A stretch of DNA of 64,000 nt from Macrostomum lignano (Eukaryota), in the NCBI GenBank assembly GCA_002269645.1, contig NIVC01002622.1:91491-155490 (forward strand). Reading direction: 5' to 3'. Under the pieces are notes generated by a model that saw only the letters and a program-made list of their open reading frames with translations, had not been told where the DNA came from and ran no database searches. Below are positions 1 through 64,000 of the stretch, one piece after another (the stretch's first letter is position 1; each line of letters starts with the position of its first letter). Made by a program: the position numbers and the translations under genes.

Positions 1-1551
1 TTAGTATTAAATCTTAGTATTTTCAATTTGGATATCTAAATTCAAGTAAACACAAAGCTCGGACCAATTTTATAAGCGCAAATGAAGTTCAAAAGGTGAA
101 GTTGCTATCAAATTTCCAGAAAAAAAACTGAAAAGTTTGAGTCTCACGATTGCATCCTGGAGCGAAATTATGACTTTAAGTAATATTTTTTATCAATTTC
201 TATTGAATAACTGACCTGCTTTTAACAGTCTTTAAAACAACGTTTCGTGTACCTCAATAATTTTGTGACAGTAGATTCACTACTTAATTCCGAATATATA
301 ATGTACAGCTTTGTTGGATATTTAGTTTTAAAATTTGCTTTCTAACACCGGATAAGCCCATTAGTTAAATTGAATATTTGGCAACAGCAACAATTGAACA
401 TTTATAACCTTTTTGATGTCGAATTTTTGTTAAAGCAACATTGTGGAATCTCAGTGTCTACTACACTCTTGTTCTTAATTTTTAAGAATTGATTTATCCT
501 TAATTTCGGAATTTAACGAATGAAACCTTTTGCAGTGCGCCTTTTACATTGTTGACGATGCTTTGCACTGGTTCTCTTTGCTTTTTGTTTTGGCAACAAA
601 CTGCTCAGATTTGCTTTTAATGTGAGTCCTTTGCACTACTCAGAAAGATTTTTGTTTTATTTTTTTCCACTTACTATGTACACATACTTTTTGAGGCCCC
701 CACAGTTAGAATTATTCCGAGATAAAGTGTAGAAATCTTCCCAATGCAGTGCACAGAAGTTTGTTAATAAGTCTGACAATATATTGTGAACTTTCATGGG
801 AAACCTGCTGTAGAATGACGCTACACACTCAAATTTCTTGGAAATGAGATGAGAGCCGGTAAGGAACCTACAGTATGGTCTGGAGTGCGCATTGCACAGA
901 TTAAGGTTTTGCCATAGACAAATTCATTTCTAAGAAAATCGAGTGAACCGTAGCGTCCTTGTACTTCAGGTGTCCATGGGCGACTTTTTGCAAATAATAG
1001 CTAATGAACTGAAACTGCATGCTGCTTTTACCATATCGGTAGAAGTTCTGACTTAATTGATTAACAAAATGTCGATAAGGGCCACAAGCCGTAGCCCTCA
1101 GTACAGCAAAGTGTGCATGCTTATCGCTCCCATGCTTCGACGACAGAAATAAAGAGCAATTATAATCTTTAGACTGGCTTTAAGGACTAGATTACAAGAG
1201 ATTGAATTCGATATGTTTACCTAGCTACACTGGGCCGCTTTACATGTAGATAGGCCATATCGAGTCAAGCAAATCTTGGCTGTTTCACTGCAGTGCAACT
1301 GGGGGCAGACGGAGTTCAAGATTTCTGTACGGTCATGCAGCTAACACACAACGTTAGTCACGGCCCCACCAGTGCAGCAATCGACACTGTATCTAATCGG
1401 GCCTGACTGACTCAGTTTTCCATAACAATCTGCGCACCTGCGAGTCACGCGCACCCGCCTCTATCGAAGCGTATTTATAAGCTCTGAAAGCCCCTGTGGA
1501 AGACGCGGTGACGTTGAAATTTACAAGCAACTCCAACTGTACGAAGCCAGC

Positions 1552-3339
1552 ATGGACGCCAGCACAGTTGCTAAGCAGGATCGGCGAGTTGAATTTGAAG
1601 AAGACGAACCCGAGCCTGGAGTCGGATTCTGCGGCGGAATCCTCATCTTCTTCTCAGTTATTCTGATCATTTGCAGTTTTCCTATTTCGATCTTTATGTG
1701 CATCAAGGTAAATTGCTGTCGAAATTGCTTGGCATGTATGCTTTACTAATGTTCTCTTTAGTAGTTTATTTTTAACAACTTCAGATTGTGGCGGAATACG
1801 AACGGGCGGTGATCTTCCGGTTGGGCCGTATCGTTTCCGGCAGACCAAAGGGCCCAGGCCTGTTCTTCATTATTCCCTGCGTGGACACAATGCGCAAGGT
1901 GGACCTGAGAACCATCATGTTTGACATCAGGCCTCAAGAGGTGACTACCAATTTCAAATTCAATTACTATCCAGGGTGATCTAGATCGAAACAAACAACC
2001 AACCAACCGACAAACCAGCCAACCAATCAACCAACCAACCATTACGACGTAACCAACCAACCAACCAACCAACCAACCAACCATTAACCAACCAACCAAC
2101 CAACCAACCAACCAACCAACCAACCAACCAACCAACCAACCAACCAACCAACAAACCAACCAACCAACCAACAAACTAATCAACCAACCAACCAACCAGC
2201 AAACCAACCAACCAACAAACCAACCAACTAACCAACAAACCAATCAACAAACCAACCAACCAACCAACCAACCATCAATCCGACCAGATTCTGACCAGAG
2301 ATTCTGTCACAGTGACGGTAGACGCTGTTGTGTACTACAGAATCTTCAGCCCCATCATGTCGGTGAAGAATGTGGCCGACGTGGACTCGTCGACTAGATT
2401 CCTGGCTCAGACAACGCTACGAAATGTTCTTGGAACAAAGAATTTGTCAGACATTCTCTCGGAGAGGGAGGCAGTCAGCCAAGCAATGCTGGTGAGCATT
2501 GTTGAATTCTCATACATCAAAACCGTATACTGTATAATACCTGTCACTAATGTTCACTGTTGTCACTAACAACGTAGGCACAACTGGACGAAGCCACTGA
2601 TCCTTGGGGAGTGAAGGTCGAACGAGTGGAAGTGTGAGTTGCATCAATTTATCTCGGATAGCAAGCTATTTTGCACTATTTTCTAATAAATTTCCTGCAA
2701 CAAACCACCTTGATTTTTACAGCAAGGATGTCAGGCTGCCAACCCAGATGCAGCGAGCCATGGCTGCTGAAGCTGAGGCGAATCGCGAGGCCAACGCTAA
2801 GGTGAGATTGCCAACTGGAAAAAATCTAAGAGGATTAAATAAAGCAATAAACTTCTCTCTAATGTAGTAGTAGATAGGTGAGGCAGTGCAATTATTTCTG
2901 CAGAATTGCTACAGGAAGATGATTGACCATTCGGTTGTTATGCAGTTGCTACACAGTTGTTATGCAGTTGCTATGCAGTTGCTTGCTACGCGGTTGCTAT
3001 GTAATTGCAGTGTTGCCTTTTGCAGAACTTTAGAGCTCGGGTAGAGCCGTTTAAGTTATACACCCGAGCTTAAGTTGAGTTAAAAATAGCTCTTCTTATC
3101 TGTTATTACTAACTTTTTCTCCTGTAAACTCCCAGGTAATCGCTGCCGAAGGCGAGAAAAAGGCCTCTCGTTCGCTCAAAGAGGCCTCCGACATCATGGC
3201 GGAATCGCCAGCCGCTCTGCAGCTGCGCTACCTGCAGACTCTGAACACGATATCAGCGGAGAAGAATTCCACAGTGATCTTCCCGCTGCCAATGGAAATC
3301 ATGTCGTTCTTTGTGGACAACAAGAAGACGAAGATGTAG
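1552..3339 (+). CDS. STOM: Stomatin / band-7 (SPFH) protein; exons 1552-1707, 1785-1940, 2288-2491, 2578-2633, 2723-2801, 3136-3339
   Basis: GT-AG joins keep frame; motifs [78 protein letters not shown]. Confidence 0.95.
1991..2274. repeat. (AACC)n microsatellite in stomatin intron 2
   Basis: Direct tetranucleotide run; explains the spurious WLVG ORFs. Confidence 0.97.
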
Positions 3340-3973
3340 TGGAGAATGAATAGACAAACAACTCTACGCTTATGCATTAGTTTTACATCGGGATAATCTG
3401 ATTTATCGCCTACTAAAACAAGTTTTTTTGACAGAAATATTGTAGCATCTCAAATCAGAAGCAAGCAAAGTTTTTATTCAGAATTTTAGCTGCATGTATA
3501 CTCGCTAATCTTATACCTTATTAGATTTTATATTTTTCTATCGCTGTTCCATTAAGCACTGTTCGTTCACTAATTGGTTGTGTCTGTATTCACGGCATGG
3601 AGTGAAGAGTGAAGACAGTCTGAACTTGGCTTTGAAATGTTTCGCATTGCTCTCCTGATTCGTGCAAATGATTGGGAATTTATGAACAATTTACGACGTA
3701 TTAGTAGATTATGTAACCTTCATGTCAATACGATTATTATTGCTGTCACAGACAACGGCAGCAAATTAAATTTTTGGATGTATGTCACTTAAAAGACTTC
3801 AAATTTCTATCTAACGTATATTTACCGCATTTCATACGGCAGTATTGGTGAAACAAATATTTTTTGAAACGCGATAGCTGAAAAATCATGCCTACACAAC
3901 TTACTTACAATAAGGAAGAAAAATCTTTAGTAAGTAATTGTATGTGGAATGTTACACTAATTGCTAAATTTTC

Positions 3974-4460
3974 AGGTGGCACTCTCTGACTTACAGGTGA
4001 CATTCACTGATTTACAGGTGACACTCACTGATTTACAGGTGACACTCACTGACCTAAAGTTGACACTCACTGACTTACAGGTGACACTCACTGACCTACA
4101 GGTGACACTCACTGACTTACAGGTGACACTCACTGATTTACAGTTGACACTCACTGACTTACAGGTGACACTCACTGATTTACAGTTGACACTCACTGAT
4201 TTACAGGTGAGACTCACTGACTTACAGGTGACACTCACTGATTTACAGGTGAGACTCACTGACTTACAGGTGACACTCACTGACTTACAGGTGACACTCA
4301 CTGATTTACAGGTGACACTCACTGACTTACAGGTGACACTCACTGATTTACAGTTGACACTCACTGATTTACAGGTGAGACTCACTGACTTACAGGTGAG
4401 ACTCACTGATTTACAGCTGACACTCACTGACTTACAGGTGACACTCACTGATTTACAGTT
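3974..4460. repeat. 21-bp minisatellite (TTACAGGTGACACTCACTGAT)
   Basis: Over 20 tandem units; same unit as 4997-5940 and 7530-7955. Confidence 0.97.
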
Positions 4461-4722
4461 GAAACTGTGCCACTTATATGACTAGGCATACGGCCTTCGT
4501 ATCCTTACTAGCTTCGTATATGTTTTGGTGCAATATAAAGCGCAGTTTGCGTAATTTTGGGGCTAAATTGGAATCTCTGTTCTTGCCATTAACGGCCTTG
4601 AGTGCCAACCCCCAAGGCACAGTGAAGTGTACATGCCTAACGATTAATCAAGTTAGGGCCGCTGTACACTCCTGTGTGAGTGTTTGCCTGTGCGTATGAC
4701 TGCGTACGTATCCGCGCGCTTG
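4455..4722 (+). mobile_element. SINE-like dispersed repeat copy; LTR-free equivalent of 8570-8816 + 13170-13193
   Basis: Shares TGTGCCACTTATATGACTAGGCATACGG...GTGTACATGCCTAA...GCGTATGACTGCGTACGTATCCGCGCGCTTG with the copy hit by the Gypsy element; single CGTAT. Confidence 0.8.
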
Positions 4723-4996
4723 CGAACTGCCACCGTTGTTGCCTCCTGCCACCACGCCGAAGTCGCTCCAGCCGAGCGACAGACCGTAGTAGCCGAAGCT
4801 GACCATGGCGAACACCGACCAGACGGCGAAGGCGACCGAGCGAATAACTTGGCGAGACAGCAGGTGGGCGAGTGGAGCGGTGGCCGCTACGGGCTTCTGG
4901 CAAGAGTGCTGGGTGGCTAACTGGGCCGGTGTGTTCCTAATGGGTGAAGATTGGGATGGATTTTAATGGGAGTTGAGCTTCCGGTTTGCAGGCAAC
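4723..4996 (-). pseudogene. Duplicated fragment of SLC22 exon 4 (5' part with acceptor) plus intron-3 end
   Basis: Apparently identical to about 7255-7528, then continues into the same 21-bp minisatellite; truncated at the SINE-like copy. Confidence 0.9.
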
Positions 4997-5940
4997 TTTC
5001 GCTGATGCACAGGTTACACTCACTGATACACAGGTGACACTCACTGATGCACAGGTTACACTCACTGATGCACAGGTGACACTCACTGATGCACAGGTGA
5101 CACTCACTGATGCACAGGTGACACTCACTGATGCACAGGTGACACTCACTGATACACAGGTGACACTCACTGATGCACAGGTGACACTCACTGATGCACA
5201 GGTGACACTCACTGATGCACAGGTGACACTCACTGATTTACAGGTGACACTAACTGATTTACAGGTGACACTCACTGATTTACAGGTGACACTCACTGGT
5301 TTACAGGTGACACTCACTAATTTACAGCTGACACACTGATTTACAGCTGACACTCACTGATTTACAGGTGACACTCACTAATTTACAGCTGACACACTAA
5401 TTTACAGCTGACACACTGATTTACAGCTGACACACTGATTTACAGCTGACACTCACTGATTTACAGGTGAAACTCACTGACTTACAGGTGAAATTCACTG
5501 GTTTACAGGTGAGACTCACTGATTTACAGGTGACACTCACTGATTTACAGGTGAGACTCACTGATTTACAGGTGACACTCACTGACTTACAGGTGACACT
5601 CACTGATTTACAGCTGACACACTGATTTACAGCTGACACACTGATTTACAGCTGACACACTGATTTACAGGTGACACACTGATTTACAGGTGACACTCAC
5701 TGATTTACAGGTGAGACTCACTGATTTACAGGTGACACTCACTGATTTACAGGTGACACTCACTGATTTACAGGTGACACTCACTGATTTACAGGTGACA
5801 CTCACTGGTTTACAGGTGACACTCACTGATTTACAGGTGACACTCACTGATTTACAGGTGAGACTCACTGATTTACAGGTGACACTCACTGATTTACAGG
5901 TGACACTCACTGATTTACAGGTGACACTCACTGGTTTACT
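4997..5940. repeat. 21-bp minisatellite with GCAC/TTAC variants and some 19-bp units
   Basis: Tandem units; first part copies 7530-7900. Confidence 0.97.
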
Positions 5941-6401
5941 CGTGAAACTACTTTCTAGCAAAGAAATCTAAATCATCCCATAGGCCCAAATGAGGTTATG
6001 TTAGGCCACATCAGATATGTGTTCTCTTAGACTATCACGTGAGGTTCTCCAAAAATTCCAACCTTAACAACTAAATGTATTTATTATTAATAGTCGATAT
6101 TCAGCATTAGTGTTACAAAGCAAAATATGGAACATCAAAGCATTGCTTGATGGTAAATAACTAAAGAATTGGCGTGCAACAAAAATGTAAAAAAAATTAA
6201 CAGCTTTTAGTGGCCACCCAGGATTGCGAGTGGCACAACGCTTGATTTGGTGAACTCGAACTTCTTAGTGCAGAATCGGCCTAGTTTTCAATATTTCAAG
6301 TTCAGAGACCCATACTTCTCACATCCGGCTTCAAAAGTAAAAATGAAAAGAGACATCGATTCCACTTTAAGTAATTAGTACACAGAATGATCTTGATTAA
6401 A

Positions 6402-6660
6402 ACCAATCAAACAACCAACCAAAAAATCAACCAACCAACCGAATAACCAAATAACCAACCAACCAACCAACCAACCAAACCAATCAACCAACCAACCAAC
6501 CAACCAAACCAATCAACCAACCAACCAACCAACCAACCAACCAACCAACCAACCAACCAACCAACCAACCAACCAACCAACCAACCAACCAACCAACCAA
6601 CCAACCAACCAACCAACCAACCAACCAACCAACCAACCAACCAACCAACCAACCAACCAA
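6402..6660. repeat. (AACC)n microsatellite just past the SLC22 stop codon
   Basis: Direct run. Confidence 0.97.
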
Positions 6661-6720
6661 ACTATCTCTATCGTTAGTCTTAATTAAAAAGTCTTCGTTT
6701 TCTCCGTCAGCATTGCAGCA

Positions 6721-9700
6721 TCACCGACAAACGCCGCAGTCTCTGATACAGCCTCGACCTCGTCCTTCCAACATCTGCTTCTCCGCCTCGTCCAGCGTGT
6801 CAGGGGCCGGACAATTTCGAGTTTCTGGCAGCACAGCCGCCGACAGAAGACATCCGATCAGGCTAACAACGCCGCATGTGACGAGAGGCAGTTGCGGCCA
6901 AAGCTTGCTCAGCAGGGTGAGCTCCGGAGCCAGAACCCCGCCAACTCTGGCCGCCGTGGAGCCGACTCCGACGGCGGAGTTCCTCGCCGGAGTGGGGAAC
7001 ACCTCGCTAGCGTAGAGCCAAATCAGTTCAAACGCCAGCAAGAGGCCGAACCGACCGGTCAGGGCGAGGGCGATCGCCGCTTCCACAGGAAGCAGCTGGT
7101 TGTGACGCAGAGCAGCTGTAAGAAGGAGGGCCGCGCCGCCCACACCCATCGAACCGGCTAGAAGGCGAACCCGGCCAAGGCGAAGGCCGCAAACGGTGCC
7201 CAGGACTCGAGCGGCCACTTCAGCGCAACCGCCAAGCGCCATGGCAACGAACGGCGAACTGCCACCGTTGTTGCCTCCTGCCACCACGCCGAAGTCGCTC
7301 CAGCCGAGCGACAGACCGTAGTAGCCGAAGCTGACCATGGCGAACACCGACCAGACGGCGAAGGCGACCGAGCGAATAACTTGGCGAGACAGCAGGTGGG
7401 CGAGTGGAGCGGTGGCCGCTACGGGCTTCTGGCAAGAGTGCTGGGTGGCTAACTGGGCCGGTGTGTTCCTAATGGGTGAAGATTGGGATGGATTTTAATG
7501 GGAGTTGAGCTTCCGGTTTGCAGGCAACTTTCGCTGATGCACAGGTTACACTCACTGATACACAGGTGACACTCACTGATGCACAGGTTACACTCACTGA
7601 TGCACAGGTGACACTCACTGATGCACAGGTGACACTCACTGATGCACAGGTGACACTCACTGATGCACAGGTGACACTCACTGATGCACAGGTGACACTC
7701 ACTGATGCACAGGTGACACTCACTGATGCACAGGTGACACTCACTGATGCACAGGTGACACTCACTGATGCACAGGTGACACTCACTGATTTACAGGTGA
7801 CACTCACTGATTTACAGGTGACACTCACTGATTTACAGGTGACACTAACTGATTTACAGGTGACACTCACTGATTTACAGGTGACACTCACTGACTTACA
7901 GGTGACACACTGATTTACAGGTGACACTCACTGACTTACAGGTGACACTCACTGATTCCCGGTTGGCCCTCTTTGTCCTATTATTGATGGCTTCTTTTTG
8001 CCTCTATCTTACAGGTGAAGATTCTCACTAGTACAGTATGGGACAACTACTAGTAACTGTTGATGTCCACATGTAGCAGGCGTTGTCAGACATCTGTGCC
8101 CAGAAAATAACTAATTAAACGTATCAAAGCTCTGTCTAAAGTATCCTTACTTGTCTCGCAGCTGGTGCGGATGCAGACTCTGCAAGCTCTGCAGACCGTT
8201 CTCCTGCAAAACTGACAAGTTCTTGCTATCTCGACGGGTTTCGCTGGTGCAGTCCGTGTCTTCTCCTTCCGATGACTGCTGACCTGACGGCTTTCGTGGT
8301 TTTCTTGTGTGTTGCTGGTGTTGCAATTGTTGATGCTGTTGTTGTTGTTGTTGTTTTATCCTCTGATGCGAGTCACGAATGTACAGATGCATCGCATTTC
8401 GACGCTCGCGATCAGCCAGCAGACTGTCCAGGCGGTTCGTTCTTCCGTTTACGGCCGCCATTTTATGCAGCGCTGCTGTTGCGTCGCAGGCTCGACCGAC
8501 CTGCGGTGCGATGGGCGGTGAATTGAGAGGCGGGGACTTAACGACCTAGTTTTTGGACCTAAGTTGGTCTTGAAAGTGTGCCACTTATATGACTAGGCAT
8601 ACGGCCTTCGTATCCTTACGACCTTCGTAATGTATAAAGCGCAGGTTTGCTCTTACGCATGACCGTAATTTTGGGACTACGAGTAACATGGAGTCTCTGC
8701 TCGTGCAATTAACGGCCTTGAGGGCCAACCCACCAAGGCGCAGTGAAGTGTACATGCCTAAGGATTAATCAAGTTAGGGCCGCTGTACACTCCTGTGAGT
8801 GTGTGCCTGTGCGTATTGCTGCGGGCTGGCTTCTGCCCGAGCAGATTGAACTTTAATTTGTAATTGCCATAGACAAGTTTATTTGCCTGTACTGCGATTA
8901 GTTGGCGCAAGTGTCAAAGAGCCTTCGTGACAAAAAATAGAAATACATAAGTATTCAAGAAGACTCTGATAAGAGCAACGGCTGCAAGAGCCGAGAGTGC
9001 ACGGCACACAACTTGCGTAAATATAACGCAATACAAAAGACAGACTTGTAACAGTGGCGTCGCAAGCAGGATGAAGAGCGGTGTGAAACAACCGTCGGCT
9101 ACTGACAAGTCTCCTGCTTCGCCGCTCAAACACGCCAAAATGGTGGTGATGGCGGATGCTGAAGCACAAAGTCAGCCAATAAAAGGCTCGGATGGACCAG
9201 CGCGTGCGGTAGCTGGAGCTATGGAAATCGAGCGCCTGGAGTTAGGAAACAACTACTCCCGGTGGCTGGACAGATTTACAATCGTCGCGAAGTTCTACAG
9301 ATGGGACTCGACGGCGAAGGCTCAGATGCTTCTGATGCGTCTCCCGACAGCATTGTACGACACGCTCGCAGATCAAGCTTCTCCGAAGAAACCAAGTGAG
9401 TTGTCTTACTCGGAGATAGAAACAGCTCTGACAAGCATCCTGGTCCCAGCTACGTTTGTTCTGGCGGAAAGATACTCTTTCCAGCTGTGCTCTCGAAAGT
9501 CAGGGGAAAGCGTTCGCACATATGCGGAGCGAGTCCTCAAGGCTGCGGAGAAGTGCGAATTTATAAACAAGGACGAGCGTCTGAGAGACCAATTTATTTG
9601 CGGACTGGCTGACCAAAACGTCATCGGCAAGCTGCTGGTCAAGGACCATCTGAGGCTCAGCTTCAAGGAGGCAGTTGCTGAGGCTGAAGCACATTCAGCA

Positions 9701-12700
9701 TTAGTCTCAACGGACATCATGAAGAGTGCCCCGAAATCTGAAAATTCTGGGATAATGAGCATTGGAATGTTAAAATCGTCATCAAAACCGCGGATCAAGG
9801 GAGTGAATCGACAACAGTCACAGACTCAAAGCTCATCAAAATGCTCGCGCTGTGGAACAAGCCACGGAAAAGACGCGTGTCCAGCTTATGGAAAGACATG
9901 TCGTAAGTGTGGGAAGCAGAACCATTTTCAGAAAATGTGCCGCTCAAAGTTTGTTGTCCCGAACCAGAAAAACACAGCTGCAGTTCAGCACTTAGACGAG
10001 CACTCGCAGTCAGATCATGTCTTCATGGTTGGTGCAACTTCAAGGCAACCTTTGTCTACGGATGCAGTCGCAGTGACCCTTGACTTCATATCATCAAGTG
10101 ATAAGGTATCAATTCCGTGCCAGGTGGATACTGGGGCAGCAGTTTCAGTTATGTCTGACCGGGTCTGGAAGCAAATCGGCACCCCTGAACTGCAGCCTAG
10201 CAGCATCACTTTGACAGGATATACCGACGCGCATCAATTCAAAATGTTGGGCCATTTCATCAGCAAAGTGAGTTACCAAGGAAAAGTGCACCGAATACCA
10301 TTCAAAGTGGTTCGTTCTGATCGATCGTTTGCTCTACTCGGCAGGGACATTTTGACCATAGAAATAGATTTCAGCAAGGCTGATGGAAGCGAAGCGACTA
10401 GAGTATTCAGAGCGAGACTAGAATTGATTCCGGATGCTCAGCCAAAGTACATCAAGGCACGGTCGATCCCTTTTGCCTATAAAGATCGATTGAAAGATGA
10501 GATTGACAAGTTGCTAGCTGAGGGAATCATTGAGCCAGTGACTTTTTCTCAATGGGCCTCACCAATTGTCATCGTTCCTAAGGCTGATGGTAGGCTGAGA
10601 CTCTGTGTGGACTACAAGCAAACATTGAATCCACAGCTCATGAAGGACAGTCATCCAACACCGACCCCGGAAGAAGCTTTCAGTACAGTAGCAGGATGCC
10701 GAATGTACACCATCTTGGACTTAAAAGCAGCGTACAACCAGGTGGAATTGGAGGAGGACTCAAAGCCTCTCACGGTCATGTCTACACCTTTCGGCAACTA
10801 CCAGTACAACCGTCTGGTGTTTGGGATACGGACTGCTCCGAGTATTTTCCAGCGCTACATCAGTCAGGTCATACAGGATGTTGATGGTGCAATTGCCTAC
10901 GTCGATGACATTTTAATTGGTGGTGAGTCAGAGAAGCAGCTTAAGGATCGTGAGAGTCAAGTGCGAGAGCGTCTGGAACAACATGGCCTCAAGGTCAACG
11001 AAGAGAAATGCCAGATTTGTCAGTCTCGGGTTCGCTTTCTCGGGTTTATCCTGGACAATGGCATGATCCTGCCCGACCCGGAGAAAGTGAGAGCCCTGCA
11101 AGAAATGGAGACTCCCAAGACGATGGCAGAACTAGAATCGCTCATCGGACTCGTCAGGTTCAGTGGCTGGTTTGTGCCCAATCTGTCGCACTACCTGGAG
11201 CCGTTGACTCGATTAATGCGCGGCAGAAGAGAATTCCAATGGGATTCTGAGCAAGATGAAGCTTTTCAGCGTATCAAGTCCATGCTGACAGAAGATTCAG
11301 CTCTGGCTAATTACGACCCCAAGAAACCTGTGGCTCTGGAGTGTGATGCTTCCCAAAAAGGACTGGGCGGAGTTCTGATTCAAGACAACAGACCGGTTTT
11401 GTACATCAGCAAAAGGTTATCAGAAGCCGAGAAGAAGTATTCTCAGATCGAAAGGGAGGCCCTTGCAATTGTCTGGTCAACTCAGAGGTGTCAGCGGTTC
11501 TTAGCGGGACGTCATTTCAAGCTGATCACGGATCACAGACCATTAACCTACATCTTTGGGCCGAACGAGGGCTTGCCTACGCGCGTATCAGCACGCCTTC
11601 AAAGATGGGCCATATCGCTAATGGCTTTTGACTACACCATCGAGTATCAACGGTCGCAGCTTATGAAATCAGACGCTCTGTCCCGGTTGCTTAACAACGA
11701 GACGGCTCGGACGTATACAATCGGGAGCATCCAACTACCCTCAACGATCATATCCATTCAAGAGGTTAGAGACCAATCACAGGATTGCCCAGAGATCGTT
11801 CTGTTAAAAAAAGCCATCCGGACGAGCAACTTTAACGACCCGAGAATCCGCCCCTACAAGGCAGTCGCGGACGAACTGACGATCGAGTCGGACGTGGTAC
11901 TCCGGGAGATGCGAGTCATTCTTCCAAAGACGTTGCGGTTATCGGCAGTCCAAACGGCACACAGCACACATCTAGGCATTGGCCGAACCAAGTCACTGTT
12001 AAGAGCACAATTTTGGTGGCCCGGCTTGGATCGAGATGTAAAACAACTCATCGGAAATTGCAAGACGTGCAAAATGGTCAAGGCTAGCAATCGAAACTAC
12101 CTAAAATCTTGGCCGACAGCAATGGACGCTGGAGAGCGCGTACATGCGGATTTTGCGGGTCCAATAGATGGCCAATATTTGTTGGTGCTGGTGGACGCCA
12201 TGTCGAACTACCCTGAGGTGCATCTGACCGCCAACATGGAGTCATCTACAGTCATCTCTAGGCTACGGAGAACTTTTTCGCAGTGGGGTGTGCCAAGGAC
12301 ACTTGTCACCGACAACGGCCCAAGCTTCGTCTCAGCTGAAACAACACAGTGGCTGAAAGCAATCGGGTGCAGCCATGTGACCACACCTCCATATCACCCT
12401 CAGAGCAACGGACTCGCAGAGAGATTTGTCCGCACAATGAAAGAATCTGTGTCAGCGTTGGGTCTGAGTCAACACAACATTGACAAGTTCCTACTGTTCT
12501 ACCGATCATCCAAAGGAAACGATGGTCGCACACCGTCGGATAAGTTTCTAGGTCGAAACATCCGGACTCCTTTGATGACAGAGTTTTCTGGAGATGACAA
12601 TGTGGTGTACAGGACACAAGGAGCTACGTCACTAGCCAGAATCGTCCTGCCTACAGGCCGCAACACGGCAATCATCAAGCTTGAGAACGGCTTGTACAAG

Positions 12701-15088
12701 AAGGCTCACAGAGACCAGATACAGAGCTTCAAGGGCAGCGATGACAAGGACGTTGGCCCGGAACAAGCTACCACTGGTGCTGCTGGTGAGGTCGATCACC
12801 CTCTAGCTATGCGCCCTGGAGAAGAGGAGCGGGAGCAGCAGCAGCAGCAACCCAGAAGAAGTGAAAGACTGAGGAACAGACCGACTGTGAATTATAAGGA
12901 GTGAACTGTAATTTTGAAGCAGGGAGGTGCTGCGGGCTGGCTTCTGCCCGAGCAGATTGAACTTTAATTTGTAATTGCCATAGACAAGTTTATTTGCCTG
13001 TACTGCGATTAGTTGGCGCAAGTGTCAAAGAGCCTTCGTGACAAAAAATAGAAATACATAAGTATTCAAGAAGACTCTGATAAGAGCAACGGCTGCAAGA
13101 GCCGAGAGTGCACGGCACACAACTTGCGTAAATATAACGCAATACAAAAGACAGACTTGTAACACGTATGACTGCGTACGTATCCGCGCGCTTGTGTGCC
13201 TGCTCAGGGGAGTCGGCGGAATTGGCAGCAATGCCTCTCGCCGGTTGTGCGACAATGTCGCTCAAGTGCGCTAGGGTGCACACAGCCTTCTGGCAAAAAA
13301 AGTGGCAGGTTCCTTTAGACTTGTAGGAATATTTTTCGGGATTGCAGAAAGGTTTTGAGATCCCAGTATTCGAATATCTTAGTGAATGTGGAAGTGACCA
13401 TTAACTTAATGCATGTAAAATTTGAAAAGACACCCGTTTTTCTTTCAAGAGTAAAATATCTGACCCTGGAAATGGGAAAGTTCATCCTTCGGTTTATTGA
13501 AGGAATGCAATACCGAGTTTGGCTAAAGGTCAAACCTGCATGAGCCAGCGAGGCGACTCAACCACGTAGAAGTGGGCGAGCAGCAGCAGCAGGGCCGGGG
13601 CCGAGATGACCAGCTCGAGGTATCGCCAGTGCTGAGTTACGTAGGCTGCGCCGGTTAGCAGAAAAATTCCTGCACTCCAGCCCTGCAAGTAGTTTATTGG
13701 GTGTTTGTAGGTAATTGCGGAGTAACTCGAAACTGCACTGTTACACGTGGATGTGCAAAATGTCTTCGTGTACAGTAGGTAGGTGACGTTTTTACGGAGA
13801 CAATCAGACTGGGTTTACAAAGACATCAGACTGGGTTTACACAGACATCAGACTGGGTTTACACAGTCATCAGTCTGGGTTCACGCAGTCATCAGACTGG
13901 ATTCACACAGTCATCAGTCTGGGTTCACACAGTCATCAGTCTGGGTTCACACACTCATCAGTCTGGGTTCACACAGTCATCAGTCTGGGTTCACACAGTC
14001 ATCACACTGGGTTCACACAGTCATCAGTCTGGGTTCACACAGTCTTCAGGCTGAGTTCACACAGTCATTAGACTGGGTTCATACAGACATCAGACTGGGT
14101 TCATACAGACATCAGACTGGGTTCATACAGACATCAGACTGGGTTCATACAGACATCAGACTGGGTTCACTGCTTGCCCTGTCGATTTTTGCTTTTATTT
14201 GCGCCAGTGACCGAAGCCGAGTTAATAACTGGCAGGAAAAATTTCCTCTCTCACCTGCTTCATTAGCATAGTAAAGAGGAACCTGTGCCTGCTGTGCTGC
14301 ATCTCGGTGTGCCAGGCGAAGCACACAGTCAGCAGACCGGAGGCCGCGAAGCCGGTCACGAAGCGGAACACTGCGTAGGCGGCCACCTCCTTGACGAAGG
14401 CCGCGATGACGCCGCCGACAGCCAGATTGACGCAGGCCAACAGGTAGGCGTTGCGCCGGCCCCACCGATCCGACAAAATCCCATAGCTTGTGCTGCCAAA
14501 TAGGAAGCCGAGCATAAACATCACCTTGACAACCGTTGCTATGGGTTCCCAGCCACAGACAAGACCGAACGATTCCGTCACAGTTTTAGACATCGGGTCG
14601 GAGCTGTTGAAGAGAAAGCGCTGGCAAGGTATTCCGGCTGCAGAAGGAACGCTGCCGTTCTGAGTCGCCTCTGGCGCCGATGTCGGACCGGGAATCTGAC
14701 AGCTGCTCAAGTTGGACACCGAGGCCCAGTCGATTGAAGCTGCAGCTGAGGAATTATTCGAGCCGAAACCGGTGGCGCAGACGAACGGGCGTCTCAGCAT
14801 GGTGAAATTCACCGAGTGAATCTGCATCGACGGAAACGCGACAGCCAGCGCGATTGTGACCATGAAGGCGGCCTGGTACTTGTGTCGCCGGCCCACCACG
14901 TTCATGTACTCGTCAAATGTCGGCTCCAAGCTGCCGCCCGACATCAGAGACTCCATCGAGCCGGCTGTCCGCTTCAATTGGTGCTGCTCAACTTTATCTA
15001 AGTCGTTTCCTTCTTCATCATCGTCCTCGTCCGCTCCATCTAGCTGATCTTTGATCTCGCCGACAGCTTGTTTTACAGGCTCCTGCAT
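6721..15088 (-). CDS. SLC22-family organic cation/anion MFS transporter; exons 15088-14255, 13682-13536, 8500-8151, 7468-6721 (692 aa)
   Basis: Spliced frame continuous (phases 0,0,2); motifs [51 protein letters not shown]. Confidence 0.92.
7530..7955. repeat. 21-bp minisatellite in SLC22 intron 3
   Basis: Tandem GCACAGGTGACACTCACTGAT / TTACAGG units. Confidence 0.97.
8817..13164 (+). mobile_element. Complete Ty3/Gypsy (Mag-like) LTR retrotransposon, 4348 bp, in SLC22 intron 2, antisense to the host gene
   Basis: 237-bp TG...CA LTRs (8817-9053, 12928-13164) identical by eye; TSD CGTAT (8812-8816, 13165-13169); likely PBS TGGCGTCGC.. from 9055; PPT AGGGAGG 12921-12927. Confidence 0.97.
9071..12904 (+). 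CDS. Single-frame Gag-Pol polyprotein (1277 aa)
   Basis: Tandem zinc knuckles CSRCGTSH..C / [14 protein letters not shown]; protease VDTGA; RT YVDD; RNase [17 protein letters not shown]; integrase HHCC and [19 protein letters not shown]. Confidence 0.97.
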   Translation: MKSGVKQPSATDKSPASPLKHAKMVVMADAEAQSQPIKGSDGPARAVAGAMEIERLELGNNYSRWLDRFTIVAKFYRWDSTAKAQMLLMRLPTALYDTLADQASPKKPSELSYSEIETALTSILVPATFVLAERYSFQLCSRKSGESVRTYAERVLKAAEKCEFINKDERLRDQFICGLADQNVIGKLLVKDHLRLSFKEAVAEAEAHSALVSTDIMKSAPKSENSGIMSIGMLKSSSKPRIKGVNRQQSQTQSSSKCSRCGTSHGKDACPAYGKTCRKCGKQNHFQKMCRSKFVVPNQKNTAAVQHLDEHSQSDHVFMVGATSRQPLSTDAVAVTLDFISSSDKVSIPCQVDTGAAVSVMSDRVWKQIGTPELQPSSITLTGYTDAHQFKMLGHFISKVSYQGKVHRIPFKVVRSDRSFALLGRDILTIEIDFSKADGSEATRVFRARLELIPDAQPKYIKARSIPFAYKDRLKDEIDKLLAEGIIEPVTFSQWASPIVIVPKADGRLRLCVDYKQTLNPQLMKDSHPTPTPEEAFSTVAGCRMYTILDLKAAYNQVELEEDSKPLTVMSTPFGNYQYNRLVFGIRTAPSIFQRYISQVIQDVDGAIAYVDDILIGGESEKQLKDRESQVRERLEQHGLKVNEEKCQICQSRVRFLGFILDNGMILPDPEKVRALQEMETPKTMAELESLIGLVRFSGWFVPNLSHYLEPLTRLMRGRREFQWDSEQDEAFQRIKSMLTEDSALANYDPKKPVALECDASQKGLGGVLIQDNRPVLYISKRLSEAEKKYSQIEREALAIVWSTQRCQRFLAGRHFKLITDHRPLTYIFGPNEGLPTRVSARLQRWAISLMAFDYTIEYQRSQLMKSDALSRLLNNETARTYTIGSIQLPSTIISIQEVRDQSQDCPEIVLLKKAIRTSNFNDPRIRPYKAVADELTIESDVVLREMRVILPKTLRLSAVQTAHSTHLGIGRTKSLLRAQFWWPGLDRDVKQLIGNCKTCKMVKASNRNYLKSWPTAMDAGERVHADFAGPIDGQYLLVLVDAMSNYPEVHLTANMESSTVISRLRRTFSQWGVPRTLVTDNGPSFVSAETTQWLKAIGCSHVTTPPYHPQSNGLAERFVRTMKESVSALGLSQHNIDKFLLFYRSSKGNDGRTPSDKFLGRNIRTPLMTEFSGDDNVVYRTQGATSLARIVLPTGRNTAIIKLENGLYKKAHRDQIQSFKGSDDKDVGPEQATTGAAGEVDHPLAMRPGEEEREQQQQQPRRSERLRNRPTVNYKE
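13800..14165. repeat. 22-bp minisatellite in SLC22 intron 1
   Basis: Tandem GGGTTCACACAGTCATCAGTCT units. Confidence 0.95.
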
Positions 15089-16489
15089 GATGTAGAATGA
15101 ATGGAAAACGACGGTAAATTTCCTTGCAAGTTGTAAACTTCAATTAGTTAGCTAGTTGTACATTTATGACGGTATTGAGGAAGGCACAGCTGTGCAGGCT
15201 AGGGATGCAAAGTTCCATTAGGCTAATGCCTCTCTCTCTCTCTCTCTCTCTCTCGTGAGGCTGCTATATCAGTTTTTTGTACAGCAAAGCCGTGCTTTGC
15301 CACGCTCTATCCCTCTCCTCTCTTTCTCTTTCTCTCTCTCTGCCGCCGTCCCACTCAAGCTATAGGAAGGGAGAAGCACAGTGTTCACGCAGAAAATCAT
15401 CGGTGGAAGTGTACGCTGCAGACATTGCGTTCCTCCTCTCTCCAGCCCTCTCCTCTACCCCACTCCTCTGCTCCTATTCAACTGTGCGCAGTCCACACAC
15501 AGAAAGGCTGAATGCTGATTAAAGTAGCCAAGAAAGAAGCACTTTGCTAGCTTCTTCAAGTAGCTTTTACAATGTGCGTGCACTCGTTGTGGAAAATTTG
15601 CATCTAAGAAACCTAGTGAAAACCAGTGTTGGAAGGCTGCGAAATTGAAAAGTTTCCTGGTTGACTAATATTGCTGTGAAAAGTTGAAAAGTTGCCCTGC
15701 ACTTGTGTAGTGATTGCTGCACTGTTGCACAGTTAGAGTTTAATTAAAGTTTCTAGGAAAGAGATGAGGCTAGAGGATATCTGATTAAGAACCTGATGAT
15801 CGGACATAAAATTGCTAATATCAGGTGGCCCAGGTTGCTATAACCTCAGGGCAGAGCACGCTGCGACCCCTGCTTCGATTCTGATAATTCATTTGAAGCT
15901 TTTGCAAAAACAATTGACTGGAAATTCACAGTCATGAGGGCTTATCCAAGTGGCACAGAGAGTTTACATGCCTGACGATTAGAAAGTCAATTGCCCATGC
16001 AGAATTGCAGGTTGTGGACGATTTCGCCGAAGGCGTTGCGCCAGGATGACCACAGCCTTCCTGCGAATATCGCTATTATGATTTAGCCTACTATCAACGT
16101 TTTGTGTGGCTCCTTCCCGAGTTCTTGAAGAGGTTCCTAGAAATAGAACTCGCTGCTCCGGAAGTATTCTAGCTAGATAGTACCGTTGTACTACCTATCG
16201 ATTTGCCTGAAAATGAACCTAAAACGTTAGCCTTAGACTTGGTAGGGTTGCTGCCACCTTGGTGTGCGGACTCGACGCGTCGGCAGAGTTGTCTATCCGT
16301 CACCTGAAATAATATAACGAAGTCGTTCAGAGCAAGGCAAATCTGAAAAATGTCTCGACAGTTGATCGTTCCTAAAATGAAGAGAGGAGAGCTCGGAGGC
16401 AGAGAGGCAGCTCCGGTCGAGCCCAGGCAGGACGACGCGACGCTCCGCGCTGCTCCGCGATCTGGAGAAAATGGTTCACAGATGCTCTG

Positions 16490-16860
16490 TATTTATAGCC
16501 GAGCGGACCCCCAAAAGTCACGTGAGTTTCATGCGGTGAGCGCGTAAAACTTCCTTATTTGGTCCTTAGAATCATGCGAGCGATGCGTGATCCAAGGCCA
16601 ACTTCCAAATAAGGTAACCCTGTCACGCAGCAGTGGCGTGATTCAAGGTCAGCGGCCACGCATAACATGCGTGCACAGTCACGTGCTTATTCTGTGCTAA
16701 AAATAGAACGGGCGGATGAGTCATCCTGTTTACTCCCTCTAGGCAGCCATTACACTCCGCGCGCGCGAGAGGGCAGGTGATGAGTCATCCTGCTGAGCCT
16801 CAGCGCGGGTGGGGAAGATATTGTGTGTGTCTGCCCACGCCTGCTCGGGCGATGAGTCAT
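16490..16860 (-). promoter_or_regulatory. Promoter/enhancer cluster: TATA, 2 CArG, MEF2, 2 E-boxes, 3 AP-1 sites; probably upstream of SLC22
   Basis: TATAAATA on minus (16490-16497); CCTTATTTGG 16553-16562; CCAAATAAGG 16605-16614; CTAAAAATAG 16697-16706; CACGTG 16519 and 16680; TGAGTCA 16717, 16781, 16853. Confidence 0.7.
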
Positions 16861-18649
16861 CGGGCAGTAAACACTTAGGCCCAGCACAGGGTAACTCTCT
16901 CTCTAGATCAGGTGGACTGAGCTGCTGTGCAGCGGATCACAGAGCCCGTAGAGATAGCTAGTGAATGCTGCTGAATAGCCAGTTAGTAGCCAGTCACTAC
17001 AGTTTCAGTGAAGTTTCAATACTGCTTTTGCAACTTTCACCATAGACTATGGTAACAAGCTTATTGTTACTCTGATTTAACCATAGAAGCATTGCTTAGC
17101 AATTTGACGATCATTATTCACATTTTTTATTCAGAAAAATTTAATACTACAGCATAACAATGCAAAGAATCAGCGGTCCCAGTGCGTGACGACGATTGTC
17201 TGGCGAGCGCCAATATTTATCCATTGTTATGCATCATGGCTTTAACCTCTCACACTGAAGCCAGAAAAAGTACGTTCCTGCGGGCGTATTCAGCGAGGAT
17301 GGCCATCGACTACGAGTATCGCTGCCATTGTTAGAACTCTCATCAGTTAGAACTTATTCATTACCCAATAAATCTGAGATGAGTAAGCGCGATCTACGTT
17401 CTTAAGTGGTTTATTTTAGAGATGTAAAATAAGCATGGTGATCGCTATGGCGCTTCTACGTTGGAGGATTGTTTTCAGTATGCAGCAATGCTACGATCGG
17501 TCAACCAAGTCGGAAAGCCATGTGGAGCCTCTGGAAAAACGTAGAATTCAATGAGAGCCGACGTGCGCTGGATGCTTCAATGAAGCTGAGTACCCGTGAT
17601 TGAAAGGGTAGTGGATCGCGTCGCGCAGGACTTGCTCCATCTGACATCAAATAGACGCTCTGGACTGAAAGTGTGCTTGGTAGTGATAGTCCACGACAAC
17701 TGATGAGTTCCAATTGATTTGTGTAAACGTCTGTTCAACACCTGTTAGCTATTCTACAACTTTATAACCTGTTGCTTCTATCTGTTGAGGATACTTTCAA
17801 GCGGTTTATTCGTTTGTCCCAAAGGGGTGTAGAGATTAATTCTACTTGAAATTATAGTACATTAAAAGTGTACTCGTTGTTCTGAATTGTTCAGTACAGT
17901 ACCCACGGTGCGCAATCGACAGATTCTTGATAGATAGCTCGTAGCGCCTATGTCTGGTGGTACATGATTCTTCTGCTTCAACGTCCAGTAAAACTGCAGC
18001 CAGTAAAGCCACCGATTCGGCTATTGAAACATCAACAATACATAAGCACCGCCGTCGAGACTGGAAACTGTCAGATGGGACCAGTGACAAGACGTTGCAG
18101 ACATTAGCAAACAAAATGATTCTTTGACATGTTTTGACATAGCCGCTTTAAGGCTATATTCGCTCACGAAAAGCAGCCACGGCTTTATTCTTGTCAAATA
18201 TATTAAACAGTCAGTCGCAGCTAAAGGCAGCTAAGACGATTAAATTAATGCATTCAGCTCAGTAGAATGAATTCGCAAACGAAACGAAATAGCTGCAAAA
18301 AGACTGCTTTTAGGCTGATAGCTGATGGCGTGTGAATGTGTTAAGCTAGCTGCAGTATCTCAAATATTCCAAATCTAACGCAAAAATTAGCTTCATAAAG
18401 ATGGCTCCGAGCTAAAATTTCTCTTCGAAAGGAAAAGCTTTGATAAAGCAGCTACCCAAAACAATAAAAGCTCTTGAATCCCTACTAAGTGCTTTGGTTG
18501 AATTGAAAATTGATTGCAAGGAAAAAGATTTCATTGATCAACGGTAGCTAGTGCATGGAAATTTCTCGATGCATCGAGTTGTCGATAAATAGCTCAGTAA
18601 AAGAAGCATAGTATAGAAGCTGCTAGATGCATATCGGCTTGAGACAGAC

Positions 18650-19382
18650 ATGTCGCTGGGAGTCTTGCTATGTCTGCTGGTCCTGCTACTTGCTGCTCTG
18701 CCGCCATTGAACAACTCCTCCGGCTCCTTCAGCCTTATCGAAGGCTACCTGTGCATCAGGAGCGACTTCATTGAAACTCCAGGTGGCTCTATGGGACGAA
18801 ATATTTCTGTGCCTCGATGTGCAGCCGCAACCCGCGCTGTCAGGCGTTCAGCCTGGCTGACGGTCCGTGCCAGCTGTTCGTGTTCGACAAGTGCAGCAAG
18901 TCGGTGAGGGACTGCGGCTGCTCCAGGAGAGGCCGGGTGTTTGTGAAGCAGCAGCCGGGACTCGAGGCGGGCGCGCTGTGTCCGTCTGGCTACCGAGACG
19001 ACCTGTGCGGAGGGAAGTACAAGCTGCACTTTAACGCCGATTTCTGGTGGCCGAGCAGACGCCTGTGCGAGTCGGAGAGCGGTCTGGTGATCATGGCTGA
19101 CGTGATGGACGCCAGCGAGATGAGCCACGTGGAGACGATCTACAGCAAGTACAGCGCCGGCTCGGAGGCTACAAAACTCCTGGAAGTCCCGAGCCGAGAG
19201 GCGGCTGGTACTGGGTCGGCTGCAACATCTCCGTTGACGACAGCTTGTGGAACCCAGGTGAGCCTCATGGTAGTGGTGAAAACGTCATTGGCCGCTACAA
19301 GCTAAAGGATCATCTCTCCGATTTCTGGGATTCGGTGGACAAGTACAGAGCGCTGTGCGAGTGCGTGTCGCCATTTGTCTGA
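18650..19382 (+). pseudogene. Secreted PAN/apple + C-type lectin domain protein (about 244 aa once two -1 frameshifts are corrected); pseudogene or consensus error
   Basis: Signal peptide MSLGVLLCLLVLLLAA; PAN-like FCASMCSRNPRCQAFSLADGPCQL; CTL-like LGGYK..WYWVG..LWNPGEPH..LSDFW..YRALCE; shifts near 18775 and 19150. Confidence 0.75.
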
Positions 19383-20386
19383 GCTGTGGAGAGGCCAGTG
19401 AATCCGATCGTGCAATGTTGATTAAGTTTTTTTAAACACAAACGCAGTCTTTTAACGCAATTAAACTGATAATGACGTCTGCCGAAAGTCGGTGTAATGT
19501 AAAAGTACATATCTGTCATCGACGTCGGTGCATGACACACCCTGTTCGCTCTGTTTTAGAGTTTTCGGAGTTGAATAATGAATAGCTCGTATTGCAATAA
19601 AACATAAATATAACGACTTTCAAGCTATTATTTGCGTTCTTCTGAATTCTATTTTGTTCGGGATTCAATAAAATCCCATAAAATCTTTATAACAATATGT
19701 TTTATCTTATGCTTACGTACATGTATGGTCTGATAAGCAGCCTACATGAAAACTAAAATGATTTTTTCAACATCATGCCGAAAATATCTAAGTGTCGAAA
19801 AAAGTTAGCAAAAGATGAATTGACGAGAATATTTGAATCGCTCAAAACCTGGAAACTATCGGTAAGCCTCATCCTTTTCGCCGTCCAGCCTCACGCTTCT
19901 GCGAAGAATTGACTATTGTTAATGAATGTAGTTGCTGACCTTGATCAACTGGTAAAAGCTTTGTAGAGTCTTGTCCCACCCATAGGCTGCAAAAAATGTT
20001 TACAACGCGGTTATGGCTTTTTAGTGGAGGCCACTCAGCAGGTTGAAGTTTTAAAAAGCATCCGAAGACGTCAATGGTTGATCCCGTAGCAGCACTGATT
20101 CCTAAATATAGTGGTTTGGCTTGCAATAAAGCGAAGCAAATAATGAAAATCAAGGGCTGAGAAAGTCGCAGGTCGCGTGAGCTTGGCGCCAATCTACAGA
20201 CAGTATCGCATAATAAAAACCAAGATTGTGGCGGCGCCTTTCACAAGCCAAGTCGCGGACATGTATCCACAATACGGAAGCGTGTGCCGCGAGAACATCT
20301 CGGATTTACAGTGTATATCGTTAATCAAGCGACAACGGGCGGTGTAGTACCATCTAGCCATTCTTCCTTCACGGAATTGGAGAATT

Positions 20387-20388
<2 letters not shown>

Positions 20389-20446
<58 letters not shown>
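20389..20446. repeat. (AG)n microsatellite
   Basis: Direct run. Confidence 0.95.
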
Positions 20447-20451
<5 letters not shown>

Positions 20452-20698
20452 TGCAGCTGACGCACGAGAAAGTTGTAGGTGTTGGATCAATATAGTATAC
20501 TCCTAGCCCAGTCATATAGAGCAGCTCATGTTAGCTAAGAGATCAAAAAGTATATTATCTATCGCATTGGCAGCTGACTCCCAAGTGTATTTTAAAAAAC
20601 CAACGCAAAATACTTTTGACAACGCCCTCGTAAATTGGACAGTCTATTTAAAAGCGCTTTAAACCAACAGAACTTTGAACCACAGCGCAGCTCGCGTC

Positions 20699-23600
20699 AT
20701 GGAGTCAACTGAGCTGTACCGGCTAATCTGCGATCCAAGTCGGACGAGCTATGCAGAGCTCTAACACTGCTGGACAAGCCGTCCGATGCAGACGTAACGG
20801 AGATCCTACGTCGTTGTAGTCGTCGCAGAACAACCTATTTGCACCTGCTGATGCTGCAGCTTCGTCGACTGTCGAATCGATGCAACGGCGACATCGGTTT
20901 GGCGATCGCCCTCGCCTATCGGTTGGCACTGCGTGGCTGCGACGTCAACGGGCAGAACCTGGCTGGCAACACGGCGCTGCACATGGCCTGCTACCGGCCT
21001 GCTGGGGACCAGCTGGCTCAGCATCTCATCCGGATGGGTGCGCCCGATTTCTGAGAGGCTGTGGCTCATAATTTTGGGGGAAAGTGGTTGAATTGAGTGA
21101 CGCTCATACAGGGTGTACAGCAGTTCTGACTCTTAATCGTCACGCGGAGTCTGAGGCGTTACTCGCTGAGATATTACATGTACTCATCTGCACTGAGAAC
21201 TCGGGGATCTTTTAGTTGGTCCTTGCAGATGCGAATTTGATGACAAGCCCCATTATCAGTGTCCGCAAAAAAACTTTTACAAATTACTTCGTGAAGAACA
21301 ACACGGAAACAATAATTGGCTAACTTCGTTTTCAAACACAAAGGCGCCGATCCTGGCATAAAAACGAACGAAATTGGCGAGTGTTTCACGACAACCGGCA
21401 GCACAAGGTCTGGCTGATTCGCAGCAGCACTGCCGCAAATTGCTGCAGCATGTGGAGTGCAGGTGCGGATCTTTTGCCTGGTTTATGCTTGGTCAGCTGT
21501 GCAGAAGGCGCTGCAAATTTTGCTGGTGGCATGGTTTTCACCACTTTCGGAATTCCGAATTGCACTCGCGGTGCACACACGAGTTTGTTAAGAAACAGTT
21601 AGAAAAGAATACTGTTGAAGAGAGGCACCGCTTGACAGTACGCTGAATGAGGTCTCATCTTCGACAAAATTTGGTCGAGAAAAAGTGATTGGAAGTCAGA
21701 AAACATCAAGCAATGAGTTTAAAAACTGCCAAAAATCGGTTTCCAGCAAAATTTGCAACGAATTAAGAGTACATAGCATCCATGGGTTTATGGACTATTC
21801 TTTCACCTGCCTGTCATTCTACCATACTCGTATAATAAACCTGCTGTTTTCCAAGTTTGCGACGGAGTATGGCTGGCTGGTGAGTACAATATCAGGCTTG
21901 AATTAAGTTAGAAAATTTACATGCACCTTTGTAGGTACAGCTAATATTAGAATTCTGTAAGTAGTTTAGCAGTAGGTAGTATCGCAATGTGTATCTATTT
22001 TTTGTGAGGTTAATTTAACTGAATCACTTTTATTTTATCAATTTTGACGCGTCACAATTTAACCTAGACGTGAAGGCTTTGAAATAGTTTTGTCACGTCA
22101 CGGCGAAATCGAAACACAACCCATTGGGATGCCAATGTTTAGATCCAACTTATTTATAAAATTATTCAAAGTGATCGTTCTCTAGTGCTTTAGGTTGTGG
22201 CCACCCTGATGCAAAGCCTTCGGCGATATCGTCCAATAACAATTCCAACGCTGACAGGACGGCAATCCTACCAATCCCGCTGATTCCTGAGCACACTCAG
22301 GCACAGCACTCGTACATTGGCCCTGACTTTCGAATCGTCAGGCATGTACAATCTGTGTCTCTCTGCCTTGGGGGTTGGCCCTAGTGGCTGTGAATCCCAC
22401 GACGACAAATTTCATGCACAAGCACCAAATGAATGTGGCTGTGCAGGGAATCGAACCCTCGGGGTCTTGCCCTTAATGGTTAGAGTCAATACTCAAAGGT
22501 TAGGCTCAAAGTAGCTAGTTTACAAACGCTCTACCTTGTACTCAAACTTAGTTGCCAGGGAGGACACGGCTCTGGTTGCGAAATACCTGAACTCATGGAT
22601 TCGAGTCGACTCTCGTAGACGACGCAAAACTCTGCTGCAGTTGAGCAACGAGACTGGCAATTATGGCATCATCCGGCTGATGGAGAGGCACTCGAACACT
22701 AACGAGCTGGTGTGCAGGGCTCTGGCCTGCGACTGCGACGGAGTTCGCCAACTGCTGGCTCTCAAATCCGGTATGAACCTTTCACAAGTGCTACTTACAT
22801 ATAATTCTAATAGCCGTCATTTGACCCTTCTCGTTGTGAAATCGAACCAGCAATCATCCGTGATGCACAATGCACATTGATTGTTGTATAATAGGGGCTG
22901 TTTCGAGTCCTTTAAGCGGCCACATTCATTTAATGCTTTTGCTTTGCTTATCTACGTGGCGCAGAGAGTGTACGTGCCTGACGATTAGAAAGTCAAAAGG
23001 CCCCTGTACACCCTGTGCGAGCGTGTGTACGAGTGTGTGCTGTAGTAGCGCTGTAGACTAGTCTTCGCTTTATTCAGCTTTTTTACTCCGCAAAAATATT
23101 GTCCCCAGACAGGCCAAATGTTTCCACGTGCGACAGCTCACAGAAGATCCCAAAGCCACTGCTGGCTGAGATGCGACTGCTCTCCCAGGTGCCAGGTGCT
23201 CAGGAACTCTGCGGACTGCTGCGCTCAGCTGGGGCACCCGATGAGTCACAATATTTTGGTGAGAAGGTTTTAGACTTTAGGTTGTTACCCAGTGATGCTC
23301 AGTGGTTACTAAGTCATGGCTTGTGGTTACTAAGTGCCTCTAATCATCCGTGCCATGATGTCCAACAGCCCAGCTGGAAACAAGTCGACGCTCGTTTCGC
23401 CTGTCCCAATTCTACCAGCTGGTTCAAACCGGGTCCACTGACAGCTTGGCTCAAGCGTGGAGCGAACTTGACGCCAAGCGGGTTGACGTGGATTGCATTG
23501 ACGAAGAAACTGGAGATACTTACCTGCACTGTGTGGTGCGAAGGTGAGCTCTTTTTTGTTTTTACCTGGCCCTTGAACTTGTCTCACCAACCACCTCACT

Positions 23601-26600
23601 CCACACCTCTTCACTCCGAACCCCCTCACTCCGCACCCCCTCACTCCACACCCCTCACTCTACACCCCTTCAAGGACAAGTAGTTCTTGCACCCCTTCAC
23701 TCCACATCCCCTCTCTCCACACCCCTCACTACACACCCCTCACTCTACACCCCCTCCCTTCACACCCTCTCACTCCACACCCCTCACTCCACACCTCCTC
23801 ACTCCACATTCCCCACTCCACACCCCTCACTCCACACCCCTCACTCTACACCCCTTCAAGGACAAGTAGTCCTTGCACCCCTTCACTCCACATCCCCTCT
23901 CTCCACACCCCTCACTACACACCCCTCACTCTACACCCCCTCCCTTCACACCCCTCACTCACACCTCCTCACTCCACATTCCCCACTCCACACCCCTCAC
24001 TTCACACCCCTCACTCACACCTCCTCACTCCACATTCCCCACTCCACACCCCTCACTTCACACCCCTCACTCACACCTCCTCACTCCACACCTTCTCACT
24101 CCACATTCCCCACTCCACACCCCTCACTTCACACCCCTCACTCACACCTCCTCACTCCACATTCCCCACTCCACACCCCTCACTTCACACCCCTCACTCA
24201 CACCTCCTCACTCCACACCTCCTCACTCCACATTCCCCACTCCACACCTCCACTCCGCGACCCCTCACTCTACACTCCCTACTCTACTGCAGGCACGCAT
24301 CGGCAGGCCTCACAGAGCGCAGTCGGCGCAGCTTGGTCCGCCTCATGTACAAACTAGCTCTGGAAGGCATCGATCTACAAGCCAGAAACGTCGCCGGAGA
24401 CACCGCCTTGCTGACTGCGGCCAACCCGACTTCGGCGATGCCGTCGGCCTCCTTGGCAACTCTTCCACCGGACCGTCAACTACTGGAACATCTTCTTCGC
24501 CTGGGCGTCGACGCGGGACTTCGCGGAGCCGGTGGTCGCGGTCTGGCCTCGTCTAGCTTCGGTCCCGACCTCCGACTGCAGCGAGGCGGCTGCCCGCGTT
24601 TTCGGGTGCCGGGACTGACAGCGGCGGTCCGCGACGCCGACGTCGGTCGAGTGCGTCGCTGGTTGGCGAGCCTTGGCCGTGTTGAAGCGGTCAGCAACGG
24701 CAGGAGCCTCCTTCAACTGGCAAGGGAAGCTGGTGGCGAGGTGGCCCGTCTGGTGGAGGCGGCCAGGCAGACGACGGAGTTCGCTGCGGCGGTGATGGCC
24801 GGAGATTTGGTTGCCATGCGGCGATGGCTGGCGATGGGCGGCGCAAATCGACTCGTCAACGCCTGGTTCCGGTAAGGGACTTTAATCTCTGAGGCAGAGC
24901 AGCTCAGCCTTTAGAGAGTCTGACTTTGCACCAGAGTACCCAAAGTATTAATTTGGGACTTGTGCAGGAATATTGGATTGGGGCTTGACTTTCTATGTCG
25001 CCCATGAGGCCCAACCTCCCAACCTACCTACAAGAGTTTGTTCATGCCTAACAATGAAAAGCCATGGCAAAGTCGCTGACAGCACAACAGGTCGTTTGGA
25101 CGGGCATCTAGGGCTGCGATGGTGACTTGCTCGTTGCTGATTTTGAAGGCGTCGTGCAGCAAGACAGCCTCGAACAACTCCTGGAACAAGGCCGCCCTCT
25201 GGCGGCCTTGAACTGAAGAAGGCAACTCAGGCAAGCCCGCGACGATGCCGCAGATTTTCGTAGACGCTGGACAACAGACCACCCGGATTAACGAACTGCT
25301 GACATCGACAGGCGCACACACTCGATGTTTTGTAGACACCGACACCCTGGACTCGGTCGGCTTGCCCTGTGGCGCTGTTTTCATAAGACCTGACAGCGTT
25401 TATTTTGTTTTTTTTGTAGACCCGTGCCTGCGTTCGAATGTCCGTGTGCGCGTACTCTGGGATCAGCAGAATAGTCTCTCCTGCTTCTTATCGCTAAGTC
25501 GGCTTCGGCACTCCTTCTGCAAGCTAGCAAACACTCCCAACAACCTTAAAATTATGGGTTTTTATCTAGCTACCTCTACCTCATAGCTTACCTACACCAT
25601 CCCCATCCGCCTCATTCCTGCTCACCCACTCACCCGCCTTCAGCTTCCACTTCGTTGGCCTCAGTACAGACGGCCTGACCCCTGAGTTCGCCAACCGCCC
25701 TTTGCTCGCCGCAGCCGTAGAGTTCGCCCCAGCCAGCGTTGTCGACTGTCTGCTTCGCTTTGGAGCTCGTCTCGACGTCCAGTGCGAGGAGAGACACCCC
25801 TGCGGCCCGGCCGCTTTCTGGGCATTCAACGACGCGCCGTTTGGTGCGGCCGTAGGCGGGACGGCCGTCGCCGAAACCGTAGCCGCCTGGGCCGACGCTC
25901 GGCATCTCAGAGACGAGCTCGGGCGCACGCTTCTGCATGCAGCCATCGAGTGGCGCGAACTCAACGATGAGGAAACGTCGTCAACGCCTAACTCAGAAGA
26001 TTTAGCATCGGGGGCTAAGTCGCCTGCGCCTCCAGCGACTCTATTACAATCGAAATCGTTTCATTCAATGCTGAACTCAGTTCGGCCTGAGTCTTCGCTT
26101 AGACGGTGCCTCAGATCGACGTCATTTTACACGTCGTCTAAAGTGCAACCGTCCACCGAGTCCAAAGTGCAACCGTCCACCGAGTCCAAAGTGCAACCGT
26201 CCACCGAGTACAAAGTGCAACCATCCACCAAGTCCAAAGTGCAACCATCCACCGAGTACAAAGTACAACCGTCCACCGAGTCCAAAGTGCAACTTTCCAC
26301 CGAGTCCAAAGTGTCGCTGTCAGAGGCCAGACATCGAGTTATTCGCCGTCTGTTAGCACGAGGGGCACCGTTGGCCGCTCGCGACGCATCAAGTCGAACA
26401 GCTCGAGACTTGGCTAGTGCCGTCGGTGACTTTGAAGTCTGCCGCCTGCTCGACAATCACGTGACCGAGTTGGCCCGTCGAGGCGATCTAGACAGCGTCG
26501 AGCAACTGATTCTCGAAGCCTACGACGCAGGTTTCGACGGCGCCACGGCGTTAATCGCCGCTCGGCGCCACGATCGCGATCTGCTGCGCTTGCTAGGCGA

Positions 26601-27788
26601 GACGCCGCGCTACCGGCGCCAAATCGCCGCGCTACACGCATCCATAGCCACCGGAGGTGCCGTCGCCGCTGCTGCTTTTGCTCGATTTGCCGGTGAGAAA
26701 CGGCTGGCGCTCGGCTTGGACCGACGTGGCCGCAACCTCCTGCACGCCGCCGCGCTGTCCGGCGACGCCGCACTGGCCGGCTCCGTGGCCGAGCGGCTTC
26801 CTGCGCTGGCTGGACAGGGCGACTGTCTGGGTCGGACACCGGCGCACTATGCGGCTTGTCTGGCCGACTCGAAAGCGACGCTGTCGGCAATTTCTCGAGC
26901 GATCGGCGGTTTGGACATGTCGATTAAAGATGCCGTGAGGATTTGCGATTGACTTCTTTAGTAAACTGTCTATATATGCTCTCGACGAGTAGCAAGTGGC
27001 GTTATTAGTCAGGTTGAGTGAAAAAACTGATGGCTTTATTATGACTCTAATATTCAAATTGGGCGCCCATTTTTTCAATTGGACACCTATGTATCTCTTA
27101 TCTGGGCGCCCCAGTGTTTAAGTTCGGCGCCACTGTGTCTGAATTGGGTATACCAGTGTGTCTGAATTGGGTACACCAGTGTGTCTGAATTGGGTATACC
27201 AGTGTGTCTGAATTGGGTATACCAGTGTGTCTGAATTGGGCGCCACCGTGTCTGAATTGGGCGCCACTGTGTCTGAATTGGGCGCCACTCTGTCTAAATT
27301 GGGCGCCACTGTGTCTGAATTGGGTATACCACTTGCACTGTCTGAATTGGCGTCGCCCTCGTAGAAATAGGCTGCTTATACTACTTTCTGTAAGTAGTAA
27401 AAGAGTTTCTTCCAGAAAAGAAACTGAATGCCAATACAAATTTTGCAGAACAATCTCAGCGTATTTGACTATCTAGAGCAGATGGATCGGCCAACACCGA
27501 AAAAACTGAAGTCGCCAAGCAGAAGAATACTTAATTATCAGGTAAGAGTGACTTCATTACGCTTGTATAAAGCTTTACTTTTCTCTAAACCTAATTATTA
27601 GCGTTTTAAATCTGCCTAAACCTGCTTAGGTTAGAGATCTAATAGACATCGAGCGGAGAGCTACAGTTTCAGTTGGCCCAGTTATCAACGAAATCGCTGC
27701 TGCGTCAACCGAAAACGACTCCGAATCGACTGACAGCCAAAAGGCTGACACAGACTTGCCTATGATTCGCATCGATATCGTCGATTGA
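20699..27788 (+). CDS. Large multi-exon ankyrin-repeat protein; exons about 20699-21037, 21344-21462, 22552-22770, 23109-23258, 23369-23543, 24293-24871, uncertain exon near 25.1-25.35 kb, 25644-26934, about 27482-27541, 27630-27788; apparent -1 frameshifts in exons 1 and 2
   Basis: Ankyrin motifs GCDVNGQNLAGNTALHMAC, VDVDCIDEETGDTYLHCVV, GIDLQARNVAGDTALLTAA, DELGRTLLHAA, DRRGRNLLHAAALSG, DCLGRTPAHYAA; most splice phases consistent. Confidence 0.78.
22312..22510 (-). mobile_element. tRNA-derived SINE-like copy
   Basis: B-box GGTTCGATTCC (22447-22457, minus), then GCCACATTCATTT, GGGCCAACCCCCAAGGC and the hairpin shared with other copies. Confidence 0.65.
22885..23050 (+). mobile_element. Second tRNA-SINE-like copy in ankyrin intron 3
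   Basis: B-box-like GTTTCGAGTCC, GGCCACATTCATTT, GTGTAC..GCCTGACGATTAGAAAGTC..GTACAC, GT-rich tail. Confidence 0.6.
23590..24290. repeat. C-rich degenerate repeat (CCCCTCACTCCACA-type) filling ankyrin intron 5
   Basis: Includes an approximately 186-bp higher-order duplication ending in AAGGACAAGTAG. Confidence 0.93.
26140..26307 (+). repeat. In-frame coding 24-bp minisatellite (KVQPSTES x7)
   Basis: Seven AAAGTGCAACCGTCCACCGAGTCC-like units inside the 25644-26934 exon. Confidence 0.93.
27110..27355. repeat. 21-bp minisatellite GTGTCTGAATTGGG(TATA/CGCC)CCA
   Basis: Tandem units. Confidence 0.93.
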
Positions 27789-27819
27789 ACGGTGAATTAC
27801 GATTTTTGTTTAGCATACA

Positions 27820-28500
27820 TCTCAACCCCAGCCCACTAACTGATGCGGCTTTCCTTACCCCTCAACCCCACTCCACTATCTTATGCGGCTTTCCTTACCC
27901 CTCAACCCCACTCCACTATCTTATGCGGCTTTCCTTACCCCTCAACCCCACTCCACTATCTTATGCGGCTTTCCTTATCCCTCAACCCCACTCCACTATC
28001 TTATGCGGCTTTCCTTACCCCTCAACCCCACTCCACTATCTTATGTGGCTTTCCTTACCCCACCCCATTATCTGATACGGCTTTCCTTACCCCTCAACCC
28101 CACCCCATTATCTGATACGGCTTTCCTTACCCCTCAACCCCACCCCACAATCTGATGCGGCTTTCCTTACCCCTCAACCCCGCCCCACTATCTGATGCGG
28201 CTTTCCTTACCCCTCAACCCCGCCCTACTATCTGATGCGAATTTCCTTACCCCTCAACGCCACCCCACTATCTGATGTGACTTTCCTTACCCCTCAACCC
28301 CACCCCACTATCTGATGCGGCTTTCCTTACCCCTCAACCCCGCTCCCACTATCTGATGCGGCTTTCCTTACCCCTCAACCTCGCCCCACTATCTGATGCG
28401 GCTTTCCTGACCCCTCAACCCCACCCCACTATCTGATGCGGCTTTCCTTATCCCTTAACCCCGCTCCCACTATCTGATTGGACCTTTCTCACCCCTCCAT
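27820..28500. repeat. 40-bp minisatellite
   Basis: Tandem ATGCGGCTTTCCTTACCCCTCAACCCCAC..CACTATCT units. Confidence 0.95.
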
Positions 28501-28700
28501 TGCCAATGCTAGAAAAAGTATCAAGCTAACATCCGTCAAAAAATCTGAAACTTTGATTTGAATCCCAAATAAATTTGAACGTCCAAACACTGGTGTTAAA
28601 GTTATCATCATTTTATTTGTCATTTTCTTTTATTACCATCAATGTACATGCTCAGTCAGAATGGTGTAACATTCGATTAGCGAGTGCTCGACCTCGTCAG

Positions 28701-29036
28701 TCAGTTGTCGTAGACATAGCCAATCGGTGGGCCGCCCTCCACCTCTTCGCACATGATCTCGTACTTCAGGCACAGTCGCAGCACCTGCAGTCTGTACTTT
28801 TGCTGCGACTCGTCGCTTAGGTACCGCCGAATGCGTCTCTCGCCCATGCCTAGTTCCGATGACGTCATAGCAGCTTTGCCGTCGCGAGCGTCGCTAGATT
28901 CATCGTCGACTAGTGTAGCGGCCATTGTTGTGGAGACAATGACAGCCAGCAGTAGGAGAGCTGAGGGTTGGAGTAGACCGACTGAATTGATGGATTTGAC
29001 AAATGGTGGTGGGTTCGTGTAGGATTGAGCTCGTTT
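28701..29036 (-). CDS. Possible secreted peptide/prohormone precursor; start codon unresolved
   Basis: One frame carries ALLLLAVIVSTTMAA, an acidic spacer, RRIRR and a 40-aa C-terminal peptide with C-x6-C; no in-frame ATG before the hydrophobic stretch. Confidence 0.45.
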   Translation of the reverse strand, partial: KRAQSYTNPPPFVKSINSVGLLQPSALLLLAVIVSTTMAATLVDDESSDARDGKAAMTSSELGMGERRIRRYLSDESQQKYRLQVLRLCLKYEIMCEEVEGGPPIGYVYDN

Positions 29037-29227
29037 TTACTCAGCTATAGAATTTCTGTTTGCCTCAATTGAGCTGCAGTGAATCGTGAATGTCTGCTTG
29101 AAAGACGAGACACAGCAGGGCGTTGCGATTTTAAACAACAAGAAGGAGCTCTATTTTTGCCAAAATACAAGCTAGTCCTTGTGCAGTTCGTAATTACTGC
29201 CTGTATGCTAAGCATCCACAACTTTAT

Positions 29228-29510
29228 CACCCATCACCTCAGCACCCACCACCTCAGCACCCACCACCTAAGCACCCACCACCTAAGCACCCACCACCTC
29301 AGCACCCACCACCTCAGCACCCACCACCTCAGCACCCACCACCTCAGCACCCATCACCTCAGCACCCACCACCTCAGCACCCACCACCTAAGCACCCACC
29401 ACCTAAGTAGCACCCAGTTACTCAGCACCCACCACCTAAGCACCCACCATCTAAGTAGCACTCAGTTATTCAGCACCCACCACCTCAACATCCACCACCT
29501 CAGCACCCAT
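29228..29510. repeat. 15-bp repeat (CACCCACCACCTCAG)
   Basis: Tandem units; source of the STHHL ORF. Confidence 0.95.
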
Positions 29511-30499
29511 TCTAAGATTAATAAAAAACAAAATAAAGTTTTTCTCACCAATGAATGACTCCATGTTTTTGGAAGTTGCGTTTTTAAGTTTTTGCTTTTG
29601 TATTTTTTGTTGTTGCTGCTACTTAATCAGCACAGATCGGGACACCAAATATGAGAAGAGGCCGACAAGGTACCGACAGTCCCTTTAAATGATTGCAGAT
29701 GTAGTCATATTCCCAGTCACAGTCAGTCTCAGCCAGTCAGAGTCCGGCTATTCTCATTTGCTCCTTGTGCTCCGATTCGCTGAAGAGAGAGAATCGGCAC
29801 TGATGCAGAGCAAACTGGTGAAAAAATTCCTAAGAATATTAATAAGGCCCAACTTCATTAGTGCCTCTGAGAGTTCATTAGCCGGTAAAGGTGCTTATAG
29901 CTGCTGGGGCACCAGGGGCTAATGCTGACTTTATGACCTCCATTCGTGCAGGATAATTTCCTGAAGAAGATCTCCGTCTTCCTATTGCCGGATGCAATCT
30001 CCAGCCGTCAGATAATATCCGCAGTAGCCAGGCCATCCGGCAAGGGGCTAAGCCAGCTGCCTTATCTATTAATCTGGCTGTCCCCAAGCTGTGGAAGTAA
30101 CGAACCGTTGACGACACGCATGTAACCAATTCCTTGTGTACTCTTGATTGGAATGACCAGCGCTGACCCAGCTGAGCCCGTCTCGAATCCAGCTGCCCGA
30201 GCGATTCCTAATCCTGTAATCTCTGTTCTGAAATTGATCCAGCCGATATCGTCAGACATGTACGCTCGTACCGATTATCAAGGACTGATAAAATTTGGGA
30301 TACATCGGTGATAGACAAATTTACAAGGCCTTCGCTTGGCACTGATAAATATATATATCGTTTCGATAGAGGCCTTAATCTTATTCATTTCCTGATGAAT
30401 TTGGTGCAAAAATCGACTGTACAAAATGAAAACTAATGTTAATACAAAAACACGAGCTACATGCATGTACTACAGTCACAACACAAAGCTCCAGAACGA

Positions 30500-31057
30500 T
30501 CAGTTCCACAGCCTGCCAAAATCAACTCCGAAGGACGAGTCGAAGACGCTGAATCCGACCTTCCTGCCCAGCTGGAAACCAGTGCCGAGCACCTTGATCG
30601 TCAGCGAGTCGTCCACGATCCCGATGGCGGACGAGACGCCCAGACCGAGGTTGACGTCGAAGGCGGACATGCGACCTCCAGCGAGGACGAGCTTCGCCCC
30701 GTAGCCGAGGCATGTCGGCCCGGCGAATGCCGACACCTCGGCGCCGAACACGGTGAAATCGATGGTGTCGAGCGGCGTCTCTCCAGAGTTGACCTTCATT
30801 AAGCCGGCTCCGATGAGGTACTCGATCTTCGGGCCGGTGTAATTCTTGGTCACCTTCACCGCGGTCTCGATGAATCCGACCGTGTGCTCTTCAAATTTCT
30901 GCAGGCGACCTTCAACTGCTACGACGTAGGCAGACGATGTGTAGGCCATGGAGTCGTAATCCGCTGCCGTCAGGATCTCGTCGACGCTGTACTCAACATC
31001 AGCATTCAGATTGTTTTCCAATTTTTCCTTGATTGTTGTCTCTAGGCCCGCAGTCAT
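30500..31057 (-). CDS. Intronless 185-aa uncharacterised protein with Gly/hydrophobic beta-strand C-terminal half
   Basis: Clean ATG-TGA ORF with strong GC3 bias against AT-rich flanks; AATAAA-like signals on the minus strand downstream. Confidence 0.8.
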   Translation of the reverse strand: MTAGLETTIKEKLENNLNADVEYSVDEILTAADYDSMAYTSSAYVVAVEGRLQKFEEHTVGFIETAVKVTKNYTGPKIEYLIGAGLMKVNSGETPLDTIDFTVFGAEVSAFAGPTCLGYGAKLVLAGGRMSAFDVNLGLGVSSAIGIVDDSLTIKVLGTGFQLGRKVGFSVFDSSFGVDFGRLWN

Positions 31058-31879
31058 GGTAACTGGTTGGTTTTTGGATATCTAAAATTGGAATTCGTCA
31101 GCATGGAGCAGCAAAGTCGGAGGGTGGTCGGTTCGGTTGGTCACCCTAATTTGGGGTTTCTCAAGATACATTCCGGGTCAAGAAACGCACAATGCGTTAC
31201 ACACTAAGCTGACAAATATCAGGCTGCAAGCACAACCGTTGTGTGCGTCCCTGCACAGGAATAGGGTAAACAAGATTAACAAGGTTAACAAGATTTTAAC
31301 TTACCTTACTGATGAAAATTTAAGGACCTTGGGGCTTAAGAAGTGTTTAAAGTTAACAGTTTTTTGTCGCATGGAATTTTATCTATTCGGTTTCGAATTT
31401 CCAGGGCACGATGAAGAATATTATTTGATGCGCATCTACCCAAGTTATAGTTTTATTTATACTGTCGGCTAGGACGAGTGGTACCACCCCCTGCCGTGCG
31501 CGAGCTACTACTAGAGACTACACGCTCAGCACAAGCACAATAAGCTAACTGATTCTGCGCTGACAGACGCAGATTCAAGAGAATTTCCCAAGCAAACAAT
31601 GCCGCGAGATGAGAGTCCACTGACCACGCGCTGAACAATAGGCCATGAGTGAAATTTACTGACCCTGGCGAAGTTGCTTGCTAGAAAGACGAGGGCTTTG
31701 CTTTTCTTGGAAAACTCTGTTTTGCCAGGCATTTCGCTCAGGGCGTAAATGACACATTGCAGGTTGTTTACAAGAATCTGGACTACAAACTGCTCCTAAA
31801 ATAACTCTGCAAATTATTTACAACCAAAGTGCCGCTCGAAAATGCAGGCTTAATCAGTGAGTTCATTACAGTGAGGCCT

Positions 31880-33128
31880 CTCCATTTCTCACCTGTGATG
31901 TGTCTCCATTTCTTAGCTGTGATGTGTCTCCATTTCTGACCTGTGATGTGTCTCCATTTCTGACCTGTGATGTGTCTCCATTTCTGACCTGTGGTGTGTC
32001 TCAATTTCTGACCTGTGATGTGTCTCCATTTCTGACCTGTGATGTGTCTCAATTTCTGACCTGTGATGTGTCTCCATTTCTGACCTGTGATGTGTCTCAA
32101 TTTCTGACCTGTGATGTGTCTCAATTTCTGACCTGTGATATGTCTCCATTTCTGACCTGTGATGTGTCTCAATTTCTGACCTGTGATGTGTCTCAATTTC
32201 TGACCTGTGATGTGTCTCCATTTCTGACCTGTGATGTGTCTCAATTTCTGACCTGTGATGTGTCTCAATTTCTGACCTGTGATGTGTCTCAATTTCTGAC
32301 CTGTGATGTGTCTCAATTTCTGACCTCTGATGTGCCTCCATTTCTGACCTGTGATGTGTCTCAATTTCTGACCTGTGATGTGTCTCAATTTCTGACCTGT
32401 GATGTGTCTCAATTTCTGACCTGTGATGTGTCTCCATTTCTGACCTGTGATGTGTCTCAATTTCTGACCTGTGATGTGCCTCCATTTCTGACCTGTGATG
32501 TGTCTCAATTTCTGACCTGTGATGTGCCTCCATTTCTGACCTGTGATGTGTCTCAATTTCTGACCTGTGATGTGCCTCCATTTCTGACCTGTGATGTGTC
32601 TCAATTTCTGACCTGTGATGTGTCTCAATTTCTGACCTGTGATGTGTCTCCATTTCTGACCTGTGATGTGTCTCAATTTCTGACCTGTGATGTGTCTCAA
32701 TTTCTGACCTGTGATGTGTCTCAATTTCTGACCTGTGATGTGTCTCAATTTCTGACCTCTGATGTGCCTCCATTTCTGACCTGTGATGTGTCTCCATTTC
32801 TGACCTGTGATGTGTCTCAATTTCTGACCTGTGATGTGTCTCAATTTCTGACCTGTGATGTGTCTCAATTTCTGACCTGTGATGTGTCTCCATTTCTGAC
32901 CTGTGATGTGTCTCAATTTCTGACCTGTGATGTGCCTCCATTTCTGACCTGTGATGTGTCTCAATTTCTGACCTGTGATGTGTCTCAATTTCTGACCTGT
33001 GATGTGCCTCCATTTCTCACCTGTGATGTGCCTCCATTTCTGACCTGTGATGTGTCTCCATTTCTGACCTCTGATGTGCCTCCATTTCTGACCTGTGATG
33101 TGTCTCAATTTCTGACCTGTGATGTGTT
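31880..33128. repeat. 24-bp minisatellite, about 50 copies
   Basis: TTTCTGACCTGTGATGTG(T/C)CTC(C/A)A; generates three long spurious ORFs. Confidence 0.98.
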
Positions 33129-33459
33129 TTAATTGATTGGTAGCAATTCCAAGAAAACCCATCAAGACACCAAATATTGGCGCCCCCTAGGGTTGCGGCC
33201 CTCACCAGTTAAAAACTATTGCGTACACAACTACATCTATCCTTAAAAATTGTGATGCATGTCGTCTGTCCCTCCGAATATTGATTCTCGATTTCTACAT
33301 TATACCGTATACAGAAACATACCGGTTATAACCTGGGTCATTTTTTAAACTACTATAAACAGTGCGAAAGTTAAAAAGTATGCCAAAAGTCAAGTGTACA
33401 CGTACTTTATTTACTATAGCTGTTTACACCTGACTGGAGTTTGAACGAGCAAATTACAA

Positions 33460-33620
33460 TTCGCGGGAGTGCTGCGGCACACTGGTGCAACGCTTTAGGC
33501 CACTTGTGTACATTGTGCTGCTCGGGTGTACATGTACAGCGGCAATAACAATTCCTCGGCCCATTGTTTTCGTACGTGCACAAGCCTCAAATGAATGTGG
33601 CCGCGCAATATTGCATTTGC
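33460..33620 (-). mobile_element. Degenerate copy of the SINE-like family
   Basis: Minus strand GGCCACATTCATTTGAGGCTTGTGCA plus GTAC-palindromic segments. Confidence 0.45.
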
Positions 33621-33959
33621 CGCTGAGATATGCGCTTAAGCTACTTTTAGTAGAGCGAAAAAGTTCAATTATTTATCCTATTATTTATGCTACCCGCAAA
33701 TTAAGTGAAATTTTGAACAAATGCAAATTTGCATCATTGAGAGAGCAGCAATTTAAATGACACATAGTGAGCAAGTTTTAAATCAATAGAGTTCAATGCA
33801 GTTGAAGCACAGTTGAAGAATATTTGACAAATACTAAAGTGCTACTAGTACACCAAATACTACTTAATTATAATCACAAATGATCTGGATAGCTCAGTAG
33901 GCACATGGATTTATTTTTGTGTAAGAAAAAAGACTTGGTGTACAGGGATGCGAAACGCA

Positions 33960-34400
33960 CCCTCTACAATGAACTGGGGCCCTCTCAAATGAACTGGCGC
34001 TCTCTCAAATGAGCTGGCGAGCTTTACAATGAACTGGCACCCCCTCAAATGAACTGGCGCCCTCTACAATGAACTAGCGCCATCTACAATGAACTGGCGC
34101 CCTCTACAATGAACTGGCGCCATCTACAATGAACTGGCGCCCCTCAAATGAGCTGGCGCCCTGTACAATGAACTGGCGCCCTCTACAATGAACTGGCGCC
34201 ATCTACAATGAACTGGCGCCCCCTCAAATGAACTGGCGCCCTCTACAATGAACTGGCGCCCTCTACAATGAACTGGCGCCATCTACAATGAACTGGCGCC
34301 CCCTCAAATGAACTGGCGCCCTCTACAATGAACTGGCGCCCTCTACAATGAACTGGCGCCCTCTACAATGAACTGGCGCCCTCTACAATGAACTGGCGCT
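33960..34400. repeat. 20-bp minisatellite CTCTACAATGAACTGGCGCC
   Basis: Tandem units. Confidence 0.96.
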
Positions 34401-34489
34401 CTCCCCACTGAAACTCCTACCTACACACTCAATGTAATGAAACGCGAACGGTTTAGCTTCGCACGCCACTGACTCCGATCAACTCGAGT

Positions 34490-35874
34490 TCAACTATCAG
34501 ACGATCTCCAAGCCACTCGTCGAAAACCGGCGCAGCATCCGGCTGAAGCAGCCTCATCTTCGTCTACCTGCTGCTGCTGAGCACTGATGGAGCGGGTCAG
34601 CTGCACAGTGTTAGCCGGCCTCACGGGTGTCCGTCCCGATCGGCCATCAACCAGGAGCCGATGGCTGTAGGTCTTGTAGATGGCACGAATCAGCTGATTG
34701 AAAGCGGCTTCAACATGGGTGGTGTCCAGTGCGCTGGTCTCCAAGTAGGACAGGCCATTGTCGCTAGCAAAATTTGTTGCTTCAGTTGTTGTCACCTGGC
34801 GAGCGAATTCCTGGTCGACCTTGTTGCCAACCAGAATCACTATGGACTCTTCGCTGCTGTTTTGGCGAAGTTCGTCGAGCCAGTAGTTCAGGCTGTCAAA
34901 GGAGGCCCGGCTGGAGATTGAGAACACCAGGAGGGCACCCAGGCTGTCGCGGTAGAATGCCTTCGTCACCGCCCGGAACCGATCTTGGCCTGGGGGGGGG
35001 GGCGAGGTTAATTTCTGATCTTCTGATCTTTTGTGATTGACCTACGGATTGTTTGGTGGCAGTGGCGGATTCAGGATTTTTAAATTGGGGGGACGGATTG
35101 GCCCAAAATAAGCCCAAAACAAAAAAACTCCCCTCTTATATGCAAGTCCAGCCCCGGCAAAAAAAAGAGGGGGGCGGCTGCCTCCTCCCCTGGATCTGCC
35201 ACTGTTTGGTGGGAAGGATGGGAGAAGGGAGAGAGAGAAGGGGAGAGGGGGGAGGGAGAGAGAAGGGAAGAGAGGGAAGGGAGAGAGGGAAGGGAGAGAA
35301 GGAAGGGGAGAGAGGGAAGAGAGAGGGAAGGGAAAGAGAGAAAAGGGAGAGAGAGGAAAGGGAGAGGAAAGGGAGAGAGGGAAGGGAGAGAGAGGAAAGG
35401 GAGAGGGAAGGGAGAGAGGGAAGGGAGAGAGAGGAAAGGGAGAGGGAAGGGAGAGAGGGAAGGGAGAGAGAGGAAAGGGAGAGGGAAGGGAGAGAGGGAA
35501 GGGAGAAAGAGGAAAGGGAGAGGGAAGGGAGAGACGGAAGGGAGAAGAGGAAGGAAAGGAAGAAAGTGCGATATAGGAGCAGAGGGCTTTAGGTTAGCCA
35601 GAAATGACTGTCAATACGTAAAAAAAACAATTCGAATTCAAAAAGGCGCTTCACAAAGACAGGAAAAGTACAGTGCAGACTCACCTGCAGTGTCCCAGAT
35701 CTGACAGCGCACAGTGCGGCCATCCACAGACACAATCTTATTCGAGAACTCGACTCCTATAGTAGTCTGGCTTTCTATTCGGAATTCATTCTTAGTAAAC
35801 CTGCTGATTAGATTCGTTTTACCTACGCCACTGCTGCCGATTACAATAATCTTAAATAGGCAATCGTATTCCAT
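34490..35874 (-). CDS. Rab11-like small GTPase, divergent (229 aa); exons 35874-35685 and 34989-34490
   Basis: [31 protein letters not shown]; phase-1 intron GTGAGT..CCCCAG. Confidence 0.93.
35060..35204. mobile_element. hAT-like MITE (145 bp) in the Rab intron
   Basis: TIRs CAGTGGCGGATTCAGG / CCTGGATCTGCCACTG; perfect 8-bp TSD TTTGGTGG. Confidence 0.88.
35215..35560. repeat. Pure purine (GA-rich) tract in the Rab intron
   Basis: GGGAGAGAGGAAAGGGAGAGGGAA-type units. Confidence 0.93.
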
Positions 35875-36544
35875 AGTATAGTGTTTTCTGCTATAAAGCT
35901 GTCGCTCTTGTTCTTTCTACGTCTCTCTTTTTGAGTCTTGGGACTCAATTTATAAAATTAAAGTAGATGAAGAAAAAATATAATAGAAATGGAATGAAGG
36001 CCCGTACACAGACTGCGCACTGCGGTCAGTGCGTTCAATGATAATTTTGCGGCGAAATAGAGGTTTGGCCAGCCATTGGCTGGGAAGGCCAGTTCTATTT
36101 TTAGAAACTGAATTGTACAGTTGTAGAGTTGATGAGCCAGGCTTATGTACATTTCTGGCTTTGCTGGGTGGGGTTGTGGTCTCACCGAGCGTGGATATTA
36201 GGGGGCTTTAGTCATGCCGGCGCAATTAGTTTAGGTCGCGGGACACGCAGGCGGTGGCTTCTCGCTCGATTATGCTTCTTCAGCACACGGAAAAAATTCG
36301 CCGGAGAGGCTGAGATGACTCAACTCCCTGAGACCTTTGCATTGGCTTTACCGTAATTTTAGTTGTGTGTAACTGATACAATTGCTTATTTTGCAGATTA
36401 TGCAAATTATTTGTGCCATGGCGCGCTGGTTAATACTGCTTTCATTGTGTTTGACGCAAGGCTGTCTGGGTTTTGGAGTGCAATTCTTTATTGTGTCTCT
36501 GGAGTGGGTGCCAGAGTCACTAGCTAGGGGTTTCCGGGGTATTT

Positions 36545-37260
36545 AGAGAGGTGACAGGGTATTTAGAGAGATGACAGGTATTTAAAGAATGGCGACGGGG
36601 TATTTAGAGAAACGACAGAGTATTTAGAGTGGAGACAGGGTATTTATAAAGATGACAGGGTATATTTAGAGAGTGGTGAACAGGGTACTTAGAGAGGTGA
36701 CAGGATATTTCAGAGTGGTGACAGAGTATTCAGAGATGACAGGGTATTTAGAGAGATGACAGGGTATTTAGAGAGATGACAGGGTATTTAGAGAGATGAC
36801 AGGGTATTTTAGAGAGATGGCAGGTATTTAGAGAGATGACAGGGTATTTAGAGAGATGACAGGGTATTTAGAGAGATGACAGGGTATTTTAGAGAGATGG
36901 AAGGTATTTAGAGAGATGACAGGGTATTTAGAGAGATGACAGGGTATTTAGAGAGATGGCAGGGTATTTTAGAGAGATGACAGGGTATTTTAGAGAGATG
37001 ACAGGGTATTTAGAGAGATGACAGGGTATTTAGAGAGATGACAGGGTATTTAGAGAGATGACAGGGTATTTAGAGAGATGACAGGGTATTTAGAGAGATG
37101 ACAGGGTATTTAGAGAGATGACAGGGTATTTAGAGAGATGACAGGGTATTTAGAGAGATGACAGGGTATTTAGAGAGATGACAGGGTATTTAGAGAGATG
37201 ACAGGGTATTTTAGAGAGATGGCAGGTATTTAGAGAGATGACAGGGTATTTAAAGAATGG
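36545..37260. repeat. 20-bp minisatellite ACAGGGTATTTAGAGAGATG
   Basis: Tandem units. Confidence 0.96.
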
Positions 37261-37874
37261 TGACAGAGTATTTAGCGAGCTCACGAATGCATACATTTGA
37301 TTTAGAAATGAAATATATCTATACTCAGTTCTTTGCGCCATGCACTTCGCTTATAGAATAATTTCTTGTTTATTGATTTATTGATCGAATCAACGAAAAA
37401 CTTCGTTTGACATTTGATTGTATTTATTTAGTCGATGTATTTTACTCATTTTCCAGATTAAAAGCAAAAAAAGAGTCTGAAAAAAACAACTTTATTAAGA
37501 TGGAATGCCTATTTTTATAGACCGAATCCAAATTGGAATGCTTATAGAGTACTGACTGACAGTAGCAAGGGAGCGCATTAGGCATCTTTTTTAATGATTA
37601 ATAAATTCAGGATAAAAATTGCACAGAGGATCAACATGATGTACAAATAATGTCCAAAACAAATAAATAGCATTTGACTTTGGAGGAAGCATTGAACCTT
37701 CGAATTCAGCTGTGCACAACAGAGGGGCGGAAGTGCATGTACAAGCGTGGAATGTTTTTTATTAAACAAGAAGGTAAAGAAGAGGTCGCTATTTTTCTGC
37801 ATAAATCGAATTCTTTTTCAGGCGCTAACTGGTAACTATTAATGGCAAAATGTTATAACCATAAATCGCATCAG

Positions 37875-38655
37875 TGATAGCTATTTATGACGCCAACTGA
37901 TAACTATTTATGGCGCCAACTGATAACTATTTATGGCGCCAACTGATAACTATTTATGGCGCCAACTGATAACTATTTATGGCGTCAACTGATAACTATT
38001 TATGGCGCCAACTGATAACTATTTATGGCGCCAACTGATAACTATTTATGGCGCTACTGATAACTATTTATGGCGCCAACTGATAACTATTTATGGCGCT
38101 ACTGATAACTATTTATGGCGCCAACTGATAACTATTTATGACGCCAACTGATAACTATTTATGGCGTCAACTGATAACTATTTATGGCGCCAACTGATAA
38201 CTATTTATGGCGCCAACTGATAACTATTTATGGCGCCAACTGATAACTATTTATGGCGCCAACTGATAACTATTTATGGCGTCAACTGATAACTATTTAT
38301 GGCGCTACTGATAACTATTTATGGCGCCAACTGATAACTATTTATGGCGCTACTGATAACTATTTATGGCGCCAACTGATAACTATTTATGACGCCAACT
38401 GATAACTATTTATGGCGCTACTGATAACTATTTATGGCGTCAACTGATAACTATTTATGACGCCAACTGATAACTATTTATGGCGCCACTGATAACTATT
38501 TATGGCGCCACTGATAACTATTTATGGCGCCAACTGATAACTATTTATGGCGCCACTGATAACTATTTATGGCGCCAACTGATAACTATTTATGGCGCCA
38601 CTGATAACTATTTATGGCGCCAACTGATAACTATTTATGACGTCAACTGATAACG
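37875..38655. repeat. 23-bp minisatellite GCCAACTGATAACTATTTATGGC
   Basis: Tandem units with 22-bp variants. Confidence 0.96.
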
Positions 38656-38817
38656 GCGCCAATATTTTGAATTTTTATAGTCAATATCTTCAAATTTAAC
38701 AATATAATTTTTTTCAGATACTAAAATTTACAAAAATGAAATCGGCTGTGTAAAAAACTGCAAGGATTTTAATGCAAAAACTCAAAATATCACTACAATG
38801 AGCGTGAGTCACGCCAA

Positions 38818-39408
38818 TCAGAGCTCAGTCTCTTTACTCTGCCTATAGGCATCCTGCAAAGTGCGCGGGTTCTGTCTAGGATAAGCACATCGAGTATTGG
38901 ACTGAGACAGCAGTCCATTGTAAATCGGGTCTGTGACTAGAAATTCATGTTTGCCATTGCTTAGTGTACTGACATTGGGCACGCCTAAAAATGGTTGGCA
39001 ATGCTGAACGTCGAGGTCGCTATAGAAACCATTGTTATCATAGCAACGGTTGCCAAGATAGATCCGACAGTCGGTCGACGGTTGCTGTTTAGGTAGCAAA
39101 TCATTTTTGGTTTTTATTTTCTTAGAATCAGTTAGTTCCGGCTTTTTTCGCTGCATCGACAATCGGGTTAGTAGCTGGCCGATTGGGAAATTTCCGGGAT
39201 GTTCTTCAAACTTGGTTGGATTTTTTTCGCGAACGGGCAGAATTACTCGGTTGAGTTCGTCCGGACTGGCTGGTTTGTATCGCTTTCGGCCGGCGAAGCG
39301 CATGCACACACAGCAGACTGCCAGGCTGGAGGTAAACACCAGCACCAAAGCGATGGCAGTCAGGCATGAAGTTGCAGCGATGGAATACATCAATGCAAAG
39401 GCTTTGTG
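38818..39408 (-). CDS. Single-pass membrane protein (last exon or whole gene): TM helix, juxtamembrane Cys, cytoplasmic tail
   Basis: In-frame acceptor CCTGCTAG|CAC AAA; CLTAIALVLVFTSSLAVCCVCM then RFAGRKRYK; about 190 codons in AT-rich surroundings. Confidence 0.55.
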   Translation of the reverse strand, partial: HKAFALMYSIAATSCLTAIALVLVFTSSLAVCCVCMRFAGRKRYKPASPDELNRVILPVREKNPTKFEEHPGNFPIGQLLTRLSMQRKKPELTDSKKIKTKNDLLPKQQPSTDCRIYLGNRCYDNNGFYSDLDVQHCQPFLGVPNVSTLSNGKHEFLVTDPIYNGLLSQSNTRCAYPRQNPRTLQDAYRQSKETEL

Positions 39409-41220
39409 CTAGCAGGAAATGTTTAAGAGATGGTCAGTACTATCTTTAAATGTAAAATTCTGCGATTTTTGCCATTCAAATTTTATATAGTTCAAGTACC
39501 TTGAGTATTTTGTATTTTTAATGAAAAGTTTTACTACACATAAAAGCTCCGAAAAAAATCCATAAAGAGTAAATAATAATATTAAGAACAAGTAAACAAG
39601 AATGGAGTATTTTTTTAGTCTTGGAGAGTCAAGACTTGCTATTGCTAAACAGGTTTTTCAGAAAGTCATTGTATAAACATAAATAAAAGTTTAAGCAGAA
39701 TATTTTCATTTCTATGTTTAGGATGGAATGCATATCAGTTGAGCTAAGATATATTCCAGTGATGGATTGAGTAAATTTAAAAAAATGACTTAACTTCTTT
39801 TACTTGACAAAATGCTGTTCAAAATATTTTCAGACTATAAAATAGTATTTGTATCATTTATAAACTTATAGAAAACTTAACATTATGACAAAATACTAAG
39901 TTTTATGCTGACCATAGACTTAAAAATATAACCTGTAAAAATCTAAATAGCTCCCATATTTTAAAGTAAATAAAACATGACTAAATCAGAATTAATGGTT
40001 AAAAACGAAATAATAGATAATGCTGCTTAGGTAAGAAACGTGGATTACATGTTAATCATCAACTAAACGAGAGATGAAAACTATAGCCCTGAAGCTACGC
40101 AAATTGTGTCGTCCTTTTGTGTGTTTTACAGTGTGATTCAGATTTATTATCGGAAGTCAAAGCGATGAATAATACAAATGCGAAAACTGTGTGGGTATTT
40201 TACGAATAGATAATTGTTTTATACAACATTTAAAGCAAAATAAAAATGATAACAACAATGTTATTTTATTTTTCAGCAGTGTCTAGCGCAACATTTTTAT
40301 AATTTGTTTAAACGGAATGTCGGCATAAAATATGGCGGGTCACAGAAAAATATATTTATAAATATAAATTAAATAGAACTCACGTGAAATTTATTTATGA
40401 TAAGATGTGTTTTTAGTTGTGAAGCGCTATCTAAAGGTTCGGATTAAATTTCAGGGTAGCTATACGTACTAGCTCTACTAGTATAGTTACTGATTCCCAT
40501 CCGCATCTTTATACACAGCCGTCAATCCCGTCGTAGACAGCTGCGGCTTTGGAATAGAACTTAGAAATGACTAGAAGCTACCTCGGAATAGAACCTTGAA
40601 TTATTAAAATAACGCATCTTAATTAAAAGTCTGTAATGTACAGCATGCATTTTAGTATGCCAAGTGTTCTTCGCGTTAAAGAGAGCTCTATGAATAATGT
40701 TTGGTATGCAGTAGGATTAATACAATGTACTCGCGATAGTAAATTTTACTTGCATGGTCGACATGCAAATGTGTTGTACTGCATACATGCATAATCAGCG
40801 GATTTTTAATTCAATTAATAATTTTATTATAGACTTTTTTTAATCTGACACTAATCACTATACTGCCACTTTTTCCGAATTCCAAAACTTGAAAAAGATA
40901 ATTTGAAAAAAATATTGGGCAAAGTCTCATTTCCTTACAATAAATAAAACTTGAAATTTAAATTGACTTCCTTGTAGAATAATTATTCGTCTATTTGGAT
41001 TGATTGATTGCTGTGCATAACAATAATAAGTTCTGACAATTTAGAAACTTAAATAGAAAAATCAACTCAATAATTTTGAATGCAACAGTAATCAATTGGC
41101 AAAATTACGAGTATAAAGAATTCGATTTGTATCAAGGACAAGGACAATAGTAGTTAAAGTTAGTCATTCGAATTCGCTGGAATGATTAAAACAAAATTAA
41201 TTTTGTAAGTTTTCCACTGC

Positions 41221-44200
41221 TCACAGCTTCGACCTTGACAGCCAGTCGAATTCCTGAAATTGATGGACAGAATTTAGTTAGGGCATGCATGAGGTGCCAA
41301 GCAGTCGCTCTTGGCCAAGCGGACGAACACGTACGAAAGCACTGCCGCTCACGCAGGGTGTTACAGCGGCCATGGCCTTCTCATAGCATGACAAGCTACA
41401 TTGAGTACTTAGCTGCTCAGCTGCAGGAATTGTGAGACAAAACTGCAAAATGACTCAACATTCAGCAGATTGTTTGCGACACAAGTTAAGCAGAGCTGGC
41501 CGTGGTTAGTACAAAGGCGGCCATAGCAGTTTCTCACAATCCAACTGTCAGGAGGGGGCAGTTGACCCCCATCTAACTGCTAGGAGAAGGGCAGTTTCCC
41601 CCATCTAACTGCCAGGAGAAGGGCGGTTTCCCCCATCTAACTGCCAAGAGGGGGGCATTTGCCCCCATCTAACCGTCACGGGGGGCAGTTTCCCCCATCC
41701 AGCTGTCAGGAGGGGGCAGTTGACCCTCATCTAACAGCCAGGAGGGGGCAGTTTCCCCCCATCTATCTACCAGAAGGGGGGCAGTTGCCCCCATCTATCT
41801 ACCCGGAGGGGGGCAATTGCCCCCATTTATCTGCCAGGACCCCATCCAACTGTCGGGGGGGGGCAGTTGTCCCCATCCACCTGTCGGGGGCAGTTGTCCC
41901 CATCCAACTGTCGGGGGGGGCAGTTGTCCCCATCCAACTGTCGGGGGCAGTTGTCCCCATCCAACTGTCGGGGGCAGTTGTCCCCATCCAACTGTCGGGG
42001 GCAGTTGTCCCCATCCAACTGTGGGGGGCACTTGTCCCCATCCAACTGTGGGGGGCACTTGTCCCCATCCACCTGTCGGGGGCAGTTGTCCCCATCCACC
42101 TGTCAGGGGCAGTTGTCCCTTCTATGCGGTGCCATCACCTGCTGCTTGCGCTCCGCCCCAGTATCGATGATGGCGTTGATGAGGCAGGGCCGGTCGCGAA
42201 CCCCGGCGAACTCCGCAAACGCCTGGCGCAGTTCGCCAACGCTGCGCACCAATCGGCCGTAGCCGCCCAACGCTTCGGCAGCCAAATCGTAGCGACACTC
42301 CGAGGTTAGCGACGTCGCCGGCAGACGAAGGGCAGCCGACGCCGACAAAGCACCGGATGAAGGCGCGGCGCCGTCCTGCTGGAGCAGCTGGCGAAGGACA
42401 TCAGCCGGCACGCCGGAATAAATTCCCGAATTGTTTATGACAACCAGCAGCACGGGCATGCGATAGCGGGCCAGGGTTTCCAGCTCTGCTAGGGAGAACC
42501 CGACAGCTGAGTCGCCTTCCAGGCACAGAACTCGACGATGACCAACTCGAGAGTCGCCGATGCACAGGTCGGCGGCGGCGGCGAAGCCGAGACCGACGCC
42601 CATCGTACCGAAGGTGCCGGCGTCCTTGAAAAGCGAGGAATGGAGTTTTGACCAAGATAAGGATTTTTGGGTGCCAGAGTTCAAATGGGGATTTTTGGGT
42701 GCCAGAGTTCAAATGGGGATTTTTGGGTGCCAGAGTTCAAATGGGGATTTTTGGGTGCCAGAGTTCAAATGGGGATTTTTGGGTGCTAAAGTTAAAATGG
42801 GGATTTTTTGGTGCTAAAGTTAAAATGGGGATTTTTTGGTGCTAGAGTTCTCGGGTTTGCTAACTCCCAAATGGGGATTTTCAGGAGTGCTAGATCTCAG
42901 ATGGGGATTCTTGTGTGTGCTAGATTCCAGATGGGGATTTTCGGGTTTGCTAGCTTCCAAATGGGGATTTTCAAGAGTGCTAGATCTCAATTGGGGATTT
43001 TCGGGTTTGCTAGCTTCCAAATGGGGATTTTCAAGAGTGCTAGATCTCAGATGGGGATTTTCGGGTGTGCTATTGATAGATCTCAGATGGGGATTTTCGG
43101 GTGTGCTAGATTCCAAATGAGGATTTTCAGGTGTGCTAGATTCCAGATGGGGATTTTCAGGAGTGCTAGATCTCAGGGTGGATTTTCGGATGTGCTAGAT
43201 CTCAGATGGGGATTTTCGGGTGTGCTAGATCTCAGATGGGGATTATTGTGTGTGCTAGATTCCAAATGGGGATTTTCAGGAGTGCTAGATCTCAGGGGGG
43301 ATTTTCGGGTGTGCTAGATCTCAGATGGGGATTTTTGTGTGTGCTAGATTCCAGATGGGGATTTTCGGGTATGCTAGATTTCAGATGGGGATTTTTGGGT
43401 GTGCTAGATCTCAGATGGGGATTTTCGGGTGTGCTAGATTCCAAATGGTGATTTTCGGGTGTTCTAGATTTCAGATGGGGATTTTTGGGTGTGCTAGATC
43501 TCAGATGGGGATTTTTGGGTGTGCTAGATCTCAGATGGGGATTTTCGGGTGTGCTAGATCTCAGATGGGGATTTTCGGGTGTGCTAGATCTCAGATGGGG
43601 ATTTTCGGGTGTGCTAGATTCCAAATGAGGATTTTTGTGTGTGCTAGATTCCAGATGGTGATTTTCGGGTGTGCTAGATCTCAGATGGGGATTTTCGGGT
43701 GTGCTAGATCTCAGATGGGGATTTTCGGGTGTGCTAGATCTCAGATGGGGATTTTCGGGTGTGCTAAATTCCAAATGAGGATTTTTGTGTGTGCTAGATT
43801 TCAGATGGGGATTTTCAGGTGTGCTAGATCTCAAAGGGGGATTTGTTGGTGTGCTAGATCTCAAAGGGGAGATTTTCGAGTGTGCTAGATCTCAAATGGG
43901 GATTTTTTGGGATGCTAGATTTCAAATGGCGATTTTCGGGGCGCTGGTACCAAACATGGATTTAGGGTATTTAAACAGAGTTGAGCTTTAAATTTAGAAA
44001 TATCGATAGATGACGAGAGTCGAAGCTCTTCTGATGAAAGGAAGAATGTAATCTAAGGATTGGCGAAGACAATAACTTCACATAAATTAAAACAAATAAA
44101 TCGCCTATATGTATCGATAAAACAGTTTGCGGATCTACCAAAATCAATTAATAACAAAAGATATACGCAAATAACTAACCAGGCGCCTACGCGCCAAGCG

Positions 44201-47200
44201 ATTAGGCAGCATGGCCCGCCCAATGTCCATGGTGTTGGCGCCCTCGCTAACAATCAGCCAGTCGTCGCCGCTATTGTCAACAAATTTTGCTAATTCGTTC
44301 AGCGCCGAATAATACGTCATGGGCACGGTTTGGCCCTCGACAATCAGAGCGTCGACCCGGGCTCGATTCGCGGCCGAAGCGGCGTTGAGTTCGCGCCACC
44401 AATCGCTGCTAGAAGAGAATTCGAAGCCGTGCAGCTCGGATGACAACTGGAAGATCAGATAAGTTTATTGTATTATGCAATAATTAACGCTATCTATATT
44501 TTTGCCACAGTTTTGAATGAAAAACTTTAAAAAAGTAAGATTACCTGCTCAACAACAGCTGCCACACTGCCGCACAGGGCGACTTCGCAGGTGACATTGG
44601 TGTGAAACTCTTCAGGATGGATGTCCACCTATTAGGAGAGATAAAAAAACGTTCCTTACTTTGGGAAAAAATCATTTCTCCTAAATCCAAGGTAATTTAT
44701 GAGCATTTAATTTACAAGGAATAGATTAATCCAACAAGTAGAATAGAAGAAAACGTACTGCTGAGTACGATCAAACCGGACCAATAAAAACCAAGCGTTA
44801 GAAATTGTCTTTCTTAGTACTCATTCGCAATGCAAATGCGTGCGTACAAAAATTATCAGCCTTCTTACACCCCTGAAAGTAAGTAAGTACATTGATTTAG
44901 TTTGGAATGGGGGGGTTGGGGCGGGTTCTTTATCGTCGGAGAGAGAAGAGAAACGAAGGGTTAGGGTTGATAAGGCGACGAGGCTAGAGGCAGCAGCCAG
45001 ACAGGACTATCGACCAAGTGGGGAGGCGGGTGGGGGGTGGGTCTGATGGGTAGGAAATCTAGGGGTCTGTGAACGTACACTCCAACCCCCCCCCCCCCTC
45101 AAACACTACGCCTTGTTCTCGCCCCACTCATCCACCCACCACCCAAAACCAACCTACAGTACTGACTCCGCAAGCTCCCACAAAACACACAAAGTAAAGG
45201 CAAAACTGGGCAAGATACAAATCCAGTTTGGACAAGAAGCAGTTTAACTTAGAAATAAGTTCCGCTATATTACTAATACGCAGTAATGGTGAAATGCGCT
45301 GTACTAGGCTGCGGCCTGATGGGCTGCAAGATTGCTGGCGAGCTAGCTCGTCAAGGCCATCGAGTCAAGATGACGGACAGCAATGCAGAGGTATTAAATA
45401 GCGCTTATCAGCGTATGGAAGAGGACAAACAGGAGCTGCTTCGAGAAGGCCTACTGATGCAAGGCGCCTTTCCAGGCCAGGTGCTTTGCCTGTCCCGCCT
45501 AGAAGAGACCGTCTCGGATGCCGAATTCATATTCGATGCTGTGCACGATAATTTGGATACGAAATCGGACCTATTAGAAAAGGTTAGTCACGTGTGCCAG
45601 CCGGAGGCAGTGATCAGCACCAACACTTTGCATCTGGATGTTAACGAAGTGTTTGCCAGGTGCGCCAAGAGGGAGAGATGTCTTGGCCTGCGATTCTTAT
45701 TTCCTGTCTACTATATCCCGGAGGTGAGTCGGTTGGGACGTGCTCAAGTTATGTCAGTGTCATTTCTCATAATATAATATACGTCATGCTGACAGTGTGA
45801 TGGTGTCAGATGGGTCATGCTGACAGCAGGTGACAGATGGGTAATGCTGACAGGTGTCAGATGGGTCATGCTGACAGGTGTTAGATAGATCATGCTGACA
45901 GCAGGTGTCAGATGGGTCATGCTGACAGTGTGATGGTGTCATGCTGACAGGTGTCAGATGGGTCATGTTGACAGGTGTTAGATAGATCATGCTGACAGCA
46001 GGTGTCAGATGGGTAATGCTGACAGGTGTCAGATGGGTCATGTTGACAGGTGTTAGATAGATCATGCTGACAGCAGGTGTCAGATGGGTCATGCTGACAG
46101 TGTGATGGTGTCATGCTGACAGCAGGTTTCAGATGTGTTATGCTAACAGGTGTCAGATGGTTCAGACTGAGTCAGGTGTTAAAGCTAGATGAAAAATGGG
46201 TTAACAAAAAAACAACTCAACAACAGGTTGAGATTAATCCAAGCCGAGACACCTCCTCAAGCACTACGGAAAGAGTTCGCTGCCTCCTAGAAGACATGGG
46301 CAAGACTTTGTTCTTTCGCAGCGGCGGCAATCCGCTGATTCTAACCGAGGAGCAACGCGAAGAGAGACGCAGAGTGGTGCTGGAGCAGCTGCACAGGAGC
46401 TCGGGCTTCGGCAGGGCTGAACAGGCCAACAGTGTACCAGCTCTTGGCTGGGGCGGCGGCGGTGGAGGCGGCGGCTACCATCACAGTCAACAGCTGCACC
46501 AGGTGCACCAGGTGCAGCAACAACAACTGCAACAGTTGCTTCAACAGCAGCAGTCTGAGTGCGCCATCTGCTTGGATCGGGCCAGAGACTGCCTGCTGTC
46601 GCCGTGTCACCACCTGGCACTGTGCTGCACCTGTGCTCAGCTGCTGCACTCGAGACGCGACTTTTGCCCGGTGTGCCGTCAGCCAATTCAAGACGTTATC
46701 AAGGTTTATCACACCTGACTGAAGCTGGGGTGCGCTAAAGTCTAGTCTTGTAGTTAAAATTCTGTCTCACTGTACATGTAGTAGACTGTGAAGAAGAATG
46801 GTTAAGGACAGGGGTTCGCCGGTCAATTTTAAAGTCCCGTCCATTATTTTTCTTTCTATTAATAATTCAAATTGCCGCGATATCTGCGATACTACTACAC
46901 TTAAACTATAGTTTGTATAGAAGACAGCACTAATATTTTGCTGCGATCTAAAACTGTTATGTTTTTGTTGACCCAACCATAAACATTTTTCTAATGATAT
47001 TTTTTATGTACACGTATGATAACCCTCTCATTTCTCACATGCAGAGCTGGTGGTCAGTAGCACCTGTACACAGACAGGGTTAAATATTTTATTCACTGCG
47101 ATCGATTTTTATCTTCGAAATCTATATACACACACAGGACCCGCGAAATTTGAATCGGACTATGTTCGTTATTTTTTATTATTAATCAGCTTTTAACCAG

Positions 47201-50200
47201 TTTCCTGCCTCCAATGCTAATTCTCTAAACTCTTTTATATCCTACAGAAAGACATAAAACAGACAGTGCATTAGCTAGACTACTCTTGGGCTTTTAGTGG
47301 AGACCCCTGTCTCTTGGGTGGGCACCCCTGTCTCTTGGGTGGGCACCCCTGTCTCTTGGGTGGGCGCCCCTGTCTCTTGGTGGGCGCCCCTGTCTCTTGG
47401 GTGGGCGCCCCTGTCTCTTGGTGGGCGCCCCTGTCTCTTGGTGGGCGCCCCTGTCTCTTGGGTGGGCGCCCCTGTCTCTTGGGTGGGCGCCCCTGTCTCT
47501 TGGGTGGGCGCCCCTGTCTCTTGGGTGGGCGCCCCTGTCTCTTGGGTGGGCGCCCCTGTCTCTTGGGTGGGCGCCCCTGTCTCTGGGTGGGCGCCCCTGT
47601 CTCTTGGGTGGGCGCCCCTGTCTCTTGGTGGGCGCCCCTGTCTCTTGGGTGGGCGCCCCTGTCTCTTGGGTGGGCGCTCCTGTCTCTTGCTGGGCGTCTC
47701 TGTTTCTTGGTGAGCCTTCCTACTTCTATTACTATGTCGGTGGATGCCACGTTCAAAGAGCTGCCGTCATTAATATAGCCTTAGTTTTTACCTGAATAAA
47801 TTTGACATCCGGGGTCCAGCGAGGCGGCCGGCCAAAGTGCAGGATCCAGTTGAGCCTGGCGCCCAGCAGCACTACCACATCGGCTTGCTTCAGCGCCCTA
47901 GTCCGAGCGGCCGACACGCAGCCTGGATGATCGTCCGCGGCAACGCCCTTGCCCATGGGGGTCGGCAGGAAGGGCAGCCTGGTTGATTGGATAAGCTGGC
48001 GAACTGCCAGCTCCGCTCTGCCCTGTGCGGCGCCCTTGCCAATCACCACGAGGGGCCGACGGGCGGAGCGAAGCAGCCGGGCGGCGGCTGACACAGACTG
48101 GGGATCCGCCAGGGTGACCGGCGGCTGCGGCAGCGGCGGAGGGAAGCTGCGGAGGGGATAGGATACCCATGAAAACGGTACCTAGGTCAAAAAGCGTCCA
48201 AGAGTCCTTGCAGGTAAAATAGGAAATAACTGACCCTAGACGGCTCAAAAAACGAGATTTCACGTTACAAGTCGCCTAGAAGTCAATTTAAGGTGTTTTA
48301 TCATCTACGACTCTGAAACGACTCCGGAGCCGTAGAGTCGTATCTGAGGCGTCCTAGAGTCGCTGTAGAATCACTGAGTTGCATCTAAAGCGCATCTGCG
48401 TCAATTTATATATAATAACTTTATTAAGTTAGCGCAAACAACAACGACTATTGAACAACTTTGTTGCGACTGTTACGATTCTACAACTCGCGTGATGCGA
48501 TCTTGACTCAAAATCGCCTCTCGGTGGTTGCATTACAGTCGTTTGAGTCGGCAAAGAGTCGCTAGAGTCATTAGTAAGTTGTTTGCAAAGATTCTTTAGC
48601 GATTGTGGTCACGGTAACGTTTTCAACAGGAAGGTGTTGTGTCGTGTCGACACTGCTCAAGAGCAATCATTTTACTAGGACAGTATTGAAAACAATTTCT
48701 TTACTTTTCTACTACCAGTAGAGTAGCAAATAAAAGTTTCCTAAAATTAATTTTATACACGTAATATTCTACTGTTCTTACTGCAAGTAAAGTATTAAGG
48801 AAATATTTGATGTTAGATGTTTTTCTAGCCCGATTTGTCTATGGCCAAACCTCATTCAGCGATATGTAAAATGCGCTATGCGCTTTGCGATATGCACAAA
48901 TGTAAATGTTTAGCATTATCGTTTTTAATTAATATTTTTGCAAATTTGTTATTTAGTAGAATCTCACTGGATCTCCTCAGAATCAACTGACGACGTAACA
49001 AAATCGCCAGGTAGGTCCAGGTACACAGCACCAGGCCGCCCGTAGGTGGCCTGTTTCACTGCCTGATAGAAAAAGAACATCAAAACTGCAATAAGATTTC
49101 ACTATGAAGGATTTAAACACAAAATCAAACGTAACAAGATCTAATGCGAGAGTCAACCTTGTGCACAAAATGCGGAATTCTGGCAATTGACGGCAGGCGG
49201 GCGCTGAACTTGCAGAACTTGGCTGCAGCCTCCGCCTGCGGAAACTCCTGGAATGCCTCGCTGCCATCCAGGTGCGAGTCGCTGGCGCCGCCGATCACCA
49301 GCACTGGCCTGTGGGGTTTGCGGGCGATTCGCTTAAACCAACGAGTAGGACTTGGGATGTTGCGATGGCTGGCTTGTGCTGCCTCGCTGTTGGCCCAGCA
49401 ACTCGGGATCTGAGAGGCTGGCCCAGCAACTCGGGATCTGAGAGGCTGGCCCAGCAACTGGGGATCTGGGAGACTGGCCCAGCAACTGGGGATCTGGGAG
49501 GCTGGCCCAGCAACTGGCACTCTGGGAGGCTGGCCCAGCAACTGGCACTCTGGGAGGCTGGTCCAGCAACTGACACTCTGAGAGACTGGCCTAGCAACTG
49601 ACACTATGGGAGGCTGGCCCAGCAACTGACACTCTGAGAGGCTGGCCTAGCAACTTAGGATTTGAGAAGTTGTTCCAGCAACTGAGGAACTGGGAGTAGC
49701 AAGCAAAGGCACAATGTTCACCAGCAGTTTTCATTTGCATTGGACAGTCCGGCCAGTGCATGCACAACTCCAGGACCGGAAACCACCAGACAGACTCCTG
49801 GCCTAGAAAATGTTAAAATTTTGTTGGGATTTCAGCGACTGCAAAAGTTATTCTACAGTTAAATCTTGACGATTAGATTTTCGATACATGTATAATTTAT
49901 TACTTACTTCCCAGTAAGATAGCCAATTGCTGATGCAGCATAGGATGCCTGAAAAGTCACAATATTACTGCACAATATTTTCACACAATAACAAATGATT
50001 CACTTGAGTTAAAATAATGGAAACCTACAGACTGTTCATTGCGCATTGCAACAAACTTGATACCGGCAGATTGAAAGGCAACAGCAACCTCTACCACAGG
50101 AATTCCAACTATGCCAAAAGCATATTCAATGCCCTGGAAAGTCAAACAAGGAGTGCAAGATGTATATTTATGTAGCCCAATAAACTGCTGCTGCACAAAT

Positions 50201-50249
50201 TACCAACCTGTGAACGAAGGGCTTGAGCCAGCACTGTTGCTCCATCCAT
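41221..50249 (-). CDS. HACL1: 2-hydroxyacyl-CoA lyase 1 (579 aa); exons 50249-50208, 50133-50029, 49948-49908, 49802-49722, 49308-49158, 49062-48968, 48146-47792, 44628-44545, 44446-44180, 42624-42139, 41253-41221
   Basis: All phases join (1740 nt); [73 protein letters not shown] motif [13 protein letters not shown]; PTS1 SKL. Confidence 0.97.
41540..42120. repeat. 27-bp G-run minisatellite in HACL1 intron 10
   Basis: GGGCAGTTGTCCCCATCCAACTGTCGG units. Confidence 0.94.
42665..43950. repeat. 28-30-bp minisatellite in HACL1 intron 9
   Basis: ATGGGGATTTTCGGGTGTGCTAGATCTCAG units. Confidence 0.96.
45286..46718 (+). CDS. 3-hydroxyacyl-CoA dehydrogenase NAD-binding domain fused to a C3HC4 RING finger (309 aa); exons 45286-45723 and 46227-46718; nested in HACL1 intron 7
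   Basis: [45 protein letters not shown]|VE; RING CAIC-x11-CHH-x3-CCTC-x10-CPVC; phase-0 GTGAGT..ACAG intron falls cleanly inside the HADH motif. Confidence 0.93.
45785..46180. repeat. About 24-bp minisatellite in the intron of the nested gene
   Basis: GACAGGTGTCAGATGGGTCATGCT units. Confidence 0.93.
47300..47700. repeat. 21-bp minisatellite GGGTGGGCGCCCCTGTCTCTT
   Basis: Tandem units in HACL1 intron 7. Confidence 0.96.
49385..49690. repeat. 28-bp minisatellite GGCCCAGCAACTG..TCTGGGAGGCT in HACL1 intron 4
   Basis: Same unit family as 62790-63775. Confidence 0.93.
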
Positions 50250-51016
50250 GTGAGTTGAATGATTCTGAAGTGATTATAACAATTTTTGTGGTTATACATT
50301 CAACGACTTTGAGGCAATTTATTAAAGATAATTTGAGAGCATTAGTCCCAGTTTATTATGTAGATTTAATAAGTAGCTTAATTAAGTAGTTTCTTTACCA
50401 TATAAGTTAAAGAAACTACTTGGTTCTTATTAGTTGTTGTTATTAATAAATGAAAATACACTGACTGATAACTTAATATATAACATTTTACAATAAATAG
50501 AATTAAAAAATGACATTTAATAACACTAAAGGAGCACAAGAACCTGTACATACAGCTGATTTGCTTGCAGTGCATTTTGCCCACAAGCAAATTGCCTACT
50601 GGGTTTTTTCTCACCAAGGTTTTCCAAATGCTTTTTTTTCTATAACACCTTTTGCAACACATCATAATGTCCTAGATTCTTCAAATTCTTTTGATTTATC
50701 AGTCTTAATAAAGAGATTTACCCAATCAAAATGCTTTAACAGTAACTGCATATAAAATTTTTTATCTTTCTTGTAAGTAAGCAGGGGTACATCAGTGAGC
50801 TATTAATAAATGCAAGTTTATGCACTTACAACAAGGGTAGGCATTGGGAGAAGATGCAGATAGTATCTAATACATGGCAAAATGCACTACAAGAAAAAAG
50901 CATTGATAGAAAAACTTGGCAGTCAATTTGCTTGTGGGCAATAATTCATTAGCAAGCAAATTGCACTATGGGAAAATCTCAGCAGGCAATTCTCTGCCAT
51001 GCTTGGGTGCAGCCTA

Positions 51017-51151
51017 GGAATTCACCTGGCTGTTTCTATTGGCAACACATACATTTAAGTCACTATTGGATAGAATAGTAGTCAGGTGACTGCTCTTAGC
51101 CAATAGTGACCTACATGTGTGTGTTGCCAATAGAAATGGCCAGGTGATTCC
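51017..51151. other. 135-bp near-perfect inverted repeat (long hairpin)
   Basis: GGAATTCACCTGGCTGTTTCTATTGGCAACAC.. pairs with ..GTGTTGCCAATAGAAATGGCCAGGTGATTCC; centre GTCA-GG-TGAC. Confidence 0.9.
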
Positions 51152-51905
51152 AAAGGTTGCACATGTATGTTCTCTGTGCAAAAAGTAGCAATTCACTCAT
51201 AGTCAAAATATACTATAGGCAAATATTGGTAGGGAAAAAAGTTGGTAGACAAATCTCCTGCGGGAAAATCTCTGAGCAATTTGTCTGTGGGAATTTTTTA
51301 TGGACCCTAATAATATGAGCTAAGTCTTTATATGAAATACTAAAAACTTATATTATTCATGCAGAGATCCAAAGAGTTGAATAAGGGTATAGATTACTAG
51401 GGTATATGTATAGCATAGGCATGTTTATTTACATGATAATATATATACAACCCATACATGGCTATAGAAAAAATCGAACTTAATACAAGGCCTGTTCCCT
51501 TTGCATCCCCCCTGAATCTAAAATACTAATCATGTTGGTCTTAGTATATTCTAAGTTATTTATGGCTATAATTATAAATTAGGCCTACTATCAGTATCAC
51601 ATATTTAGATAACTCACTAAAGTGTAAGCATTTTGTAGTAGTAAAATTAAACCAAAATACTGGGCCTTAATAATAACCACCCTAATAGTAAAACAGCTGT
51701 TGAATGCTGGCATTTACTAGAAAATTCTACTTGTTGCGCTGGCAATAAAAAAAATTACTATACCAAATACTACTAGTAAAAGGCAATAGTTAAGTGTAAG
51801 GTTTAGCAATGTTTGAACTGATTAAGATGAAATAAATTTAGTGTAATGCGAATGTAACTTCTAAATAATTTAAAACAAAAAATTCAAAAAAATCTATAGT
51901 TGATT

Positions 51906-52085
51906 CAGTGGCGGATCCAGGATTTTTAAAGTAGGTGGGCGGGCGCTGGGCGGATTGGCCTAACTTTTTGGGTTGGCCCAAAATAAGCCCAAAAAGCCCA
52001 AAATTGCAATACTCCCTTTTATATTAAATTCAGCCACGGCAAAAGAGAGGGCGACCGCCCCAGCCACCATCTAGATCCGCCACTG
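51906..52085. mobile_element. hAT-like MITE (180 bp), same family as 35060-35204
   Basis: TIRs CAGTGGCGGATCCAG / CTAGATCCGCCACTG; shared GGCCCAAAATAAGCCCAAAA core; TSD AGTTGATT / AGTTAATT. Confidence 0.85.
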
Positions 52086-53793
52086 AGTTAATTATGAGAT
52101 GAAGCACCAGGTTCGGAGAAGCAGATTCACATTATCTCTAGGAAAGTTCTTAGAAAGTATCAAACTCAAAAATGTATCAAAAGCTACAGACGCTTAAACA
52201 AAGAAGAATTGTTTCACAATAGTTTTGTCAAAAGTTAATGTATAAGACAATGTTTTATTGCTTAAAAATTCTATTATGCAAGAATAATGCTTTTTGATGT
52301 GCTAAACGTTTGTGACTTGATTCGTTTAGGATGATTTCATGGTAATTTTAGGTGGTCATCACTTTTCGCAACTGTCGCGGCCATCTGAATTGTCCTTGAC
52401 CTTGTCCCTGTTTTCTTTCTCAGTCTAGTCAATTTCAGTTATTTTCATTACTTTCTACTTGCGCCTCCACTCCGACCTTAAGCTCTATACGTGTCGGCAA
52501 CCCTGCAACGGCCACCTGCATGCATGGACAACAAAAGTAGTCTACTCCAGTGTTGATGAACTCACCCCTTTTTAGAATTTTTATAAATAAAGTCGTTTTG
52601 GGCTGTGCCGCAGTCACTAGTTTATTATTTCAAACTACATGAAATTCAAATAAGTCGCAACTTCGTTTCTTATTATTTTTGTATATCACTTTGACTGCGC
52701 GCCGAACAGTCTGCTATTAAAAAACCTTTCTGCGGTCACTCCAATTATCTTTATGAAATACACGATTATGAAAAAAGTAATTTTTTACAAACAATTGCAA
52801 CTTTAGCATGCCGTCATACTGTACATGTATCAAAATGAAGCAATTTAATCGTTGAGTCAGCATTGAAGTCCAACATAAACGTCATGGCTGAAAAGCTATA
52901 ATAGACAAATAAAAAGACAAAGGGCGCACCACATTTGAACATAAGATGCAAATTTGCATCTGGACAAGCATATAGTTTTTTTCTATTGTAGATTATAAAT
53001 GTATAAATAAATCGGTTCGTTTTAACAAATTTCAATAGCTACTATGAAGCTACGCTATAAATATCCAGCCGGAGAAAACAATTGAGTAATCGGACATTGC
53101 GGTTGTTTTTAAATCAGTTGGTTGCCAAAAAACTACAAAGCCCAGTTGAGTCACGGTGACAATACAAGAACAGAACTACAAGCCCAATGCCGACATGGAG
53201 GTTGCTGAGTAACAGTAGTTGTGACAGAATGAGCGTTCAAAACCTAGCTCTACTAATATAAAAAATTGCATCGTAAAAAAGCAAATTTAAATAAGAGCAC
53301 AACTGCCAACTGTTTTGAAAACCGTGAACCAGGAAATTTAAACGAAGTTCGTGCAATAATGCCGGAAACTAGCAACGCACACAATGTCTCACGCGCACTC
53401 AATAGCAAAATAAACATTTTGAACACTTCAAAACAAAACATCCATACAAAAATGCACAACCACAATGAATGCGCAAACTAGCCTACTCGCTAATAAGTAG
53501 TCTACAATTAAAGGAAAAATTAGGTGCATTGTGTAGTTGTTTATTAATTTTATTAAATATCAACAAGGTTATTGTTCTTTTAATAAATTATTGGCAAATA
53601 AACTTTCGCTAACTTCAAAGATTCCGCTTGCTTCAAACTGCATGAAAAGAATGAAAAAGTTAAATTAATAATTAAACAGCTTAAAAATTATATACTTGCG
53701 TACGTGCAGTTTTATGAGTAGTTAAATAAATAAAATTAACATCAATTTAAGACGAAATTATCTAGTTAAAAATTATGAATTAACGGGCTGAGT

Positions 53794-54029
53794 CAGGGAC
53801 GTCGCCATGGACTATACGGAGGGGAAGGACAGAGTCAAGAATCCTACCATGACTAAATTCCTACATTTATTGGGAATCGGTGTTGTTAGCACCCAAGCAT
53901 TCATTTTTGCACATCAGACACTTATTTTGGCGCCTTACATAACGGGTCACAAGGGCGACTGGGCGGGAAGGCAAAGCTTTTACTGGGGTGGGGGGGATGC
54001 CCCCTCTGTCAATAGTGGCGTCGCCCCTG
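53794..54029. mobile_element. hAT-like MITE (236 bp), second family
   Basis: TIRs CAGGGACGTCGCCA / TGGCGTCGCCCCTG; degenerate 8-bp TSD GGCTGAGT / GGCAGAGA. Confidence 0.65.
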
Positions 54030-54594
54030 GGCAGAGAGTATTGCAAGTTGCAAATTAGTTGGAAAAGCTTGAAGACTGCAAAGCAGGCGCACAAAATATT
54101 AATAAATAAAAAACTAGGAATTCAATTAGAAGACCCAGAATAAAATTGAAAGTATAACTCACAAAATCTAAAAAAAACAAGCACAAGTAAACCAAACGGA
54201 GATCTGGGAGCGAAGCATGGAATTGAAACACAAACAAAATGAATTAGGGCTCCAAGACGCGGTGCAAAATAAGTAATAAATTAATAGAATTTTTTATTCG
54301 CATATCGAAAAAACATAAGCAAATCTTTTTGTAAATTCTCAACGCTAAAAGCTTATTGTTCTCTACTCAAAAATTTACACCATAAATTTGTTCATGATCA
54401 AAGTTAGAAAATTGTAAAGTAATTGTATAGTGGCATATTAACTAATGTCATGCTATATTTTATCGAGTTGAGGGTGGACATTGACAACCATAGCAGTTAT
54501 TGTTTATCTTTAGAAGCAATATACATTGTATTAGGATATATATACATATAATAACTACAAGTAAAATGACTTTATACATAGGAATAAGGTTTAT

Positions 54595-55000
54595 TGCCTC
54601 AACACGGAATCACTAATTGTTCATCTATTTTTAGAAAGTGTAAATTGCCGCAACAGGGAATCACTAATAGATAATCTATTGTTAGAAACAGTGTACATTA
54701 CCTCAACCCGAAATTGCTAACTGATAATCTATTTTTAGAAACAGTGTACATTTCCTCAACCAGGAATTGCTAATTGATAATCTATTTTTAGAAAGTGTAA
54801 ATTGTCGCAACAGGGAATCACTAATAGATAATCTATTTTTAGAAACAGTGTACATTACCTCAACCCGAAATTGCTAACTGATAATCTATTTTTAGAAACA
54901 GTGTACATTTCCTCAACCAGGAATCGCTAATTGATCATCTATTTTTAGAAAGTGTACATTGCCTCAGCAGGAAATCGCTAATTGATAATCTATTTTAGAA
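54595..55000. repeat. AT-rich tandem repeat of about 50-55 bp
   Basis: Recurrent GATAATCTATTTTTAGAAACAGTGTACATT..CTCAAC. Confidence 0.85.
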
Positions 55001-56069
55001 GCTTAACATTGCGCTTCTATGCATATTTTAAGAAACAGAAACCGATTTTCTCAACTATTCTCGAATAACTGAGTAAAACACGCCGATATAAAAAAATTGC
55101 AAACGTGCCAGTGCACCAACAATAGTTGCATGATATGCGATTCCGCAGAGAATTTGAGTCAAAACCTTCTATAAAACCGCATTCCGTGAGTTGCTGAATG
55201 GAATTCGGCGAAAGAATGGTTGAAAAATGTATGCAACATTTTATGGACAAAAAACTATATAAAACCGGGTAGATTGCCCGATAGTCAAGAAGACAAATAT
55301 AACAAAAATGAAGTCTATTAAATAGCCACACTTAGGCTTCGCAGCCGAGAGTATCTATCATTGCTCAATTGTTATTTAACAGTGGGAACGCACCGAGAAT
55401 TTTACTTTTGGCAGCCAAGTTGACTACTTACGGTAGTAAAGTTTTCTTTTTTAAAATATAATAATTTTATACTTTACTTTGCACGTATTTTCCCCATATT
55501 TTTACTAAAAGTAGAGTAGTCGATAAAGTATCAAAATATTAATTTAATAGAAACAATATAGTGTTTTTTTTCTACTTAAAGTAGAGTAGAAAGAAGAATT
55601 AAGTATGATAATTGTTTTTCGTAGTCTTAATTTTTCTGTCGTACGGTTTTTTGCATGAATTAGTTACGCCTAATGGCTAGCAATACAAAAAGGACCCTTT
55701 TTGCTCATTGGGATTTTCTTCCTCTACAAGGCCTGTACTGTACTCAAATATTATGTACAATGTTATTTGAAGGCCTAAGACGACCACATGACTGCAAATT
55801 GAAGCAAATCCAAGAAGCAAAACAAGAGACACTACAATACCTTGGTCCTCGGCAGTTCCACTGTTAAATAAGCAATTAATATAATTATAATATAAAAACA
55901 CACAAGCATGTAAAAAAAGAAGATAAATACAATAAATTGCAGAAAAAAGACAACTGAAACAGGATCTTGTCAGGAAAAAATGAGATTTTGTTTAGCAAAT
56001 AATAATATTCATAATATAAATAGTCGAACGCGGATACTGGCGCTACATCAGCCGCTGCTTGACAGCAGT

Positions 56070-59000
56070 TTACAGCTGCAGATCGTTGCCAATTTTCCCA
56101 GCAATATTTTTAAATCCCATCGAAGAACCGCTGATCCGTTTAAATCGAACGCCATTGAGCGACAATCTGGGCAGCTTGCACACCTCCATCTCCCACTGCA
56201 CCATCGAGCCCGTATCCGAGGCGCCGTGAGAGCATAGCAACAGGAACTTCTCTTTCCGCTCGTATTCGCAGCGGTGCTTCTCCAGTACTCGAATGATCTC
56301 AGCTAGAATTGCTGACGGCTCCTTGGACGAAGTGGTCTTCATTGAGAAGGTGAACCGCAGCGAGCGGGGCTTGGGGTTGGAACCGGCGGCTTCGTCTGAA
56401 GTGCTAGCAGCGGTGGCTCCCGCATTCGTAGCCGTATTGCTGCCGCTGGCCTCGGAGGTGGCTGCCGCCGCCGCTGCTGAAGCAGCCGAGGTCCCGGGCC
56501 TGCGGATAGCAATTGGTGAGGGTTGAAGAGAAATTCGCTGCAAGAGCTCTGGCATAATAAATAAAAATAAGATATCAATTATGGAAATACCTTAAAAAAT
56601 GTCACTTCTAACAAATCAGACACTCTAAAATTTCACTACTAGCAAATCGGCAACTCTAAAATGTCACCCCCAACATATCGGCAACTCTAAAATGTCACTC
56701 CTAACAAATCGGCAACTCAAAAATGTCACTCCTAACAAATCGGCAACTCAAAAATGTCACTCCTAACAAATCGGCAACTCAAAAATGTCACTCCTAACAA
56801 ATCGGCAACTCTAAAATGTCACTCCTAAGAAATTGGCAACTCCGAAATGTCACTCCTAACAAATCTGCAACTCAGAAATGTCACTCCTAACAAATCGGCA
56901 ACTCAAAAATGTCACTCCTAACAAATTGGCAACTCTGAAATGTCACTCCTAACAAATCGGCAACTCAAAAATGTCACTCCTAACAAATCTGCAACTCTGA
57001 AATGTCACTCCTAACAAATCGGCAACTCAAAAATGTCACTCCAGCTACTATAAAGAGTAGAAAATGTTACTTGAAGAAATCAGGCACAAAAAAGGTCACT
57101 CAAACACTGAAAGAAACCGGCACCTACCCAGCTGAGTGCTTGTTGCCCAGATGGACCGAATTCAATTTCTTCTGCAGTTTGGCGATCAGCGAAGAGTTCG
57201 TAGCCGAGTTGACGGTGGCAGCAGCACCAGACGGAACCAGCTGCAGTTGCTGCTGTTGTTCCTGAAGCGGCGCCGGCGCTGGTGACTGCTGCTGCTGAAG
57301 CTGCTCACGCTCGCCGACCCCGGTGCCCAGCACGGTGCGTCGCGCAGTCGCGTTGCGAAAGAATTCATCGCCGCTACTTGGCGAAGTTGGCAGAGCCTTA
57401 CCGGCGGTCGGCGCGTTGGCGGCTGTTGCAGCGGCGGCGGCTGCCACGGCGGCGGCGGCTGCAGCGGCGGCCGAGCTGGAAGTGGCGCCGGTGACTGTGA
57501 CAGCGGCGGACTGATTAGCGGCAGACGAAGATGACGCGGCCGTTTTAGATTTCGATTTTGTTAAAAGTGGATCGCCGCTCGCTTTGCCGATTGCCGATGG
57601 GCCGCCGCCGCCGCCGCGTTGTGGCTCGCGCATCGACTGCTGGACCCAGCTGGAGCCGGCGCGACCAGTGGAACCGCTGGCGGTGGGTCAAAGAATTAAG
57701 GAATTAAAGGAGGGAACTAGTTACTGACTGGTTACTGATAAAGCAATTACAAGACTGTCTGATGACTTACAAAATTGCACTATTTACAAACTGTTCAGCA
57801 TAAACTATTGCGTATTCTGAGTCCACCACAAGGACAGAAAAGAAGTTACAGCTATCTACCACAAGGACAGGGAGGAGGCTACAGGTCTACGGAAGTCTAC
57901 CACAAGAACAGCGAGGAGGCTACAGGCCTACAGCAGTCTACCACGAGGACAGGGAGGAGGCTACAGCAGTCTACCACAAGGACAGGGAGGAGGCCACATC
58001 AGTCTACCACAAGGACAGGGAGGAGGCTACAGCAGTCTACCACAAGGACAGAAAAGAAGTTACAGCTATCTACCACAAGGACAGGGAGGAGACTACAGCA
58101 GTCCACCACAAGGACAGAAAAGAAGTTACAGCTATCTACCACAAGGACAGGGAGGAGGCTACAGCAGTCTACCACAAGGACAGAAAAGAAGTTACAGCTA
58201 TCTACCACAAGGACAGGGAGGAGGCTACAGCAGTCTACCACAAGGATAGGGAGGAGGCTACAGCAGTCTACCACAAGGACAGGGAGGAGGCTACAGCAGT
58301 CTACCACAAGGACAGGGAGGAGGCTACAGCAGTCTACCACAAGGACAGGAAGGCATGGCAGTCTACCACAAGGACAGGAAGGTATAGCAGTCTACCACAA
58401 GGACAGGAAGACATAGCAGTCTACCACAAGGACAGGAAGGCATAGCAGTCTACCACAAGGACAGGAAGGCATGGCAGTCTACCACAAGGACAGGAAGGTA
58501 TAGCAGTCTACCACAAGGACAGGGAGGTATAGCACCCGTCGAACTTTTCACCCGGAATTTCGCCCGGAATTTTTTGCGTTCACCCGGAATTTTTTCCTAT
58601 TCCAGTAATGCAATCTGATCCGGGTGGAAATTCCGGATCTGTAACGAAAGTTTACAGAATCCGGGCGAAATTTCCGGATCAAAAAGAAAAATTCCGGAAA
58701 ATAGACCCGGATCGCTAAAAAAAATCCGGTGACTGTTCCGGGTGCGATCCGGGCGAGTGGAACGGATCAGCACACAAATCCGGGCTAAATTCCGGGCGAC
58801 GAAAACCGGATCAACACACAATTCCGGGCGAGTGAACCGGATCAGCACACAAATCCGGGCTAATTCCGGGCGAGTGAACCGGATCAGCACACAATTCCGG
58901 GCTAATTCCGGGCGAGTGAACCGGATCAACACACAATTCCGGGCGAGTGAACCGGATCAGCACACAAATCCGGGCTAATTCCGGGCGAGTGAACCGGATC

Positions 59001-62000
59001 AGCACACAATTCTGGGCGAGTGAACCGGATCAGCACACAATTCCGGGCGAGTGAACCGGATTAGCACACAAATCCGGGCTAATTCCGGGCGAGTGAACCG
59101 GATCAGCACACAAATCCGGGCGAATTCCGGGAGAGTGAACCGGATTAGCACACGAATCCAGGTGAATTCTGGATGATTGAACCGGATTTGCAGCCAAATC
59201 TTGGGCTTATCACAGTAGCAGAAAATTAAATAAAGAACGGGTCATTGTTCCATACATTTTCCACGACTACGAATTGAATCGAATTCGATTTAGCCGTCCA
59301 CGAACAGAAATACTGAATTCAGTTGTGCACAACTGTAAATCGTATATTTCTATGCACTTCTACGTACTTTCAGAAACAAAAAATACTGACCTTCTGAATG
59401 TCACTCGGATGGGCAGCTGGACTTCGATGCTACCATTAACTTTTTTTGAAGCCGTATACGGTTTTATATACCTTATCGCGACATTGGCTACTCTTCAGGG
59501 ATCCCCATCGCCTACCTCTGATTGCATCTGTCAGGTGGGTCACTCGCTATACAGCTAATTAGCTAGTTAACTCAAGTCAGCTGACTTGTCTATTCACTTG
59601 CTTAAGAATTGTAAAGATCTCCGCAAAAATTAAGGAACGACTTTTGTCTCATTTTCCAGGACCTATCAGGGCTCATAAATGTAGACAGCCAATGTCTCGA
59701 AGAGCGTTTCTAATGAAATCGAATCCAGCAAATTTGGCCTTAAGAAAAAGCTAGAAATTAATTGCAAATAAATGCGGTGGTGGTGTTATGCACTCGATCT
59801 TGGACATCGCCCGCATTTCACTCCTCGAGTAGCTCGCCGTCTGGAAATATATGTTTCCAGAAGTCGGCCCCTCATTTTCGGCAGCACTGGCGATTCGTCG
59901 CGCCTTCACCTGGTCCGCCTTCTTTTGCCGCTCTGCGGCTGGCCGAGATTGAAAGAGCGCTGCCTGGCTTCTCGCCACGGTCGTGTCGGATTCCGACGAG
60001 CTCGTAGCGGAGATAGCTTCCAATCGAAGAACTTCAGCTTTCATCTGACGATTTTCGGCTTGAGCCTCTGACAGCTTTTCACGAACTCCGCTCAATTGAT
60101 GGCCTATTAAGTACATAAAAATGAGGAGAGTGGCGAAGCAGATTCAAACTTAAGAATCGACAACACTTATATATATACGAGGCTGCTAACATCTTCTAGT
60201 ATATGCATAAAAAACTTACACAGTTCGTCCTCGGCTTCGCCTTGGGCCCGAATCTGATCCATCATTGTGGTGCATGACGGGCATCGTGACGGCTGCGGTT
60301 GCTGCGATGGCACACGCGCCAAAGCAGTCGCTTCAATCGCTTGGGCCTTTCTATCCAAAGGCCCCTTCCAGAGAGTGGCGGAATACCGGGATCCGGTACT
60401 CTTGTTAGCAGCCGTGACAACGTGATCTGCTCACGGCTGGTGCAACTGCAAACGCCTTAGACAAACCAATGGAGCATGTACCGACAAAAATCGGATTAGC
60501 GTCTATCTATTTAATAGGAAAGCTGCTTTGCATACTGGGCCAGTTAGAGCTATTTGGAACCATGCCACAGTCTCCGTCTAGACACCCAGCTGTGCCAAAC
60601 AATATGGTTGGCTGATTTTATGCTTCTAAGCGTCAAATACGACGATAGAATCATTCAGCCCGTTGACACACTAAGCAGCTGTGATAGACTACATGCCAGT
60701 GGAAGTCAAACCTCTCGCACACAAACAGGGCGCAACAATTTTTCAATTGTCACCTGTACGGAGGATGGGCTCAGCCTCACATTACGGACGCTACAGAGCC
60801 GCCGAAAAGCAGATCAATTCACATTGCAATTTCGAGGCTTTATTACCCCTCGCTTTCCAAGAGGAATTAGCGCCGTTGACCAAATGGATGCCAGGGATTG
60901 CCTGATGGGATAGCCATTTGCTGGGGTCTGTATTCAGCGGTTTTCCATCGGAGGCTTCCTCTCAAAATCCCCATGGAACTTATATAATGGATGCCGGATT
61001 GATTCCGACTCAAGTCCCGAAATTTTCCCGGATCAGCTTCGCCCGGAACTTGGCTGAAATTCGGGTCAAGGGAGCTGATCCGGGTGAATTTTCCGGATCA
61101 GTTGGTCCGGATCACTAGGGAATTCCGACTCAAGTCCCGAAATTTTCCCGGATCAGCTTCGCCCGGAACTTGGCTGAAATTCGGGTCAAGGGAGCTGATC
61201 CGGGTGAATTTTCCGGATCAGTTGGTCCGGATCACTAGGGAATTCCGACTCAAGTCCCGAAATTTTCCCGGATCAGCTTCGCCCGGAACTTGGCTGAAAT
61301 TCGGGTCAAGGGAGCTGATCCGGGTGAATTTTCCGGATTATTTGGTCCGGATCGCTAGGGAATTCCGACTCAAGTCCCGAAATTTTCCCGGATCAGCTTC
61401 GCCCGGAACTTGGCTGAAATTCGGGTCAAGGGAGCTGATCCGGGTGAATTTTCCGGATCAGTTGGTCCGGATCACTAGGGAATTCCGACTCAAGTCCCGA
61501 AATTTTCCCGGATCAGCTTCGCCCGGAACTTGGCTGAAATTCGGGTCAAGGGAGCTGATCCGGGTGAATTTTCCGGATTATTTGGTCCGGATCGCTAGGG
61601 AATTCCGACTCAAGTCCCGAAATTTTCCCGGATCAGCTTCGCCCGGAACTTGGCTGAAATTCGGGTCAAGGGAGCTGATCCGGGTGAATTTTCCGGATTA
61701 TTTGGTCCGGATCGCTAGGGAATTCCGACTCAAGTCCCGAAATTTTCCCGGATCAGCTTCGCCCGGAACTTGGCTGAAATTCGGGTCAAGGGAGCTGATC
61801 CGGGTGAATTTTCCGGATCAGTTGGTCCGGATCACTGGAGAATTCCGACTCAATTCCCGAAATCTCACCCGGAACATTTTCACCCGGAACACTACTGAAA
61901 TTCGGGTCTACACCCAGAATTCCATAGTGTTCCGGGTGAAAAATTCCGGAAAATCAGACCGGAACAGCTTTCCTTTTCCCGAAAATTTTCCGGATCATAT

Positions 62001-64000
62001 TTCCGGATTTTTTTCCGGAACAAGGGGCTGTTCCGGGCCAAAAAAGCTGATCCGGGCCTTCACCCGGAAATCAATTAAAAATCGGGCCCGGATCACAAAA
62101 TTCCGGAAAAAATTCCGGGTGAAACGTTCGACGGGCAGTCTACGACAAGGATAGGAAGGCATAGCAGTCTACCACAAGGACAGGGAGGAGGATACAGCAG
62201 TCTACCACAAGTACAGGAAGACACAGCAACTTACCTAACGCTAGAAGGTACAATTTCAAACAATATTGAAAAAGAATAGATAGACACGTACTAATAATGA
62301 AGATAAACAACATATGAAAAAAGATTACAGTGGACACGATTCAAACCCTGTGTCGCTGCACCACAACTCACCCCAAGCCAGCCCAGTTACACAGGTAAAT
62401 AATTGGATGGAAAGCTATCAGTAATACAGCACACAGTCTGCTCAGCTTAATTATCTCGAACACGCAAGAAGGCAGTCATGTCTTTAGACGATGCCTGCGA
62501 CAGACTGTCTGACAGAGAGGCAGTGAGGCAATCAGAGAAGAGACAAAGAATACGGCATGAGTTTGCAGTTTAGGGAATAAGTTCACAGATTCTGCTACAG
62601 CTAAAATTATATTTGCACCCCTCAGTAATTGCACGTTTGGGTTGAGTGAACGGCCGAACTAAGGACGACAAGAAGAAATTTCTATGACACTTTCTGCATA
62701 CAAACTGTTGCACAAAAATAGACTTTTAGCTACTAAATTAGGGATTTTAGAGACTGACCGCCCTGTAAGAGGATTTTGTAAGGTAAATTAGGCTGCTCAG
62801 CAACTGACACTCTAGGAGGCTGGCCCAGCAACTGACACTCTAGAGGCTGGCCCAGCAACTGAGATCTGGGAGGCTGGCCCAGCAACTGACACTCTAGGAG
62901 GCTGGCCCAGCAACTAAGGATCTGGGAGGCTGGCCCAGCAACTGACACTCTGGGAGGCTGGCCCAGCAACTGACACTCTGGGAGGCTGGCCAGCAACTGA
63001 CACTCTAGGAGGCTGGCCCAGCAACTAAGGATCTGGGAGGCTGGCCCAGCAACTGACACTCTGGGAGGCTGGCCCAGCAACTGACACTCTGGGAGGCTGG
63101 CCAGCAACTGACACTCTGGGAGGCTGGCCCAGCAACTGACACTCTGGGAGGCTTGCCAGCAACTGAGGATCTGGGAGGCTGGCCCAGCAACTGACACTCT
63201 GGGAGGCTGGCTCAGCAACTGAAACTCTGGAGGCTGGCCAGCAACTGACACTCTGGGAGGCTGGCCCAGCAACTGACACTCTGGGAGGCTGGCCCAGTAA
63301 CTGGGGATCTATGAGGCTGGTCCAGCGACTGAGGATCTGGAAAGCTGGCCCAGCAACTGATGAGGATCTGGGAGGCTGGCCCGCAACTAAGTATCTGGGA
63401 GGCTGGCCCAGCAACTAAGGATCTGGAGGCTGGCCCAGCAACTGACACTCTGGGAGGCTTGCCCAGCAACTGAGGATCTGGGAGGCTGGCCCAGTAACTG
63501 GGGATCTATGAGGCTGGTCCAGCGACTGAGGATCTGGAAAGCTGGCCAGCAACTGGGGATCTGGAAAGCTGGCCCAGCAACTAGGAATCTGGAAAGCTGG
63601 CCCAGCAACTGGGGATCTGGAAAGCTGGCCCAGCAACTGGGGATCTGGAAAGCTGGCCCAGCAACTGGGGATCTGGAAAGCTGGCCCAGCAACTGGGATC
63701 TGGAAAGCTGGCCAGCAACTGGGGATCTGGAAAGCTGGCCCAGCAACTGGGGGTCTGGGGTGGTGGCCTAGCAGCAAACTGAGGATCTGGGAGGGCGGTC
63801 TAGCAATCGAGAATCCTTGATCCCAATCCAGTCCCACCGAGAGCTCACCCAGCAGCCGAGTTGGCAGTCAGAGTCGCGGTAGCCCCGGCGACTCCCCCGG
63901 CGGCCACAGCTGAGCCGGCATGCTGCGGCCCCTGACCCGGCGGGCCCAGCTGATTTCTCGGCCTAGCGCCAGACGAGGAAGCGCCGCTGGCGCGCAGCAA
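56070..64000 (-). CDS. MARK: 3' part of a MARK/PAR-1 kinase: spacer exons (64000-63849 partial, 57676-57128) and KA1-domain last exon (about 56550-56070); kinase domain lies beyond the window
   Basis: KA1 [60 protein letters not shown]; phase-2 join between the 63849 and 57676 exons; last junction unresolved. Confidence 0.88.
56600..57045. repeat. 31-bp minisatellite in the last MARK intron
   Basis: CTAACAAATCGGCAACTCAAAAATGTCACTC units. Confidence 0.95.
57800..58534. repeat. 30-33-bp minisatellite, resuming at 62136-62225 after a transposon insertion
   Basis: CAGTCTACCACAAGGACAGG.. units on both sides of the element. Confidence 0.94.
58535..62135. mobile_element. 3.6-kb TIR DNA transposon (CACTA/CMC-like, probably non-autonomous)
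   Basis: About 39-bp imperfect TIRs CCCGTCGAAC(T/G)TTTCACCCGGAATTT; 2-bp TSD CA; CCGG-rich subterminal arrays at both ends. Confidence 0.85.
60990..61850. repeat. 120-bp tandem repeat x7 inside the transposon
   Basis: Identical 60-nt lines at 61021, 61141, 61261, 61381, 61501, 61621, 61741. Confidence 0.97.
62790..63775. repeat. 28-bp minisatellite in a MARK intron
   Basis: GGCCCAGCAACTGACACTCTGGGAGGCT and ..GGGGATCTGGAAAGCT variants. Confidence 0.96.

Follow-up and report, generated by a model that had tools for sequence, protein, structure and literature searches.

At positions 45286 to 46718 of the window analysed here, a 64,000-nucleotide stretch of a Macrostomum lignano contig, a first-pass annotation had placed a gene that joins a 3-hydroxyacyl-CoA dehydrogenase domain to a RING, and had proposed that its product is a ubiquitin ligase sensing NAD(H) or acyl-CoA. 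This locus raises two questions: whether such a fusion is a real gene, and what a dehydrogenase domain would do in a ubiquitin ligase.

A two-exon gene inside an intron of a host gene

Our analysis of the sequence confirmed the predicted two-exon gene as real and as encoding a 309-residue protein, exactly the one previously described as a clean two-exon reading frame. Exon 1 (45286..45723, + strand, as are all the features of this gene given below; 438 nt, codons 1-146) starts with the ATG at 45286, which is preceded four codons upstream by an in-frame stop, and carries most of the 3HCDH_N Rossmann domain. Exon 2 (46227..46718; 492 nt including the stop, codons 147-309) completes the Rossmann domain and goes on to encode a helix, the disordered Gly/Gln linker and the RING, C-terminal tail included. 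The exons are joined in frame across a phase 0 intron of 503 nt (45724..46226, GTGAGT...AG) located between Glu146 and Val147, and the junction rebuilds YYIPE|VEI, the most conserved motif of the family. Note that the intron contains a tandem repeat (45802..46164) with a unit of 24 nt and a higher-order unit of 172 nt. The NCBI model of a sister locus, which is 92-98% identical, uses the identical splice junction with an intron of 765 nt. The sister protein, P0001, is recorded on a single genomic contig only, and the 309-residue protein is 99% identical to one M. lignano hypothetical protein. The position of the intron was rejected as conserved support for the splice, since in Capitella and Lingula the gene is split into about 8 exons, with no junction at Glu146|Val147.

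The gene lies antisense within one intron of a host gene of the 2-hydroxyacyl-CoA lyase / oxalyl-CoA decarboxylase family (TPP; 42106..50199, - strand), whose coding segments fall within 42106..42708 (TPP_C), 44147..44464, 47756..48181 (TPP_M) and 49984..50199 (TPP_N). We considered synteny with this acyl-CoA lyase as a functional hint and rejected it because the neighbours elsewhere are unrelated: FMO-like and RLL genes flank the Capitella orthologue, and Rab3-GAP and CAP-Gly genes the one from Lingula.

The location inside an intron of the TPP-enzyme gene could also point to an artefact of annotation, or to a pseudogene copy undergoing decay. Also in favour of this are the change of Glu84 to Asp at an otherwise invariant position and the existence of an alternative database model, P0002, from which half of the RING is removed. 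We rejected this reading, which we regard as scarcely credible, since nothing interrupts the frame, both splice sites are canonical, the junction rebuilds an invariant motif and the protein is full length from start to stop compared with its orthologues. Moreover, the coding sequence differs from the sister copy at just 4 of 930 nt (99.6% identity), far above the conservation of the flanks, which are 92-98% identical and contain indels. In orthologues both domains are present in one transcribed ORF, as seen in a Logan contig of 1188 bp that lacks the intron.

The Rossmann domain is predicted to keep its cofactor site

The fusion itself was clearly recovered: Pfam assigned residues 4-173 to 3HCDH_N (PF02737, E=3.4e-34) and residues 255-303 to the C3HC4 RING family zf-C3HC4_3 (PF13920, E=1.2e-12), and the motifs that had been quoted from the protein (GCGLMG, MTDSN, TNTLH, GLRFLFP, DAVHD and VIKVYHT) are all present. 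The protein has no N-terminal extension before the first Rossmann strand. In the AlphaFold2 model (mean pLDDT 87.6, pTM 0.66) the Rossmann domain and the RING are confident and the linker is disordered, with no confident contact between the two domains. Foldseek matched the protein best to Hbd, CRYL1 and HADH, in alignments of about 186-199 columns, and the fit to the 3HCDH superfamily had an E value of about 1e-17 and an rmsd of about 2 Å over about 190 residues. An assignment to HADH, CRYL1 or Hbd as the specific parent had to be discarded, since the profiles of all the subfamilies score alike (80-94 bits).

We then compared the catalytic and NAD sites in 101 family members (60 core and 41 distant) with those in 14 canonical enzymes, using the NAD+-contact residues defined from the solved Hbd structure (PMC11476959). 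The GxGxxG dinucleotide-binding loop (PMC11476959), here G8-C-G10-L-M12-G13 (45307..45324), keeps its glycines in every member that covers the region. The adenine ribose is bound by the acidic residue that closes beta-2; here this is Asp31 (45376..45378), which is Asp in 93/101 members and would favour NAD over NADP. In the segment D84-A-V-H-D88-N-L-D-T-K93 (45535..45564), D88 and K93 are the counterparts of Glu90 and Lys95, which contact the NAD ribose in Hbd; Glu or Asp at position 88 and Lys at position 93 are found in all 101 members, and the NAD contact Asn113, located in N113-T114-L115 (45622..45630), is kept in 84 of them. This degree of conservation matches that seen in the 14 canonical enzymes. 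The previous claim of a preserved cofactor site is thus supported by the conservation of these contacts across the family, and the Rossmann domain probably still binds a dinucleotide, NAD(H) being the likeliest candidate. Note that the loss of the catalytic Ser, which bridges cofactor and substrate, could weaken the binding of the nicotinamide.

The catalytic machinery is probably lost

In 3-hydroxyacyl-CoA dehydrogenases (EC 1.1.1.35/157) the catalytic His acts as the general base. Sequence comparison placed Arg136 (45691..45693) at this site (His158 in HADH, His136 in Hbd), and Arg is present in 100/101 members of the family, compared to His in 11 of the 14 canonical enzymes. At the catalytic Ser position (HADH Ser137, Hbd Ser117) 100/101 members carry Leu, Met or Ile, Leu115 in this protein. 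Of the catalytic His-Glu dyad, the change of the His had been reported correctly, but the retention of the Glu (HADH Glu170) had been overlooked; it is kept as Glu148 (46230..46232; Glu in 96/101 members). The equivalent of HADH Asn161 is Phe, Tyr or His across the family, and that of HADH Asn208 (position 187, Glu here) is not Asn in the family.

As had been proposed, the dimerisation domain is also absent. Pfam gave no match to 3HCDH_C (PF00725) even at E<=1, the Foldseek matches cover the N-domain only, and the C-terminal dehydrogenase domain is missing across the 101 members. In the enzymes, this domain provides half of the substrate cleft and the dimer (PMC11476959). Residues 171-204 (46299..46400) form instead the last beta-strand and one helix, and carry a family-specific GKTLFFRSG-x-PLIL-(S/T)EEQRE motif. 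In the AlphaFold2 model helix 187-204, the sole remaining one, occupies the place of the first helix of the lost domain.

Compared with the N-domain of 3HCDH enzymes (HADH, Hbd, CRYL1/L-gulonate 3-dehydrogenase and FHMPC dehydrogenase), the flatworm protein shares the Rossmann-type fold, the GxGxxG loop, Asp31, Glu/Asp88, Lys93, Asn113 and the dyad residue Glu148; it differs in the changes of His to Arg and Ser to Leu, in the loss of two Asn, in lacking PF00725 and in having gained a RING. Across the aligned members, the His and Ser replacements and the missing C-terminal domain are fixed features of the family as a whole and no local accident, and the Rossmann domain is probably a catalytically dead pseudo-dehydrogenase. 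By contrast with the cofactor site, the acyl-CoA or lipid sensing that had been suggested found no support, because the C-terminal half of the cleft is gone and no 3HCDH subfamily is nearest.

The C-terminal RING resembles those of MDM2 and the IAPs

The linker (residues 205-254, 46401..46550) has AlphaFold2 pLDDT values below 50 over residues 208-238. It contains a conserved P217-x-L219 motif (46437..46445), and its Gly8 and poly-Gln runs are lineage-specific. We considered the docking of this conserved motif (P-x-L-x-H) in the old active site and rejected it, since AlphaFold2 models the linker at a pLDDT below 50 in the flatworm protein and in that of Capitella alike.

The RING and its tail, which ends in VIKVY307HT, span 46551..46715, with C258, C261, C273, H275, C279, C282, C293 and C296 as the C3HC4 ligands. 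The eight zinc ligands, Pro294, Arg297 and Ile300 are each invariant in 61/61 RINGs, and Ile260 is present in 59/61. In RING-E2 complexes, residues of the Ile260 and Pro294 type contact the E2, and the Arg297 type is the linchpin that follows the last Cys. An aromatic residue is found three positions from the C-terminus in 59/61 RINGs (Tyr in 41, Phe in 18), Tyr307 here. As occurs with the C-terminal RINGs of MDM2, the IAPs (cIAP, XIAP, BIRC7), MGRN1 and MUL1, the flatworm protein has the C3HC4 spacing, a CPxCR motif closed by the linchpin Arg, and a short C-terminal tail whose third-last residue is aromatic; when its 17-residue C-terminal segment was aligned with the 15-residue end of MDM2, Tyr307 corresponded to the MDM2 tail Tyr. 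MDM2 and the IAPs use this tail to dimerise their RINGs and to contact ubiquitin. Judged by these residues, the RING bears all the hallmarks of an active RING of the MDM2/IAP type. The N-terminal module is what sets the proteins apart, being a Rossmann domain here and not a BIR, p53-binding or other domain.

An old family with misleading names

More than 100 homologues share the 3HCDH_N plus RING architecture. The family is present in molluscs, annelids, echinoderms, hemichordates, amphioxus, a barnacle, a millipede and cnidarians, and also in sponges, choanoflagellates, prasinophytes, a haptophyte and a euglenid; among the matches that could be named, none came from vertebrates, insects, nematodes, fungi or land plants. 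When the profile search was repeated with the distant members, the sole additions were sequences from amphioxus and canonical enzymes of bacteria. Mean identity across phyla is about 55%, which, like the near-identical coding sequences of the two M. lignano copies, points to selection on the protein. One member, P0114, is a naturally occurring tandem duplication of the entire two-domain unit. On this sequence distribution, the family is old and pan-eukaryotic, extending from algae and choanoflagellates to amphioxus.

Unannotated invertebrate homologues had been anticipated and do exist, but the family is wider than the invertebrates and its members were already in the databases, under misleading automatic names. 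In RefSeq they go by names such as '3-hydroxybutyryl-CoA dehydrogenase-like', 'lambda-crystallin homolog' or 'L-carnitine dehydrogenase-like'. As enzyme assignments these names are almost certainly wrong, and they would contaminate metabolic reconstructions. Our literature searches on the architecture and on Rossmann-RING sensors found no paper on the family and no characterised member, in agreement with the first-pass annotation. The family probably escaped study because the groups that supply most model organisms (vertebrates, insects, nematodes, fungi and land plants) were all missing from the named matches.

A candidate link between NAD(H) and ubiquitination

What could a dead dehydrogenase domain do in a ubiquitin ligase? 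We lean slightly towards a dimeric RING E3 in which the dead, dinucleotide-binding 3HCDH-type Rossmann domain would act as a sensor or recognition module. The gene product would be a soluble RING-type E3 ubiquitin ligase whose RING recruits E2~ubiquitin and dimerises by its C-terminal tail, bringing two Rossmann domains together. Since the Rossmann domain would be the sensor or recognition module, the occupancy of its ligand site, possibly the NADH/NAD+ state, would alter the choice of ubiquitinated proteins or the level of activity. More speculatively, the invariant Arg136, located beside the nicotinamide site, should make binding of the cationic NAD+ less favourable. The tandem duplicate P0114 fits a dimeric working unit. 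Counting against this reading, the AlphaFold2 model shows no confident contact between the domains and leaves the conserved linker motif undocked, and the loss of the Ser could loosen the hold on the nicotinamide. Redox sensing is a reasonable candidate role for the Rossmann domain, and the family may tie the ubiquitination of proteins to NAD(H) or to some metabolite.

Another possibility could be that the Rossmann domain is merely a protein-binding scaffold or substrate adaptor, any dinucleotide being a permanent structural cofactor with no regulation by ligand. This role, common among pseudoenzymes, would suit the family-specific invariant surface motifs (one of 13 residues, GKTLFFRSG and the linker P-x-L) that are absent from real enzymes, and the sequence data fit a structural and a regulatory cofactor alike. 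Against it, the ribose and pyrophosphate contacts have been kept across very distant lineages as strictly as enzymes at work keep theirs, which argues that the pocket is in use, although a structural cofactor explains this equally well; we consider the scaffold unlikely, if a serious contender. That the domain still works as an oxidoreductase, with an Arg-Glu pair acting on a probably non-CoA substrate, making the protein a bifunctional enzyme and E3, seems to us decidedly improbable. The NAD site and Glu148 are kept, Arg136 is invariant, and CRYL1 (L-gulonate) and FHMPC dehydrogenase, both among the best PDB matches, use free hydroxy-acids. However, three of the four residues contacting the substrate oxygen (Ser, His and Asn) are lost, a hydrophobic Leu, Met or Ile is fixed at the Ser position, and the entire C-terminal domain, which in the enzymes makes up half of the cleft as well as the dimer, is gone (PMC11476959).

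The proposed sensor has partial parallels. CtBP, Rex and NmrA/HSCARG carry dehydrogenase-derived domains with a role in reading out NAD(H) and not in metabolism. They share with the flatworm protein the reuse of a dehydrogenase-type dinucleotide-binding domain, sensing being a proposal in our case, but they are transcriptional or signalling regulators from other Rossmann families and have no ubiquitin-ligase domain. To our knowledge, the DELTEX ligases are the only well-studied RING E3s with an adjacent NAD-binding module. In these, the RING adjoins a DTC domain that binds NAD+/ADP-ribose (PMC7500938, PMC7615817). The flatworm protein resembles them in having a RING next to a (predicted) NAD-binding module; however, the DTC fold is unrelated to the Rossmann fold, Pfam found no DTC or WWE domain in the flatworm protein, and its RING is at the extreme C-terminus. 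In DELTEX the nucleotide is a substrate, and we give very little credence to the same for the flatworm protein, namely that its Rossmann domain presents a dinucleotide or ADP-ribose-like ligand to the E2~ubiquitin recruited by the RING, and that a hydroxyl of the ribose, either in the nucleotide itself or in a substrate modified with it, accepts the ubiquitin. Arg136, Glu148 and Glu187, clustered at the former active site, would then position or activate the acceptor, and the family would be a convergent, Rossmann-based analogue of the DELTEX RING-DTC chemistry.

If the sensor reading is correct, these proteins would be a widespread, unstudied class of ubiquitin ligases in which a dehydrogenase remnant couples NAD(H) or a related metabolite to ubiquitination. 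Since RNAi and transgenesis are possible in M. lignano, and since members of the family also occur in sea urchins, amphioxus, oysters, Capitella, choanoflagellates and Emiliania, their function is directly testable.

Finally, the copy studied here has changes of its own. The EAIVE motif of the enzymes had been reported to read DAVHD, which it does, but the first Asp (D84) is specific to this M. lignano copy: the sister copy has Glu, as do all 101 other family members and 14/14 canonical enzymes. This copy also carries Cys at the Arg165 position. Given Asp84 and Cys165, it might be a slightly impaired paralogue.

A two-exon gene with a sister copy

Our analysis confirmed that the window gene encodes a dehydrogenase-RING fusion. 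The two coding exons (45286..45723 and 46227..46718, plus strand), each of a length divisible by three, are separated by a 503-nt intron (5' GTGAGT, 3' AG), and their joining yields a 309-aa protein ending in VIKVYHT. Pfam assigned 3HCDH_N to residues 4-173 (E=3.4e-34) and zf-C3HC4_3 to residues 255-303 (E=1.2e-12), and gave no 3HCDH_C match in the protein even at E<=1. Both the two-exon fusion and the absence of the dimerisation domain, as described in the first-pass annotation, were borne out, and every motif it quoted is present; this observation is real, far beyond chance. The exon junction falls within YYIPE|VEI, the best-conserved motif of the homologues sharing this architecture (the RING family), and splicing rebuilds it exactly. 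A stop codon lies four codons 5' of the ATG. The Capitella and Lingula orthologues have no intron at this position, and the intronless 1188-bp Logan contig SRR2014689 carries a single ORF encoding a 293-aa orthologue with both domains.

A database counterpart, P0001 ('hypothetical protein BOX15_Mlig004889g1 [Macrostomum lignano]' in NCBI, 309 aa), is 99% identical to the window protein, the only differences being E84D and R165C. Its locus (L001), on contig NIVC01000106.1, is colinear with the window, with a DNA identity of 92-98%, many repeat-length differences and a 765-nt intron at the same junction. The coding sequences differ at 4 of 930 nt (2 synonymous and 2 nonsynonymous changes), and are conserved far better than the surrounding DNA. 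Since the loci are colinear and the coding sequences near-identical, the window gene is a second copy: a paralogue, a homeologue or a haplotype. Asp84 of this copy (45535..45537) is Glu in all 101 other family members and in the 14 canonical enzymes examined, and Cys165 (46281..46283) is Arg in the sister copy; with just 2 synonymous differences beside them, one cannot tell whether selection was relaxed or whether chance or a sequencing error is responsible.

The window gene also contains a cryptic GT..AG interval (46377..46640; 264 nt, in frame). Its excision, which would remove the linker and 6 of the 8 zinc ligands, reproduces the 221-aa database model P0002 (UniRef A0A1I8IFF4), apart from the two substitutions of the window copy. 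The model may have been mispredicted, or may represent an isoform without the RING. At 45268..45285, TTACTAATACGCAG stops two bases ahead of the ATG and resembles a branch point with an acceptor. Since spliced-leader trans-splicing is known in M. lignano, the 5' end of the mRNA may be a trans-splice site. The intron holds a tandem repeat of a 24-nt unit (higher-order 172 nt; 45802..46164), whose length differs in the sister locus.

A widespread family of RING proteins

A first search retrieved 87 proteins from molluscs, annelids, a brachiopod, nemerteans, rotifers, hemichordates and echinoderms; nearly all carry both domains, measure 280-320 aa and match the window protein at 40-60% identity. 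An exhaustive profile search over 1.84 billion cluster representatives, with taxa assigned by cluster look-ups, added full-length members from amphioxus, a barnacle, a millipede, a coral, jellyfish and sponges (Oscarella, Sycon), from the choanoflagellates Salpingoeca punica, S. infusionum and Barroeca, and from the prasinophytes Cymbomonas and Pterosperma, the haptophyte Emiliania huxleyi and the euglenid Peranema. Vertebrates, insects, nematodes, fungi and land plants are missing from the named matches, which does not prove that they lack the family. The unannotated invertebrate homologues anticipated in the first-pass annotation do exist, in an uncharacterised family that is evolutionarily much wider than it guessed. 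Public databases already contained the sequences, with automatically assigned, enzyme-like names. Full-text literature searches turned up no publication on a protein of this architecture or a Rossmann-RING sensor, in agreement with the earlier statement that no characterised protein of this kind was known. By its sequence, the protein would be a RING E3 with an accessory domain of a previously undescribed type.

In one family member, P0114, from a metagenomic Logan contig, the entire Rossmann-RING unit is naturally duplicated in tandem. The millipede model (P0088) carries ~185 additional N-terminal residues, and the Sycon protein (P0105) a linker of ~300 residues with proline/glycine-rich repeats.

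In 61 aligned sequences, all 8 zinc ligands of the RING are invariant, as are Arg266, Leu286, Pro294, Arg297 and Ile300; Ile260 is found in 59, and 59 have Tyr or Phe at the third position from the C-terminus. The best PDB matches of the RING were MGRN1, MDM2, cIAP1/2, BIRC7, MUL1, XIAP and MDM4, and the alignment with MDM2 reaches the very C-terminal end. In RING-E2~Ub complexes, the Ile that follows the first Cys and the Pro that precedes the last pair of Cys contact the E2, with the Arg after the last Cys acting as linchpin; in MDM2/IAP-type RINGs the tail aromatic aids dimerisation and touches ubiquitin. Judged by its sequence, the RING of the window protein should be active and dimeric.

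AlphaFold2 predicts that linker residues 208-238 are disordered. Its Gly8 and poly-Gln runs belong to M. lignano alone. In animals the linker retains a short motif, (I/V)-P-x-L-x-H-x-G-N (46437..46445), with P217 in 61/61 and L219 in 60/61 sequences; the His of this motif (column H221) is Trp in the flatworm. Cnidarian and euglenid linkers likewise contain H-G. AlphaFold2 left the motif undocked in the flatworm and Capitella models.

A dehydrogenase-like domain with replaced catalytic residues

In profile and pairwise alignments, Leu115, Arg136, Phe139 and Glu148 correspond to Ser137, His158, Asn161 and Glu170 of HADH (1f0y numbering). We compared 101 RING-family members (60 core and 41 distant) with 14 canonical, working 3HCDH enzymes, using window numbering. 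The catalytic His (136), present in 11/14 canonical enzymes, is Arg in 100 of the 101 family members and Gln in the other; the His-to-Arg change reported earlier is therefore family-wide. The catalytic Ser (115; 13/14 canonical) is Leu, Met or Ile in 100/101, the Asn161 equivalent (139; Asn in 10/14 canonical) is mostly Phe, Tyr or His (91/101), and the Asn208 equivalent (187; Asn in 11/14) is not Asn in the family, whereas the dyad Glu (148) is kept in 96/101 and in all 14 canonical enzymes.

In the solved Hbd-NAD+ structure, the polar NAD contacts are the GxGxxG loop, Asp31, Glu90, Lys95, Asn115 and Ser117 (PMC11476959). The RING family keeps every glycine of the loop and the equivalents Asp31 (93/101), Glu/Asp88 (101/101), Lys93 (101/101) and Asn113 (84/101), and has lost that of Ser117, so the claim of a retained cofactor site holds for all but the serine. 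These counts, set against those of the canonical enzymes, argue that the pocket is as strictly conserved as in working enzymes, and that the catalytic residues were replaced once, early, and then frozen.

AlphaFold2 modelled this domain confidently, the mean pLDDT being at least 92 in residue blocks 1-170 (most 96-98) and 89-91 in blocks 171-200. A single predicted helix (residues 187-204) follows the last beta-strand, in the place that the absent C-terminal domain would fill with its first helix, and Foldseek matched Hbd, CRYL1 and HADH over only ~186-199 columns. FHMPC dehydrogenase, HADH, Hbd, MFP2 and CRYL1 all scored 80-94 bits; since no 3HCDH subfamily is distinctly nearest, nothing speaks specifically for acyl-CoA ligands, and the proposed acyl-CoA/lipid sensing found no support. 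Because three features defining the 3-hydroxyacyl-CoA dehydrogenase enzyme family were looked for and not found, the window protein lies outside that family in the functional sense. Invariant motifs specific to the RING family, one starting G-L-R-F-L and another G-K-T-L-F-F-R-S-G-x-x-P-L-I-L-S/T-E-E-Q-R-E, suggest a conserved new interaction surface near the old active site.

Possible function

The first-pass interpretation is partly supported, its underlying observation being confirmed; what concerns function beyond the domain content we infer. The best supported reading is a RING E3 carrying a putative dinucleotide-binding pseudo-dehydrogenase as second module, in which RING-mediated dimerisation would take over from the lost dehydrogenase dimer interface and the Rossmann domain would serve for regulation or recognition. 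It is from the conserved pocket alone that we infer that this domain may read NAD(H), and a preference for NADH over NAD+ brought about by Arg136 is speculation.

With the same pocket, the Rossmann domain could instead be a pure scaffold holding a structural cofactor, which we regard as unlikely, if a serious contender. A still-active Arg-Glu oxidoreductase seems distinctly improbable, with the catalytic His, Ser and Asn replaced and the C-terminal domain gone, and we give hardly any credit to an artefact or pseudogene, the ORF being intact and the coding sequence far better conserved than its flanks. For the E3 with a pseudo-dehydrogenase module, the closest working precedent is the RING-DTC of DELTEX, where a RING stands beside an NAD-binding module (PMC7500938, PMC7615817); DELTEX-like nucleotide ubiquitylation by the window protein is unlikely.

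Genomic surroundings

The window gene lies antisense in an intron of a minus-strand gene (42106..50199) of the 2-hydroxyacyl-CoA lyase/oxalyl-CoA decarboxylase family, a TPP enzyme with Pfam TPP_N, TPP_M and TPP_C segments (best PDB match 8vzd, E=2e-40), between segments 44147..44464 and 47756..48181. The sister locus is nested in the same way. Since Capitella and Lingula do not share the nesting in the TPP-enzyme gene, we read it as coincidence.

About 590 bp 3' of the stop codon, a tandem array (47304..47710; 21-nt unit, ~20 copies, 95% identity) generates long spurious ORFs on both strands. A long array of ~30-nt tandem repeats beside the TPP_C exon (42650..43940) likewise produces long ORFs on both strands (e.g. 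STPENPHLR repeats on the minus strand), and, when the window is compared with L001, matches itself in numerous registers. Elsewhere in the window, an intact Ty3/gypsy-type pol ORF (9071..12904, plus strand; 1277 aa, with protease, reverse transcriptase, RNase H and integrase) sits between two minus-strand MFS/sugar-transporter segments (6721..7347 and 14222..15088), and is therefore probably a young retroelement within an intron of that gene. Finally, an ankyrin-repeat coding segment lies at 25702..26952 (plus strand), and a low-complexity repeat region at 31783..33165 has long ORFs on both strands with only spurious Pfam matches.
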